Assembly (NCBI GenBank): GCA_031385045.1
Contig: JANNBC010000024.1
Span: forward strand, 256,001 to 320,000
Origin: a bacterium
Lineage (GTDB): Bacteria > Bdellovibrionota_C > UBA2361 > CALJRW01
DNA: 64,000 bases
Direction of reading: 5' to 3'
The notes under the pieces were generated by a model. That model made no database searches. It worked only from the letters and a program-made list of their open reading frames with translations, and had not been told where the DNA came from. Each line of letters starts with the position of its first letter. The stretch's first letter is position 1. Position numbers and translations under genes: made by a program. Positions 1-64,000 of the stretch are shown piece after piece.

Positions 1-210
1 TACCTTGCTGGATTTGCGCTGGCAGTAAAAATAGTAGGCGCTATTCACGGAGTCCTCTTTGTTAAACTGGCACTTCTGGGATTGCTTGTTATGTACCAGT
101 ATCAAAAAGATACCTTTTGGATAATCAAAGCTTTTGTAGCATCAATCCTTCCATTTGGTACTTTTTATATGGAGAAGACTTGGTGCAAAGAAGAGCTAGA
201 ACTAAATTAA
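1..210 (+). CDS. DUF3817-family small membrane protein, 5' end outside the window
   Basis: Frame 1 is open from base 1: YLAGFALAVKIVGAIHGVLF...ASILPFGTFYMEK...ELN*, TAA at 208-210. G-x-IHG-x-LF and PFGTF are typical DUF3817 motifs. Not in the ORF track. Confidence 0.7.
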   Translation, partial: YLAGFALAVKIVGAIHGVLFVKLALLGLLVMYQYQKDTFWIIKAFVASILPFGTFYMEKTWCKEELELN

Positions 211-214
211 TCGT

Positions 215-907
215 CTAGTGCTTAGAAGCTAAATAACAATTAACAATTTGAAAAGTATATGTTTGATGCTTTAAATTTTTAAATCCATTTTGATTTAAAA
301 TCGCTTGAAATTCTTTTCCCGCAGGAAACTGCTCGGCTGTCTCAGGTAGATACTCATAAGCAGCTCGATTACCTGTTAGTAATTTACCAAGAAGTGGCAT
401 CACAAATTTAGAATAAAATAGGTAAAATGGCGCAAACCAATTCCGTGGTTTTCCAAATTCCAAAATTAACAAATGACCATTAGGCTTTAATACTCGGTAA
501 GCTTCTTGCAAGCCCCGATTGAGATCGGCAAAATTCCTAACCCCATAGGCAATAGTTACAACATCAAAACTTTGATCAGCGAAGGAGAGATTTAAAGCAT
601 CGTCAACTTTTAATTGTAAATTAGGAAATTGATTGGCCGGGAAACGTTTTTCTGCCAGAGCTAACATTTCAGGGCAAAAATCCGCACCCACCACAGAGCC
701 ATACTTCTTAACTAAAATGGAAAGAAGCGCTCCAGTTCCTGTGCAAAGATCCAAACATCTAGCTAGGCGATTATCAGGAAGTAAGCTTAGTGCCCGCTTC
801 TCCCAATAACGATGACATCCAAAACTTAAGACATCATTACTTAAGTCATAGCGAGAAGCAATATCAGCAAACATTGATTTTACCAGTTGAGGATTCTTAT
901 CAGTCAT
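215..907 (-). CDS. ubiE: UbiE/MenG quinone biosynthesis C-methyltransferase
   Basis: MFADIASRYDLSNDVLSFG, LDLCTGTG SAM motif, YGVRNF, RVLKPNG-x-LLILEF, AYEYLPET. Confidence 0.93.
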   Translation of the reverse strand: MTDKNPQLVKSMFADIASRYDLSNDVLSFGCHRYWEKRALSLLPDNRLARCLDLCTGTGALLSILVKKYGSVVGADFCPEMLALAEKRFPANQFPNLQLKVDDALNLSFADQSFDVVTIAYGVRNFADLNRGLQEAYRVLKPNGHLLILEFGKPRNWFAPFYLFYSKFVMPLLGKLLTGNRAAYEYLPETAEQFPAGKEFQAILNQNGFKNLKHQTYTFQIVNCYLASKH

Positions 908-916
908 TGCTATGAT
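908..916 (+). promoter_or_regulatory. Extended -10 element (TGcTATGAT) 6 nt before the ATG at 923; leaderless-type promoter
   Basis: Sequence TGCTATGAT-gttttt-ATG. Confidence 0.4.
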
Positions 917-922
917 GTTTTT

Positions 923-1738
923 ATGAGCTTAAAACGCGGAAAAATTACTAGCTATCTTTTAAACAATAATTTGTTTTTTGTCGAAGTTATTGGCCTAACC
1001 TTGCCAATATTACTTTTTAGAACAAGAGCAGAAGAACTTATAGATCTTAAGCTAGTTAAAAACTTAGCTTTTACTTATATCTCACTAATTGCACTTCAGC
1101 TTCTAGTCCCAGCAATTTATAAAGCCTTTGAACCAAACTCCAAGTTTAAAAAGGAAAATATCTTAGCGAAAGTCTTCTACCTTAGTAAACTTATCTTATT
1201 ATTTACAACGCTCTTTGCTACTACTAAATTACTACATTACTACCTTAGCCCTCACAATTTCACTCTATTATTAACAGTCTTATTTCTAAAACTTTTAATT
1301 ATAAAATCAAAGTTAGATAACTTTTCTAATTTAAAAGTCTTTTTAGTCCGCTTTGCATATCTGATCATACTAAGCCTATTCGCTTTACTAACATACCTAG
1401 AGCTAATCTTACTACCAGCTAGCCTGATTGCCTTAAGTATTGGGTGCCTACTTACAGGAATATCATTAATTGAATTATATCAAAAACCAGTAACTCCCTC
1501 CAATCGAGCACTACGGATTCCTGGCCTGATGTATCTTACACATGCTGGACTGCAAGCAATTTATGTCATTTTACAGCTGACTTCACCTTGGCACTTTTTA
1601 CCTCTCTTTTTTGTTCCTGCTATTATTGAGATGACTCCTGCCCCGCAGAAGGAAATAACCTTTAAAGATCTACTAAAATATAGCAAAATTAATATTTTAC
1701 TCTTTGTCCTTTTTCTTGGAATTATGCTATTCCTATAA
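923..1738 (+). CDS. Polytopic membrane protein; possible degenerate UbiA/MenA-fold protein
   Basis: About 8-9 hydrophobic segments. The ATG at 923 is preferred over the TTG at 887, which overlaps ubiE. The C-terminal SPWHFLPLFFVP...LLKYSKINILLFVLFLGIMLFL resembles MenA, but the Asp-rich motifs are absent. Confidence 0.55.
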   Translation: MSLKRGKITSYLLNNNLFFVEVIGLTLPILLFRTRAEELIDLKLVKNLAFTYISLIALQLLVPAIYKAFEPNSKFKKENILAKVFYLSKLILLFTTLFATTKLLHYYLSPHNFTLLLTVLFLKLLIIKSKLDNFSNLKVFLVRFAYLIILSLFALLTYLELILLPASLIALSIGCLLTGISLIELYQKPVTPSNRALRIPGLMYLTHAGLQAIYVILQLTSPWHFLPLFFVPAIIEMTPAPQKEITFKDLLKYSKINILLFVLFLGIMLFL

Positions 1739-1858
1739 GACTAATTTTTGCCCAATAAAACAACTATACTCAGGTAAATCAGGGGCAAAGTGCTTTTGAA
1801 GGAGATTTAGCATTTAGCTACGAAGGCAAGAAAGATTCTAATTTACTCTAAAGAACTT

Positions 1859-3394
1859 ATGACTAAAAAACTAGAAATTTCAGATAAACTTGATAAGGTT
1901 GTATCCCTTTGTAAACGTCGCGGTTTTATTTTCCAAAGTAGTGAAATTTATGGCGGGCTTAAATCAGCTTACGATTACGGACCGCTTGGTGTAGAGCTAA
2001 AAAGAAATATTGCTAGCGAGTGGTGGCGGTCAATGGTTCATGAGCGTGAAGATATTGTTGGTATCGACGCTTCAATTATGATGCATCCTAAAGTGTGGCA
2101 AGCAAGTGGTCATGCTGCAGGGTTTAGCGATCCCTTGGTTGACTGTCTAAACTGCAAAGAAAGATTTCGTGCAGACAAAGCTCCACAAATTGATCCAGGA
2201 ATGCTAGTTGAATTTAAGCTTGGAGGAAAAGACAAAGGAGAAACTAAAAAAGCTGCCGTCGGTTCACAGGGCTATGTTTGCCCACTGTGTAACTGCCCAG
2301 AACTTTCGGCGGAGCGAGACTTTAACTTAATGTTCTCTACTTCGATTGGACCAGTTAGCCCTTTAGATCAATTTATTAATCAAATTGAGAATAAATCATT
2401 AAACCGGCAGGAGCTAAAAGAATTACTGGAAGAGTCAGTTAGCAGAACTAGAACCTACCTACGACCAGAAACTGCTCAGGCTATGTTTGTCCAATTTCTT
2501 AATGTTCAACAAACTCAAGCAATGAAAATTCCTTTTGGAATTGCACAACAAGGTAAATCTTTTCGTAATGAAATTACTACTGAAAAATATATCTTCCGCA
2601 CTTGCGAGTTTGAGCAAATGGAAATGGAGTACTTCATTGAACCTGGAACTCATCAGGAATCAATTGCTTATTGGAAAGAAGAACGACTTAACTGGTGGAA
2701 AAAATTTGCTAACTTCCCAGAGGATTTTGCTCTTCGCCAGCATGACGCCGACGAACTAGCTCATTACTCTTCAGATTGCTATGACGTTGAATACAATTAC
2801 CCTTGGGGCTTTGACGAGTTAGAAGGTGTTGCCTCTAGAACCGACTATGACTTGAAAAAACATACCGAATATTCGGGAGTCAAGCTTACTTACTTTGATC
2901 AAAATAAAAATGATCCGGAAACTGGAAAAGCTGGTTGGCGCTATGTTCCTTATGTTATTGAACCAGCTGCTGGCTTAACCAGAGGTGTATTATGTTACTT
3001 ACTAGATGCTTACACCGAAGAGAGTGGCACTGATGCTGAAGGTCAAGATAAGCAAAGAGTAGTATTAAAACTACATCCCCGCTTTGCGCCAATTAAAGTT
3101 GCCGTCTTACCATTAGTTAAAAAAGATGGCTTACCAGAATTAGCTAGAGAGATCGTCAATACTTTTTTCAATGCTGGAATTAATGCCAAATATGATGAGC
3201 AACATTCAATCGGCAAGCGCTATGCTAAGCATGACGAAGTCGGTACTCCCTACTGTATTACAGTGGATCATCAAAGCTTAGAGGATCAAACAGTTACAAT
3301 TAGAGATCGCGATACAACTAAACAAGAAAGAGTTCCAGTAGCCGAAGCATTAAAAACAGTGACCGAAAGATTAGTATTTTTTCACAAGTCTTAA
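1859..3394 (+). CDS. glyQS: Glycine--tRNA ligase (alpha2 type)
   Basis: KRRGFIFQSSEIYGG, YDYGPLG, YLRPETAQ, GKSFRNEIT, EFEQMEME, ELEG, VIEPAAG; C-terminal anticodon domain with DEVGTPYCITVD. Confidence 0.97.
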   Translation: MTKKLEISDKLDKVVSLCKRRGFIFQSSEIYGGLKSAYDYGPLGVELKRNIASEWWRSMVHEREDIVGIDASIMMHPKVWQASGHAAGFSDPLVDCLNCKERFRADKAPQIDPGMLVEFKLGGKDKGETKKAAVGSQGYVCPLCNCPELSAERDFNLMFSTSIGPVSPLDQFINQIENKSLNRQELKELLEESVSRTRTYLRPETAQAMFVQFLNVQQTQAMKIPFGIAQQGKSFRNEITTEKYIFRTCEFEQMEMEYFIEPGTHQESIAYWKEERLNWWKKFANFPEDFALRQHDADELAHYSSDCYDVEYNYPWGFDELEGVASRTDYDLKKHTEYSGVKLTYFDQNKNDPETGKAGWRYVPYVIEPAAGLTRGVLCYLLDAYTEESGTDAEGQDKQRVVLKLHPRFAPIKVAVLPLVKKDGLPELAREIVNTFFNAGINAKYDEQHSIGKRYAKHDEVGTPYCITVDHQSLEDQTVTIRDRDTTKQERVPVAEALKTVTERLVFFHKS

Positions 3395-3437
3395 CTGTAA
3401 TTAATAACTGTCTCTGTAAATTTACAATAAAAATAAT

Positions 3438-4295
3438 ATGACATTAATTAGGTTCGCAGTTCAAAAATCGGGACGACTTAGAGATAACTCACTAGATATT
3501 ATTAAACGCCTAGGTGTAAAAATTCCTCACAATAAGGAAATGCTTCGTTTAGAAAGTCCAAATTTTCCAATTGAATTCCTCTTCCTACGTGATGATGATA
3601 TCCCAGGTTACGTGGAGCAAGGTGTCGCTGACATTGGAATCGTGGGAGAGAATGTCTTAAAAGAAACAGGAGCCAAGGTGAAGATTGCTCGTCGCCTTGA
3701 CTTTTCTCATTGCCGCTTAAGTATTGCTGTCGCCCAAGCTAATCCGGCAAAATCATTAAAGGACCTTGAAGGCAAAGCAATTGCTACAAGCTACCCAAAT
3801 ATTCTTCGGAAATATGCCAAAAAACAAGAGGTCAATTTAGATATTCGCTTTATTAGTGGCTCTGTAGAAGTTGCTCCTGGGATTAAACTGGCTGATGGTA
3901 TTTTTGATATTGTTAGTACGGGAAGTACTTTAATTCAAAATGGTTTAAAAGAAATTGAAGTCGTCATGCAATCACAGGCAGTATTAGCAGCCAGTCCTAA
4001 TCTTAATCCTGAGAAGCAACAAATCTTAAATAATTTACTGTTTCGCTTAGATGCGATCCTTAAAGCTGGTGATTATAAATACATCGTAATGAATGTACCA
4101 AAGAAAGTCTTACCAGATGTTCAGAAACTCTTACCAGGATTAAAACACCCAACCATCACTCAGCTCTATGATCCAGAATGGTATTCTGTTTCAACTGTTG
4201 TAAAAGAATCTGATTTCTGGACTAGCTTAGAGAAATTAAAAGGTGCTGGAGCGCAAGATATCTTAGTAATGCCAATTGAAAAATTAGTAATCTAA
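3438..4295 (+). CDS. hisG: ATP phosphoribosyltransferase (long form)
   Basis: AVQKSGRL, RDDDIP, GVADIGIVGEN, IATSYP, GSVEVAP, DIVSTGSTL; C-terminal regulatory domain. Confidence 0.96.
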   Translation: MTLIRFAVQKSGRLRDNSLDIIKRLGVKIPHNKEMLRLESPNFPIEFLFLRDDDIPGYVEQGVADIGIVGENVLKETGAKVKIARRLDFSHCRLSIAVAQANPAKSLKDLEGKAIATSYPNILRKYAKKQEVNLDIRFISGSVEVAPGIKLADGIFDIVSTGSTLIQNGLKEIEVVMQSQAVLAASPNLNPEKQQILNNLLFRLDAILKAGDYKYIVMNVPKKVLPDVQKLLPGLKHPTITQLYDPEWYSVSTVVKESDFWTSLEKLKGAGAQDILVMPIEKLVI

Positions 4296-4326
4296 TTCAT
4301 AAGTAAATAACCTCTGTAGTGAAACT

Positions 4327-5631
4327 ATGTCTCGCAATCTAACCTTAATTTACAAAGAAGTTTTTTTCTTTGCCTTAATGGTTGGTGCCGGGGAGTCATA
4401 TTTAGGAGCCTATGCCTTATTCCTTGGGGCATCACCGCTACTAGTTGGAATGGTTGGCGCGGCCCCTTTTGTCTTTGCCTCAGTGGGTCAATTCCTAGCA
4501 TTCTATTTAAATCAGTTTTGCAAAATTAGATCGATTCTACTCAGCACAATCAGCTTAGAAATCCTTAGCTTTCTTTGTTTAACGATCCCACTTTTTATTC
4601 CGGACTATGCAATTCCAACTTTTATAACTAGCACAGCTTTCTATTTTATTATTAGAAATGTAACTTCGCCAACACAAAACCTCTTTTTCAAAAGTGCTAT
4701 CCCGGCAGAGATTCGAGGAACATTCTCTGGGAAACGGCAAAAAGGAAGTTTTTTAGTAATTCTATTATCACTGCTAGTATTTGGGGGTATCTTAGAACTT
4801 GCCAAAAACTATCATCACGAGTTCTATGCCTATCTGACTTTCTGCTTAGTTGCAGCTGTTGCGCGTTTAAAAAGCCTTTTCCTTTTTCGACAAATGGATA
4901 TTGCCGATCTCAACAACGAGCGACCTAGCAGTTTTACATTCCTAGATTTTATTCGAGAAATAACTCACAACAACTTTGGTAGATTTGTTTTACTAACAAC
5001 AATGATGGGATTTGCTTCCAATTTTATTGGAGGCTACTTAGCAGTTTATTTCTTAAAAGAATTACACCTAAGTTATTTAATTTTTGCCCTTTTAATAAGC
5101 CTCTCCTGGTTGACTCAATATTTATCAGTTACATTTTGGGGACAACTTACAGATAAGATTGGCTCCAGGGCCATTGTGATTGTCACTGCTTATGGATTAA
5201 CTGCAATCCCCCTACTCTGGCTTGCTGGCACTAATTTAGCTTGGATGTGCTTCGTACAAATTTTCTCTGGACTGGTATGGTCTGGATATAACTTAGCAAC
5301 TTCAGACTACACATTTGACGCCGTCCAAGGTAAAAATTATGTTAAGTGCCAAGCTTACCAAGCAACAATTAATTCAATCGGAGTAATCTTAGCCGTACTT
5401 ATTTCAGGAATATTTCAAAACTATGCTTATGCTGGAGACATAATCCAAAATCCATTTATCACTGTTTTTGCTGTATCCTTTGCCTTACGAGTCCTTACTG
5501 TATTAATCCTTACTAAGCGAATTAACGAAGTTAAAAAGTTTCCCGAGAATCATAATCTAAATATTAACTTTAATTTTGCAGGCATTAATATTGTTGCTCG
5601 CGCTAATTTAAACTTCTTTCGCAAAGACTAG
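4327..5631 (+). CDS. MFS transporter
   Basis: About 12 TM segments; WGQLTDKIGSR motif A; MVGAGESYLGAYALFLG. Confidence 0.85.
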   Translation: MSRNLTLIYKEVFFFALMVGAGESYLGAYALFLGASPLLVGMVGAAPFVFASVGQFLAFYLNQFCKIRSILLSTISLEILSFLCLTIPLFIPDYAIPTFITSTAFYFIIRNVTSPTQNLFFKSAIPAEIRGTFSGKRQKGSFLVILLSLLVFGGILELAKNYHHEFYAYLTFCLVAAVARLKSLFLFRQMDIADLNNERPSSFTFLDFIREITHNNFGRFVLLTTMMGFASNFIGGYLAVYFLKELHLSYLIFALLISLSWLTQYLSVTFWGQLTDKIGSRAIVIVTAYGLTAIPLLWLAGTNLAWMCFVQIFSGLVWSGYNLATSDYTFDAVQGKNYVKCQAYQATINSIGVILAVLISGIFQNYAYAGDIIQNPFITVFAVSFALRVLTVLILTKRINEVKKFPENHNLNINFNFAGINIVARANLNFFRKD

Positions 5632-5640
5632 ACTTCCAGA

Positions 5641-6672
5641 TTACTCCTGAAAAGACCTAGCATATTTTAAGATCCGATTAATTTCCTTAATCTTTATCTT
5701 AAGCTTACGCTTTTGTTTGGCATTAGTTAGAACTAAAACTCTATTTACGAGTTTAGTTTTCTGTTTTTTAAGCTTGATCAGCTCTTCCGTATCCCAAGAC
5801 TCTAATCCACAAGCGGATAAAGATGAATTACAATCATAACGCTCACAACCATTAGGAATTTTAATAATTCTAAACTCGGCCAATGATGTCACAGCAATTA
5901 GCACATCTTCCCCGTAGCTACATCCAGATTGTGCACCACGCGACGTTGTACAACGACCATTACTAGGTCCCACATCAGTCAATGTTTCTCCATTAACAAC
6001 CAATGAAGTTGTTGGATTTGTTAAAACCACCAATCTTCCATTGCTATCAGAAACTGGCTTCCATAAGAAGCGTGATAGATCACTATAAGGACTAGCAAGG
6101 CAAACTCCTGGATCTTCTTCTACTTCTTCCTCAATTGGTTCTTCCTCAATTGGATCATCAAGCCCTAAGCTTGCGCCACAAATACTAAATAAAGTTTCAA
6201 TTGAATCAATAAATTCTGCTGTTAACTTACTTTCTGTTAGTAACTTAATTTCTGGCGTCTCCGGGCCAGAACTAAAACTAATAATTGCCTTAGCCGTTAA
6301 AGCTAAATTAACTAAATCCCTAACTTTAGTTGGCCGAATATCTGGGCAGGCTGTTTTGATATATCCTTCAGCAATAGATTCTGGAAGACCACCATAACAA
6401 AATCCCGCAATTGCCATTATCGGATTAAAAGAGTCACTTGTTACATTACCAAGTTTAGCGCTAAGCTCATTATAAGTAAGCAATAACCCTTCAATCTGCA
6501 CACGATTATCTCGCTGATGAAGGGCCACTTGAATCGCCTCTCGATTATCTGCAACCATCAGGATATCTGAAAAATTTGATTGTGGAATTGATTTGCAAAA
6601 ATTCGTAATATCTTGAGCAAATGCTGGAGTTGAAGCTAGTAAAACTAAGAGTAAACCTGTTAGAAATTTCAT
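5641..6672 (-). CDS. Secreted Cys-rich two-domain hypothetical protein
   Basis: Signal peptide MKFLTGLLLVLLASTPAFA; 10 Cys; acidic linker DDPIEEEPIEEEVEED; FLWKPVSDSNGRLVVL segment; Lys-rich C-terminal helix. Confidence 0.75.
   Translation of the reverse strand: MKFLTGLLLVLLASTPAFAQDITNFCKSIPQSNFSDILMVADNREAIQVALHQRDNRVQIEGLLLTYNELSAKLGNVTSDSFNPIMAIAGFCYGGLPESIAEGYIKTACPDIRPTKVRDLVNLALTAKAIISFSSGPETPEIKLLTESKLTAEFIDSIETLFSICGASLGLDDPIEEEPIEEEVEEDPGVCLASPYSDLSRFLWKPVSDSNGRLVVLTNPTTSLVVNGETLTDVGPSNGRCTTSRGAQSGCSYGEDVLIAVTSLAEFRIIKIPNGCERYDCNSSLSACGLESWDTEELIKLKKQKTKLVNRVLVLTNAKQKRKLKIKIKEINRILKYARSFQE
6124..6153. repeat. 15-bp tandem duplication encoding PIEEE x2
   Basis: TTCTTCCTCAATTGG repeated twice back to back. 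Confidence 0.85.
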
Positions 6673-6767
6673 ATGCAAATTAGTAGTAAAATAACCTTAG
6701 CTACTAATCAGCTCAGAACTTGTTTTTGCTTCTTAAAAAACCAAATAATATCTAGTTATTTTAAGTT

Positions 6768-7364
6768 CTAACTATCTGATTTTACTATTAATTCACCAGA
6801 GGAGTTAAAATACTTTTGAAAATTCGTCACACCCTCAATTAAATATTGCCCATCTTTAGTTCCAATAATCCAGGCAGGAGACTTACTCACCTGATACTCA
6901 GCTGGAGGCTCAGCAGAAAAAAATAATCCACCGCCCCGACCATCAACAAGTGCCGTCACTTTGTTCATTGCTGGGGAACTAAAATCCTTGCCCACCGCAT
7001 ATATTGGGCCTAAGTCATAATCATGCTCAATGGCAAATTCTAGAAAACTATTTATTTCAGTGAAAAAATGATCTTGATCATTGGCATTAATAATCATACC
7101 TAACCAACTAACCTGATAGCGACCTCCTGGTGGTGGAGTTATCGTTGGTGTTTGCGGACTAGCCTGACCTTCGGCCGTGCTTGGCACTTCTTGTTGATTA
7201 GGATTCGGTGCTACTATTGGATTAGTTTCCTGCTCTACTTTACGAGGATTAAATACATTCATATCATAATCTTTACCAAAGAACCCCTCTTCTTCAGCAA
7301 AAACTACAGAACTAGCGCCTAGAACAAGCAAAAGTAGCGCTAATTTAATAGAAAATAGTTTCAT
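6768..7364 (-). CDS. Exported protein, remote TrbC (F-type pilus assembly)-like
   Basis: Likely start is the ATG at 7364, giving signal peptide MKLFSIKLALLLLVLGASSVVFA. Pro/Gln-rich linker. C-terminal LVDGRGGG...EYQVSKSPAWII...GQYLIEG resembles the TrbC Y-x-I-x-x-VPA-hhh...I-x-G motif. Confidence 0.5.
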   Translation of the reverse strand: MKLFSIKLALLLLVLGASSVVFAEEEGFFGKDYDMNVFNPRKVEQETNPIVAPNPNQQEVPSTAEGQASPQTPTITPPPGGRYQVSWLGMIINANDQDHFFTEINSFLEFAIEHDYDLGPIYAVGKDFSSPAMNKVTALVDGRGGGLFFSAEPPAEYQVSKSPAWIIGTKDGQYLIEGVTNFQKYFNSSGELIVKSDS

Positions 7365-8901
7365 TATTAACTGGTAAATAACAAACAGGGCAAGCTTGAA
7401 CAAAGCGATAGTGAGCAGAAACAAAACGCTCTCCATCAACATTCACATTAGCATCTTTGTATTGATCGCCGGTAATCTTCGGAAGATAATATTCACCTTC
7501 ATTGATACATCCCTTATTACTACCACGAGCGACGTTACGACTACGGTCAAAAGGCTTATTACGATTTAAATCTAAAAACTGTAAGCGATCACGTTTATGT
7601 TCTCCTTGATCTTGAAATTGAACATCATGAAACTTACCTATTTTCTCCCCCTGCTTTGGGTTCAACATACCAAGCTTCTCTCCCAAAAGATAGGCTAATT
7701 TAATTGAGACATAGTCACGCTTTGTTGCTGCTTGTGTTGAATATAAAGTTTCTTTGTCAAAATTAAAGGGCACAGAAAATAACCTTCCATAAAAAGCAAT
7801 ATTACCTGGGGCACATTTATATGTTCCACCAGCACTATTACTGCCACCTTGAGAAATCAACGGATTTAATTTATCTTTAAAAATAGTATCGAGACTTCCC
7901 AGATCTTGTTTCTGCTGACGACAATTATCCATTTGATCCTCTGCTTGTAGCACCTTCTGTAAATCAGAATCAGCATAAGCATACTCTGCAAATCTCATTG
8001 TTAAGAGCGCCTCAGGGAATTCACTAAACCAAATTGGAACAGCATTCTTCACAGGCACCCAAGAGTTAACTGCTCCTTGATGAGTCCATATGTCTTCAAA
8101 GTAATCTTCTCGATTGGTTTTATTGCGATCAAATCCAGTTGGATAGACGTGCATTTCCATAAAGCGACCATTATTAGAAATTCGGTGTCGGAGTGTTGCA
8201 TCATCCATGGAGACCTCCTTACCATCAATCTTAACTTTAAGTTTCTTAAATTCTTTTATGGAATCAATAACACCTTTGTCACGAACTATTTCTTTTTGTA
8301 AAGTGTCTTTAATCTTCTGAACATCTTGATCTTCCATTTTAAAATCTTTATCGAATCCAAACTTGTTACCGACTGCCTTCAAACGATCGATCTCACCTTT
8401 TGCTGGTTCGGTTGAGCCTCCCTGCGCCTTAACCAACATTCCTAAATGTGAAAATTGTTCCGCTTTGGCTTTCAGATTTTTGACAATTTCCGCAGTCATA
8501 TATTCAGTGTCATAGGGAGTCTGAGTTGTTTCTGTTAATTGAAAAGGAACATAATAACTATAAAGCGGAATAGAATCGTCTAGTAAGCCCGCATAGGTAT
8601 CATAATCACGGCAGAGGTAAAAATTATATCCAAGGTTAACTTGCAGATTACGTGCTAATTTACAACCTCCTCCAGTAACTCTTTTTCTACCTAAACAACT
8701 GTTTGGATCATCAGTGTAATTTTCCAACATTCGATTTGCGGCGGCTGTAAAGGATGCTTCCACTTCAGAATTACCAACCTTACTAATTAATCGATCCGTT
8801 TTACTGAGTGGTGTGCCGGGAGTAATTTCAACCTTTCCCGTCTCTGCCTGAAGCATAAAAGGAATAAAAAGCGCTATAACTAATAATCTAAAAACCTTCA
8901 T
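7345..8901 (-). CDS. Exported protein, remote TraU-like
   Basis: Signal peptide; 8 Cys. Collinear TraU-like motifs: YYVPFQLTETTQTP, GRFMEMHVY, WFSEFP, CAPG, DRLQF, terminal RFVSAHYRFVQAC. Confidence 0.6.
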   Translation of the reverse strand: MKVFRLLVIALFIPFMLQAETGKVEITPGTPLSKTDRLISKVGNSEVEASFTAAANRMLENYTDDPNSCLGRKRVTGGGCKLARNLQVNLGYNFYLCRDYDTYAGLLDDSIPLYSYYVPFQLTETTQTPYDTEYMTAEIVKNLKAKAEQFSHLGMLVKAQGGSTEPAKGEIDRLKAVGNKFGFDKDFKMEDQDVQKIKDTLQKEIVRDKGVIDSIKEFKKLKVKIDGKEVSMDDATLRHRISNNGRFMEMHVYPTGFDRNKTNREDYFEDIWTHQGAVNSWVPVKNAVPIWFSEFPEALLTMRFAEYAYADSDLQKVLQAEDQMDNCRQQKQDLGSLDTIFKDKLNPLISQGGSNSAGGTYKCAPGNIAFYGRLFSVPFNFDKETLYSTQAATKRDYVSIKLAYLLGEKLGMLNPKQGEKIGKFHDVQFQDQGEHKRDRLQFLDLNRNKPFDRSRNVARGSNKGCINEGEYYLPKITGDQYKDANVNVDGERFVSAHYRFVQACPVCYLPVNNETIFY

Positions 8902-11017
8902 CTTGTTTGTCCTTTAATACATCTGAAATCTTTCGATCATCAGATAAAATATCTAGAATCTCATTAAGCTTTTGTGGTACGGCTAAATCGGAGTTACTAC
9001 CCTTTCCAAAAGATTGAATTAATTTTTTAATCCGTTGCTCTTTCATTTTTGGAGTTGCACCACTATTAATAAATTCATAGGCCTCCCTTAGAGGACTCTT
9101 CTCGCCTTCCGCGTTAAATGCTTCTGGGATCCTCATCTTAAATTGCGCTTGAATCAGTTTCCATCGTTCGTAGGCTGACTGGTTATTTTTAAAGAGCGGG
9201 GTAATAATTTTTACTACATCTTGATCGAAAAATTTCGCAGTGCTTGGGTATAACTGAATCCTACCGATACCTTTAATTCCTTTTAAAATTGAATCTATGT
9301 TAAGTGATCCAGCTTCAAGGGACTCTTCTACTAATTGATAAGCATGACGGTCCGTCTTAAAGAGCGCTAAATTAATCTCTAGATACCCTTTAAAGAAGAG
9401 ATCAGTCAGAGGCGCTAATTCAGTTGCTAACTCTTTAAAAAGCTTTACTTTCACTGGCTCGTTAGTAGTTAAGACAACTCTCCGCTTGTCATCAAAATCT
9501 TCTTGGGTAAGAATATTATACTTTGAGCTAGCTAAAATTGTTCGAATCAAATCAGAACTTATAAATTCTAAATAAACCTTAAAAGTTGGCTTGGGATTAT
9601 GCTTTTCAACAAATCCAACCACTGTATCAACAATAAATGGTAATCTAGATAGTTGATCTTCAGGAAGATTAACTGGAAATAAGAAAAGACCATTACCCTC
9701 AGTATTAGCTAAGGAATAAAGAATTAAGCGATCGGCCTCGATTTTTTTTAAAACATCCAAGAAAGTTTGCTCCAGTTTTTCTCCTAAATATTCCAACTTA
9801 TAATTGAAAATAGTTTCGACAGAGGTGCCCGGTACAAATAATTTTTGTTCAGCAAAACTATTTTCAACATTTGCCAAAGACGATGAAAAACGAAGTAATT
9901 TATCCCCATCTATATCAATTGGAAGATCTATGAAAGTTTGATACATATGTGGAGGGGTTTCACCTTTTTCTAGGAATTTCTTTTCCGCAGCTTGATTATA
10001 CTGATGAACTTTCATGATATCTTGAAGATTAATCTCATGACTGTATGTATCCTGAGGTGACTTATCTAAAAGCATCCCAGAAGCTTTCCAGGCCTCTAAG
10101 TTTAATAACTTACCAAGCTCACTTTGATATAGACTTAGAGTCTGTAAATCAAGCAACATTAAACCATCTACTTTAAGCGAAGTGAGACACTTAACAAGAT
10201 CATTAGATTTATTTAAATCTTCTATTATTTTTACTAAATTTGACTCTAAGAAACGGAGGGAAGACAGCATAATTGCAATATCACCCTCTCCCTTAAGTGA
10301 AGCCTGATTAAAATCTTCGGCATATTTTTTAAAGAATTGATTTAGCCGCGCACTCTCTCCTAGGGTAATTTTATATCCCGAATAATTTAAATCTAGCTTC
10401 AGGGTGTCTTCGTCAACAAAACTTACAAAATCTTTATTAATTCTTAATGATTGAAGATACTCTTGCACCTTTTGTTTTAAAGCTGGAACTTTAAAATATA
10501 TTTTTCCGTTACCAGCAACTTCATTCCAGAAAAAATTAGGAAGCTCCCCTGCAGAAAATTTATCAAATAAAATCTGAGTAAATTGAGGGTAATAAGCCTG
10601 AATTATTTCGGTATTAAAACTAACATACCCATGCCCCTTTAACCCAGAAATAGCTTCTCTTAAAGAATTAATTTGGATCAGGCGACTAAACAAAGCCGAG
10701 GCTTGCGGTTGTAAAAATGCCACAGGTACAACAATATTTTTTGCAAGTGGTGTAAAATCTTTATAAATAAAAGTTTCTCGATTGCTAACTTCGGTAGCGA
10801 TAGTCTTAGATTTTTCTTCTGCTACTTGCTCTGCATTTGAATTGGGATCAAGTAAGACTTGCTCTTTTGGATCGAGCTTATCGGAAACTATTTCGCTTAC
10901 CTCTTCTTTTATAACAGGCTGAGTGGGTGCTGGTTTTTTACTATTCCCAGAAGTTACCCAGATGATATAAATAATTACGATACCACTTAATATTGCTAGT
11001 TTTTTCAATGAACTCAT
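8888..11017 (-). CDS. Large hypothetical protein with N-terminal membrane anchor
   Basis: 709-aa ORF; N-terminal TM segment LAILSGIVIIYIIWV; its 3' end overlaps the start of the next (traU-like) gene; no family recognised. Confidence 0.75.
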   Translation of the reverse strand: MSSLKKLAILSGIVIIYIIWVTSGNSKKPAPTQPVIKEEVSEIVSDKLDPKEQVLLDPNSNAEQVAEEKSKTIATEVSNRETFIYKDFTPLAKNIVVPVAFLQPQASALFSRLIQINSLREAISGLKGHGYVSFNTEIIQAYYPQFTQILFDKFSAGELPNFFWNEVAGNGKIYFKVPALKQKVQEYLQSLRINKDFVSFVDEDTLKLDLNYSGYKITLGESARLNQFFKKYAEDFNQASLKGEGDIAIMLSSLRFLESNLVKIIEDLNKSNDLVKCLTSLKVDGLMLLDLQTLSLYQSELGKLLNLEAWKASGMLLDKSPQDTYSHEINLQDIMKVHQYNQAAEKKFLEKGETPPHMYQTFIDLPIDIDGDKLLRFSSSLANVENSFAEQKLFVPGTSVETIFNYKLEYLGEKLEQTFLDVLKKIEADRLILYSLANTEGNGLFLFPVNLPEDQLSRLPFIVDTVVGFVEKHNPKPTFKVYLEFISSDLIRTILASSKYNILTQEDFDDKRRVVLTTNEPVKVKLFKELATELAPLTDLFFKGYLEINLALFKTDRHAYQLVEESLEAGSLNIDSILKGIKGIGRIQLYPSTAKFFDQDVVKIITPLFKNNQSAYERWKLIQAQFKMRIPEAFNAEGEKSPLREAYEFINSGATPKMKEQRIKKLIQSFGKGSNSDLAVPQKLNEILDILSDDRKISDVLKDKQDEGF

Positions 11018-11239
11018 GGTTTTAATTTAACTCAGTTCAAAAACTTAAAACAGTTACTAAGTTCGACTATCTCCTAAAAAATTTCCCTCTCTCTCCTCAC
11101 TCATAAATTAAAGATTTAAGATTTTAAACATTTAGATAACAGACCAAACAAATCGATGGTTAATCACCTATAACTTTGATCCACTAAATCTCCACATTTA
11201 AAATCCCAAGCTTACTCAGCTTGTCTCTGTAAATTAATC

Positions 11240-12637
11240 TTATGAACCTGGGGTCCATCCTCTCTGTAACGGTCCCCAATACCTAGAAGCTCCCAGCGGA
11301 TCCCCGTTAGAATTAGTCCCCGAGATTACTCCATCTTGCTTAACCAAGTTAGAAGTAATTGATAGCGCTGCGTTGGCATTAGTATAAGGGTTAGCTAACT
11401 GGTCATGGGTGAAAGCATCACTTTGTAATCCATAATTAGTTGCATCTGCTGTTGATAATTGAAATAAGCCTCGAGAACCTGTCCCGAACTTACCAACATC
11501 ACCAACATCACCGATATTATATGAAGATTCCTTACCAGCTAACTCCGTAAAGTATCTGGCCCAAGACTCTGAGCTCCCATCAATACCATACTTAGCTCCA
11601 TCGGCCGGAACATATCCATTTAAATCTGAGTTCTTAACTTGCTCATTCATATAAGCGAACAAGTCATCTTTACTTACATTACCAGAGGAAGAGACCGGCA
11701 TAGATCCGTCACCTCCGGTATACTGACTATAATCAGTATTAATTCCACCAGTTCCCAATCCAGTTGTTCCCGTGGTTCCAGTTCCCAATCCAGTTGTTCC
11801 AGTACCCGGTTGGCCTGGTTGCATTGCCTGATTCTGCTGATTCATCGCCGACAGAGTATTGACTACTTGCCCCGCCATAATCAAATTAGAATTTCCAGTT
11901 AATGCACCAAGAGTTGTTAAGATAGTTCCTAACCAATTACCATTGGAGTTATTACTTCCTCCAAACATTCCAAAAATCCCACTTCCGGCACCACCATTCA
12001 TGCCTAACAATCCAGCGATTCCTGCACCAGTATTACCAGCACCAACATTATAGTTACCAAACATTTGCCCTGCAATATTACCAACATTACCCATATTGCC
12101 AAAGTTGTTCATTCCAGGGATTGATTGGTTGTATGCAGTTGGAGCAAGATAAGGAGCAATACAATCCCGATAATCAGAATTATATGGATTACATTGAGGA
12201 TAACGATCTTGCGGATTATTCATTGCTGCGGAAATCCCACCAGCATTCATTGATGTAAACATCTGAGCAATATTACTTACATTTCCACCTAAGAACATCG
12301 AAAGACTTCCTAACAACATTCCTAAAATTGGATTATCCCCCATAACATCAGTAATTCCGACATTACTAATAGTTTGTGTAAGCCCAGCTGCAGCATTCAT
12401 GTTACCGCCTAGCTGGCTAATTGACTGAGCTTGCTGAATACTATTGGGATTTAAATCTAAACGATCATGATCTTGGTTTTGCTGTTGCAAAGCTCGCTGA
12501 CAAATTTTTTGTCCTAAGGGATGATTGGCACAGGGGTCGCCATTCTGGGCGAAGACTACTCCAGAGGGCTGAAGCAATGAGGCTAGTAGACAAACTACTA
12601 CGAAACTATTAGTGGAGAATATTAATCTTTTGTTCAT
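11240..12637 (-). CDS. Secreted Gly/Asn/Met-rich protein with C-terminal lytic transglycosylase (SLT/lysozyme-like) domain
   Basis: Signal peptide. C-terminal ELAGKESSYN (catalytic E-S), SRGLFQLS and LANPYTNANAA are SLT motifs. Long low-complexity Gly-rich stalk. Confidence 0.75.
   Translation of the reverse strand: MNKRLIFSTNSFVVVCLLASLLQPSGVVFAQNGDPCANHPLGQKICQRALQQQNQDHDRLDLNPNSIQQAQSISQLGGNMNAAAGLTQTISNVGITDVMGDNPILGMLLGSLSMFLGGNVSNIAQMFTSMNAGGISAAMNNPQDRYPQCNPYNSDYRDCIAPYLAPTAYNQSIPGMNNFGNMGNVGNIAGQMFGNYNVGAGNTGAGIAGLLGMNGGAGSGIFGMFGGSNNSNGNWLGTILTTLGALTGNSNLIMAGQVVNTLSAMNQQNQAMQPGQPGTGTTGLGTGTTGTTGLGTGGINTDYSQYTGGDGSMPVSSSGNVSKDDLFAYMNEQVKNSDLNGYVPADGAKYGIDGSSESWARYFTELAGKESSYNIGDVGDVGKFGTGSRGLFQLSTADATNYGLQSDAFTHDQLANPYTNANAALSITSNLVKQDGVISGTNSNGDPLGASRYWGPLQRGWTPGS
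11748..11800. repeat. Intragenic 23-bp direct repeat with 30-bp period, encoding GTTGLGTG x2
   Basis: CCAGTTCCCAATCCAGTTGTTCC at 11748-11770 and 11778-11800. Confidence 0.85.
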
Positions 12638-12717
12638 TTGAAAACCCTAACTAAAAAAACCCTTCAATAAATGTTATGAGCAAAATGCTCAATCTGATGC
12701 ACCACTTAAGGGATTTT

Positions 12718-13506
12718 TCATTTAAAATATGGATGAAGTATACCGGATGAATGGTAGTCCTCATCATAGTTCTTTAAAGCATTAATCCCCCGATCAACAA
12801 AGAATGCTTCAGTTGTCGTGCGAAATCTCATTGGCAGGCATTCCACCCCTAAACCCTTAGCAACACGATGTATTTCAGTATTTTTATCTGGATAGTAGAC
12901 TAAAAGATCAACTTTTTTTCCTAAAAATTCACTTACATCAACCTCGTTTGGTACTTTTTCAGGAGAAATAAATAGTAAATCTTGCACTGGAGTATTTCCA
13001 GATTGGTTATTCGTTTTGGAAATATTTTTTCTAATTGTACTAGAGCTAGTACATTTCGGAAGCGGAATTGCTTGCTCCATTTGGCTCACTTGAGCTTTTA
13101 ATTGAGGAAGGTATTCCTCTCTAACATACTGCCGAACAGCATCCTGATTTAAGGTAAATTTTTTATAAGAATTCTTTATTACAAGCGGATCTGGGTAATT
13201 AATCCCAGAATTGCCTTTTACATGACCAAAGATTTTAAGTTCAGAGATTTCTTGCTCCCACGGATTTTTAGGATGCTTACCAAGCATTCTCATAATATGA
13301 CGACTATCAGGCTTAACACCATATCTTTCAGCCGATTCGTTTAATTCTTCTTGGGTAAACCGATACTCACTAATTTGTTTTTGTAGCTGTGCTTGCTGTT
13401 CATAGGTCAGGTTCTTAAGAATTTCCCTGGGATCTCCCTGCGCAAATAAAGAATTCACTGTTAGGAAGATAGTAAGTAGCACTTGGACAATTCGTAATCT
13501 CATCAT
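12718..13506 (-). CDS. Exported protein, remote TraW-like
   Basis: Signal peptide; G...YPDPL, QDLLFIS and VAKGLGVECLPMRF resemble the TraW motifs G...EPD-h, L-h-FI and L...GI..VPARV, in order. Confidence 0.5.
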   Translation of the reverse strand: MMRLRIVQVLLTIFLTVNSLFAQGDPREILKNLTYEQQAQLQKQISEYRFTQEELNESAERYGVKPDSRHIMRMLGKHPKNPWEQEISELKIFGHVKGNSGINYPDPLVIKNSYKKFTLNQDAVRQYVREEYLPQLKAQVSQMEQAIPLPKCTSSSTIRKNISKTNNQSGNTPVQDLLFISPEKVPNEVDVSEFLGKKVDLLVYYPDKNTEIHRVAKGLGVECLPMRFRTTTEAFFVDRGINALKNYDEDYHSSGILHPYFK

Positions 13507-13557
13507 AAGCCTAGTCTATATAAAGGAGACTATTGCTTCAATATGCTAAGCGAATCA

Positions 13558-14022
13558 CTAAGACGAGAGTTTCTTAATGTACTTAAGTACTTCCTCGGGA
13601 TGCCCTAGAGGCTTAACCGTGTCAAAAATTTCAACTATCTCTCGTTTCTGATTTAATACATAAGTAATCCGGCTAATTCCCATGTATTTTCTACCCATAA
13701 AGCTTTTTTCAGAATAAATCCCTAATTTAGTAGATAAGGCAAAATCAGAATCTGATAGCATCACTGTTTCTAAGTCATTATTCTTACAGAATTTAGCTTT
13801 GGTTTTTTGATCTCCTCCAGACACCCCAACCAATGCAACATCAAGATTAGCAAACTTCTGTTTTAATTTAGAAAAACCCCTCGACTCAATTGTACAACCC
13901 GGAGTACTGTCTTTAGGATAGAAAAAAATTACTAGCAACTTTTCAGTAAAAGTTTTCAGCGAATAATCTTCGCCCTCCTTATCTAACATATTAAACTGCG
14001 GAAATTTATCGCCGATTTTCAT
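13558..14022 (-). CDS. bcp: BCP/PrxQ peroxiredoxin
   Basis: FFYPKDSTPGCTIE; second Cys in KFC; EKSFMGRKYMGISR. Confidence 0.93.
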   Translation of the reverse strand: MKIGDKFPQFNMLDKEGEDYSLKTFTEKLLVIFFYPKDSTPGCTIESRGFSKLKQKFANLDVALVGVSGGDQKTKAKFCKNNDLETVMLSDSDFALSTKLGIYSEKSFMGRKYMGISRITYVLNQKREIVEIFDTVKPLGHPEEVLKYIKKLSS

Positions 14023-14141
14023 GTAATCCTAATAAAATGTGCTGCTCAAAAGTCTCTAAAAGTTCTAAAAGATCAAGGATTGGAAACGGATACCAATAAA
14101 ATCTAAAACCTGTTAGACTACTATATCTTAACTTCCTGACG

Positions 14142-14735
14142 ATGAAAGTAGTAATTATAAAATACAATGCTGGTAATATCTTCTCTGTAAAAACAGCATT
14201 AGAACGTCTGACTATAGAACTTCCAGGTGCAGAGATCCAGCTCTCTGATCAAGCCTCTGACCTTTTATCAGCTGACAAGATCATTTTCCCCGGCGTTGGT
14301 GAAGCTAGCAGCGCAATGCAGGATCTCAAAAGAAATAATTTAGATTTACTTATTCCTAAATTAACTCAACCGTTTTTGGGTATCTGTCTAGGCCTACAAT
14401 TAATGTGTGACTACTCTGAGGAGAATGAAACTAAGTGCCTAGGGATCATGCCAGTCAGAGTAAGAAAATTTACTGAGCTAAAAGTTCCTCAAATTGGTTG
14501 GAATAATATCTATAATTATCAAACAAGTTTATTTGCAGGTTTCAAAGAAAATGAGTACGTCTACTTCGTTCACAGTTACTATGCAGAGATTTCACCTTAT
14601 ACCATTGCAACAACTGATTATGGTATTAAATACAGCGCTGGCTTAAAAAAAGATAATTTTTACGCGGTACAATTTCATCCTGAAAAAAGTGCTGATATTG
14701 GATCCAAAATCCTGAATAATTTCCTAGTGGCTTAA
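14142..14735 (+). CDS. hisH: Imidazole glycerol phosphate synthase glutaminase subunit
   Basis: YNAGN, PGVG, LGICLGLQ, YFVHSY, QFHPEKS. Confidence 0.96.
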   Translation: MKVVIIKYNAGNIFSVKTALERLTIELPGAEIQLSDQASDLLSADKIIFPGVGEASSAMQDLKRNNLDLLIPKLTQPFLGICLGLQLMCDYSEENETKCLGIMPVRVRKFTELKVPQIGWNNIYNYQTSLFAGFKENEYVYFVHSYYAEISPYTIATTDYGIKYSAGLKKDNFYAVQFHPEKSADIGSKILNNFLVA

Positions 14736-15148
14736 TATGTATCTAAATAACGATCTTCTATTTTTAATTCTTCTAGAACATAGTTAATAACTTGCTTATC
14801 GTCAGTCATTCCGGAAGCAAAGGTATGATCACAAAAGGGATCATTTTCAGAAGCTGCATAGCGCACAGCACCTGCAATTAATCGTTGTTCAGATTGGGTA
14901 CGACTAGGATAAATATCAAGTAAAAACTTACAGACTATAAAAACTGCTTGCGCCTCTTTAGCATTATATTTACTCTCTTCGTTATCGGCAGACTGCTCGG
15001 AATTAACAGCGAAATGAGACTTTAATGAATGAGACAGTTGCTTAAGAGCTTCGGCATCAAGCTCCTCACATAACCGTTCAAATTCTGGTCTAACAAAAGG
15101 TGGGAACTTGGGTAATTTATGTTTTCGCTTTTTTCCAAAAAATATCAT
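14732..15148 (-). CDS. Hypothetical protein, YkvA/DUF1232-like
   Basis: LIAGAVRY...D..CD....GMTDD..V resembles the DUF1232 motif. Confidence 0.5.
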   Translation of the reverse strand: MIFFGKKRKHKLPKFPPFVRPEFERLCEELDAEALKQLSHSLKSHFAVNSEQSADNEESKYNAKEAQAVFIVCKFLLDIYPSRTQSEQRLIAGAVRYAASENDPFCDHTFASGMTDDKQVINYVLEELKIEDRYLDTY

Positions 15149-15162
15149 AATACTTACTTACC

Positions 15163-16785
15163 ATGTCTAAAGAAATCCTAAAAGGTACTACACTTATCAG
15201 CATACTAACCTTGGTCAGCAGACTCTTAGGGTTCATCTGGAATTTAGTCTTTGCTCAACTCTTTGGAGCTGGTATCTTAGCTGACTGCTTTTTCGTTGCT
15301 TATAAAATTCCAAATCTCTTACGGAGTATCCTGGGAGAGGGAGCACTTTCTGCTGCCTTTATCCCTGTATTCTCGGCTGAGCTAGAAAAAGATCGGCAGT
15401 TGGCAGAAAGAACCTTACGCTCTGTCTCGGGACTACTCTTAATCGCTAGCATTATAATCACAATCCTTGGAATTATTTTTGCACCCTTGATTATTGAATT
15501 AATTGCCCCAGGATATTTAGATGATCCTGATCGTTACCAACTATGTCTAACCTTAACTCAAATTACTCTACCCTATATAATTTTTGTTAGTTTAATTGCC
15601 TTGATTAGTGGCGCCCTTAACTCAGTTAAAAAGTATGGGGCGGCTCCCATCTCACAAATTGTGATGAATGTTGTCATGATTATAGCCTGTTTTTTGGTTA
15701 GCTTTTGGGACACCGAAACTGGAATCAAATTACTAGCATTTTCCGTGATTGTGGGAGGACTTTGCCAAATACTTATCCAATTACCTGCCCTTAAAGCCGC
15801 AGGCTTATCAATCTTCCCTAATGTTAAACTTTTAAATCCTAGTAGCAAACGCGTACTGTTGTTAATGATTCCGGCAAGTTTTGGAGCAGCAATTTATCAA
15901 ATATCGATTTTTATCAATACCATGCTCGCCACATTACTTCCGACAGGGAGTGTCTCTTGGCTTTTTTATGCCGACCGGCTTTCCCAATTACCAATTGGCG
16001 TATTAACAATTGCAATTATGTCTGTTCTATTACCAGAGCTATCTCGCTCCCAAGCAAATAATAATCAAGAAGCCTTCCAACATAATATGAATAACTCACT
16101 TCGTTATTTAAGCTTCTTAATTATTCCTTCCGCGGCTGGACTAATTATCTTAGCGGAGCCCTTAATCAAAGTATTTTTTGAACGTGGAGAATTCCTAGCT
16201 TTAGATACTTGGCAAACAGCACTGGCCCTTCAAGCTACCGCCTTTGGACTCTGGGGTATTAGTTGTAATTCTATTATCAGCAGAGGATTCTTAGCTCAAC
16301 AAGATACCCTAACTCCTAGTCTACTGGGGATCTTAACTTTGGTTATTAATACTGCCTTAGCACTATTACTAATGGGCCAGATTAATTTTACTGGAGATAA
16401 TTTCTTTCTCCACGCAATTGTCTATCTGCAAAAATTATTAACAGCATTTCTGCCTCATGCCGATTTTTTTCATGTTGGCTTAGCATTAGCCTCAGGGCTG
16501 GCCTTAACATTTACGCTAGTAATTAGCATGTTCATTTTAGATCGTCGTCTAGCGAATTGGAGCTTTAAACCATTTCTAAAAGCTAGCCTGATTTCCTTAG
16601 TTGCTTCTATCTTAATGATGGGAATAATTAAAATCCTTAAAGAATTAATTCCCAACGATATCTTGTTAATTGCTATTGCCTGTCCCGTTGCTGTAATTAG
16701 TTACTTTGTATTTTATCAGCTACTTGGTGGCCAAGAAATTAAGGAATTAAGAAACCTATTTAGAAGAAAAATTAAACCTTCCTAG
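15163..16785 (+). CDS. murJ: Lipid II flippase MurJ
   Basis: SRLLGF, AYKIPNLLR..GEGALSAAFIP, YADRLSQLP.G, LFERGEF-like motif; many TM segments. Confidence 0.95.
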   Translation: MSKEILKGTTLISILTLVSRLLGFIWNLVFAQLFGAGILADCFFVAYKIPNLLRSILGEGALSAAFIPVFSAELEKDRQLAERTLRSVSGLLLIASIIITILGIIFAPLIIELIAPGYLDDPDRYQLCLTLTQITLPYIIFVSLIALISGALNSVKKYGAAPISQIVMNVVMIIACFLVSFWDTETGIKLLAFSVIVGGLCQILIQLPALKAAGLSIFPNVKLLNPSSKRVLLLMIPASFGAAIYQISIFINTMLATLLPTGSVSWLFYADRLSQLPIGVLTIAIMSVLLPELSRSQANNNQEAFQHNMNNSLRYLSFLIIPSAAGLIILAEPLIKVFFERGEFLALDTWQTALALQATAFGLWGISCNSIISRGFLAQQDTLTPSLLGILTLVINTALALLLMGQINFTGDNFFLHAIVYLQKLLTAFLPHADFFHVGLALASGLALTFTLVISMFILDRRLANWSFKPFLKASLISLVASILMMGIIKILKELIPNDILLIAIACPVAVISYFVFYQLLGGQEIKELRNLFRRKIKPS

Positions 16786-16791
16786 GCAGTA

Positions 16792-17619
16792 CTATTTGGA
16801 TAACTCATTACTACGCTTTAATGCTGCTTGAAATGCAAGCTGTAGTGAGTGATTAATTTTCTTTGCTTCAAAGACATTAAGTGCCGCTTCGGTAGTACCA
16901 CCCTTGGACTTAACCTTAGCGATTAACTGACTAGGCGTGATTTTTTGAGACTTAATAAATTCGATAGTCCCAGCAAAAGTTTGCCAGACAATTTGCTCAG
17001 AAATCTCTTTGGAGAAACCAAATTTTTTGGCAGCCTCTTCTAAGGCCATCATTAAAAAAGCTACGTAGGCAGGACCACTACCAGCTAGAGCTGTAATCTG
17101 ATTAATTTTCTTTTCTTCCGACAATTCTAGAAATAATCCCTGTTTAGAAAAAATTTTCTTAATTAATTTTTTTTCTTTTAGCGATACAGAGGAGTCATAA
17201 AAACAACCAAGGACAGCCTGTTTAAACTCAATTGCTAAGTTAGGCATTAACCGAACTACTTTCTTAACACCAAGGATTTTTTTTATTTTAGCGATAGAGA
17301 TACCAGCCATAACGGAAAGGACAACAGTCTCCCTAGAAACTTTCTTTTTTAACTCGACACTTAGTTCCACAAAGTCTTGAGGTTTAACTGCCAGAATTAT
17401 AAAGTCAGATTGTGACATTCCAATCACACTAGAGAAAATTTGAATTTGTGGTGCTAACTTTTTAATTTTTTTAAGTTTACCTAGATCTCGATTAATCAAA
17501 GTTAAACTTTTTGGTGAAATCACTTGCTCGGCAATTATTGTTTTGGCAATTGGCAGACCCATATTGCCTAAACCAATAATTGCTAAACTAACGGGCTTTG
17601 CCACGGATTGGATCCTCAA
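16792..17619 (-). CDS. proC: Pyrroline-5-carboxylate reductase
   Basis: IGLGNMG, LAVKPQ, RLMPN, GSGPAY, VKSKGGTT. Confidence 0.95.
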   Translation of the reverse strand: MRIQSVAKPVSLAIIGLGNMGLPIAKTIIAEQVISPKSLTLINRDLGKLKKIKKLAPQIQIFSSVIGMSQSDFIILAVKPQDFVELSVELKKKVSRETVVLSVMAGISIAKIKKILGVKKVVRLMPNLAIEFKQAVLGCFYDSSVSLKEKKLIKKIFSKQGLFLELSEEKKINQITALAGSGPAYVAFLMMALEEAAKKFGFSKEISEQIVWQTFAGTIEFIKSQKITPSQLIAKVKSKGGTTEAALNVFEAKKINHSLQLAFQAALKRSNELSK

Positions 17620-17878
17620 CAGTAAATGTTTCTCCAGATTTTAAATTAAGAAACAACATCATCTGTTCAACTAGCATGTTATAATCTTCCTTCTTTCCCA
17701 TATTCAGACGATATTCATTAATAATCTTAATCTGCATATCATCTTTCCACATGGCCCAAGCTTTTGCAGATATTTTTTCAAAAATTTCTTGCCCAACAGC
17801 TCCAGAAAATGGAGGTTTAGATAAGCCAGGGAGCTCCTGACTTAATTTAATACAATTTACAATTCTTTCTTCAGTCAT
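17588..17878 (-). CDS. yggX: Fe(II)-trafficking / oxidative damage protection protein
   Basis: V-x-C-x-KL, PPF.G..GQEIFEKIS.KAW..W, INEYRLN. Confidence 0.9.
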   Translation of the reverse strand: MTEERIVNCIKLSQELPGLSKPPFSGAVGQEIFEKISAKAWAMWKDDMQIKIINEYRLNMGKKEDYNMLVEQMMLFLNLKSGETFTVEDPIRGKAR

Positions 17879-18082
17879 AGTATTTAGGGGTGTTTAGAAC
17901 AGTGCGTAAGATAGATGAAACAATAAAAACTTTCAAACTATCGAAGCAAATAATGCCACTAAATGAAAGTATTCAAGTTTTTTTATGTTTTTACAAAACT
18001 TTTACATTTAAATTACACAACCATGACACAAGGGGCTTCATAACGTGAGATAAGGGTATAACAACTCAGCCTTTTAAGGAGA

Positions 18083-18721
18083 ATGCTCATGACTAAGAAA
18101 CTTACGGATCTGGAATTGGTGATTGAACTACAAAATGGTGAAAAATCAGCCTTTGAAGAACTTTTTAAGCGTTATAGTGAAAAGGCCTACCACCTAGCTT
18201 ATCGCATTACTCGAAAAGAGGAAGATGCTGAGGAAATTATCCAAGAAACGTTTATTAATGTTTTTGCTAAAATTAACTCCTTCCAAGGAAAATCAGCATT
18301 TTCTAGCTGGTTATATAGAATTACCTTCAATACAGCCTTAATGAAGCTTAGAAAAAGAAAAAAACACTTAACTTTGCCTTTAGAAACAAATAATCAATCA
18401 GAAGAGTCATTCACTGTTGAATATTGCTCTGAAGAAGAGCACCACCGCTGTGAAGTTTTCCCAATTCGTCATGAATTACGTGGTCATATTGAAAAAGCAG
18501 TTAATTCTCTTCCAGAAGAATACCGTTCAATCTTCGTACTACGTGATATTGATGGCTTAAGTAACCAGGAAGTAAGTGAAATGTTGGACTTAACAATTCC
18601 AGCAATCAAGTCTCGCTTACACCGAGCTCGTCTAATGTTACAAGCTAGATTAGAAAATTATTACAATGATTTTTGTAATGAGACTCTAATCCTGGAAGGA
18701 AACCAAAAACTAGCTGCCTAG
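18083..18721 (+). CDS. ECF sigma-70 factor with no adjacent anti-sigma
   Basis: DAEEIIQETF, FSSWLYRI (region 2); LPEEYRSIFVLRDIDGLS, IKSRLHRAR (region 4); AAGGAG Shine-Dalgarno upstream; ends in LAA. Confidence 0.93.
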   Translation: MLMTKKLTDLELVIELQNGEKSAFEELFKRYSEKAYHLAYRITRKEEDAEEIIQETFINVFAKINSFQGKSAFSSWLYRITFNTALMKLRKRKKHLTLPLETNNQSEESFTVEYCSEEEHHRCEVFPIRHELRGHIEKAVNSLPEEYRSIFVLRDIDGLSNQEVSEMLDLTIPAIKSRLHRARLMLQARLENYYNDFCNETLILEGNQKLAA

Positions 18722-18803
18722 GTGGGTGATGCTTCGTGAAAGTACACTAGGTTTATATCTTGCAGTCTTAATATCCTGATACTTGAGCCTTGTTTGTAAA
18801 TTT

Positions 18804-18823
18804 AGCGACCCCCGCGGGTCGCT
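18804..18823. repeat. GC-rich palindrome, copy 1 of the AGCGACCC-N4-GGGTCGCT family
   Basis: AGCGACCC-CCGC-GGGTCGCT; identical stem at 21706-21725. Confidence 0.75.
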
Positions 18824-18983
18824 CCGAAACTCACATTTATTAAGAAAAGCCTAAATTAATTAAATTTCATATTAGAAATATCGATATAGCGTCAATTTGA
18901 CTAAGAACTACCCATTTGAGATTATCGTTATACTTACCCTCCAAAAATCAACCGGAGATAATAATTTAATTAACAAATGAGAT

Positions 18984-19643
18984 ATGGCATCTTTTTCAAT
19001 ACAATCAGATAGTAACAAATTTGAATATCAGGCTGGTCAGTGGTCACTTACGATAGACACAGCTAGTGGTATGATCAATGATCGCAACATACAAACTGCC
19101 ATCACAGGACCTAAGGCTGGAGAACCGATAGAAGCATTTTTTACTTTTACCAAAACCCCAGGTGCAAATTATGATGCTGGCAAAATTGTGCAAGAACCGG
19201 ATCTTGCTTATCCGATAACCGTAAGAGAACCAATTATTAAAGATGGTTTCTTCCAATTTAGCGCACAGGGTGAAATGCTAACGACAATCGCAGCAAAACG
19301 CTTAGTAGGTTTTATCTTACTAGATTCAGATGGAGAAAAGATCTTAGGACGAGGTTCGTGGAGTAATTTAGCTATTTTTAGCAAAAAAGATTATGAATTT
19401 GATACGGAAAGAAATGTACTTAGAATTGAACAGGACTATTATCGACTAATACAAACCATCGAAGCTGATAAAAATAGACTAGACGGTGTCGCTGGAACTT
19501 TTGTCAAAATTGATCAAAAAAGTGCTCTAGATGCCACACCAGAATTAGTTGTAAATTTTGAACTAGGTCTAGTTGCTAGCATCTTAATTCCAACTAATGC
19601 TGATCAAATTCTAGCCTTGAGAAAATTAAAAAATCGCGATTAA
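18984..19643 (+). CDS. Hypothetical protein
   Basis: 219-aa ORF with normal composition; no recognised motif. Confidence 0.65.
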   Translation: MASFSIQSDSNKFEYQAGQWSLTIDTASGMINDRNIQTAITGPKAGEPIEAFFTFTKTPGANYDAGKIVQEPDLAYPITVREPIIKDGFFQFSAQGEMLTTIAAKRLVGFILLDSDGEKILGRGSWSNLAIFSKKDYEFDTERNVLRIEQDYYRLIQTIEADKNRLDGVAGTFVKIDQKSALDATPELVVNFELGLVASILIPTNADQILALRKLKNRD

Positions 19644-19654
19644 TATAATAATGA

Positions 19655-19689
19655 AAAAAGTAATTTCCATATGGAAATTAGATGGACTC
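19655..19689. repeat. Truncated copy of the long palindromic (MITE-like) family
   Basis: AAAAAGTAATTTCC-ATAT-GGAAATTA-GATGGACTC; matches the copies at 50448 and 59423. Confidence 0.7.
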
Positions 19690-19924
19690 ATTACTGTAAA
19701 TCAAAGATATAAACAATTATTACCTTAAGAAATTATTGAACAAACTTGGACTTCTACCATACAATTCAGCTACTGAAATCTTTGATTTTGCCCCTAAAAA
19801 GCTAAGCTAAGCCAATTGAAATGTCATTTAAGATTATTATTGGCAATAAAGGGCCTAGAATACCCATTTTGACCATCTAGGATTACAGAATCAGCTAATG
19901 AAATTTCTTCGATATGCTTGAACT

Positions 19925-20662
19925 ATGCTGAAGTTAAGCTCTAATCAAATTACCAAATCAAACGCACTACATTCCTATCCGATTAATTTAACAGCTTTAA
20001 ATCGAGATTTACGCCTTGATGTGATTAATGGCTTTTTAATCTCCCAGGGGCTACTCCCCTTAAGTCGACTTGGTGATGCAAATAATGGAGAGTTAGAATT
20101 TACAGGGATAAATTCCTTTTGGGCCGATCCATTTGTTTCTAGAATTGATTTTCAAACTAAATGTTTAAATCGTGAGTTTAATCATCTTTGCTTTTTAAGC
20201 CCAGCGAGTGATGGTTGTTCTGGGACAATCGTTGTACCCGTTGTAAATAATCAGTATCTTTTACTTGTTGAACAATTTCGACCAACTGTAGGGGTGAGAA
20301 CTCTGGAAGTACCTCGAGGATTTATAAATCCAGAAGAATCAAACAGAATTAATAATTCCTTTGGAAATGCATTAAGGGAATTCTCTGAAGAAACTGGTTT
20401 AGACCAGACAAAAATTGCCTACTTTCCAAATTTAGTTGGAGAGGTTTTTGAAAACTCTGGAGTTTCCACAAATAAGAATAAGGTCTATCGGGTAGCAATC
20501 ACTGTTCCTGAGGAACAATTAAATAACTTAATTAAAACAAATCATTTAGATCAAGGAGAAGTTGATCAATTTGTTAGTACTCGGTTAGTAGAATTCAAAG
20601 ACCTAAAACTTGTGATTAAAGACCAACATTCAGCTAGTGCAATTTGGCTAGCACTAAACTAA
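19925..20662 (+). CDS. NUDIX hydrolase (ADP-ribose pyrophosphatase-like)
   Basis: LLVEQFRP, LEVPRGF, ALREFSEETGL; Nudix box with about 5 extra residues. Confidence 0.85.
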   Translation: MLKLSSNQITKSNALHSYPINLTALNRDLRLDVINGFLISQGLLPLSRLGDANNGELEFTGINSFWADPFVSRIDFQTKCLNREFNHLCFLSPASDGCSGTIVVPVVNNQYLLLVEQFRPTVGVRTLEVPRGFINPEESNRINNSFGNALREFSEETGLDQTKIAYFPNLVGEVFENSGVSTNKNKVYRVAITVPEEQLNNLIKTNHLDQGEVDQFVSTRLVEFKDLKLVIKDQHSASAIWLALN

Positions 20663-20665
20663 ATC

Positions 20666-21553
20666 CTACATAAGATTTTCTTGAGTCAAAATATTTAACA
20701 GGTACTGCCCATAGGAATTTTTTCTTAGGTTATTGGCATTTTCTAGAAGCTGATCTTTATTAATAAACTTCATAAAATAGGCAATCTCTTCCGGACATGA
20801 AATCATCGAACCTTGTCTTTCTTCTAATGTTTGGATGTAATTGCATGCCTGTAAATATGATTCAAATGTTCCTGTATCTAGCCAAGCAAATCCTCTGCCT
20901 AAGACTTCCAGGGAAAGTTCTCCGCGTTCCACATAAACTTTATTAAGATCTGTAATTTCCAATTCCCCTCGTGGAGAAGGCTTTAAGCTTTTAGCATATT
21001 CGCAAACATTATTATCATAAAAATAAAGTCCAGTTATTGCAAAGCTGGATGTCGGCTTACTAGGTTTTTCAACTAATTCCGTAACCTTGCCATCCTTACC
21101 AAAAGTTGCCACTCCATATCTTTCTGGATCTTTCACATGATATGCAAAAATAGTTGCTCCTTTATTTCGGGCAGAAGCTCGACCCATGGTCTCGGGCAAG
21201 CCATGCCCATAAAAAAGGTTATCACCCAAGACCATCGCGACCGGTCGACCAGCCATAAACTCTTCGCCAATAATGAAGGCTTGTGCCAGCCCGTCGGGAG
21301 ACGGTTGAACTGCGTAGGAAATTTTTATACCAAACTGAGAACCATCGCTTAATAAATTCTGAAAGGCAGCTTGATCTTGAGGAGTTGTAATGATCAAAAT
21401 ATCTCGAATCCCTGCCAACATTAAAGTCGACAAGGGATAATATATCATTGGCTTATTATAAATTGGGAGAAGCTGTTTACTAACAGACTTAGTAACAGGG
21501 AAAAGACGTGTCCCAGAGCCTCCGGCTAAAATAATTCCACAGTAGTTATTCAT
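20666..21553 (-). CDS. rfbA: Glucose-1-phosphate thymidylyltransferase
   Basis: [61 protein letters not shown]. Confidence 0.97.
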
Positions 21554-21671
21554 TATTTATACGCTAAATATTTGGTTCATATACTAAAACCCATTGGGTA
21601 TTTCCTAACAGCTTGGAAAAAATCTAATAGATTTTTCAGTGTTTTGGCTTTCAGTATATTTGTCTTCCCTA

Positions 21672-21725
21672 GTCCTCAGCCTTATAAAATAATGCTGAGG
21701 ACCTCAGCGACCCCCAAGGGTCGCT
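21672..21725. repeat. Two adjacent hairpins, including copy 2 of the AGCGACCC palindrome
   Basis: GTCCTCAGC...GCTGAGGAC (21672-21702), then AGCGACCC-CCAA-GGGTCGCT (21706-21725). Confidence 0.75.
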
Positions 21726-21857
21726 TCAAGTGCTCCGCACTTGATATACTAAGCGCCTTTGTATGTTCGGTAATTTTCAATGTCGCTTAGTATATTTAGC
21801 ATAAAAATTAAATTATTCAAAAATACTATTTTATTGGATAGTTATAATACCAAAAGC

Positions 21858-22409
21858 CTAATCGAGCTTAAGTAATTGACTACGAACTCGCTGACTTAGC
21901 GGATACTCAGAAAGCCAGATGCCTAAATAATACTGGGCAAATTTGGAATTATTAATTGTTGGAAAAGTCTGATTGGGGTTGCTCAGTGTTAATCCCTGAT
22001 TGGTGATATAGGTTAAAAAATACTGATCATCTCGATCAACATCACTGTAATAATTGCTAACCTGATCTATTTCTTTCTGGTACTCAGTAAATATAAAATT
22101 GGGGTTCTTTTTTAAAGTATCAACTGCACCATCAACAATTCTTTTTTTATCAATTTTACGGTGATATTTAAAATGAAGAAATTTAGATATTTGTGGATCG
22201 AGTACATTTCCGGTTAAATTAGGCTGATCAACATAGAGCCCAATAGAATAAATATCCATAAACAAATAAGTAAAATCTGATTTACCTACTAAATAAAACT
22301 GGACACCAGAGCGTTCAATAGTTTTAGGATAACAACTAACTTCGGAACAAAGCTCTTCAGCCTGAGTGTTAATTGCCATTAATAAAAATAAAAAAAATAA
22401 TCGAATCAT
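21858..22409 (-). CDS. Exported chalcone-isomerase-like (fatty-acid-binding) protein
   Basis: Signal peptide; G...YLFMDIYSIGLY, F.YHRKI, FAQYYLGIWLS.....RSQLL; operon context. Confidence 0.75.
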   Translation of the reverse strand: MIRLFFLFLLMAINTQAEELCSEVSCYPKTIERSGVQFYLVGKSDFTYLFMDIYSIGLYVDQPNLTGNVLDPQISKFLHFKYHRKIDKKRIVDGAVDTLKKNPNFIFTEYQKEIDQVSNYYSDVDRDDQYFLTYITNQGLTLSNPNQTFPTINNSKFAQYYLGIWLSEYPLSQRVRSQLLKLD

Positions 22410-23137
22410 TAATTTGTCTTTAAACTGCCTAAGCCTCCATCAACAGCAATTATTTGCCCAGTAATCCATGTTGCTCGATCGGAGATTAAAAAATCTACTA
22501 AATTTACTAAATCATCGGTTGTTCCAAGACGTTTTAAGGCGTGCATTTTTTCAGAAACCTTAAGGCTATTTTCATTATTAAAAATAGATTCAGTCATTGG
22601 CGTGCGCGTAAGCCCCGGAGCAATAGCATTAAAGCGAATGTTTTTTCCTGCATATGTTGCCGAGGCGGAAAGTACTAAGCCATTAACAGCGCCCTTAGCA
22701 GCAGAGATTGCTTCGTGATTTGGGAGTCCAATTTGTGAGGCCGCAGAAGTAAATAAAATCACACTTCCACCATTTGGAGCTAAAAATCTTCCAGCAGCAC
22801 GAACAGTCGCAAAGGCAGTTGTTATATTCTTACTAATTACTTGCTCATATTCCAGTGACGACACTAAATGTGCCGGTTTAAGCAGAACAGATCCACAACA
22901 ATTAACCACTGCATCAATCCTACCAAAAACATCAGTAGCATTTTGAAAAACACGATTAACCTGCTCAAAATCACTACAATCTGCGACAGCATAATTTGCT
23001 AGCAGCTTATTGGCGAGACTAATTAGCTCCGCCTCATGTCGAGCTACTAAAAAACATTTCCAACCAGTAGCTGATAATCTTTGGCTTAAATCACTTCCAA
23101 CTCCGCCAGTAGCACCAAGGATAATTACATTTTTCAT
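22409..23137 (-). CDS. SDR-family oxidoreductase
   Basis: GATGGVG, NAIAPGL, ITGQIIAVDGG; catalytic Tyr replaced (HEAISAAK). Confidence 0.9.
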   Translation of the reverse strand: MKNVIILGATGGVGSDLSQRLSATGWKCFLVARHEAELISLANKLLANYAVADCSDFEQVNRVFQNATDVFGRIDAVVNCCGSVLLKPAHLVSSLEYEQVISKNITTAFATVRAAGRFLAPNGGSVILFTSAASQIGLPNHEAISAAKGAVNGLVLSASATYAGKNIRFNAIAPGLTRTPMTESIFNNENSLKVSEKMHALKRLGTTDDLVNLVDFLISDRATWITGQIIAVDGGLGSLKTN

Positions 23138-23142
23138 TGGAG

Positions 23143-23595
23143 CTAATATTTATTAAGTTTTGTTTTAATCCATTTGATAATTATGGACAGCACTGGGATT
23201 CTTTCATAAATAAAATCTCCAACATCATAGTAATCACGTTGATATTTTACTAGTTGAGTTTGAGGATCAAAGACTAAATGAGAAATACCTGGAACACTAA
23301 AAAGCTTCCCATGATTAAGCTTAGGGGCCTGCAAATGCATTGTCCAAAAGGCAGAAATTTTTTGCCCCTCACAAATAAAATCAGTAAATTCAAATTTTAT
23401 CTCCTCGACTGGCTGATAAATATGACTATAGTATGCTTTAATTTTGGATCCCCCACTAAGATCTACTAGCGGATCAATAAAATGAGCCTCAGAATGATAA
23501 AAAGTATCTACTAAATTAATATTTGTGGCACTTAGATTTGCAAAAAAATACTTAATTTTTTCTATCAGTGGATTTTCAATTACGCCGTTAGACAT
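23143..23595 (-). CDS. SnoaL-like / NTF2-family protein
   Basis: FY...AHFIDP, W.M, YQRDYYD.....YERIPVL. Confidence 0.85.
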   Translation of the reverse strand: MSNGVIENPLIEKIKYFFANLSATNINLVDTFYHSEAHFIDPLVDLSGGSKIKAYYSHIYQPVEEIKFEFTDFICEGQKISAFWTMHLQAPKLNHGKLFSVPGISHLVFDPQTQLVKYQRDYYDVGDFIYERIPVLSIIIKWIKTKLNKY

Positions 23596-25663
23596 TTGCC
23601 GACCTTTGAGAAAAGTATTTTTGATTTAAAACCTGCCGATCTTCACTACAAAGAACTTGATTGTTCGGCCTAGTCAATGTCAGGTGTAAAACATTAAGAG
23701 TTCTAGTTGCAAATGCAGATTCACAATATGCCAGGTAATAGTTCCAAGCTCGAATAAAACGTTCATCAAAACCTAACTTAAAAACCTGATTTAAATTTCG
23801 ATTAAAGCGCTTACGCCATTCCGCCAAAGTTGGAGCATAATGGGGGCCAATATTAGTAATCTCCTCAATTTCGAGTTCTGAATTTTTACGCAAGGCAATT
23901 TGTAATGCTTCTAATGAAGGGAGTAAAGAGCCTGGAAAGATATGTTTTTGAATCCAATCACAACGATTTTTTAGACGTTCAAAATATTGATCGTGAATGG
24001 TTATTACTTGCAATGCAATTAATCCATTGGGCTTAAGTAACTTTTCACAGGTTCTAAAAAAACTTTGATAATTTTTATGACCAATAGCCTCAAGCATCTC
24101 GATTGAAACTATCTTATCAAATTGACCGGTAACCTCCCGATAGTCACAGAATTTAATTTCAACTAAATGCTCTAGCTTTGCTTCCTTCACTCGCTCCTTT
24201 GCCAAATTAAATTGCTCCTGTGAAATAGTGATACTTGTCACATGGCAACCAACTTGTTTCGCTAGAGTAATTGCGAAAGAGCCCCAGCCACTACCAATTT
24301 CTAAAACATGATCAGCCTTAGTAATCCTTGCTTTCCTAATTAAAGAATCAATCTTATTTGCTTGAGCCGCCTCTAGGATAGTGCATTCCGGACTATAAAG
24401 TGCAGAAGAATACATCATGCTAGAATCTAAGAAAGTTTTGAAGAGATCATTACTTAAATCATAATGAGCCGAAATATTCTTCTTGGCACCAGCTAAGGAA
24501 TTAAAACGAAAGAGATGTCTCAAAAATTCTACCTTATCAAAAAAATAGTTAATGATGCGGTTTCTCTTTTCAATTTTTTCTTTATTAGCAATAAAATAAT
24601 CAACTACAGCAGTTATATCTCCAGTTTCCCAAAGTTTATCGGTATATGACTCCCCTAAGCCAATTGCACCATCGCGAACTAGTCTCCAAAAAAACTCATA
24701 ATGCTGAACTTGAATTTCCGCTTGAGGCAGTTGTTGTGCATCACCAAAAAATAAAATGCGATTATCTGGCAAAATAATTTTTAGAAACCCACGATCGAAT
24801 CCCCGAAACAACTTGATAATCTTATTTTGTGCCAAACTGTGTAAATAACTTGGAGGTCCAGTAAAAATAGTATGAGCACTGACTGGCTTAGGCTTTCTAA
24901 ATACTGGTAATTTTTTAATATAATACATCTTGGCCGCCTGATAGACTATCCTTGGATAAGTTAGACTTGCCGTCAGGGGAAACTTAACAAATATTTTTAA
25001 TAAATTTATAGTATTAAACTCGGCTCCCTCTCCCCAAACTCTAGAATAAAAATCTACCTTAACTTGCCTATCCTTCTCTCGCAGAACATTAATCTTAATA
25101 TCTAGTTGTTCCTCTGGCTCTGTTAACCAAAAATCATACATACCATCCATTGGATAAAAGGGTGAAACATGAAAGGATTTGGGTACAGTATAATGTTTAG
25201 CATATTTAGACTTGTCATCTAAACTTAATTCTTGGTGTAATAAGTAGAGGTGGCGCTCCGAAAAAGTATTATTCACTTCGGAAACAACGTAGATCAGTTC
25301 ATCTACCTTATTGTAACAGTAATAAAAACTTACCGGATTAAAAACATAATTAAAGTACCTGGCACTTGTAATTAAAACGATGCGCTCAATCTGCTGATTT
25401 AAGTTATTTTTGGATAAGTAACTTAATACTTTTTCTTTAATTGTTAATCCAGAATTATCTAGATAATCTTGGTCGAAAATAGCGGCCACTCTTTTTTTAT
25501 TATATCCAAAAATCCAAGAATTAAAGCTAGGTAATTCATCTAAGTCTAGCGCATAGAAGTAGACAGGATAGGCGAAAGTATGATCAACGGGACCAGTGCG
25601 ACTGTGCATCACCCTACCAGCATAAATCTTTGATCGTGGCTTAGAAGCTAATAAACTAGCCAT
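23588..25663 (-). CDS. Fusion of DUF1365 (UfaO-like) and cyclopropane-fatty-acyl-phospholipid synthase-family methyltransferase
   Basis: N-terminal DUF1365 motifs H.R..P..H.F.Y, FNPVSFYYC, EVNNTF.ERH.Y, KSFHVSPF. C-terminal CFA motifs GLGESY, NISAHYDLSNDLF, LEIGSGWG, FDKIVSIEM, YLAYCE. Confidence 0.9.
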   Translation of the reverse strand: MASLLASKPRSKIYAGRVMHSRTGPVDHTFAYPVYFYALDLDELPSFNSWIFGYNKKRVAAIFDQDYLDNSGLTIKEKVLSYLSKNNLNQQIERIVLITSARYFNYVFNPVSFYYCYNKVDELIYVVSEVNNTFSERHLYLLHQELSLDDKSKYAKHYTVPKSFHVSPFYPMDGMYDFWLTEPEEQLDIKINVLREKDRQVKVDFYSRVWGEGAEFNTINLLKIFVKFPLTASLTYPRIVYQAAKMYYIKKLPVFRKPKPVSAHTIFTGPPSYLHSLAQNKIIKLFRGFDRGFLKIILPDNRILFFGDAQQLPQAEIQVQHYEFFWRLVRDGAIGLGESYTDKLWETGDITAVVDYFIANKEKIEKRNRIINYFFDKVEFLRHLFRFNSLAGAKKNISAHYDLSNDLFKTFLDSSMMYSSALYSPECTILEAAQANKIDSLIRKARITKADHVLEIGSGWGSFAITLAKQVGCHVTSITISQEQFNLAKERVKEAKLEHLVEIKFCDYREVTGQFDKIVSIEMLEAIGHKNYQSFFRTCEKLLKPNGLIALQVITIHDQYFERLKNRCDWIQKHIFPGSLLPSLEALQIALRKNSELEIEEITNIGPHYAPTLAEWRKRFNRNLNQVFKLGFDERFIRAWNYYLAYCESAFATRTLNVLHLTLTRPNNQVLCSEDRQVLNQKYFSQRSANV

Positions 25664-26910
25664 TAGATAAGTGCCTTAACTTTAAAATGACTAGCTAAGT
25701 TATTGGCTGAGACAACTGCATCTTCATGGAACCCATAGCCCAAATAGCTTCCACAATAAAAAACATTGGAGCGACCATTAAGAGATTTAACTTGTCCCTG
25801 TGTAATTAAGTTTTCACTAGTAAATAAAGGATGATAATAATCAAATTCTTGAATAATTTTATCTGGTGCAATAGTATGGTTAGGACTTAGAGTTACTAAA
25901 TATCGCTCTTTAGTTGTTAAGCCCTGCAAGCGATTCATATCATAAGTTACTGAAAGGTTTTGCCCATCTTTAGTTTCTTCAGCATTATAATTCCAAGAGG
26001 CCCAAGCACGGGAGTTTTTTGGCAAGACAGAAATATCCGTATGGAGCACAGTCCGGTTAAAGTTATATTGCCACTTTGAAAAACAGTATGACTCTTCTTT
26101 GGAAGGATTGCTAAAAATCGGGAGGACTTGATCAGCGTGAACTGCAAAAATTAAATAATCAAATTTCTGTTCGCTGTCTTCAGTTTTAACAGTGACGCCA
26201 ATATCTCCTCTAGTAACATTTTCTATCCGAGCATTTAAAATAATCTCCCCGGAGAATGTTTCTTTAAATTTTTTGACGTACTCTTGACTACCACCAACAA
26301 CAGTTTGCCAGCGCGGTCGATCTTTTAGTGAAAGTAGGCCGTGATTCTTAAAGAAGTTCAAAAAAGTGAATGCTGGAAACTGCAACATGTCCTCGCTTGG
26401 TGTTGACCATATGGAGGCTCCAATTGGCAAAACATAATCATAAATTAATTCGTAACTATATTTTTTTGATTTTAAATACTCACCGAGTGTTAACCCTAAC
26501 AAGCCATTACCAATCAAATCTTGAGTGGAGTTTTTGCAAAAGGCTTTTAATTCTAGTAAAAATCGATAAAATTTAGGATTAAAGAGATTAAGCCGATCGG
26601 CAAAAAAACCATTTAAGCCCGTTCCAGCATAGGCTAATTTTCGCGATTTAGAATGAAATGAAAAGGACATATCTGAATAGCGAATGGGGACGTCCAAGGC
26701 ATTCAGAAATCTGGTAAATGTAGGGTAAGTCTGATCATTTAAAACAATAAAGCCTGTATCGACAGCTAGTCCAGGTTTAATTTCAATTGTATTAGTGTGA
26801 CCCCCCAGATAGGCATTAGCCTCAAAAATTGTAACATTATAATCCTTCTGTAGCAGGTAAGCTGAAACAATCCCTGCTACACCTCCTCCGATGATTGCAA
26901 CTTTTCTCAT
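25663..26910 (-). CDS. FAD-dependent oxidoreductase/desaturase (UfaD/RSP1091-like)
   Basis: IIGGGVAG, LGGHTNT, VDTGFIVLN..TYP, SDMSFS, AWASWNY, YGFHED. Confidence 0.88.
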   Translation of the reverse strand: MRKVAIIGGGVAGIVSAYLLQKDYNVTIFEANAYLGGHTNTIEIKPGLAVDTGFIVLNDQTYPTFTRFLNALDVPIRYSDMSFSFHSKSRKLAYAGTGLNGFFADRLNLFNPKFYRFLLELKAFCKNSTQDLIGNGLLGLTLGEYLKSKKYSYELIYDYVLPIGASIWSTPSEDMLQFPAFTFLNFFKNHGLLSLKDRPRWQTVVGGSQEYVKKFKETFSGEIILNARIENVTRGDIGVTVKTEDSEQKFDYLIFAVHADQVLPIFSNPSKEESYCFSKWQYNFNRTVLHTDISVLPKNSRAWASWNYNAEETKDGQNLSVTYDMNRLQGLTTKERYLVTLSPNHTIAPDKIIQEFDYYHPLFTSENLITQGQVKSLNGRSNVFYCGSYLGYGFHEDAVVSANNLASHFKVKALI

Positions 26911-27929
26911 GTCTGCTTTGGTTTAAATAAATAATGGCTAACTAGCCACTCTTGACCATCACGATATCCAAACAATTCGGCGCAAGCCAAAAAGAAAATC
27001 AGCCAGCGACGATACCAAAGTTTAGCTGATTTTCTGCCATATGTCTGCTCTAAGATTGGCATTACTAAATGCTTATTCTGTTTAATATTATTCGCCCAGG
27101 CATTGGCAGTTTTTTGATAATTAGTCCCAGAGACATCCCATTGCTCTGTGATTTCTAAATCTTGATCATATTGATAAAATAACTTCTTACTTGGCATAGT
27201 TCCACCTGCAAAAAAATATTTAGCCATCCACTGATCTTCTCGATGCTCATCAAAAAAATAGGTTAATTTTCGATGACAAAAAATATGAACAAAAAGTAAG
27301 CCTTGCGGGTCAAGCCACTTAGCAATTTTCTTAAATAGCATTGAGTAATTACGCAGATGTTCAAACATTTCAACCGAGACAATTCGGTCAAAGGTCTCAC
27401 TAAGCTCTAAATCATTAATATCCTTGGTAATCACTTGTAAATTACTAAGCCCTCTAGCCTCAGCAGTAGCCAAAATAAATTCTCTTTGAATTCTGGAATT
27501 AGACACAGCAGTAACAAGAGAATCAGGAAACTGCTTGGCTAAATAAAGAGAAAGTGAACCCCAACCACATCCTAGTTCCAAAATTCTGTGTCCATTTTGG
27601 ATTTGGGCGCGGGTTGCAATTTCAGCCAAAGAATCCAACTCTGCCTCTGCCAAGGTCTGAACTCCAGGAAAAAAAGTTGACCCGCTGTACTTTAAATTTG
27701 GACCCAAAACATTGATGAAAAACTCATAGGGCAATTCATAGTGTTGCTGATTTGCTTCCTTACTAGCTAAAGATATTTGTCCAGACTGTAAATTTGCCAA
27801 ACTTTCGGCAATTTGATTCTGCTGTTGATTCTCCTTTGCAAGTCGTTTTTCCAATAAACTTCTAATCCCATAGCGAATAATGCTATCTGGTATAGGTAAA
27901 TTTTCAACAATTTCAGTGCTTAAGCTCAT
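26907..27929 (-). CDS. SAM-dependent methyltransferase, CFA-synthase/CmaS family
   Basis: ANQQHYELP, LKYS, LELGCGWGS, VSVEMFEH, WMAKYFF.GG.MP, ACAELF. Confidence 0.9.
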   Translation of the reverse strand: MSLSTEIVENLPIPDSIIRYGIRSLLEKRLAKENQQQNQIAESLANLQSGQISLASKEANQQHYELPYEFFINVLGPNLKYSGSTFFPGVQTLAEAELDSLAEIATRAQIQNGHRILELGCGWGSLSLYLAKQFPDSLVTAVSNSRIQREFILATAEARGLSNLQVITKDINDLELSETFDRIVSVEMFEHLRNYSMLFKKIAKWLDPQGLLFVHIFCHRKLTYFFDEHREDQWMAKYFFAGGTMPSKKLFYQYDQDLEITEQWDVSGTNYQKTANAWANNIKQNKHLVMPILEQTYGRKSAKLWYRRWLIFFLACAELFGYRDGQEWLVSHYLFKPKQT

Positions 27930-27947
27930 GATAAATCTTTATATAGA

Positions 27948-28724
27948 CTAAAACCATGGGAAAAACTTACTAGTTTTTTGTTGATAATCTCGATATAAAT
28001 CACCTTTACTAATCAAAGCCTGTTTTTCAGAAGGCGGGACACCTGTTACATAAAGTAATAAAATTAACATTAATATTGGAGATAAAAGTGAGACTAACTC
28101 TCCCGAGGTACCCAATGCAAATAATGGATAACTAAGCCAAATAATCCATTCAAAAAAATAATTTGGATGACGAGAATATTTCCAAAGACCTAAGTCACAT
28201 ACTGCTCCCTGACGGTTACCAAGTGTTCGAAACTTTGCAAGCTGTGAGTCGGCAAGACTAACTCCTTGATAGCCAATAAAAAAAATAGCCAGTCCTAAAT
28301 AATCTGAGTAAGCAAACTGACTTCGCTCGAAAATATAATGATATGGGATAGCTAAAATCCCAGCCATTACAACCTGGGCTAAAAATAAGAAATAAAAGTT
28401 TTGTTTACCCTTTGTACCCCATTTCTTTCGAAGATTCTGATAACGACGATCTTCCCCTACTTTTAAAATTCTACCAAATAAAATTAAATGTCCTAATCTT
28501 AATGCCCAAATAAAAATTAATACAAAAATTATTACATTTCGAGTCGATGCCGGATGTTGTAAAAAACCAAAGACACCCCAAGATAGAACTAACATCGTCC
28601 ATCCAAAGTCTGCTAAATCCCCCTTAGCTTTTTTTTGAGCAATAAAATACAAAATATTTAAAACTAGTACCTGAGCAGAGATTAAGATCATCAAAGAACT
28701 ATTCATTTTTGAATCCATAAGCAA
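27948..28724 (-). CDS. DUF1295 / steroid 5-alpha-reductase-like membrane protein
   Basis: EDRRY, ADSQL, GLWKYSRHPNYFFE, YQQKTSKFFPW. Confidence 0.9.
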   Translation of the reverse strand: MLMDSKMNSSLMILISAQVLVLNILYFIAQKKAKGDLADFGWTMLVLSWGVFGFLQHPASTRNVIIFVLIFIWALRLGHLILFGRILKVGEDRRYQNLRKKWGTKGKQNFYFLFLAQVVMAGILAIPYHYIFERSQFAYSDYLGLAIFFIGYQGVSLADSQLAKFRTLGNRQGAVCDLGLWKYSRHPNYFFEWIIWLSYPLFALGTSGELVSLLSPILMLILLLYVTGVPPSEKQALISKGDLYRDYQQKTSKFFPWF

Positions 28725-29964
28725 AATAAATTGCCACTAAATAGCAAGTTGCTGGTATTCCAGCATAAAGAATAATTAATCCATTATTAACAATACTACT
28801 TTGAACTATCCCAGCTTGATACCCAATTAATTCTAAAATCGGAAAAGCGCAACCGGCAGCGATTGCTGCCGAAAGTTTTTTTGCTAAGGACCAATAACCA
28901 ATCATTTGAGCAGCAAGATTTTGCTGAGATTCCTTACTGCACTTTTCCGCAACATCTGCCTGAAGCGACGCTGGGACAATAATTGCACCACCAAGTCCAA
29001 AACTAGATAAAATAATAATTAGCAAATAATAATATTCGTCTCCCGAGCCTAAAAAAAGTACTGCCAAGAAAGACCCCGTCGATAAGCTTAAACTTTGCAA
29101 CCATGCTTTTAATTTACCAACTTTCTTAGTCCAGTAAATCCAAAAGGGCATAAAAATTAAGACTCCCAAGAAATACAAAAAAATAAACTGATTCCCTAAC
29201 TTACTAGCAAGAACATGATCAATATAAAAAAGAATCATTGCTCCCGATAAAGTAGATCCAAAACTTGTTAAAGCATATGTGATTAAAAGATTCTTAAATC
29301 CTGAATATTGCCATAAGCTTTTTAAGCTCTGACTTTTAACTCGTTCTTTATTTGATATTACGAACTTACTATCTGGTAAAAGATAGTAACAGATCAGGGC
29401 TCCTGTCAGCAAAATTATCGCATAAACCAAACCAGCCCAAAATAAATAACTGAAATCATCACTAGGTTTTAAATTTATTTTTTGAAAAAGTACTGGGAAT
29501 AAGGAAGCTATTACTGTTCCTAGTAGCAAAAATCCTTCACGTGTTCCTAGAATCTTAGTTCTTTGGTTCGTGTCTGAATCTAGACTTAGGCCCAATGTTT
29601 GATAGGGCACAGAGAAACAACTCCAAGAAATATAAAAGAAAATGGAAAAGAGCAGGAACCAAAGTAGTGGAGAAATTAACTGAGGAGGATTTGTAAGCGC
29701 GATAAAACTTACTCCTAAAGGAAGTGCAACAAGAACAATTAACTTTCTTTGAAAATCAGGAAAACGATCCACTAATCTGCCAATCAGAGGATCAAATATG
29801 GCATCAGCTATTCGAGTCAAAATAACAATAATACCAAACCAAAATGCGGACACTCCTAAGGTATCAACATAATATTTAGGAAGAAAAACATAATAGGAAA
29901 AGGCCACTGCCGAAAGTCCCAGTGCTGAGAAAGAGTAGAGCAATGACGTTTTTAAGATATTCAT
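28699..29964 (-). CDS. MFS transporter (GPH/MelB-like)
   Basis: RIADAIFDPLIGRLVDR, VPYQTLG, SLQADV; about 12 TM segments. Confidence 0.88.
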   Translation of the reverse strand: MNILKTSLLYSFSALGLSAVAFSYYVFLPKYYVDTLGVSAFWFGIIVILTRIADAIFDPLIGRLVDRFPDFQRKLIVLVALPLGVSFIALTNPPQLISPLLWFLLFSIFFYISWSCFSVPYQTLGLSLDSDTNQRTKILGTREGFLLLGTVIASLFPVLFQKINLKPSDDFSYLFWAGLVYAIILLTGALICYYLLPDSKFVISNKERVKSQSLKSLWQYSGFKNLLITYALTSFGSTLSGAMILFYIDHVLASKLGNQFIFLYFLGVLIFMPFWIYWTKKVGKLKAWLQSLSLSTGSFLAVLFLGSGDEYYYLLIIILSSFGLGGAIIVPASLQADVAEKCSKESQQNLAAQMIGYWSLAKKLSAAIAAGCAFPILELIGYQAGIVQSSIVNNGLIILYAGIPATCYLVAIYFAYGFKNE

Positions 29965-29982
29965 TGGTCATTGCATACCAAG

Positions 29983-30279
29983 CTAATCGATTTTAGTTAC
30001 TTCTTCTTCTAACTTTGAAGCAATCTTCTTTCGACAGCAATCAGTCATCTTATGATTAGGAGAATGATTTTTAAAAGCTTCTGATTTTGCAACTGTGTCT
30101 AATGATTTAATTTGACGATAAAACCGACGACAGAAGGTACAATGAAAATGATGAATATAAAAAGTTATTTTTTCCGCCAAAGAAAGTTTGCGGTCAAGAT
30201 AGTGCGAGGAGAGCTCTGAGTATCTTTGACAGGAGACAATAAAAAACAACCCTAGAAATTTGGACAATATTTTACTCAT
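29983..30279 (-). CDS. Zinc-finger (zf-HC2/ZAS) anti-sigma factor
   Basis: C...ELSS..LD..L...E...HHFHCTFCRRF (HxxxCxxC); overlaps the stop codon of the ECF sigma. Confidence 0.85.
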   Translation of the reverse strand: MSKILSKFLGLFFIVSCQRYSELSSHYLDRKLSLAEKITFYIHHFHCTFCRRFYRQIKSLDTVAKSEAFKNHSPNHKMTDCCRKKIASKLEEEVTKID

Positions 30280-30839
30280 TTTTTATACCAATTTTTTTGC
30301 AGGCAATTCCTAAGTCTGGCTCTAATTCTATATAAGATAGTCCAGTAGTTTGACGGAGAGATATCTAATACTTGGCAAACTTCTTCAGCTTCTTTTCCTT
30401 CAAGGTATTTAAGAATAAAAACCCTTCTCATGTTTTCCGGAAGTTTTTCGACGCATTTTTGAAAAGCCTCAATAAACTCCTCATTTTCAATAACCATATC
30501 TGGGTGTTCTAACCAATTGGGTACATAGGTCTTCCAGATTCCCCAAGCATTGAAATTATTATCATCGTCTGGGCCAGGCTCAAGGTTAAAATTATAACTA
30601 ACAGTATCTTCCTTACTAGTCTTGCGGAAGTTATCGATGATTTTATTGCGAAGAATACTAGTTAACCAAGTCTTTTCAGTTGAACGTCCAGCAAAACCAG
30701 CCCTAGCCCGCCACCCAGCCATTAGCGTATCTTGGACCAAGTCTTCAGCTAATTCTGAGTTTTTTACCCTAGAAAGGGCGTAATTATAGAGATAATCACC
30801 GTAATTATCTAACCATGTTTTTGGATCAAAATCATTCAT
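30276..30839 (-). CDS. ECF sigma-70 factor
   Basis: YGDYLYNYA, AEDLVQDT, F.GRS..KTWL..IL.NKIID; region 4 with N.W..LYR.R..LR.CL. Confidence 0.93.
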   Translation of the reverse strand: MNDFDPKTWLDNYGDYLYNYALSRVKNSELAEDLVQDTLMAGWRARAGFAGRSTEKTWLTSILRNKIIDNFRKTSKEDTVSYNFNLEPGPDDDNNFNAWGIWKTYVPNWLEHPDMVIENEEFIEAFQKCVEKLPENMRRVFILKYLEGKEAEEVCQVLDISPSNYWTILYRIRARLRNCLQKNWYKK

Positions 30840-30974
30840 TCTTGTGGGTTAGAGTATTCAATTCCAGCAATTAAGAAAAGAGCGAAACATGTAATTATCT
30901 AAACATGGAACACAATCTGCCCTTTAGAACCTAAAGAGACGTTAAAAAAGTTTCTTACTGACTTTTTATATAAA

Positions 30975-31622
30975 CTATCTACGAAAAAGCTTAGCACGCA
31001 CCACTTCCGTTCCTAAAGTATTGATTGCCTGGTATCCGATCTGTTTTAATTCTAGAGCAAAGCTTTTTAGTTCATCAAAAAATCCTTTAGCTGACCACTT
31101 ATGTACTTGAAAATCATTAACATCACCAATTCCTACTTGTATATTACCTTCGAATTTAGCAGCAACATCAACAAGTAACTCTGCTGCTGATTGCCTAACA
31201 AAGAAAGCCTCCTTTAGATCTACTCCTCGCTCGTGTAAGACATGGTCAATTATGCCAAGCAAAAAACTTTCTGGACATACCTTCGCAAAACAGCGTCCAC
31301 TTAGTTCTAGAAGATTTTTAATAATAACAGCTGATTGAGAAGTTGAATATTCATGATTTGAAGCTATAATTATAATAGCTGTAGCAGAAGTTAAAAAATG
31401 GCTGCATTCTTTAATTAATTGCCTTTGTTCCTCAGATAACCTTAGACTTCCTGCACGAACTGTTAAGCTTGCCTCATTTATAGTCCGATTTAGATCTGTT
31501 AAGGCAAGCACCAAAGGTTCATGATGACTAACAACCTCGCGGAGTTTTAACTGTGTGAGATAAGAATCCACATTGACCGCGGTGTTGTCAGGTTGATGGT
31601 TTAGATTAGCAATATGCATCAA
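30975..31622 (-). CDS. Hypothetical protein
   Basis: 215-aa ORF that appears helical; no recognised motif. Confidence 0.6.
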   Translation of the reverse strand: MMHIANLNHQPDNTAVNVDSYLTQLKLREVVSHHEPLVLALTDLNRTINEASLTVRAGSLRLSEEQRQLIKECSHFLTSATAIIIIASNHEYSTSQSAVIIKNLLELSGRCFAKVCPESFLLGIIDHVLHERGVDLKEAFFVRQSAAELLVDVAAKFEGNIQVGIGDVNDFQVHKWSAKGFFDELKSFALELKQIGYQAINTLGTEVVRAKLFRR

Positions 31623-31723
31623 ACAATAAATCTTAAAATCTATAGATTATGATTCGAGCTTATATTAAATCTTAACCTTAAGCTAAGTTTATTTATCTAG
31701 ATAATTTTTCTGAACAATTTGAA

Positions 31724-32104
31724 TTAGGCTGCCTGCCGCCATTCCCACTGCATTCTTTCCACCGTTCCAGGAAGAGAACGATCTACAATTTCTAACATAG
31801 CAATCAAAGTATCTTGCTCCATCATGCTTAATTCGCTTGGATGTGGAAATAATGAGAGTAGGGTATCAACCACACCCTCTGGGCTTAAACGAAACATTCC
31901 CGCTTCGCAAAATTTTTCGGCAATTTCTAGAATATCAAAGGCATATTCAAATTTTAAAGCCTCGATAAACATTGGCTCTAAATCTTTTATAAAAATGTAA
32001 ATCAATTCATCATATACTTCTCCTGGATAAGATCTAATACCAGCAGCATATGCGGAGATTACTATCTGAAAATTTTCTTGGTAAAGCTTTAACTTGTTAC
32101 TCAT
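31724..32104 (-). CDS. Hypothetical acidic helical protein
   Basis: 126 aa; start coupled to the upstream stop (TAATG). Confidence 0.65.
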   Translation of the reverse strand: MSNKLKLYQENFQIVISAYAAGIRSYPGEVYDELIYIFIKDLEPMFIEALKFEYAFDILEIAEKFCEAGMFRLSPEGVVDTLLSLFPHPSELSMMEQDTLIAMLEIVDRSLPGTVERMQWEWRQAA

Positions 32105-32319
32105 TACAACCTTTCAGCTAAAGATTTAAAAACTGCATTCATTCCTGGAGTGACATCACTGGAAGAAATGTTACCAGATTTTAGACTATTAGCAGCTCCA
32201 AGCGCTAAGCCTTGCAGTTGTTTTTGAAGTAACTCAGGATTGTGCCTAAATGATGCTGTTGCTAGTGGCGTCTCTTTACCACCTCTTCCACCCGTTCCTA
32301 ATCCATTTCCCTTAACCAT
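32104..32319 (-). CDS. Small hypothetical protein
   Basis: 71 aa; Gly-rich N-terminus; stop/start overlap with the next ORF. Confidence 0.5.
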   Translation of the reverse strand: MVKGNGLGTGGRGGKETPLATASFRHNPELLQKQLQGLALGAANSLKSGNISSSDVTPGMNAVFKSLAERL

Positions 32320-32426
32320 TTTTTGAGCTAAAAATAAAACTCTCTTAAGGGAATATCATCATTATAGAAACTTCTGCTCCCAACTCTATCACGAATGTAG
32401 TTTTTACCGAATGACCCTTCGATCCT

Positions 32427-32454
32427 TTGCAATTAAGATTTATTCTGTTATTTT
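32427..32454 (+). promoter_or_regulatory. Putative sigma-70 promoter of argS (near-leaderless)
   Basis: TTGCAA (32427-32432), 16-bp spacer ending in TGn, then TATTTT (32449-32454); ATG follows 8 nt later. Confidence 0.35.
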
Positions 32455-32462
32455 AACTGCTT

Positions 32463-34202
32463 ATGAACGATCATCGCTTACAGCTCCTAAGCTCCTTAGA
32501 AATAGCCACTAAATTATCTCAAAATGACCTAGATAAACTAATTAGCCTACCTAAGGAGATTAAAAATGGAGATTTTTCCTTTCCTTGCTTTTTATTAGCC
32601 AAACAAAATGCTGAAAATCCAGCAATTATGGCTCAAGCGCTTGTAGCTAAGATAAAACTACCCCAAGGATTTTTAAAAGTTATCGCAGTTGGTCCATATT
32701 TAAATTTTTTCATTAACCGCGAAGAAGAAACAAACCGAGTCATTCAAGAGGTACTAAGTCAAAAAACTAATTATGGACGAGCAAGTCATAACTCGGAAAC
32801 TATTGTCATTGATTACTCCGCACCAAATATCGCTAAACCCTTTCATGTAGGTCACTTAAGAACAACTATTATTGGCTTCGCACTTTACAATATATTTAAA
32901 CATCTCGGATATAACACTATCGGAATAAACCATATTGGAGATTGGGGTACACAATTTGGCTTTGTTTATGCAGGCTGTAAAATTTGGGGTAAGCCCAGAG
33001 AGGATACAATTGAAAGCCTTGTGAAACTTTATATTGAAGCCAATGGTCTCCGTAAAGCCCAAGATGAAAACAAATTAACTGCCGAACAAGAAAAATATCC
33101 TGATGTAAATATTATGGCTCGAGACTATTTTATTAGTTTAGAGAATGGCGATAGTGATGCTATTACATTTTGGCAGTGGTGCTTAGATATCAGTTTAAAA
33201 TATTTAAAAGCTACCTATGCTGAACTTGGTGTAGAATTTGATTACTACACAGGAGAATCTTTTTATATTCCAATGTTTCCTGAAATCAAACAACGCCTAG
33301 AAGCCAGTGGCCTGCTTAGCGAATCACGTGGAGCTATTGGGATAGAGTTAGATGAGAAGTTAGGATTTGCTAGACTACTAACCCCTGATGGTAGATCGCT
33401 TTATTTAACAAGAGATGTGATCACGGCTGATTATCGTGAAAAAACTTTCCATCCTAAAAAAGTTATTTATGTTGTTGGAGCTCCACAAATATTGCACTTC
33501 CAGCAATTAGTGGCTGTAATGAAAAAAATGGATCACCCAATTGCAAATAAGCTAATTCATATCCCTTACGGTCATGTACCAGGAATTAGTACACGCTCCC
33601 TAAAAAACAATGATGGAAGTTTATCACTAACAGCATTAATTGAGGAAGGAAGTTCTCGCGCTCTGGAAGCATATCAGCAAAGTGTTAGTATTAGACCCGA
33701 AAACCCAGATGTTCAAGCTATTTCCAAGTCTGTCTCCTTAGGAGCAATTTACTTTAACTATCTTTCAAGAACTAATAATAAAGATTTTCATTTTAGTTGG
33801 GAAGAAGCACTAAATTTCCAAGGAGATACTGGCCCCTACTTACTCTATGCTTTAGCCCGCATTAACAGCATGATTGATAAGGCTAACAGGAATAATATCC
33901 ATAGCACCAAAGAAACAAACTTTAATGTCCTAAATTCAGATGAAACTTACGAAATCATCAAACACCTAGCTGGACTTCAAAACATTCTCTACAAAATAAC
34001 CGAAGACTATGAGCCAAATCATTTAGTGCAATACGCCCTAAACTTGGCTAAATTAGTTTCACGTAATTATAATCAATTACGAGTAGTCGGAGAAGATAAT
34101 AAGGAACTTGCAGAAGCAAGATTAGGACTTTTTACAGCTTGTAAATATGTGCTAGAAATCTCTATTAAACTAATGGGAATTCCAACATTAGAGAGAATGT
34201 AG
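32463..34202 (+). CDS. argS: Arginine--tRNA ligase
   Basis: DYSAPNIAKPFHVGHLR (HIGH motif), NHIGDWGTQFG, GDTGPYLLY..AR, C-terminal ERM. Confidence 0.97.
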   Translation: MNDHRLQLLSSLEIATKLSQNDLDKLISLPKEIKNGDFSFPCFLLAKQNAENPAIMAQALVAKIKLPQGFLKVIAVGPYLNFFINREEETNRVIQEVLSQKTNYGRASHNSETIVIDYSAPNIAKPFHVGHLRTTIIGFALYNIFKHLGYNTIGINHIGDWGTQFGFVYAGCKIWGKPREDTIESLVKLYIEANGLRKAQDENKLTAEQEKYPDVNIMARDYFISLENGDSDAITFWQWCLDISLKYLKATYAELGVEFDYYTGESFYIPMFPEIKQRLEASGLLSESRGAIGIELDEKLGFARLLTPDGRSLYLTRDVITADYREKTFHPKKVIYVVGAPQILHFQQLVAVMKKMDHPIANKLIHIPYGHVPGISTRSLKNNDGSLSLTALIEEGSSRALEAYQQSVSIRPENPDVQAISKSVSLGAIYFNYLSRTNNKDFHFSWEEALNFQGDTGPYLLYALARINSMIDKANRNNIHSTKETNFNVLNSDETYEIIKHLAGLQNILYKITEDYEPNHLVQYALNLAKLVSRNYNQLRVVGEDNKELAEARLGLFTACKYVLEISIKLMGIPTLERM

Positions 34203-34223
34203 CGTCGCAGGTGCGACGCTACA
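34198..34223. repeat. GTAG-containing perfect palindrome (REP-like) overlapping the argS stop codon
   Basis: TGTAGCGTCGCA-GG-TGCGACGCTACA. Confidence 0.7.
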
Positions 34224-34263
34224 CGCCAAAGCTCAGGTACTTGTCTAAACAAAGGACAACACC

Positions 34264-34305
34264 TAGCGACGGTGGGTTGCTATGCATTAATTACAATGCA
34301 TAGCA
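34264..34305. repeat. Overlapping alternative hairpins upstream of thrA
   Basis: TAGCGAC-GGTGG-GTTGCTA (34264-34282) overlaps TGCTATGCATT-AATTAC-AATGCATAGCA (34278-34305). Confidence 0.55.
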
Positions 34306-34345
34306 GCAATTCCCTCTAACAATATTTAAATAACCAACACCCTAA

Positions 34346-36787
34346 ATGCAAATAATAAAATTCGGAGGTTCTTCAGTTCGGGATGCCAATCGCATGCTAG
34401 CCGTCAAAGACATTATCCAGACTAAGTTAATCCAAGATCCATTATGCTTAGTGGTTGTATCCGCCATGTCGGGCACTACAGATTTATTAAAAATGTCTGC
34501 TGAGTTCGCTGTTGAAAAAAAAGACTTTTCCCAGTTTATAAATCAAATTAAAAAAAATCACTTAGAATGTATTGCCAATCTAGAACTAAATAACCCAGAA
34601 TTAATTTACAAACTCAATCAACAAATTAAGTCGCTGGAAGAAAAACTTGATAGTATTAGCTTACTTCAAGACTTAACCCCAAAAACCATGGATCAGATTT
34701 TGAGCCTAGGGGAAATATTTTCTTCTGAAATCCTAGCAAATGCTTTACAAAAATTTTCGATCAAAGCTGAGGCAATTAATGCTAGATCAATTATTAAAAC
34801 TGATAATAACTATTCCTGTGGAGCCGTCGATTTTCAACTTAGTAATAAATTAATTGTGGAATCTTTCCAGAAAGAAGTTGGAGTCAAAGTAATTACTGGT
34901 TTTATTGCAGAAAGTGCCGAAGGAAATTTAATAACTCTCGGGCGCGGAGGATCAGACTACACCGCCTCAATAATTGGAGCTGCTCTTGATGCCAAGGTAA
35001 TTGAAATCTGGACAGATGTCGATGGGATGTACACAGCGAATCCAGCTAAAGTAAATAAAGCCTTTCCTCAGGTTCAACTAACATTTGCTGAAGCTATGGA
35101 GTTGTCACACTTTGGAGCTAAGGTAATCTATCCTCCTTCCATTCAACCGGCAATGATTAAGAATATTCCGATCTTAATTAAAAATAGCTTTAATCCAAAT
35201 TCTATTGGAACAGAGATTAGTAATATCAAAAAAGAAAGTCGGCAAGCAATTTGTGGGATTAGCTCGATTGAACAAATTGCCCTTTTAAGACTAGAGGGCT
35301 CTGGACTTGTTGGTGTTAGTGGAACTGCCAGCAGACTATTTGCAACGCTGGCAACGAGCAAAATAAATGTAATCTTAATTACTCAAGCATCATCTGAACA
35401 TACAATTTGCTTTGCTGTTCAACCAGACCAAGCCTTTCGCGCCAAAGAAACTGTTGATCAAGAATTTGCCTTAGAAATCAAAAGTAACTTAATCAATCCT
35501 TTAGTGATCGACCGAAACCTAAGTATTATCTCAATTGTTGGAGAAAACATGAGGACAGTTCCTGGTACTGCAGGTAAAATGTTCAATGCTCTAGGTAACA
35601 ACGGAATCAATATTAATGCTATCGCTCAAGGTTCCTCAGAGATTAATATCTCTGCTGTAATCTCACAACTAGACGAAGATAAAGCCTTAAAGGTTCTGCA
35701 TGAAGAGTTCTTTTTCCCTGATCATAAAACAGTAAATGCTTTTTTAATTGGAACTGGACTAATTGGTGAAGAACTTATTAAACAAATTAAAAGCCATAGC
35801 GAAGAGCTAGCAACAAATCATGCTCACCAAATTCGCGTCATTGGCTTGGCCAATAGCCGTAAAATGATTTTGCAAGAAACTGGGATCAATCCAGCAGAAT
35901 TATCTTTAGATTTATTAAATAAAGGAAATGACTCTAACCTAGAAGAAATTCGTAAATTCATTGCTGATTCTAACTTACCAAATAGCTTAATTGTTGACTG
36001 TACCGCGAGTGATGAGATTGCTGGACATTATCAAAGTTTTCTAGAGTCAAAAATTTCGGTAGTAACTCCTAATAAAAAAGCACAAAGTGCCGATTTTCCT
36101 AAATACCAAGAGCTGCAAAGAACTGCTGCCAAAAGAGGGGCGAACTTTCTTTATGAAACAAGTGTTGGAGCTGGGCTTCCTGTGATCAGTACACTGAAAG
36201 ACTTAATTAAAAGTGGTGATCGAATAACTAAGATTGAAGCAGTACTGTCTGGCACGCTAAGCTTTATCTTTAACTCCTTTGATGGCCAGAAAAGTTTTTC
36301 CGATGTAGTCCTTGATGCGCAGCGTGCTGGATTTACTGAGCCAGATCCACGTGATGATCTAAATGGAATTGACGTTGCTCGCAAAATCCTAATCCTAGCA
36401 AGAGAATGTGGTGCAACTCTTAACTTAGCTAATATTGAAGTAGAAAACTTAGTTCCAGAAGATTGTCGAACGACTTCTTCTGTGACAGAATTTTTTAAAT
36501 TACTTAAGGATTCTGATAACTATTTCTTGGAAAAACTTTCTACTGCTCAGAAAAAAAACTGTAAACTTTGCTATATTGCTAGTTTTAGCGATGGTCAGGC
36601 TAAGGTTGAATTAAAAGAGGTTGATGCCAATCATCCTTTCTATAACCTATCTGGTAGTGATAATATTATTTCTTTTAGTAGTGATCGCTATAAAGTAAGG
36701 CCACTAGTTGTCAAAGGTCCGGGAGCAGGAGCTGCCGTCACTGCGGCAGGAGTTTTTGCTGATATTATTCGTTTAGCAGGTCATTAA
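34346..36787 (+). CDS. thrA: Bifunctional aspartokinase/homoserine dehydrogenase I
   Basis: KFGGSSV, TLGRGGSDY, WTDVDG, two ACT domains, GTGLIG, YETSVGAGLP, GFTEPDPRDDL, GPGAG. Confidence 0.96.
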   Translation: MQIIKFGGSSVRDANRMLAVKDIIQTKLIQDPLCLVVVSAMSGTTDLLKMSAEFAVEKKDFSQFINQIKKNHLECIANLELNNPELIYKLNQQIKSLEEKLDSISLLQDLTPKTMDQILSLGEIFSSEILANALQKFSIKAEAINARSIIKTDNNYSCGAVDFQLSNKLIVESFQKEVGVKVITGFIAESAEGNLITLGRGGSDYTASIIGAALDAKVIEIWTDVDGMYTANPAKVNKAFPQVQLTFAEAMELSHFGAKVIYPPSIQPAMIKNIPILIKNSFNPNSIGTEISNIKKESRQAICGISSIEQIALLRLEGSGLVGVSGTASRLFATLATSKINVILITQASSEHTICFAVQPDQAFRAKETVDQEFALEIKSNLINPLVIDRNLSIISIVGENMRTVPGTAGKMFNALGNNGININAIAQGSSEINISAVISQLDEDKALKVLHEEFFFPDHKTVNAFLIGTGLIGEELIKQIKSHSEELATNHAHQIRVIGLANSRKMILQETGINPAELSLDLLNKGNDSNLEEIRKFIADSNLPNSLIVDCTASDEIAGHYQSFLESKISVVTPNKKAQSADFPKYQELQRTAAKRGANFLYETSVGAGLPVISTLKDLIKSGDRITKIEAVLSGTLSFIFNSFDGQKSFSDVVLDAQRAGFTEPDPRDDLNGIDVARKILILARECGATLNLANIEVENLVPEDCRTTSSVTEFFKLLKDSDNYFLEKLSTAQKKNCKLCYIASFSDGQAKVELKEVDANHPFYNLSGSDNIISFSSDRYKVRPLVVKGPGAGAAVTAAGVFADIIRLAGH

Positions 36788-36790
36788 TCA

Positions 36791-38077
36791 ATGAAAACCT
36801 ACAGCACAACTTCTCCATCACTTAGCTTTGAAATGTCTGAGGCTGTAATGCATGGGCAAGCACCTGATGGTGGCTTATTTATGCCAATAAGCATCCCCCA
36901 ATTATCTGCTGATCAAATTCAAAGTTTTCGCAGAAGCTCATTTAATGAAATTGCCTTTCAAATTAGCAAAGAATTTTTTAGTCCAGAATTGCCAGAAAAG
37001 GATCTAAGACAACTAATCGATCAAGCCTATAATTTTGATGCACCAATCAAAACTGTTGCTGAGAACCTGCACTTTCTAGAACTTTTCCATGGTCCAACAC
37101 TTGCTTTCAAAGACTTCGGCGCCCGCTTCATGGCTCAGGTAATGTCCTACTACCTAAGACAAACTAATAAAAAATTAAATATCTTAGTAGCAACATCTGG
37201 TGATACCGGCGGTGCCGTGGCCTCGGCCTTTCATCAGCTTCCAAATATTAATGTCGTTATCCTGTACCCTAGTGGCAAGGTTAGCAAAATCCAAGAACTA
37301 CAACTCACAACGTGGGGTGATAATATTAAAGCCCTAGAAATTGAAGGGACATTTGATGATTGCCAAAAATTTGTAAAATCAGCATTTCTTGATTTAGAAT
37401 TTAAAAATTCTCATCAGCTGACTTCCGCTAATTCAATTAACATCTCCCGTCTCATCCCTCAAAGCTTTTATTACTTCTATACTTGGTCGCGTTTAGAACA
37501 GAAAAAAAATTGTTTTATAGTACCTAGTGGTAACCTAGGTAATATCTCTGCTGGTGTAATTGCCAAGAAAATGGGCCTACCAATTGATCAATTAATCATT
37601 GCATCTAATGCCAATCGTGTAGTTCCAGATTACTTTGAAACTGGAATCTTCCAACCTCAACCATCAATTGCCACAATCTCCAATGCCATGGATGTTGGTA
37701 ATCCGAGCAATTTGATTCGTCTAAAAAATATTTTTAGTGATAACCTTGCAACCTTAAAAGAATCTATCTCCGCGGTAAGCTTTAATGATCAAGAAACGGC
37801 AGAAGCAATTAAAAAAGTTTATCAAGAATTTCATTATCTGATATGCCCCCATACGGCAGTTGGGTATCTTGCCGCCCAACAAATCGATCCAAAAATTCAA
37901 AAAGTAGTCCTAGCAACTGCACATCCTAATAAATTTGCCGATGTTCTTGAAAATATTCTAGGCTTTAAATTGCCAAGTGTGACACAACTTGAACAATTGA
38001 CTAAACGACCAGCAAAAGCGCAATTTGTGCCCAATGATTATCAAAAGATCAAAAGCCAAATTATTGCTGTTCTTTAA
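36791..38077 (+). CDS. thrC: Threonine synthase
   Basis: DGGLF, LELFHGPTLAFKDFG, ATSGDTG, SANSIN, PSGNLGN, TAHP. Confidence 0.96.
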   Translation: MKTYSTTSPSLSFEMSEAVMHGQAPDGGLFMPISIPQLSADQIQSFRRSSFNEIAFQISKEFFSPELPEKDLRQLIDQAYNFDAPIKTVAENLHFLELFHGPTLAFKDFGARFMAQVMSYYLRQTNKKLNILVATSGDTGGAVASAFHQLPNINVVILYPSGKVSKIQELQLTTWGDNIKALEIEGTFDDCQKFVKSAFLDLEFKNSHQLTSANSINISRLIPQSFYYFYTWSRLEQKKNCFIVPSGNLGNISAGVIAKKMGLPIDQLIIASNANRVVPDYFETGIFQPQPSIATISNAMDVGNPSNLIRLKNIFSDNLATLKESISAVSFNDQETAEAIKKVYQEFHYLICPHTAVGYLAAQQIDPKIQKVVLATAHPNKFADVLENILGFKLPSVTQLEQLTKRPAKAQFVPNDYQKIKSQIIAVL

Positions 38078-38136
38078 AGTTGAAGTTCTGTAGAATCAGT
38101 CTCAAGTTCACCTAAATTTATCTTAATTTCTTCACT

Positions 38137-38706
38137 ATGAAAATTCTTGCTTTCGCTGGTAGCACTCGCAAAAAATCTTTTAATTCTATGTTAATTAACG
38201 CAGCCGCCAAGCTTGGGAGCACAACTGGAGCGGAGTTCACTGTTCTGAATCTTGGAGAATATCCATTGCCACTATACGATCAAGATTTAGAATCCGAAGT
38301 AGGGTTTCCTGAAAACTGCCTGAAATTAAAACGTATCTTTAATGAGCATCAAGGCCTACTAATCTCCTCGCCAGAATATAACTCGGCCATCACCCCGCTT
38401 TTACTAAATACCTTTGCTTGGATTTCTAGGAGTTCAGGAGAAAACGATCCTTCGCTTGCGGCTTTTAAAAATAAGTATGCCAGTCTGCTTTCAGCCTCTC
38501 CGGGACAATTAGGCGGAATGCGCAGCCTGGTATTCCTAAAAATGTTTTTAGGAAATATTGGAATTACTGTTCTTCCAAATCAATTTGCCCTGGGAGGAGC
38601 TCATGAGGCTTTCGATCAAACTGGAAAAATAATTAGCCCTGCTACAGAAAAGAAAGTCAGCAGCGTCGTTACAGATTTAGTAACGGCACTTAGCAGAAAA
38701 GCATAA
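38137..38706 (+). CDS. NADPH-dependent FMN reductase
   Basis: GSTRKKSFN, LPLYDQD.E, SPEYN, SASPGQLGG. Confidence 0.92.
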   Translation: MKILAFAGSTRKKSFNSMLINAAAKLGSTTGAEFTVLNLGEYPLPLYDQDLESEVGFPENCLKLKRIFNEHQGLLISSPEYNSAITPLLLNTFAWISRSSGENDPSLAAFKNKYASLLSASPGQLGGMRSLVFLKMFLGNIGITVLPNQFALGGAHEAFDQTGKIISPATEKKVSSVVTDLVTALSRKA

Positions 38707-38716
38707 TTAATACTTA

Positions 38717-39298
38717 CTACTCACAACGATCTACATCTCTAAAGACTAAAGCAATCTTACCGACAGTTTTAACTCGCTGACCTGAGGCACTGCGCCCATT
38801 TAAAATAAATTTTACATTTGTAGCACCAGCTTCAAAAGGTAAGGGGCCACGACTCGGATAAAGATATTTTCCACCATCTTTGGTATGTAATAACAAAGCT
38901 AGCAATCGAGTAGTTGCGCCACTTTCCACATCGCCAATGTTTGCTAAAGACAGTTTTTTAGATTTATAAGAATTATTACCTAGCTTATCAATAAAAAATC
39001 GAACAGTTTCAAAACGGATTGGAACAGCAGTTTTATTATAAACATAGATCCCAGCAAGTGTATCAAAAAATGGCTCTAATTCTGGCTCAACATTCTCCTC
39101 TGTTTCGCATAAACCTTGCTGAGTATCAATTGCTAAATCATGAGCTCCTTCGGTCACACTACCTTGATCATAAAGTTCAATCTTCATCACCCGAATCGGA
39201 CGCACTTGCTCAAAGAGGCCATCCTTTCTTTGTTCTGCGGATAAAGTGAAACTTAAGCAAAGAGTTAGTGGTATAATTAATAGATAGTTTTTATTCAT
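38717..39298 (-). CDS. Secreted hypothetical protein
   Basis: Signal peptide; beta-rich pattern; two Cys in the mature part. Confidence 0.7.
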   Translation of the reverse strand: MNKNYLLIIPLTLCLSFTLSAEQRKDGLFEQVRPIRVMKIELYDQGSVTEGAHDLAIDTQQGLCETEENVEPELEPFFDTLAGIYVYNKTAVPIRFETVRFFIDKLGNNSYKSKKLSLANIGDVESGATTRLLALLLHTKDGGKYLYPSRGPLPFEAGATNVKFILNGRSASGQRVKTVGKIALVFRDVDRCE

Positions 39299-39369
39299 GA
39301 CTTTACTATCGTCATGGTAATCTAAAAACTTAAGCTGCTAAAAAGCCTTTAATTTCTCTATTTTAATGA

Positions 39370-39948
39370 TTAATTTCCTAGAAAATACTGATGGAGGCGA
39401 TAATCTCCAGTTAGTTCTGGATGAAAAGCAGTGACAAAGATATTAGCTTTTTTTGCAATAATAATTCTCTGCGGGGCAAGCTTTGCCAAAACCTCAATAC
39501 CATTAGCTACTTCTCTAATAACTGGAGCCCGAATAAAAACTGCAGGAAATGGAATCTCAGGTTGTGCCAGAAATGGTAAGCTTAAATCCTTAATAAAACT
39601 ATCACTCTGTCGGCCAAAGGCATTCCGCGCAACAGTTACATCTAAAACACCCAGGGTTGTTTGTTTAGTACCAACATTATTAGCTAGAAAAATTAATCCC
39701 GCACATGTTCCCCAGACTTTTTCTTTAGTACAGAAATCTTTTAATGGTTCAATTAGTTGATACTCTTCAGCGATGCGAGCAATCGTAGTGCTTTCACCTC
39801 CTGGAATAATTAAGGCGTCGATTGAATCTAAATGTTTTGGTAACTTTACTTCTTGATAATTATGCCCAAGCTCAGAAATAACTTTTCCATGCTCCTTAAA
39901 AGCTCCTTGTAGAGCTAAGACTCCAACTTTTAAGTTTTTACCAACCAC
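39370..39948 (-). CDS. pdxT: Pyridoxal 5'-phosphate synthase glutaminase subunit
   Basis: [39 protein letters not shown]. Confidence 0.96.
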
Positions 39949-40825
39949 GATGACTTAATTGCTGAGATTCAATTAGATGATCACAATTTATTCCAACCAT
40001 TGCTTCGCCTAAGTTGGCACTGACCTCGGCAAGTATTTCAGGATCGTTAAAGTGTGTAGTTGCTTTAACAATTGCTTTCGCGCGAGCTTCAGGATTGCCG
40101 CTTTTAAAAATTCCAGAACCAACAAAAACTCCATCCATTCCTAACTGCATCATTAGAGCAGCGTCGGCTGGAGTTGCAATTCCACCTGCCGCGAAATTCA
40201 CCACAGGTAAGCGTCCTAATTTCTTAGTGAGCAGTAAAAGTTCATAAGGAGCGCCAAGGTTTTTGGCATAAGTCATCACTTCTTCATCACGCATTTGAAT
40301 CAAGGCATTGATTTCAGTCTGAACGGTACGAGCATGTTTAACAGCTTGTACCACATCTCCAGTACCAGCCTCACCTTTAGTTCTAATCATCGCAGCACCT
40401 TCTCCAATCCGACGAAGAGCCTCAGCCAGTCCAGTACATCCACAAACAAATGGCACTTTGAATTTGTTTTTCAAGATATGATATTGATCATCGGCTGGAG
40501 TTAAAACTTCACTTTCATCAATATAATCGACACCTAAGGCTTCCAAGATTTGTGCTTCCACAAAATGACCGATGCGACATTTAGCCATAACTGGGATGCT
40601 AACTGCATTAATAATATCTTTAATCATGTCAGGATCTGACATTCTAGCAACTCCACCATTGGCACGAATATCTGCTGGGACTCTTTCTAAGGCCATCACT
40701 GCAACAGCACCAGCTTTCTCGGCAATACGCGCTTGATCAGCATTAACAACATCCATAATCACTCCACCCTTTAACATTTGGGCTAGGCCACGATTTAGAA
40801 TTATTTGATTATCTTGATTGTTCAT
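39938..40825 (-). CDS. pdxS: Pyridoxal 5'-phosphate synthase lyase subunit
   Basis: [50 protein letters not shown]. Confidence 0.97.
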
Positions 40826-41997
40826 AAAAATTTCTGTGTTTCGTAAATTCTTTTATGTTTTTTAATGCCAGCAAGTCGGTAACGTGCAGTTGAAGTTCTT
40901 GGACATTGGAAATCTTGTCCGTCTTGCGGCAAAGAAAAATTATAGATTTTTTTATACTCTTCGTAATTAAGTTCCTTACGATTTTTAAATAAATTTTGGT
41001 GAAATTCTTTAGATAGATAATTCTGATATCCACTAACAACTGTACCAACAAAGAATTCCCCAATACTGCCGGAACCATAGCTAAACAAGCCAACATCCTG
41101 GCCTCCAAGATCTGATTGTTGATGATCTAATAGACTACAAATACCTTGATACAAAGATGCCGTGTAGCAATTCCCTGTTTGACGATTATACATTAAACTT
41201 GGGTGAATTTTTTTTACAATATCAGCATCGCCAACTTCCACTTCAGACTTTTTCGCCAGTCGCACAAAGGCCTTTTCGGCAATTGTAGAAAAAGGTAAGT
41301 GAAAACAAAATGCAGCAAATTGATTAAACTCAGTTGGAACTTTGGCACAATAATCATCCCAGGCATGAAGGAAAGATTTCAAATACAAACGTACAGAGTA
41401 TTGACCATCAACAAAAGCTTCTGTCCGATAATTTGGTCTCCAAAAATCCATAGCATCTTCTGTATAGACACCACTTTGCAAACCAAGCTTCATAATCTGA
41501 GGATTAGTGGAGATTAGCATGGCACAAGCACCAGCACCTTGAGTTGGTTCCCCTGGATTTCCAAGACCATAACGAGCAATATCTGAAGCAACGATTAAGG
41601 ATTTATTATTAGGATTTAGTTCGGCATCTTGCAAGGCACTACGCAGTGCAAACGTTGCTGAATAACAAGCTTGTTTTAACTCAACTACTCGACAATCTGA
41701 TCCCAAGCCTAATAATCGATGCAAGTACATACCAGCAGACTTTGATTGATCAATGCCACTTTCCGTAGCAAAGTATAAAGTTTTGATCGTAGATTTATCA
41801 AGATCTTGCAGGATCTGCCAAGCAGCATTGGCTCCTAAGGTTACAGGATCTTCGTCAGGCTCAGTCACCGCCATTTTTTCCTGGCCTAGCACATCATAAT
41901 ATCCTGCTGGATCTTTCTCGTATAAACTAGCTAAAGTTTTTAGATCGAGAAAATAACTCGGACAGTAACATGCGATGCGATCAATTCCTACAGACAT
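40822..41997 (-). CDS. mvaS: Hydroxymethylglutaryl-CoA synthase
   Basis: [16 protein letters not shown] (catalytic Cys), [38 protein letters not shown]. Confidence 0.94.
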
Positions 41998-42201
41998 TAA
42001 ATTTCATTAAAAGTTATGAGCCAAGTCTTTCTCCTCAAACAATCTTAGCTTCCGAACTCAGCAAAGATTAAGAGGCGAATAAGAGATCCAAGTTAGAGAC
42101 AACATTTGGACAGTAAATCTGCTAGATCATTTTTCTGCATATAGTTACTGAACTCGGGATAAGTCTATTAAAATCAGGCTACTAAATCAAGCTAACCACA
42201 G

Positions 42202-42254
42202 AATAAACCCTCCGCTCATCATTTTTGAAAAAAATGATTGCCGCTGGGTTTATT
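42202..42254. terminator. Compound hairpin downstream of hisIE (terminator or palindromic repeat)
   Basis: AATAAACCC...GGGTTTATT enclosing ATCATTTTT-GAA-AAAAATGAT. Confidence 0.5.
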
Positions 42255-42271
42255 AAAATCTCTAGTAATTA

Positions 42272-42871
42272 CTAGTCCGCCTGATGTCTGGCCTTTAAGA
42301 CTTGAACAATATCAGCAAACTTCAAATCTTGTTTGGCAGTAAGAACAAGTAGATGGAAAAGCAAATCTGCAGATTCTTCTAAAAACTTGGGCTTATTACC
42401 AATAACTGCTTCAATCACAGACTCCACTGCCTCTTCACCAACTTTTTGGGCAATAGCCGGAATCCCTTGATCCATTAATTTCTTAGTGTATGAGCTTTTA
42501 GCAGTAGCTAATTTCCTTTGGTTAATAAGGTCTTCTAAATAGAAAAAAAACTGTGGTCCAAAATTATTTATTTCGTTAAAACAAGTATCTTGTCCAGTGT
42601 GGCATGCTGGCCCTACTGGCTTAGCACTAATTAAGATGGAATCTTGATCACAATCAAGTTTAGCTTCCACAAAGTTCAAAAAGTTTCCGCTCGTCTCACC
42701 CTTAACCCATAGCCGATTCTTACTACGAGAAAAAAAAGTCACTTGTTTAGTTTTTAAAGTCTGTTCCCATGCTTCTTGGTTCATATAACCTAGCATCAAG
42801 ACAACTTTGGTATCGACATCTTGAATAATTGCTGGAATCAAATCATCCGCTGATTTAAAATCTGGTTTCAT
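42272..42871 (-). CDS. hisIE: Bifunctional phosphoribosyl-AMP cyclohydrolase / phosphoribosyl-ATP diphosphatase
   Basis: [36 protein letters not shown]. Confidence 0.96.
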
Positions 42872-43623
42872 ATTCGGACCTCTATATTATTGTTTTTAAG
42901 GATCTGTTTTAGATCGGGAATTTTAATTTCACCAAAATGAAAAACACTAGCTGCCAGTGCCGCATCTGCTAAGCCGATTTTAAAGACATCAACAAAATCT
43001 TGAGGCGAACCTGCACCGCCAGAAGCAATCACAGGAATTCTAACAGCTTGAGAAACTTCTTTGGTAATATCTAAATCAAAGCCGGCCTTGGTTCCATCAC
43101 TATTCATAGAAGTTAGTAGGATCTCTCCCGCCCCACGTGCCTCAACTTCTTTAATCCAAGTAAGAGTATCAAGACCTGTATCAACTGTCCCACTCTTAAC
43201 AAAGACATTCCAACTTTGACCATTAAACTTAGTATCAACTGCAACAACTACACATTGACTACCAACTTCACTTGCTAACTCGGAGATAAGCCCTGGATTA
43301 CTAACGGCAGAAGAGTTAATACTAATCTTATCAGCTCCAGCTTGTAAAAGCTCACGGACATCAGCTAAGGAGCTAATACCTCCGCCAACAGTAAATGGTA
43401 TATTAATTTCCTGAGCAATTTTACTAACCAACTCTTTAAAGGTTTTGCGCCGGTCTAAGGTAGCAGTAATATCCAAAAAAACTAACTCATCTGCACCTTG
43501 AGTAACATAATATTTAGCTAATTCAATCGGATCTCCTGCCTGGCGGAGATTTTCAAAGTTAATCCCTTTAACAGTTTGGCCATCTTTAATATCTAAACAA
43601 GGAATGATTCTTTTAGCTAACAT
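42868..43623 (-). CDS. hisF: Imidazole glycerol phosphate synthase cyclase subunit
   Basis: [43 protein letters not shown]. Confidence 0.97.
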
Positions 43624-43660
43624 GGAAGGACTATAGACTATTCCAGCAACTTCTTAAAGC

Positions 43661-44380
43661 TTAAAGAGCTGCTGAGATCTCTTCTAAAGAAATCCGACCC
43701 TCTAAAATAGCTTTACCTACTACTACAGCTGGTACCTTAACCTGATCCAATAAAACTAAGTCAGCATAATTAGCAACACCACCACTGGCGATCAGATAAA
43801 TCTGAGGAAAATCTGTCATTATTTCTTGATATAAATCTAATGCCGGGCCAGCTAAAGTGCCATCTTTACTAACATCAGTACACAAATATTGAGTCACTCC
43901 TAAGGCTAAATATTGCTCAATAAATTGATTAAGTTCTAATGTTGATTGCTCTTGCCAGGCGTTAATCGCAATAAAACGATCCTTCACATCAGCAGCAATA
44001 ATAATTTTAGCAGGGCCAAGATCGGCAATAATCTCTGCAGTTAACTCAGGGTCTTTAACGGCAATACTCCCAAGATTAATTTTTTCAGCGCCAGCATTAA
44101 TTACTTGATGAGCGGCAGCAAGAGTTTTAATGCCACCACCAAAATCAATTTCTAAGTTAGTTAATCTTTTAATATCCTCTAGCAGTTGAAGGTTTTTTAC
44201 CTCGCCGGCTTTAGCCCCATCCAAATCAACTAGGTGTAATTTTTTAATTCCACAGTCAGCAATCTTCTTGGCAAAATCTAGCGGATTCTTATAGTAAACT
44301 ATCTTTTCCTGATAATCACCTTGATGAAGCCGAACACATTCTCCATTAATTAAATCAATTGCTGGTATAATTTCAATCAT
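43661..44380 (-). CDS. hisA: ProFAR isomerase
   Basis: IPAIDL..G.CVRL.QGDY, LHLVDLDGA, GGGI, TDVSKDGTL.GP, IASGG. Confidence 0.96.
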   Translation of the reverse strand: MIEIIPAIDLINGECVRLHQGDYQEKIVYYKNPLDFAKKIADCGIKKLHLVDLDGAKAGEVKNLQLLEDIKRLTNLEIDFGGGIKTLAAAHQVINAGAEKINLGSIAVKDPELTAEIIADLGPAKIIIAADVKDRFIAINAWQEQSTLELNQFIEQYLALGVTQYLCTDVSKDGTLAGPALDLYQEIMTDFPQIYLIASGGVANYADLVLLDQVKVPAVVVGKAILEGRISLEEISAAL

Positions 44381-44455
44381 TTCTTATTGTATTTAATCCA
44401 CTTAGTTAAATTTAATGCCAAGGATTTAGCAGCTAAATTGCCTTGCCAGCAATAG

Positions 44456-45028
44456 TTATTTCTGATCTAGTTCATGAACTAGCGATAAGGAGTTAATACA
44501 AAATCTGTTTCCAGACTCCGAAGGGCCATCATTAAAGACATGTCCTAAATGAGCTCCGCATCTAGCACAAACAACTTCCGTGCGTTGCATGCCATGGGAG
44601 TTATCTGTTATTAAACGAACATTCTGAGTATTCACTGGATCTGTAAAACTTGGCCATCCAGAACCAGAGTCATACTTAGTATCACTAGAAAATAAAACTT
44701 GTCCACAACTTGAACAACGATAGTCTCCTTTCCGTTTATCTTTATAGTACTTACCAGAAAAAGGCATTTCAGTAACTGCCTTACGACTAACCTGGAACTG
44801 TTCAGGAGTCATTTTCTCCTTCCAATAGTCCTCACCTTTACTTTTCCAATCGATATCCTGAGCCTCTTCCAGAACGGAAGGCTCCTTGGTTAAAGCAATT
44901 TTACTTTGAGCATCACTATCCTCGGATGATTCTGCATTCATTGGTTGATTCTCGATCATTTGAAAACCTACTACTAAAATTAGCAAAATTAAGATTAATT
45001 TAATAGCAAGATAAATTTGTTTAGACAT
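44456..45028 (-). CDS. msrB: Methionine-R-sulfoxide reductase with N-terminal membrane anchor
   Basis: CSSC, SGSGWPSF, RTEVVCARCGAHLGHVF.DGP, RFCINS. Confidence 0.95.
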   Translation of the reverse strand: MSKQIYLAIKLILILLILVVGFQMIENQPMNAESSEDSDAQSKIALTKEPSVLEEAQDIDWKSKGEDYWKEKMTPEQFQVSRKAVTEMPFSGKYYKDKRKGDYRCSSCGQVLFSSDTKYDSGSGWPSFTDPVNTQNVRLITDNSHGMQRTEVVCARCGAHLGHVFNDGPSESGNRFCINSLSLVHELDQK

Positions 45029-45184
45029 TAGTAGTACTAAAATTAAAATAATAATGAGACTAACAGTATTTAGGTTTCACTATAAGCCTTAATCGTACTT
45101 AATATTTAGACTGTTCTTTTAATGAAAACCTTCAAAATTCTTGATCTGGAGACTAAAATTGTGATTATCAATCGGATGTAAGTT

Positions 45185-45796
45185 TTATTGTTCTAATACA
45201 AATTGCTCCTGCAGTAACTTCACGTAATTAAAAAAGCTGTGTGCCTCTGCTTTTGGCCCATCAAATTTTTGAATCTGAGGAGAGACTAAACGATACTGAT
45301 CACCAATAAATTTTTGATAAAGCCTTAGGGCTGGTAAAGTAATTTTGCTAACAATATCACCCTCTAAGGCCAAGGAACGAATTTTTGTAATCTCTTTCGG
45401 CCAAATGTGCATAGCCGCCCCAATCGCGGTAATAGAGATTCTATCCGCTAAACTGGCCCACTCAGCTTCTTTTCCATTTTCAATTAAGCGCTCCTTAATC
45501 TTGACCAAGGTATTACAAGTAATAATACTACCCTGACTATAAACTAATAACTTAACTTCGCCGTCAGCCTGAAGCCCTTTGATAATCTGGCGATATAGAT
45601 GACACGAAGTGTCTGACTCGGCTTGAAAACCTAAACTGCTACTTAGCATACCAGCAATAGCAAAGCTGATATCCAACGCCGTGCCAGAGGTATTATTAAT
45701 AACTAATTTTGCTGCGACCCCAAAGGTTTCGTTTAAATGAGACTGATACTGTTCTTGCTGCTTAATATCCGCTCTAATCCCAGTTACCATTAACAT
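45185..45796 (-). CDS. Alpha/beta-hydrolase (lipase-like) hypothetical protein
   Basis: LLVYSQGS nucleophile elbow; GDIVS Asp; AHSFFNY His. Confidence 0.55.
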   Translation of the reverse strand: MLMVTGIRADIKQQEQYQSHLNETFGVAAKLVINNTSGTALDISFAIAGMLSSSLGFQAESDTSCHLYRQIIKGLQADGEVKLLVYSQGSIITCNTLVKIKERLIENGKEAEWASLADRISITAIGAAMHIWPKEITKIRSLALEGDIVSKITLPALRLYQKFIGDQYRLVSPQIQKFDGPKAEAHSFFNYVKLLQEQFVLEQ

Positions 45797-45890
45797 CTAA
45801 TTAAGATATTCCTGGAGACAAAAAGTTTCTTCCAATTCTAAAAAAAGAAATAAGTATTTTAATCTTTACTTAAATAAAGACTGCTAATTT

Positions 45891-46226
45891 TTAGGATTGT
45901 GGTTGGGATCTTCCTGGCTCGACACGAAATTTAATTGCTGTGATTTTTTGTCCGTCATTTAAATACTTTTGAAGCCTACCCAAAATAATCCGAGATTGAA
46001 AACTGAGTTCCTGAGCCCAAGCAGAACTTGGGACTGCGATGAATAAGGTCTCTCCACTAATCCCTTGAGGCTGACAAAGATCCGCCAATTCTGGGCCAAC
46101 AATATCTTTCCAATTAAGAACAAAATTATATTGTAAAATTTTCTTATCAATTCTGTAGGCTCGAAGTGTTGCTTGCAACACATTTGAAATTTTAGACGGC
46201 TTAGATGAGTTACGATAATTATTCAA
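45891..46226 (-). CDS. DUF721/DciA-family protein
   Basis: W..IVG..LA....P......L.I.V.SSAWAQEL. Confidence 0.85.
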   Translation of the reverse strand: MNNYRNSSKPSKISNVLQATLRAYRIDKKILQYNFVLNWKDIVGPELADLCQPQGISGETLFIAVPSSAWAQELSFQSRIILGRLQKYLNDGQKITAIKFRVEPGRSQPQS

Positions 46227-46261
46227 ATTGGATCTGCTTTTTAATGAAACAAGCTTTGCAA

Positions 46262-46561
46262 CTAATTTATTAATTTGGTTTTTGGAGTACCATTTTCAAA
46301 AAATACAATTTGCTCGTCAGGTCTAGCTAGTGCATAATTATCCCTAGCATATTGTTCAATAATAACTGGATTGCTGTTTAAATCATACACCAGTTTCTTT
46401 AAATCCTTAACTTCCTGATTTAAACGATCAAATTCCTGCTTTTCACTTAAAAGATCAGTCTGCAGGGTTTTTAGATGCTGATAGCTTTGATCATGAAAAT
46501 AAGTTACTCCGCTAATAATAATTACAAAAAAGAGGATTATATATGGAGAATAGTTTTTCAT
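46262..46561 (-). CDS. ftsB: FtsB/DivIC septum formation initiator
   Basis: N-terminal TM segment, coiled coil, IEQYAR..Y.L.RPDE. Confidence 0.85.
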   Translation of the reverse strand: MKNYSPYIILFFVIIISGVTYFHDQSYQHLKTLQTDLLSEKQEFDRLNQEVKDLKKLVYDLNSNPVIIEQYARDNYALARPDEQIVFFENGTPKTKLIN

Positions 46562-46673
46562 GAAGGTAGCGATAGATTAACTTAGAGGATAATAACAAGA
46601 TTATTCTATTTTAAAAAGCCAGATTCTTTACAATCTTTAGAAAAACTAATGACAAATAACTAACTTTTTGGTT

Positions 46674-46702
46674 TTGCCGTTAACTTCAACATACGCTATA
46701 AA
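46674..46702 (+). promoter_or_regulatory. Putative sigma-70 promoter of eno
   Basis: TTGCCG, 17-bp spacer, TATAAA, 30 nt before the ATG. Confidence 0.35.
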
Positions 46703-46732
46703 GAGCTCAAGTTTTACAATACATATACAATT

Positions 46733-48019
46733 ATGAGTTCAAAAATTAAAAATATTTCAGCTTACGAATGTCTTGATTCTCGTGGCTTTCCAACAATTTC
46801 AGCAACTGTAGAGTTAGAAAATGGCGCATTAGGCACCGCCTTAGTGCCATCTGGAGCTTCTACGGGAGAGCATGAAGCTCATGAACTAAGAGATGAAGAT
46901 GCTAAACGCTATAAAGGTAAAGGTGTATTAAAAGCCATCACAAACCTAGAGAAGACATTAGCACCAGCAGTAATTGGCCTAGATGCCACGGATCAACAAG
47001 CCATTGATCAAAAATTAATTTCAACTGATGGTTCCGAGAATAAACAAAATCTTGGAGCTAATGCAATTTTAGCAATTAGCCTTGCTACATCTCATGCGGC
47101 AGCAGCCTCTCAAAGATTACCATTATTTCGTTATGTTGGTGGCGAGCAAGCTAGTTACAAAATGCCGGTTCCATTAGTGAATGTAATTAATGGTGGAGCG
47201 CATGCTACAAACTCACTTGATTTTCAGGAATTCATGTTAGTTCCACATTCTGGAAAAACATTTGCTGATAATATTCAAGCGGCAAGTGAAGTATTCCATA
47301 CACTTAAGAAAAACTTACAAAAGAAAGGAATGAGTACTGGAATTGGTGATGAAGGTGGCTTTGCACCAAACTTAAAAGATGCCGAAACCACAATTCAAAC
47401 TCTATTAGAAGCAATCAGTGATGCTGGATATGAGCCAGGTAAAGATATCGCTCTAGCTCTGGATGTAGCTGCTAGCGAAATGTATAACCGCGACACTGGG
47501 AAATATGTTTTCAAGAAAAGTAGTGGCGAGAGTGTTTCCTCAGATGATCTAATAAAACTTTATGCTGGATGGGCCAAGAAATATCCCCTAGTAAGCATTG
47601 AAGATGGTCTTGATGAAAACGATTGGGCTGGTTGGTCTAAACTAACGGCAACAATTGGAAGCACGGTACAATTAGTTGGCGATGATCTATTTGTAACAAA
47701 TGCTAAACGTTTACAAGATGGGATCAACTCCAAAGCTGCTAACTCAATCCTAATCAAAGTTAACCAAATTGGAACTCTTAGCGAAACGCTACAAACAATT
47801 GCACTAGCTCATGAGCATAAAATGACTTCAGTAATGTCTCACCGCTCAGGTGAAACAGAAGACACAACGATTGCGGACTTAGCTGTGGCAACTGCTTGTG
47901 GACAAATTAAAACTGGTTCTGTTTGTCGTGGAGAAAGAACTGCTAAATACAACCGTTTGCTTTGGATTGAAAAATTCCTTGGAAGCAAGGCAGTTATGGC
48001 TAGACCATTTAAAGTTTAG
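46733..48019 (+). CDS. eno: Enolase
   Basis: DSRGFPT, VPSGASTGEHEA, GDEGGFAP, VGDDLFVTN, SHRSGETED, QIKTG. Confidence 0.98.
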   Translation: MSSKIKNISAYECLDSRGFPTISATVELENGALGTALVPSGASTGEHEAHELRDEDAKRYKGKGVLKAITNLEKTLAPAVIGLDATDQQAIDQKLISTDGSENKQNLGANAILAISLATSHAAAASQRLPLFRYVGGEQASYKMPVPLVNVINGGAHATNSLDFQEFMLVPHSGKTFADNIQAASEVFHTLKKNLQKKGMSTGIGDEGGFAPNLKDAETTIQTLLEAISDAGYEPGKDIALALDVAASEMYNRDTGKYVFKKSSGESVSSDDLIKLYAGWAKKYPLVSIEDGLDENDWAGWSKLTATIGSTVQLVGDDLFVTNAKRLQDGINSKAANSILIKVNQIGTLSETLQTIALAHEHKMTSVMSHRSGETEDTTIADLAVATACGQIKTGSVCRGERTAKYNRLLWIEKFLGSKAVMARPFKV

Positions 48020-48027
48020 TACCAAAT

Positions 48028-49527
48028 GTGAGCAAGACATTATCCCCAGCAACATCACTAATTATTTCGATCTTTGGTGGTGTTGCATTGGGGCTTGCTT
48101 GGATTCTACCCAATACTCTCTACTCAGCACTACTAGGTTTAAGCGCACTTTTCGCACTTATTTTTCCATTAGTTCAAAACTCAAGTTGCTATCTGCAGTA
48201 CTTCCTTTACGGAGTAACAGCTAACCTAATTGCCTTCTACTGGCTAATTCCCACTATTTCTAACTTTGGAGGATATCCTCTTTCTATTAGTATTGGCCTT
48301 TACTTACTTTTTGCAGTTTACCACGCCGGTCTTTATCTTTTATTTCTACTAATCTTTAGAAGAATAAATTCCCGCTTTGCAAACTGGACTATCCTAAAAG
48401 CATTCTTCGCCTGGGGCGCTATTAAGTATATTTATCCAGAGATCTTTCCCTGGGACTTTGCTCATACAATAATAAGTCTTCGCCCTTTGATTCAAGTCGC
48501 AGATCTTGGCGGCTCAATGTTTGTGACGGCAGTAATGTTTGCCATCATCGCACTTCTTAACCAGCTACTTAAATTCGATTTAAAGAAACCAATATTTTTA
48601 ATCAACCTAGCCTGCCTAACTCTAATTATAGGTTATGGACTAAAAAGAATTAATTACTTTGATCAACTGATTGCCCCAGAGAAAAAAATTAGTATCATCC
48701 AATCCGAAGTTTCAATTCAAAAAAGCCAAGGCGTCTCATTTTTAGCCGCTGATCCAAATCGCTATCTGCAGCTCAGCGAAGAGATCCTCCTATCTTTCCA
48801 GCCAGATTTAATTATTTGGCCAGAGACCGTAATTGTTCAACCCGTTTCAACAAGTATTCGTTCCATCTCAGAAACGGCTAATTTACCATATCTCCCCGAT
48901 ACAAATTTAATCACCGGGGCTTTAAGTTACGAAAATAATGCTACTCACAACTCCGCATTTGCAATTTTAAATTCTGGTGAAATCTTACCCCCCTATCATA
49001 AACAAATCCTGATGCCTTTTGGAGAGTTTATGCCCTTTGCCGAAACCTTTCCATTTTTAGCAGAACTAAATCCTAACTTTGCGCCAATTACTCCTGGCAC
49101 TAAAATCAGTATTTTTAATCTGGACAATGGACTTAAGATTGCCCCATTAATTTGCTATGAAGATCTTACTCCAAAGATTAGTCGCCAAGCTACCTTAAAT
49201 GGTGGTAACTTATTAGTTAATCTGACCAATGATGCTTGGTTCGGATACTCTGTTGCCCCATTACAGCATAATTTAATTGCTAGCTTTCGGGCTATTGAAA
49301 ATCGCCGTTACTTAGCACGCTCAACAAATTCTGGACTTACCTCAGTAATTGATCCAACAGGCCTGACCCTGAATCAAATCCCCCTTTTTACAGAAGGACT
49401 GATTAATACTAAAATTAAGCTTATTGAAGAAAGAACATTATATACGAATTTTTATGGTTCTTATTTCTGGTTAATGATAGTAATTATATCATTGTTAATA
49501 ATTGTTTTCCCAAAACGAAAGAAATGA
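48028..49527 (+). CDS. lnt: Apolipoprotein N-acyltransferase
   Basis: Multiple TM segments; IIWPET, YHK..L.PFGE, ICYED, TNDAWFG, RAIEN, N.GLT. Confidence 0.95.
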   Translation: MSKTLSPATSLIISIFGGVALGLAWILPNTLYSALLGLSALFALIFPLVQNSSCYLQYFLYGVTANLIAFYWLIPTISNFGGYPLSISIGLYLLFAVYHAGLYLLFLLIFRRINSRFANWTILKAFFAWGAIKYIYPEIFPWDFAHTIISLRPLIQVADLGGSMFVTAVMFAIIALLNQLLKFDLKKPIFLINLACLTLIIGYGLKRINYFDQLIAPEKKISIIQSEVSIQKSQGVSFLAADPNRYLQLSEEILLSFQPDLIIWPETVIVQPVSTSIRSISETANLPYLPDTNLITGALSYENNATHNSAFAILNSGEILPPYHKQILMPFGEFMPFAETFPFLAELNPNFAPITPGTKISIFNLDNGLKIAPLICYEDLTPKISRQATLNGGNLLVNLTNDAWFGYSVAPLQHNLIASFRAIENRRYLARSTNSGLTSVIDPTGLTLNQIPLFTEGLINTKIKLIEERTLYTNFYGSYFWLMIVIISLLIIVFPKRKK

Positions 49528-50237
49528 ATAGATTTACTTCCCCTGTCTTTAAAACCTTAGCAATATCATTCCTGCTATTAGGTGCTTGCTCTTCTCCGAA
49601 AAAAGGACCTGATAAAACTATTGGTGGCGCAGTGCTTGGAGCTGCTTGGGGAGCTGGTGCTGGCGCAATAGTTGGTCATCAACTTACTCCGGGTAGAACT
49701 GGGGAAGGCCTTGCTGTTGGTGCTGGTGTTGGTTTAGTTAGTGGAGCCCTCCAAGGAGCTGGATACGATCAATTAGAAGATAGTCTAATTGAATACGAAG
49801 ATCAGATCGAAAATTTGCGAATTCAAAACCTTGCTAATGGTCAACAAATTGCCAACCTGCAAGCCAGATTAGATAATGATCAAGCCTTAGAACTTGCCGC
49901 CAATGTCTATCAAGTATTTTTTGAGTCCGATGCCACTAATTTAAAATCAGGCTCGATTAGTAATCTAGAAAAAATTGCCGATCAAATTATTAACAATTCT
50001 AGGATTTCTAAGATTAATGTTGTTGGGCATACCGATGAGACGGGTGATGACAAGTATAACATTAAACTTTCCAAGGAACGTGCTGAATCAGTCGCTGCTT
50101 ACCTGAAGGGACGTGGAATAAGCAATGATCAAATTTTGGTTGCATTTGAAGGAGCCAATCAACCGATCGCTACTAATGCTACACCTGAAGGCAAACAATT
50201 AAATCGTCGAGTGGATGTTACAGTAAACCTTAACTGA
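49524..50237 (+). CDS. OmpA-family lipoprotein with glycine zipper
   Basis: Lipobox LLGAC; GAxxGA zipper; GHTD..G...YN..LS..RA; NRRV. Confidence 0.92.
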   Translation: MNRFTSPVFKTLAISFLLLGACSSPKKGPDKTIGGAVLGAAWGAGAGAIVGHQLTPGRTGEGLAVGAGVGLVSGALQGAGYDQLEDSLIEYEDQIENLRIQNLANGQQIANLQARLDNDQALELAANVYQVFFESDATNLKSGSISNLEKIADQIINNSRISKINVVGHTDETGDDKYNIKLSKERAESVAAYLKGRGISNDQILVAFEGANQPIATNATPEGKQLNRRVDVTVNLN

Positions 50238-50328
50238 AATCAGATATCTAATAACTTCTATTCTTATCTTTTGACAGATGTCATAGGGCAAGCTTGGAAA
50301 GACTTCTAAGTCGCTGGAATTAGAATGA

Positions 50329-50398
50329 AAATATAGTACACCCAAGAATGAATTTCCGAAAAACTTTTTCGGAAATTCATGTTCGTTTTACTATATTT
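50329..50398. repeat. Long intergenic palindrome
   Basis: Perfect ATGAATTTCCGAAAAA-C-TTTTTCGGAAATTCAT (50348-50380), enclosed by AAATATAGTA/TACTATATTT. Confidence 0.85.
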
Positions 50399-50447
50399 GT
50401 TGTTTTTAGGCACTCAAACTTGGCTTTAGCCAGGTTTTGAAAAGCCC

Positions 50448-50498
50448 GAGTCCAAAAAATAATTTCCTTAACAGAAATCCTTTTTGGGACTCTCTATA
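50448..50498. repeat. Degenerate copy of the long palindromic (MITE-like) family
   Basis: GAGTCCAAAAAATAATTTCC-TTAA-CAGAAATCCTTTTTGGGACTCTCTATA. Confidence 0.7.
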
Positions 50499-50653
50499 TC
50501 CTCGTGCCAATCAAGGTTCCCTGCTAAAGGCTAACTTTCCACAAGCTATTATCAAAAACTAACAAACTTTACTATAATCCTTAAAATTGATATAAAAAAT
50601 CTTCTTTTTTTGTGATGTTATCCAAAAAAACTGTCTAAGACTGCAATTTTAAT

Positions 50654-51976
50654 TTGCTAATAATGAATATGAAGAACACCTCCTTTACTGACTATAAAGT
50701 TAAAAATATTGAGCTTGCTGAAGTTGGTCGCAAGATGATTGAAATGGCTGAAAAAGAAATGCCCGGACTAATGTCACTTCGTCAAGAATTTGCTAAAGAG
50801 CAACCTTTAAAAGGTGCAAGAATTGCAGGTTGCTTACATATGACTATTGAGACTGCTGTTTTAATTGAAACATTAATACAGCTTGGAGCTGAAGTCCGTT
50901 GGTCAAGTTGCAATATTTTCTCAACTCAAGATGAAGCTGCGGCAGCAATTGCTGCTGCTGGGATTCCAGTTTTTGCTTGGAAGGGTGAAACTGAAGCAGA
51001 ATATGAGTGGTGCATTGATCAAACTATTATGTTCGGCGAACAAGGTCCAAATATGATCTTAGACGATGGTGGTGACTTAACTAAAATCATTCATGATAAA
51101 TTCTCCCACTTACTTAAAGACATTCGTGGTGTTTCTGAAGAAACAACGACTGGTGTTCTCCGTCTAAACCAAATGTTACAAAAAGGTGAATTAAAAATCC
51201 CAGCATTTAATGTTAACGACTCTGTTACTAAATCTAAGTTTGATAACCTTTATGGTTGCCAAGAATCACTTGCCGATGGAATCAAAAGAGCCACAGATGT
51301 GATGATCGCTGGTAAGGTTGTTGTTGTTGCTGGATACGGTGACGTAGGTAAAGGTTGCGCTCGCTCGATGAAAGCTTTTGGTGCTAGAGTATTAGTAACT
51401 GAAATTGACCCGATCTGTGCGCTACAAGCCGCAATGGAAGGATTTGAAGTTGTTACTATGGAAACTGCAGCTCCAAAGGGTGATATCTTTGTAACTGCTA
51501 CTGGAAATTTCAACGTAATTAATTCTAAGCATTTCCCAGCAATGAAGGATCATGCCATTCTTTGTAACATTGGTCACTTTGACAATGAAATTGATATGGC
51601 TTGGTTGGAGAAACAAGAAGGGATTAAAGAGATTAACATCAAGCCTCAAGTTGATCGTTTCATTATGCCAAACAGCAAATCTTTAATTATTTTAGCTCGT
51701 GGACGATTGGTTAACTTAGGCTGTGGTACAGGTCACCCAAGCTTTGTAATGTCTAGCTCATTTACAAATCAAGTCTTAGCTCAGATTGAACTGTATAAGA
51801 ATGCTGAAAGCTATAAGGTTGGTGTTTACACATTGCCAAAATACTTAGATGAAAAAGTTGCCCGCTTACACCTAGGTAAATTAGGTGTAGAACTTACAAC
51901 TCTAACGCCGGAACAAGCTGCTTATATTGGAGCAACTGTTGATGGCCCGTTTAAACCAGAACATTATCGCTACTAA
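50654..51976 (+). CDS. ahcY: Adenosylhomocysteinase (true start probably the ATG at 50663 or 50669)
   Basis: [59 protein letters not shown]. Confidence 0.98.
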
Positions 51977-51987
51977 CAAGTAAAACT

Positions 51988-52021
51988 TGTGGCTTTGGAA
52001 TTAATATAATCCAAAGCCACA
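51988..52021 (+). terminator. Hairpin after ahcY
   Basis: TGTGGCTTTGGA...TCCAAAGCCACA; weak U-tract. Confidence 0.6.
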
Positions 52022-52050
52022 TAAAAATTTTTTAAAATTGGAATATAATC

Positions 52051-52164
52051 ATGGGAAAAGGTGATCCTAAAACAAAACGCGGGAAAATTTTTAAGGGTTC
52101 AAATGGCAATAGTCGTAAGAAAAAAACGACTAAAGTTGTGATCCCAACAAAAACTAAGAAATAG
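52051..52164 (+). CDS. thx: 30S ribosomal protein bTHX (bS31/Thx)
   Basis: Translates to MGKGDPKTKRGKIFKGSNGNSRKKKTTKVVIPTKTKK*, matching the Thx signature GKGDxK(T/S)xRGKIxxG(S/T)xG. Shorter than any ORF in the track. Confidence 0.9.
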   Translation: MGKGDPKTKRGKIFKGSNGNSRKKKTTKVVIPTKTKK

Positions 52165-52173
52165 TGTTCCACA

Positions 52174-53037
52174 ATGTTTCGACTGTTCGCCATAATTACA
52201 ACGCTTGTTGTATTTTCTAGCGAACTATTTGCTTGTCCCAGAATTAGACCTAGGCTTGTAGATTACAACTGTGATCAGGCATACAAGGTTGCTGTTATTG
52301 GAGATAGCATTGTCGAAGGCGTTGATGGCGATCGAGAAAATCGTTACACGGATGGAGATGGAGGATATGTCTCCCGCCTCTCCAATCAAACTGGACTAAA
52401 CTTCACAAACATTGGTGTTAAAGGGACTACCACCGACGAACTACTCCGTGGTTTTCGCCGGAATATTGATAAGCGTCTAACTACTAGACTACTTCAACAA
52501 GCAGATATTATTCTGATTGATGTTGGTCGCAATGATTTTTGGAACTCGCCACTAGAACCAGAAACTCTCCCGGCCATTCGAAATATACAAAGAATTATTA
52601 AATTCCTAAAAAAGACATACCAGGAAAGAGATTCTCACATTGTTCCCTACTTTATAGTTGCCACACTAATTCCAACGACTCGAACAAACATAAGACCCCA
52701 TGACTTACAGCTTTATGTCGAAGAATTAAATAGCAATTTACGACGTTTCAAATCTAGAGGTCTCCCTGTTGACATCTACTTTGATCAAGAATTTGATAGT
52801 AGCATTTTAGGGGCAGACGGGCTCCACCCCAATCTAGCTGGCTACCAAAGAATTGCCGACTTTCTAGAGATTGAGTTTAAAGATAGGATTAATGAGATTT
52901 TAAAACTGAAAAGGAAAGACCGCGACAAAGATGGAATTTATGATATCTTCGAATCTTGGTTTGGTATGAACCCGAGGAATCCAGACACTAACAGTGATGG
53001 AATCTTAGATGGTAAAGAAGTATTTCAAAAAAATTAA
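52174..53037 (+). CDS. Secreted SGNH/GDSL hydrolase with C-terminal Ca-binding DxDxDG repeats
   Basis: Signal peptide; IGDSI, GVKG, GRND, DGLHP; tail DRDKDGIYD..E...NPRNPDTNSDGILDG.E. Confidence 0.88.
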   Translation: MFRLFAIITTLVVFSSELFACPRIRPRLVDYNCDQAYKVAVIGDSIVEGVDGDRENRYTDGDGGYVSRLSNQTGLNFTNIGVKGTTTDELLRGFRRNIDKRLTTRLLQQADIILIDVGRNDFWNSPLEPETLPAIRNIQRIIKFLKKTYQERDSHIVPYFIVATLIPTTRTNIRPHDLQLYVEELNSNLRRFKSRGLPVDIYFDQEFDSSILGADGLHPNLAGYQRIADFLEIEFKDRINEILKLKRKDRDKDGIYDIFESWFGMNPRNPDTNSDGILDGKEVFQKN

Positions 53038-53055
53038 TTTACACGAAGGAAGATT

Positions 53056-53445
53056 ATGTCAATTATTAAAGAATTTAAAGAATTTGCCATCAAAGGCAAC
53101 ATGGTTGATATGGCAGTTGGTATTATTATTGGAGCTGCTTTTGGTAAAATTGTATCATCACTTGTTAATGATATTATCATGCCACCAGTTGGCCTAATAA
53201 TGGGTGGCACAGATTTTACAAACTTAAAGCTTACCTTAAAAGAGGCCATTGAAAAAAGTCCTGCTGTAACATTTAATTACGGCAACTTTATCCAAACATC
53301 AATCGACTTCCTCATCTTGGCTTTCTGTATTTTCTTAATGATTAAAGCAATTAATAAAATTAAAAGAAATGAGCCTGTAGTTCCGGCTGGTCCAACAAAC
53401 GAAGAAAAACTTTTGATAGAAATTAGAGATCTCCTAAAAAAGTAA
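53056..53445 (+). CDS. mscL: Large-conductance mechanosensitive channel
   Basis: [44 protein letters not shown]. Confidence 0.97.
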
Positions 53446-53495
53446 CCCTGATAGAGCCTCAAAAAGCACTGCAGCTATCAAATCTTTCGCTACCT

Positions 53496-54209
53496 CTATT
53501 TCAATAGTCCGCGCAGGAAGTAACCCGCATGCTTCGGACTAAGCTTAGATTTCCCTGATGTGCGGAAAGAAAACTGGTACTGCACCTCGTGATAGCTAGT
53601 CTCGCGAGGTGCAACTTTAAGCAAATCAAAAAACACTTTATAACCTTTGGGCTCAAAGCGTTTAGCGAATTGCTTAATCATTGCCTGACAATCTTTGGTA
53701 GTAGCTAAGAAAAATCCAGACATTGGGTCACTAACATGTCTCTGCTTCAAGATCTTCAAGTAAATCTTAGCTAAAAGTGTGGCAGTTTTGGTTACACAAA
53801 TACGATGCCAACCTTGATTCTCCTGATAAGGTTTACGAACTCCAGCAACAATTCTAATTCCAGACTTTGCTAAGTCATATAAATCCTTAATCAGCAGAGG
53901 TGGATGTTGTAGATCAGCATCAATAACTAAAAAATATTCAGTCTGCACTAACAAGATGGCATCGAGCACACTGGCAGTTAAACCTTTAATCGGATTATCC
54001 CGACGATCTAATAATTGGATTCGAACATTCTCACTACTCCATTCTTTAACAATCTCGGCAGTGCGATCCCTACTGCCATCATCAGCAATAATAATTGAAA
54101 CACCAGTGTAGATTTCTGTTAAAACACGTAATAACTCGGCGATATTCTGCTCCTCATTAAGTGTTGGAGAGATAATCGTTAAGTCAGTGAAATCAATTAT
54201 CTCAGTCAT
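53496..54209 (-). CDS. GT2 glycosyltransferase, polyprenol-monophosphomannose synthase-like
   Basis: PTLNEEQNI, ADDGS.D.T, IDADLQHPP, DPMSGFF, R..GKSKL. Confidence 0.88.
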   Translation of the reverse strand: MTEIIDFTDLTIISPTLNEEQNIAELLRVLTEIYTGVSIIIADDGSRDRTAEIVKEWSSENVRIQLLDRRDNPIKGLTASVLDAILLVQTEYFLVIDADLQHPPLLIKDLYDLAKSGIRIVAGVRKPYQENQGWHRICVTKTATLLAKIYLKILKQRHVSDPMSGFFLATTKDCQAMIKQFAKRFEPKGYKVFFDLLKVAPRETSYHEVQYQFSFRTSGKSKLSPKHAGYFLRGLLK

Positions 54210-55153
54210 AATGTAAGCTTTAAATTTCTTTCAATTCTAGGAATTATCGGTTGGGAATTGATAGCTAAATCTCGCCCCATTAATCTAGCAAAAGAACTTA
54301 AGTATAATTCGGCAACAGAACTACGATAATCATCAGTAATTGTTGGGATTGGCCCATCACCCTTAAAGCCCTGATCTAATAACCACTTACGAACATTCTG
54401 CTTATCTAACATTTTAGGACTGACTTCTGATTGATATGCTGTTAGATAAGAGTCGGCTTCCCAGTAACGTGAAGAATCTAAAGTATGGATTTCATCTGCC
54501 AAAATTAACTTTCCGGCAGATAAACCAAATTCATATTTTGTATCTACTAAAATTAATCCCTTTTTTTGAGCAAGCTCCTGACCACGAAGAAATAAAGCAA
54601 TCGCCTTTTCACGCAACTCCTGCCAAATACTGACTGGCACTAAACCTGATCGTAGGATCTCAGCTTCCGATATTGGCAAATCATGATCGCCCTGAGGGGC
54701 TTTCGTGGAAGGTGTTATTAGCGGTTCAGCAAATTGCGAGTAAGGCATCAGACCATTTGGGAGCTTAACTCCGGAAGTATCTCTGCCTGATTGATAATCA
54801 ACTAGCGCACTACCAGTTAAATATCCACGCACGACTACCTCGACTGGCAACATTGCTGCCTGCTTCACAACCATGACATTTGGATCAGGATAATCTACGA
54901 CATGATTTTGAATAATATCAGCAGTCAATTTAAAATTATCCATGGCAAGTTCTGTAACTACCTGCCCCTTAAACGGAATTGTGGTTAAAATACGATCAAA
55001 CGCGCTTAAGCGATCAGTTGTAATTAGATAGCTTAGATCTTTACCAAAATAACAATCTCGAACCTTACCAATATAACGATCTCCTAGTCCCAAAAAATTT
55101 GTCTCCCCTAGAACATTATTCAAATTATCGTGGATTACTTTTTTATAGTTCAT
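54206..55153 (-). CDS. purC: SAICAR synthase
   Basis: GKVRD, TDRLSAFD, PVEVVVRGYLTGS, TPSTKA, LVDTKYEFG, DEIHT.DSSRYW. Confidence 0.96.
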   Translation of the reverse strand: MNYKKVIHDNLNNVLGETNFLGLGDRYIGKVRDCYFGKDLSYLITTDRLSAFDRILTTIPFKGQVVTELAMDNFKLTADIIQNHVVDYPDPNVMVVKQAAMLPVEVVVRGYLTGSALVDYQSGRDTSGVKLPNGLMPYSQFAEPLITPSTKAPQGDHDLPISEAEILRSGLVPVSIWQELREKAIALFLRGQELAQKKGLILVDTKYEFGLSAGKLILADEIHTLDSSRYWEADSYLTAYQSEVSPKMLDKQNVRKWLLDQGFKGDGPIPTITDDYRSSVAELYLSSFARLMGRDLAINSQPIIPRIERNLKLTL

Positions 55154-56213
55154 TTTTATTCTTAATTTTTTTAGTTCGGTGTAATTGTCTAATAACCTTT
55201 AAATTCCATTGAGCTACGGCGGCGGCTTGGGCTGGAAAGTCTAAGGGGTTGGCAATTGTTTTTAAAGCCTTAGTAGATTTAAACTTTTGTAATAATTTTT
55301 TATTCTTCCGAGTAGACTTAAAAATAACTTTTAAATATTTTAGCACCCCAACATTGTTATTAATAGCTACAGCTAGCTCTGAATGCTTGATATTCTTTAA
55401 ATAATACGCAGCTCGATGATACTCTTGAAATATACATTTGAAATTAGCATCCTGCCAAGTGTCAGAATTATTGAGCATTTTTAAAAAAAGGTAATTTGCT
55501 AGTTTAAATCTGAGATAAGCCAGATGAAGCGAAGAGTGCCAAACCTGATAGAAGTTACCTGTTGTCCTAAAACTGATTTCCGATGGTTGCTTAAGTGTTG
55601 CTAATAAACCTGCAGTAAAAGCAACTGTTTGGTCATAGGGATTACGTAGGATTCTAACCATCGTAATATCTGTAATTAACTTCAAACCTAAGTTGAGATC
55701 TTTTGTTAATCTTAATTGATCCAGATTTAGATTATAGGGTGGCGGAAACAGCAGATTTATATATTGATCATTCCCCCAAAGAATAACTTTAGCCTGCTTT
55801 TTTTTGGCAAGTAGCGCCTTTGCTTCGGCATAACTACCTACCGAATAATTTAGTTTATAGATTTTTGCATTAGAGTCAGCAGGTAAAAATTGATCAATAT
55901 CCTCTAAAAACTTGCGGCTTTCCTTGCCATAGAGATCCTCTTCAAAATTAGCCAAATAATACTGGGCATCAAAGAAATCAGGCTTTTTACTAACAATAAT
56001 AAACCATGAGCTAGAAATTAAAATCGATACAATTACAAGAATTGCAGGCATTCGACTGCCATTGATTCTAAGCTTAAAAAGAAATAATGATATCAAAACT
56101 AGAAAAACTAGCTGGGCATAGCCGGGTGCTAAAAGCTGATTCCGAACTATTAACTGATAACTAAGCCCCAGCAGTAGAAAGATCATTATTATAGAAAATA
56201 GTTTAGACTTCAT
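55143..56213 (-). CDS. Hypothetical membrane protein
   Basis: Three N-terminal TM segments plus a soluble basic domain; overlaps the purC start. Confidence 0.7.
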   Translation of the reverse strand: MKSKLFSIIMIFLLLGLSYQLIVRNQLLAPGYAQLVFLVLISLFLFKLRINGSRMPAILVIVSILISSSWFIIVSKKPDFFDAQYYLANFEEDLYGKESRKFLEDIDQFLPADSNAKIYKLNYSVGSYAEAKALLAKKKQAKVILWGNDQYINLLFPPPYNLNLDQLRLTKDLNLGLKLITDITMVRILRNPYDQTVAFTAGLLATLKQPSEISFRTTGNFYQVWHSSLHLAYLRFKLANYLFLKMLNNSDTWQDANFKCIFQEYHRAAYYLKNIKHSELAVAINNNVGVLKYLKVIFKSTRKNKKLLQKFKSTKALKTIANPLDFPAQAAAVAQWNLKVIRQLHRTKKIKNKNEL

Positions 56214-56543
56214 TGACTAGATAATAATATTTTTAAATTCAATAAGGTTTTTAAAAGGCTTTAGAACAAGAGTCCTGTGGCACTCAAGCGATATTGGACA
56301 AAGTCGCTTAAGATAGCTCCATGGAGAATACCTTTTTTCGGCATAATTGTCACAGCAACAATCCAAAGATACAGTAAGGACAGATTAAAATAAATCTGTT
56401 ATAAATTGTTGGCAGAAATTACTTAGATGTTTTTGCTTAAAGGCAAAAAACTATCCGGGCTCAGGAATTTGCGATGACTTAAAATCAGTAAATCCTAGGC
56501 TGTTAACTTTAGTCCCTTTTGAATAAATTTTTTGATCTTCATC

Positions 56544-57059
56544 ATGAGTGTTCTTAAATTAGAAATATATCCATCAAATATCCTACGAGTGGAGAACCAA
56601 GAGATTACTAAAATCACTCCGCAGATCAAAAAATTAATTGCCGACATGATTGAAACAATGTACCACGAACAAGGCATTGGACTTGCTGCGCCACAAATTG
56701 GCCATAATCTGCAAATCGCCGTTATTGATGTTTCTGAAAAGCAGAAATCACCGACGGTCTTAATTAATCCCCAAATTATTAAAACAGAAAATAAAATTAA
56801 ATCTGAAGAAGGTTGCTTAAGTATTCCTGGATATCGAGAAGTCATTCCACGATTTGAAAAAGTTAAGATCACAGCCTTAGATCAAGATTTAAAACGAATC
56901 GAAATTGAGGCTGAGGGATTACTGGCTCGTTGTCTGCAACACGAAATTGATCATCTCCAAGGAATTCTGTTTATTGATCATCTGGGGCGATTAAAGAAGA
57001 GAATGTTCGAAAAATGGTTTCAAAATTATTTAGAACATGGCGATGAGGAAGATGAGTGA
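56544..57059 (+). CDS. def: Peptide deformylase
   Basis: GIGLAAPQIG, EGCLS, QHEIDHL; ATG at 56544 preferred over TTG at 56532. Confidence 0.97.
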   Translation: MSVLKLEIYPSNILRVENQEITKITPQIKKLIADMIETMYHEQGIGLAAPQIGHNLQIAVIDVSEKQKSPTVLINPQIIKTENKIKSEEGCLSIPGYREVIPRFEKVKITALDQDLKRIEIEAEGLLARCLQHEIDHLQGILFIDHLGRLKKRMFEKWFQNYLEHGDEEDE

Positions 57060-58005
57060 TCGACCAAGGATAATTTTTTACGGAACACCGGCATTCTCTG
57101 TTCCTACCTTAATTCAGCTAATTAATAATCCTGCTTGGGAGATTGTGGGAGTAGTAACTCAACCCGATCGACCTAGTGGTCGAGGGAAAAAAATGCAATT
57201 CTCAGCAATTAAAGAACTGGCCCTTCTTCATAATCTGCCGGTGTTACAACCAGAAAATATTAAATGTGAGCTTCCAAATTTCCTCTCTCAGCTAGAACAA
57301 TTAGCCCCACTGGACTGCGCTGTAGTATTAGCTTTTGGACAAATTATCCCTTTAACAGTTCTTAATTTTCCATTACAAGGATCGGTCAATGTACATGCCT
57401 CGTTGCTTCCAAGGTGGCGTGGAGCAGCTCCTATCCACCGAGCTATTGAAGCTGGAGATTTAGAAACTGGTGTTTGCTTAATGAAAATGGAAGCTGGATT
57501 AGATACTGGGGCAGTATATACTTCACAAAAGATAAAAATAGATCGGAATGAATCTACAGGAGAACTTCACGATCGCTTAGCAAAACTTTCTGCTGAAATT
57601 ATTGCTTCTGATCTACTAAAAATTATTAATCAAGAATTAAAACTAACACCTCAAAATCCGGAACAAGTAACCTATGCTAAAAAAATCTCCCGTGCAGAAG
57701 AATTAATTAATTGGGAAGACACGGCGAGTAATATTCACAATAAAATTCGCGCCTTTTCACCTTCTCCTGGAGCCTATACAAACTATCAACAAAAGAACTT
57801 AAAAATACTTTCTTCTGAAGTGCGCTCCGAGCCACATAGTTTCTTACCAGGAACTGTTATTTATACTGATAAAACTACCTTAGAAATTGCTTGCCTTAGT
57901 GACCGATTACAGATTAAAAGTGTTAAGGCTGAAGGTAAGCGAGAAATGTCGATTCAAGACTATTTACAAGGCAATAGTTTCACAGTAGGAGAACAATTAA
58001 TATGA
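57037..58005 (+). CDS. fmt: Methionyl-tRNA formyltransferase (start may be 57052)
   Basis: GTPAFS, TQPDRP.GRG, NVHASLLPRWRGAAPI, GLDTG. Confidence 0.97.
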   Translation: MAMRKMSDRPRIIFYGTPAFSVPTLIQLINNPAWEIVGVVTQPDRPSGRGKKMQFSAIKELALLHNLPVLQPENIKCELPNFLSQLEQLAPLDCAVVLAFGQIIPLTVLNFPLQGSVNVHASLLPRWRGAAPIHRAIEAGDLETGVCLMKMEAGLDTGAVYTSQKIKIDRNESTGELHDRLAKLSAEIIASDLLKIINQELKLTPQNPEQVTYAKKISRAEELINWEDTASNIHNKIRAFSPSPGAYTNYQQKNLKILSSEVRSEPHSFLPGTVIYTDKTTLEIACLSDRLQIKSVKAEGKREMSIQDYLQGNSFTVGEQLI

Positions 58006-58655
58006 TTAATCCCATAATTGCACCCTCAATTTTAGCAGCGAACCTAGGAGATCTCAAACAAGATTTAGAATTAATCAATCAATCCTCAGCTAGCTGGATT
58101 CATATTGATGTCATGGATGGATCCTTTGTTCCACCAATTACTTTTGGCGACAATGTTGTCAGTATTTGCCGAAAACATTCTAAGAAATTTCTAGATGTCC
58201 ACTTAATGACTAATCATCCGGAAAAACATTTCCAAAGTTTTATTAACGCTGGTGCTCAGAGCATTACCTTTCACCTCGAAGCAACAGATTCACCCCTAAA
58301 ACTGCTAGATTTTCTTAAAAAAAATAAAGTTCAAGCTGGGCTTGCAATTAAACCAAATACTCCTTGGGAGTCATTTCATGACCTAATAAACTCTGTAGAT
58401 TTGTTACTAATTATGACTGTTGAGCCGGGATACGGTGGTCAAAAATTCATGCCTGAAATGCTAGATAAAATTAAATTAAGCAGTGATCTAATTTGCAAAA
58501 ATCAATTCTCCGCTAAAATTCAAGTTGATGGAGGAATTAACCAAGAGACTGGAAAACTTTGCTACCAAGCAGGTGCTGAAATATTTGTTGCTGGGTCTTA
58601 TATTTTTAATCATCCAGATCCAAAATCCCAAATTAACAATTTATCATTTAAATAG
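58002..58655 (+). CDS. rpe: Ribulose-phosphate 3-epimerase
   Basis: IAPSIL, HIDVMDG, DVHLM, MTVEPGYGGQ, VDGG, VAGS. Confidence 0.96.
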   Translation: MINPIIAPSILAANLGDLKQDLELINQSSASWIHIDVMDGSFVPPITFGDNVVSICRKHSKKFLDVHLMTNHPEKHFQSFINAGAQSITFHLEATDSPLKLLDFLKKNKVQAGLAIKPNTPWESFHDLINSVDLLLIMTVEPGYGGQKFMPEMLDKIKLSSDLICKNQFSAKIQVDGGINQETGKLCYQAGAEIFVAGSYIFNHPDPKSQINNLSFK

Positions 58656-59243
58656 ATGACAACTCTAATTATCTTAATTATTGCCTATCTAATTGGTTCA
58701 TTTCCCACTGGACTACTAATTGCTAAATCGCAGGGAATCGATATCACCAAAATTGGTAGTGGTAATGTTGGCGCGACTAATATTGCTCGAAGCATTAGTA
58801 AAAAAGCCGGAATAATCACTCTACTAATTGACCTAGCTAAAGGACTTCTGCCGGTACTCCTTGTTTCTAATATTAATTCAATAAACTACTTAAGTAGTTT
58901 AGTTGCGATCATGACAGTCCTCGGACATTGTTTCTCTATTCCTAAATTTCTAAAGGGTGGCAAAGGAGTGGCCACAGGTTTAGGGGCGGTTTTAGGATTA
59001 TCACCAACTATTGGTATTTTAGCACTTTTGATTTTTGCCTTAGTATTTAAGTTAAGAAAGATCGTCTCGCTGGCATCCTTAATTGCCGTTAGCCTGGTCC
59101 CCTTTCTCGGCCTAATCCTAACCTCCAACTGGAATTTTAGTACGCACCTCTTAATTATCAGCTTGGTTATTTGCTATAAACATCGTGAGAATATTCATCG
59201 ATTATTAAATGGCGAAGAGCAAGAATTTACTACAAAAGAGTAA
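58656..59243 (+). CDS. plsY: Glycerol-3-phosphate acyltransferase PlsY
   Basis: YLIGSFP, GSGNVGATN, D..KG, GH, GGKGVAT, HRENI.RL..GEE. Confidence 0.95.
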   Translation: MTTLIILIIAYLIGSFPTGLLIAKSQGIDITKIGSGNVGATNIARSISKKAGIITLLIDLAKGLLPVLLVSNINSINYLSSLVAIMTVLGHCFSIPKFLKGGKGVATGLGAVLGLSPTIGILALLIFALVFKLRKIVSLASLIAVSLVPFLGLILTSNWNFSTHLLIISLVICYKHRENIHRLLNGEEQEFTTKE

Positions 59244-59422
59244 TCTTTATTCCACCTTACATAAGAAGCTAAGTAGTTGAATTAACTAAGTAAATATCCT
59301 TAAGGGTTTTACTTATTAATCTGTGGCAGTTTATAGTGATGACAAAAAATAAATTACGTAAAAGTTAAATAGAACAATTTGTTTTTTGTCATAACTATAT
59401 GATTTTATTATCCCTCCGGGGG

Positions 59423-59478
59423 ATAGAAAGCCCCAAAAAGTAATTTACTTATGTAAATTACTTTTTGGACTCTCTATA
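59423..59478. repeat. Best-preserved copy of the long palindromic (MITE-like) family
   Basis: Perfect core CCAAAAAGTAATTTAC-TTAT-GTAAATTACTTTTTGG (59433-59468), extending to ATAGAAAG.../...ACTCTCTATA. Confidence 0.85.
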
Positions 59479-59582
59479 ATATTAATTCCCAACTAAATTA
59501 ACTAGGTGGCTCCGCTTGAATTTGACTAATTCAGCTAGATAACTTATTACTAACGACCTAAAATTACTTTACATTTTTTATT

Positions 59583-60182
59583 ATGAGTTACAGAGGCCCA
59601 AAAGTTAAATTATCCCGCAAACTTGGAATTGCACTGACAGATAAAGCTGCTGCAGTTATGAACAAACGTCCTAATCCTCCTGGACAGCACGGTGCTAAAA
59701 GAAGAAAAGCACAGTCTGAGTTTGGTAAACAGTTACTGGAAAAGCAACGTTTAAAGTTTCAATACAATATTAGCGAAAGACAGCTAAGAAAGTATTGCGA
59801 TGATGCGATTAAAAGCAAAGGTAATAGTTCTGAAGTTTTAATTAACACTTTAGAATCACGCCTAGATGCTATCATTTGCCGTGCTGGATATGCTCCAACT
59901 ATTTTCGCTGCTCGTCAGTTTGTTGTACATGGACACGTTATGGTTAATGGTAAGAAAGTTGACATCCCTTCTTTCTTAGTAAAAAGCACTGACGTTGTTG
60001 CTGTTAAAGAAAAAAGCCAACAGCTTCCACTTGTTCAAGTTGCAATTCATAAGACTATTGTCCCGCCGTATATCGAGCAAGACAAAAGTACTTATTCTTG
60101 TAAGTTGATTCGCAATGCCGAAAGACAAGAGATTCCTGTTATCTGTGAATTACAACGTGTAGTTGAATTCTATTCTAGATAA
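59583..60182 (+). CDS. rpsD: 30S ribosomal protein S4 (stand-alone, zinc-free form)
   Basis: Y.GPK.K.SR, PPGQHG, L.EKQ, LESRLD, ARQFVVHGH, VEFYSR. Confidence 0.97.
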   Translation: MSYRGPKVKLSRKLGIALTDKAAAVMNKRPNPPGQHGAKRRKAQSEFGKQLLEKQRLKFQYNISERQLRKYCDDAIKSKGNSSEVLINTLESRLDAIICRAGYAPTIFAARQFVVHGHVMVNGKKVDIPSFLVKSTDVVAVKEKSQQLPLVQVAIHKTIVPPYIEQDKSTYSCKLIRNAERQEIPVICELQRVVEFYSR

Positions 60183-60200
60183 TTTCTTAGGATAGGAAAC

Positions 60201-60245
60201 AAAAAGCCCCAAGGACAAGAGTTATCTTATCCTTGGGGCTTTTTT
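60201..60245. terminator. Bidirectional intrinsic terminator between rpsD and ilvE
   Basis: AAAAAGCCCCAAGGA...TCCTTGGGGCTTTTTT with A/T tracts on both sides, between convergent genes. Confidence 0.85.
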
Positions 60246-60265
60246 ATTGTCAAAAGAATTAAATC

Positions 60266-61312
60266 CTAGCTTTTCATCCAATCAAAACGGTCAGGGATTT
60301 TGCCATAGCGAATATCACTAAACTCCTTAGCCACTTTTGCAGAAAAACTTTCTATTGTTGCCTCTGGAAGCTGGAAGTCTTGGCCCTGGAATCCAATAGT
60401 TTTAATTGGCGCAACCACGGCAGCAGTACCTACACCAAAAGCCTCCTGCAACTTACCATCCTGAATTGCAGTGATTACCTCTTGAATTGCAACAGGACGC
60501 TCTTCGACAATCATTCCCCAACCCTTGGCCATCTGAATGATTGAATCTCTAATAACGCCCGCTAAAATAGTATCTCCCAGCTCTGGTGTAACTAACTTAC
60601 CATCAAGTAAAAACATTAGATTCATAGTGCCTGATTCCTCTACAAACTGATGAGTACTAGCGTCTGTCCAAATTAACTGATCATAGCCATCTTTCTGAGC
60701 GGCAAACATTGGATTAAGCGAGGCGGCATAATTACCGGCAGTTTTTGCAAACCCAGTACCACCTTTTGAGGCTCGACAATATTTCTCCTCAACTCGCACT
60801 TTTAATGGCTGTGAGTAATACTTACCAACAGGACAAGAGAAGATGATAAATTTGTATCTACTAGATGGTCTGATTCCAATATACTCATCAGCCGCAAACA
60901 TAAAAGGGCGAATATACAATGACATGCCTTCACCAGCAGGAACCCAAGCTTGGTCTAATTTTAATAAAGCGCTTAGCCCTTCAAAAAAAATCTCTCTTGG
61001 CAGAACAGGCATTTGCATTCGCTCTGCTGAACGATTCAATCTCTCCCAATTTTTTTCAGGTCTAAATAATTTAATCTCATCAGCAATAGTTCGATAAGCC
61101 TTCATCCCTTCAAAGATTGACTGCCCATAATGAAGAGTGGCGTTACCTGGGGTTAGACTTAGAGGGCCATAAGGATCAATTCGCAGATCCTTCCAGCCAT
61201 TATCATAATCAGCGACAAACATATGATCGGCATATACACGACCAAAGACTAAGTTTTGGAAATCAACTTCAGAAATTGAAGAAACCTTTTTTTGATTAAT
61301 CTTAATCAGCAT
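60266..61312 (-). CDS. ilvE: Branched-chain amino acid aminotransferase
   Basis: LHYGQSIFEGMKAY, LYIRP, AKTAGNYA, EESGTMN, ILAGVIR, GTAAV. Confidence 0.96.
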   Translation of the reverse strand: MLIKINQKKVSSISEVDFQNLVFGRVYADHMFVADYDNGWKDLRIDPYGPLSLTPGNATLHYGQSIFEGMKAYRTIADEIKLFRPEKNWERLNRSAERMQMPVLPREIFFEGLSALLKLDQAWVPAGEGMSLYIRPFMFAADEYIGIRPSSRYKFIIFSCPVGKYYSQPLKVRVEEKYCRASKGGTGFAKTAGNYAASLNPMFAAQKDGYDQLIWTDASTHQFVEESGTMNLMFLLDGKLVTPELGDTILAGVIRDSIIQMAKGWGMIVEERPVAIQEVITAIQDGKLQEAFGVGTAAVVAPIKTIGFQGQDFQLPEATIESFSAKVAKEFSDIRYGKIPDRFDWMKS

Positions 61313-61565
61313 GTAATGGCTATTTATAAAAATGACTTACTATATACTAGGCGACTCAAGGTGGGCCACTCGGGTATTTAGCCTTACAAAATAAGGTAAA
61401 TACTGGAAAACATAAAGATACTAAAATCCCAATGAACTAAAAATGCGCTTCTTGTCCTCCTTAGCTTTAGCAAAGGGGAAAGTATTTTGCCATGTCCCAA
61501 AAAAACTAATGGATGTTAGTATATCAAGAAGCAGAAATCGTGGAAAGTATAGCAGTGGAAAATAT

Positions 61566-62342
61566 CTAATAAAGTGAATAGCGATTAATCCGCTCCGCCT
61601 CTGCTAGTAGCGAGGCAGAGAATAGATGGCGGGCTAAAGACTGATTATGATGAGTAGGTCGGCAATCAATTAAATTCGCAACAGTTCTTAATAACAAGCC
61701 CTCTGATTCGTGTCTTATAAGATCGCTTAAGCTCTGTTTAGAGTCTCTATGACCTACGTGCTGAAAAAGTTTTATAAGAGCAGCATCTATAGTCTCATCC
61801 CCGGAGTCCAACACTAGTCCTTCAAAATCTTGGTCCGCACATCCCGCGATTAATAATTTTTTTAGCGTTTCGCCAACAATTTCCTGATATGCCCTAACAA
61901 AGAATTTACCATCTCCAGTCGCAGAGAATGAAATCTTTGTTGCCGTTAATAGGTAATCATGAAAATCTATTCCGTTCGCTTCCTTAAAACTCGCTAAGAA
62001 AGTTGCTTTTAGATCATTAGAATTGATCTTATGCACTTCCTGTTCTCGAGCAATGATCTGTACAGCAAATTCACTTTTTACCCCGGTGCTTAAATCTACA
62101 AAAGTAACAATTGGTTGGTGATTATTTTCTTTAATAGAAAAGCTAAGTGAAAGACTAACTGCTGAGGTTAAAATCAGTAATGTTTTTACATCAACATTAA
62201 ACTTGGAATTTGCAATAATACTAGACTTACAATCGCTTAATGCCTGGCATACTTCAGGCTTGCTTGGATCACGCTGCGCACTCCTAGCATCTTCAAAATT
62301 AAAAGTTCCTTGAACAACTTTTTTAGGTTGAGTAGGATACAT
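61566..62342 (-). CDS. Hypothetical protein
   Basis: 258-aa ORF; no recognised motif. Confidence 0.6.
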   Translation of the reverse strand: MYPTQPKKVVQGTFNFEDARSAQRDPSKPEVCQALSDCKSSIIANSKFNVDVKTLLILTSAVSLSLSFSIKENNHQPIVTFVDLSTGVKSEFAVQIIAREQEVHKINSNDLKATFLASFKEANGIDFHDYLLTATKISFSATGDGKFFVRAYQEIVGETLKKLLIAGCADQDFEGLVLDSGDETIDAALIKLFQHVGHRDSKQSLSDLIRHESEGLLLRTVANLIDCRPTHHNQSLARHLFSASLLAEAERINRYSLY

Positions 62343-62515
62343 AAAAGAAACTATTAATCACCTTTTAATAACGTGAATAGATCTAGATAACAGCTTACTG
62401 TCCTAATACGCTTCTAGCAATAAAAATCTTTATAATCTTGTATCAAGAAAAAGATACTATTTGCTTCCCTGGCTAGAATAAGCACTCAAAGGCATTTGAA
62501 AATATACTTTTGGGA

Positions 62516-63766
62516 TTAACCTACCGCCCGCTCCTGCCTAGCAACTAATAATGGGGTAGCCTTACCGTGAATAACTTCGGCAGTAACAACAACCTCACTG
62601 ATATTATCCATACTTGGGAGGTCAAACATTACATCAAGTAATGACTTTTCAATAATACCTCTAAGCCCCCTTGCCCCCGTTTGTTTAGAAATTGCTAACT
62701 CCGCGATAGCTTTTAGTGCCTCATCTGTAAAAGTTAGAGCAACATCATTAACATCTAGTAGCTCTTGAAATTGTTTAACTAAAGCATTCTTAGGTTCCGT
62801 TAATATCCGAATTAAGTCAGCTGCTTCTAAGTTTCTAAGTGGTGCAACAATTGGTAATCTACCTAAAAACTCGGGAATCATCCCAAATTTCATTAAGTCA
62901 TCAGTTTCCACTTCTAAAATAGCAGTTTCTGGTACAAAACTAGTTTTTCGCTCTGCTCCAAAACCTAAAGACTTAGAACCATTGCGATGAGCAATTATCT
63001 TTTCCAAACCTTCAAAGGCTCCACCAAAAATAAATAAAATATCACTAGTATCTACTTGGATAAATTCTTGTTGGGGATGCTTTCTCCCACCCTTTGGAGG
63101 GATATTGGCAATGGTTCCTTCCATCATCTTAAGCAAGGCTTGCTGCACACCTTCACCAGAAACATCTCTGGTAATTGATGGGCTATCTGATTTACGAGAA
63201 AGTTTATCAATCTCATCAACAAAGACAATTCCTTGCTGGGCTTTAGCGACATCATAGTTAGCAGACTGTAGAAGGCCAGCAACAATATTTTCAACATCTT
63301 CACCAACATAACCAGCTTCGGTCAAAGTTGTAGCATCAACAATTGCAAACGGCACATCAATAATCTTGGCAATTGTTTGTGCTAATAAAGTTTTTCCAGA
63401 ACCTGTGGGGCCAAGAATTAACACGTTTGACTTACTTAGCTCGATATCAGAATTTAGATCAAAGCTATTATTAATTCTTTTGTAGTGGTTATGAACAGCG
63501 ACAGCCAGAATCTTTTTCGCCTCCTCTTGACCAATTACATGTTGATCAAGTTTTTCTTTAATAAGTTTAGGGGAAGGGATAGAAAGTTTTTGATGCTGAC
63601 TAGCCCTTCTTTTAGTATCTTTTTTTAAAACCTGATTGCAATTTTCAACGCAAGAATTACAGATATATACCCCAGGACCAGCAATTAACTTCTTAGTAAC
63701 TTCCTGACCAGAGCCACAAAAGGAACATGTTAAATTTCCTCGGAGTGTTTTGCGATCAATTGCCAT
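62516..63766 (-). CDS. clpX: ATP-dependent Clp protease ATP-binding subunit ClpX
   Basis: CSFCG...ICNSC zinc finger, [41 protein letters not shown] loop, TGARGLR. Confidence 0.98.
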
Positions 63767-64000
63767 AAGCTAAACCTTTCAAAAACCATTTTTTACTGAT
63801 TCAACAATTCCCAACATTAAAGGGATAACTTTGTGAATAGTAATATTAGGATGCTTTTGATTCCTAAATAGTAGCGAATAAATGATCAATAATAGAAAAG
63901 AATGATTTAAATCATTTACCTACTGACTCAAGGAGCTAAACGTGCTAGCCTAATGTATTAAAACTAATTGGTTTTTTCTAAAGAGCGGCGCTTCTAGTGC

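Follow-up and report, generated by a model that had tools for sequence, protein, structure and literature searches.

Do six co-oriented genes lying among housekeeping genes of an uncultured member of the Bdellovibrionota belong to an F-type type IV secretion system (T4SS), and if so, what would such a machine do for the cell that carries it? To our knowledge, F-type machines have been described almost exclusively as mobile systems for conjugation. The window, meaning the whole stretch of DNA analyzed here, comprises 64,000 nt of the genome G000 (contig JANNBC010000024.1, positions 256,001–320,000), and the genes form a block at 5641–13506 that a first-pass annotation had interpreted as an F-type module with its other parts encoded elsewhere.

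Gene content and setting of the block

All six genes are intact open reading frames on the minus strand, as annotated:

12718–13506, minus strand: TraW-like periplasmic protein, 262 aa
11240–12637, minus strand: secreted protein rich in Gly/Asn, 465 aa, with a lytic transglycosylase (SLT) domain at the C terminus
8888–11017, minus strand: orphan with an N-terminal membrane anchor, 709 aa
7345–8901, minus strand: TraU-like Cys-rich periplasmic protein, 518 aa
6768–7364, minus strand: TrbC (F-type)-like periplasmic protein, 198 aa when read from the ATG at 7364 (open frame from 7442)
5641–6678, minus strand: secreted Cys-containing protein, 345 aa

A hydrophobic N-terminal stretch, read by eye, is present in all six proteins, in agreement with the signal peptides or membrane anchors claimed for them, and the orphan ORF overlaps the start of the traU-like gene by 14 bases. 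The flanks are indeed housekeeping genes, with glyS-hisG-MFS on one side and bcp-hisH on the other (named from their translations, MFS being Pfam MFS_1), and the block shows no compositional shift, having a per-gene GC of 0.34–0.42 and a GC3 of 0.24–0.31 vs 0.283 ± 0.034 for the 58 genes of the window. Inspection of the window ORF lists likewise found no integrase, relaxase, coupling protein, VirB4, or pilin; family searches located the TraC and coupling protein genes outside the window. Block and flanks are identical in arrangement in G041, a genome of the same genus, and dN/dS between the two genomes is ∼0.06–0.14 for all six genes, a rough estimate with dS near saturation. Promoter and terminator scans returned chance-level signals only.

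Conservation of all six genes as a single unit was not supported: the SLT gene and the 709-aa ORF occupy this site in this genus alone. The SLT domain passes the Pfam cut-off (E 2.4e-5) and was found with this query in 5 of 124 genomes. Among the loci compared, its gene neighbors W/U/C in G000 and G041 alone; it was rejected as a conserved VirB1, and its product looks like a genus-level passenger, at most a local helper of VirB1 type. The orphan has the G041 copy as its sole homolog (57%; dN/dS ∼0.14), lacks Pfam, NCBIfam, and Atlas matches, and matches neither of two genes absent from G000, a second coupling-type ATPase and its partner. The Cys-rich gene, put forward as a stand-in for TraN, did not sustain that role (hhalign vs TraN, E 0.19). 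A Cys-containing module of ∼85 aa (residues ∼200–285 of the 345-aa protein) is present in 85/124 genomes, often in multiple copies, usually within lipoproteins carrying a nuclease-like (SNase) domain and mostly unlinked to W/U/C; the 345-aa protein probably lies outside the T4SS. These three genes look like genus-level insertions, which would have entered the W/U/TrbC site later.

The TraU-, TrbC-, and TraW-like proteins

The motifs by which these proteins had been likened to those of F are present in the sequences. Single-sequence Pfam and NCBIfam scans gave no Tra match for the six window proteins, nor for 33 U-like relatives, 48 alignment members, and 56 W/C/U relatives, except for one weak TIGR03756 match (E 0.014). 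Comparisons with single F-plasmid proteins by hhalign were not significant, and diverse plasmid alignments were needed. An 89-sequence class profile compared with 14 plasmid TraU sequences upheld the TraU assignment (hhalign probability 89.3, E 2.1e-6, score 53.4), the best of 30 shuffles scoring 25.4 and all four cross-comparisons remaining at background. The same profile reaches proteins of G023 and G024 (E 4–6e-5) that pass the Pfam TraU cut-off. The Pfam TraU model itself matched 0 of 48 members of the U-family alignment and, used alone, 2/124 genomes; standard profiles miss most parts of the machine, suggesting that such systems are undercounted. TraU-like proteins are enlarged in the class (460–700 aa); searched by fold, the TraU-like model (pLDDT 73) gave generic helical matches only (Z up to 5.7), and a search for F TraU in viral contigs yielded no match.

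For TrbC, hhalign lends weak support to the assignment (probability 5.6, E 0.0068 over 82 columns, score 26.1 vs 16.6 for the best of 30 shuffles), and the gene is a conserved neighbor of the U and W genes. For TraW the sequence comparison was not significant, the hhalign score against canonical TraW (15.6) falling below that of the best shuffle (17.5), and the putative identity rests indirectly on fold, linkage, fusion to TrbC, and a modeled complex. The TraW-like family profile matches 93/124 genomes, including 85/91 in its own order. Residues 169–254 give thioredoxin-like fold matches (best Z 4.8, rmsd 3.3, 74 residues aligned), this C-terminal domain lacks CxxC, and a conserved HxxG segment near residue 95 is predicted to bind TrbC. 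TraW-like and TrbC-like domains are fused in G023 and G024, a TrbC-TraW fusion like that of IncC/SXT and IncHI. The modeled W–TrbC complex scored 0.69 vs 0.06 for the best control, with contact agreement of at least 71% and partner pLDDT of at least 71; the score mark applied was reached by 116/157 solved pairs and 2/215 mismatched pairs. In the model, W residues 90–114 pair with the TrbC C-terminal domain, the geometry reported for F (PMC7555446). TraW, TrbC, and TraU chains were not found in the PDB by sequence and an Atlas search with the TraW-like protein gave no usable match; the predicted W–TrbC interface is a testable one for proteins lacking a solved structure.

Of 14 wide loci, 12 carry all of W, U, and C, and the remaining two end at contig edges. 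In G069 and G058 the trio lies next to a traF-like gene, and in G048 next to traL. The order traW-traU-trbC, noted originally as the F order, is not fixed across the class. We take the traW-, traU-, and trbC-like genes to be a single module of an F-type T4SS that is fixed in the chromosome and dispersed over it.

The remaining machine and its inheritance

Further loci in the same genome bore out the suggestion that the system is F-type, deeply diverged, and fixed in the chromosome, with its remaining parts elsewhere; the machine is spread over four separate loci between housekeeping genes. Outside the W/U/C block it comprises:

C54:163410–174915: core operon traL-E-K-B-V-C plus a pilin-like gene, ∼90 kb from the W/U/C block
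C54:167601–170342: TraC/VirB4 ATPase, F type (PF11130, 53.6 bits, cut-off 28.1)
Core operon: TraB (TrbI/VirB10, 54.5 bits, over the cut-off)
Core operon: TraK (TraK_C, E 1.9e-6, 0.1 bit under the cut-off)
Core operon: TraV (E 0.0016, under the cut-off; F order kept)
Before traK: TraL and TraE, named by size and position, without a Pfam match (kept in 36/41 and 38/41 loci)
Core operon: pilin-like gene (TrbC/VirB2 pilin, E 0.0058, under the cut-off)
C5:25437–26510: TraF-like protein (hhalign 91.0%, E 1.1e-6 vs 4 plasmid TraF)
C5:20430–23819: TraG_N-like protein, VirB6-like N-terminal part (hhalign 43.6%, E 2.4e-4 vs 3 plasmid TraG; no Pfam TraG_N match)
C46:14785–17163: VirD4-type coupling protein (PF02534, E 7.6e-38)

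The genes traB-traV-traC stand together in a single fixed order in 40/41 loci, and the pilin-like gene is near traC in 13/41 and adjoins the coupling gene in G042. The TraH (PF06122) and TraN (PF06986) models matched in none of five genomes; two genes between traF and traG were unmatched by a 3-sequence TraH profile, and a 9-sequence TraN profile found none in G000. The coupling protein has a class-specific C-terminal domain, present in 107/124 genomes and encountered as free 95–122-aa proteins at 8 of 15 loci and inside other proteins at 7; the free copies are a lead toward candidate effectors. A glycosyltransferase gene, and no integrase, is the conserved neighbor of the coupling gene (four genomes). 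On C46, a distance of ∼3 kb separates the coupling gene from an integrase island linked to a tRNA gene. In 16 of 20 other loci there is a second coupling-type ATPase with a partner, and because both are absent from G000 its machine may be reduced. A strongly conserved 160-aa cytoplasmic protein encoded beside the core operon is present in 114/124 genomes; it is single-copy and ∼55–68% identical across most of the class, with no Pfam or PDB sequence match (best E 0.5 in a PDB profile search). The extra fixed genes of the system encode two lipoproteins and PH-domain, SH3, and M23 proteins.

The TraC family was found in 121 of the 124 genomes of the phylum and in 73/73 of the high-quality ones, at one locus each. 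In the TraC tree 16 of 19 multi-member families are monophyletic, compared with a maximum of 3 over 500 shuffles of the labels; three families, including that of G000, are broken and its order is not recovered. As annotated, no relaxase or integrase is linked to the block, and the genome does carry a coupling protein (C46). In G000 (95% complete), models for the MOBH, MOBF, MOBP, MOBQ, and MOBV relaxases found no match and their positive controls did; a search for MOBC had no responding positive control. Across the 124 genomes MOBH is absent (0/124) and MOBF occurs in six, never on the traC contig. Since real components of the machine escape standard models, a relaxase could escape them likewise. 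A mobile locus with an integrase or replicon and a patchy distribution was also considered, and is contradicted by the four loci, the occurrence in 73/73 good genomes, and the family-following tree. An F-type machine in every good genome of the class with no recognizable relaxase points to ancient domestication.

Probable function and relation to known systems

The system resembles the MPF_F conjugative T4SSs (F plasmid, pYJ016, pLPL) in its TraC, its TraK/TraB/TraV core, the putative order traL-E-K-B-V-C, TraU, TraF, TrbC-like and TraG_N-like proteins, the coupling protein, and W-U-C linkage. It differs from them in having no recognizable relaxase, TraN, or TraH, in being chromosomal, dispersed, single-copy, and vertically inherited across the class, and in its extra fixed genes, long TraU (460–700 aa), and class-specific coupling C-terminal domain. 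The gonococcal genetic island (GGI) of Neisseria gonorrhoeae likewise encodes a chromosomal F-like machine serving its host; unlike the present system, whose genes are core and scattered with no MOBH in 124 genomes, the GGI is a single island that encodes a MOBH relaxase and exports ssDNA. For the Patescibacteria, too, a T4SS linked to an entire uncultured lineage is described, and the title of that report makes it a homolog of monoderm conjugation machinery, not an F-type system (PMC12102498). No publication on an F-type T4SS of the Bdellovibrionota or UBA2361 was found by title or abstract start, although subscription journals and supplements (e.g. MacSyFinder tables) may hold a mention; in PMC12428579, type IV secretion terms occur in the reference list only.

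Relaxase-less effector T4SSs, such as the bacteria-killing VirB/D4 systems of Xanthomonas and Lysobacter and the Dot/Icm system of Legionella, may be analogues in their way of working, being similarly fixed in the chromosome with a coupling protein and no relaxase. In these systems, effectors are brought in by the coupling protein by way of dedicated domains or adaptors. T4SSs with a coupling protein and no relaxase are typically protein secretors (PMC4027160).

In our proposal, the products of the traW-, traU-, and trbC-like genes make up the module that extends the pilus in the periplasm, within an F-type T4SS owned by the host. By the F paradigm, TraL/E/K/B/V/G would build the envelope channel, TraC would drive the VirB2-like pilin into assembly, and pilus extension would fall to W, U, TrbC, and TraF, the N-terminal segment of W perhaps binding to TrbC at its thioredoxin-like domain. 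Contact between cells would be made by the pilus, and the VirD4-type ATPase may feed in protein substrates through its class-specific C-terminal domain. The machine probably serves the cell itself rather than the spread of DNA elements. On balance we favor, by a modest degree, a system fixed early in this class of the Bdellovibrionota, inherited vertically and scattered over the chromosome, whose likeliest use is to deliver proteins, upon contact, into the cells of prey, hosts, or competitors. A bolder form of this proposal, which we hold tentatively and somewhat short of probable, is a dedicated F-plasmid-derived injection organelle combining a retractile F-like pilus with the coupling ATPase, a class-wide core weapon or host-contact device in which the portable coupling C-terminal domain and its free copies select the protein cargo.

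The machine might instead move DNA on behalf of its host, in chromosomal exchange, release, or uptake, either with the help of an unrecognized nickase or without one; ssDNA would then be handled by the 160-aa protein together with the second coupling ATPase. The GGI, the one chromosomal F-like exaptation known, exports DNA (PMC12857230, PMC3548315). TraU of F is linked with DNA transfer; most relatives carry two coupling-type ATPases, and the 160-aa protein is single-copy and well conserved (∼55–68% identity over most of the class). We nevertheless judge DNA movement unlikely, given that the GGI requires a MOBH relaxase (0/124 genomes here), that neither Pfam nor the PDB yielded a sequence match for the 160-aa protein, whose ssDNA role is putative, and that G000 retains the machine without the second ATPase.

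Less credible still is an organelle for attachment only, a retractile F-like pilus gripping prey, host, or surfaces with no translocation: W, U, TrbC, and TraF are the pilus-extension set, and TraN and TraH were not found by PF06986 and PF06122 in five genomes, yet an intact coupling protein, superfluous for a pure pilus, is kept class-wide. It is very improbable that the trio is an unrelated periplasmic complex resembling Tra motifs by chance; the window proteins and their close relatives lack direct Pfam or NCBIfam Tra matches and W is not significant, but U matches TraU (E 2e-6) with cross-comparisons at background, its profile links to proteins over the Pfam TraU cut-off, and the trio adjoins traF-like (G069, G058) and traL (G048) genes. 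An ordinary decayed ICE or integrated plasmid, suggested by parts split over at least four loci and by the integrase island ∼3 kb from the C46 coupling gene, is largely refuted and scarcely credible in view of the near-universal, single-copy TraC with its family-congruent tree, the purifying selection and host-like composition of the block genes, and the conserved neighbor of the coupling gene, in four genomes a glycosyltransferase gene rather than an integrase gene.

A class-wide F-type machine offers a concrete handle on the lifestyle of these uncultured bacteria. If protein delivery is indeed its use, it would be the first F-type T4SS devoted purely to that purpose, and would define the lifestyle of a lineage.

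The window block and its conserved trio

The first-pass annotation described an orphan F-type module of six co-oriented genes with no obvious compositional shift; all six are intact minus-strand ORFs, with host-like GC and GC3:

12718-13506, minus strand, TraW-like gene (W)
11240-12637, minus strand, SLT-domain gene
8888-11017, minus strand, 709-aa ORF
7345-8901, minus strand, TraU-like gene (U)
6768-7364, minus strand, TrbC-like gene (C)
5641-6678, minus strand, Cys-rich protein gene

The window spans G000:C54:256001-320000 of the source genome (G000; 2.83 Mb, 95% complete). The analysis covered a phylum set of 124 genomes, all of a single class that we take to be UBA2361 of GTDB Bdellovibrionota_B. 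The split of Bdellovibrionota is described in PMC13200544. The congeneric genome G041 carries the corresponding block with matching neighbours, at 57-76% identity and a roughly estimated dN/dS of ∼0.06-0.14. Elsewhere in the window, translations indicate an ordinary cluster at 21858-29964 (cyclopropane-fatty-acid synthases, DUF1365-like, FAD oxidoreductase, SDR and MFS genes) and, between pdxS and hisIE, an HMG-CoA synthase-like gene (40822-41997), hinting at a mevalonate pathway.

The reading of the six genes as one conserved unit was not supported. Searches detected the SLT domain in 5/124 genomes, and the 709-aa ORF only within its genus. A profile of the 518-aa U protein matched 29/124 genomes, and the three genes lie back to back, with nothing intervening, in ∼19 of the 30 returned loci (ORF lists read by eye, with some genes truncated where a locus ends). 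The W profile matched 93/124 genomes (85/91 in the taxonomic order of G000). All three genes are present in 12 of 14 wider loci, chosen mostly on weaker W matches, and the other two stop at contig edges; for 11 of them the outcome was unchanged when the loci were left out of profile building. Gene order varies: W-U-C, U-C-W, C-W-U and one mixed-strand case occur, and in G023 and G024 U precedes a gene in which C and W are fused. What is conserved as a unit is thus the trio. In several relatives, G069 and G058 among them, it lies between gcvP and a traF-like gene, and the window trio was therefore probably relocated from that site. Paralogues also occur: G060 has three U-like genes (L055, L076), two apparently without W or C neighbours, and up to four W-like genes were seen in G113 and three in G048.

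The Cys-rich gene had been placed in the position of traN, a role it loses here: comparison with TraN gave no match (E 0.19), and of its best 20 loci all but those of G000 and G041 lack a U or C neighbour, with a Cys-module gene also close to the trio in G096 and, from coordinates, G013. Its 85-aa module, without a Pfam family, belongs to a secreted, class-wide multi-copy family (85/124 genomes; L164-L181) that has an FLWKP motif; most copies lie at the C-terminal end of lipoproteins that also carry an SNase-like domain.

Identity of the trio proteins

Standard profile libraries did not recognize the trio proteins or their close relatives, and the Pfam TraU cut-off was passed in two genomes only, G023 and G024, whose proteins the U profile reached. 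The trio was compared, profile against profile, with Tra alignments drawn from annotated regions of 14 plasmids or islands. U matched TraU with probability 89.3 and E 2.1e-6 over 123 columns; its score of 53.4 exceeded those of the reversed control (14.0) and of the best-scoring shuffle among 30 (25.4), and its four cross-comparisons stayed at background. C matched TrbC weakly (probability 5.6, E 0.0068, 82 columns, score 26.1 vs 16.6 for the best shuffle), since a signal-peptide match to TraF reaches 23.4. W gave no significant match to TraW (15.6 vs 17.5 for the best shuffle); the C-terminal domain of its structure model (pLDDT 83.5) matches thioredoxin-like chains, a common fold, at a modest Z of 3.7-4.8.

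A complex model of the window W and C proteins scored 0.69 (best control 0.06), with contact agreement of at least 71% and partner pLDDT of at least 71, a mark attained by 116/157 solved pairs and 2/215 mismatched ones, counts that are rough for the alignments used here. The modelled interface sets W residues 90-114 against the C-terminal domain of C, supporting predicted binding between the two. In F, interaction of the TraW N-terminal domain with the TrbC C-terminal domain is reported as essential, and the two are fused in some systems (PMC7555446).

The rest of the machine and its inheritance

The missing parts had been expected elsewhere in the genome, and candidates for many of them are there. 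Contig C54 also carries a core operon, ∼90 kb from the block, which besides traC comprises traL-, traE-, traK-, traB- and traV-like genes, a pilin-like gene, genes for two lipoproteins and genes with PH, SH3 and M23 domains; traF- and traG-like genes adjoin gcvP on contig C5; and a 792-aa VirD4-type coupling protein is encoded on contig C46 (G000:C46:14785-17163, L227:785-3163). Profile and profile-profile searches did not find TraH or TraN. An island 3 kb from the coupling gene (G000:C46:19949-35175), beside a tRNA-like gene, holds integrase, primase-helicase and restriction-modification-like genes, as named from translations.

TraC occurs in 121/124 genomes (73/73 high-quality ones), and traB-traV-traC keep one order in 40 of 41 loci fetched around traC. 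In a tree of 70 of the 121 class sequences (lengths from 550 aa) with four plasmid or island ones, the class formed one group (support 0.85) and 16 of 19 families were recovered whole, where 500 shuffles gave no more than 3. The family of G000 (f1), f14 and f21 were broken, and the taxonomic order of G000 was not recovered. In relaxase searches, MOBH was found in 0/124 genomes, MOBP, MOBQ and MOBV in 0/5, and MOBF in 6/124, never on the traC contig. MOBF adjoins a separate TrwB-like gene in four genomes. The six MOBF genomes (L134-L137, L154-L161), among them both relatives in the family of G000, pair a true MOBF relaxase with a TrwB-type gene; these pairs are separate mobilizable elements that might borrow the resident machine. 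The Bdellovibrionota system would work in the manner of an F pilus machine. It agrees with the F-type apparatus in several tests, whereas tests of membership set it apart from conjugative elements. We are highly confident that it is an F-type T4SS that belongs to the host and is passed on vertically.

Substrate and role

The C-terminal domain of the coupling protein (85 aa, without a Pfam family) matched 107/124 genomes, a few matches being free copies. Among 15 loci picked from secondary matches (L259-L273) it is free (95-122 aa) in 8 and within larger proteins in 7, which suggests a portable interaction module, fitting substrate or adaptor recognition. It also occurs in tandem in some coupling proteins and inside unrelated proteins, one a ClpX-like ATPase (L273).

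A further single-copy gene, whose protein gave no sequence match in Pfam or the PDB, is usually divergent from the traL operon:

G000:C54:175176-175688 (L006:17177-17689), 160-aa protein gene

Proteins of this kind (160-170 aa, ∼55-68% identity in most) occur in 114/124 genomes and by eye apparently comprise two beta-rich repeats. Between this gene and the traL operon, 16 of 20 loci (L239-L258) have a second coupling-type (TraD/VirD4-like) ATPase and a 690-aa membrane-anchored partner (range 660-760 aa), its family not recognized; in G000 neither was found by profile or tblastn, and the site is closed.

The 160-aa protein and the second ATPase with its partner speak against a simple protein-substrate reading. 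T4SS with a coupling protein and no relaxase are described as typically protein secretors (PMC4027160), a capacity demonstrated by 2012 only for MPF_T and MPF_I, according to PMC3548315. The F-like GGI, which exports DNA, does so using a relaxase (PMC12857230). DNA traffic is unlikely as the job, a pilus alone is improbable, and some other job still more so. We found no paper on this F-type system in the open-access literature, supplements aside. On balance we favor contact-dependent protein delivery as the machine's job; predation is plausible at the level of the phylum.
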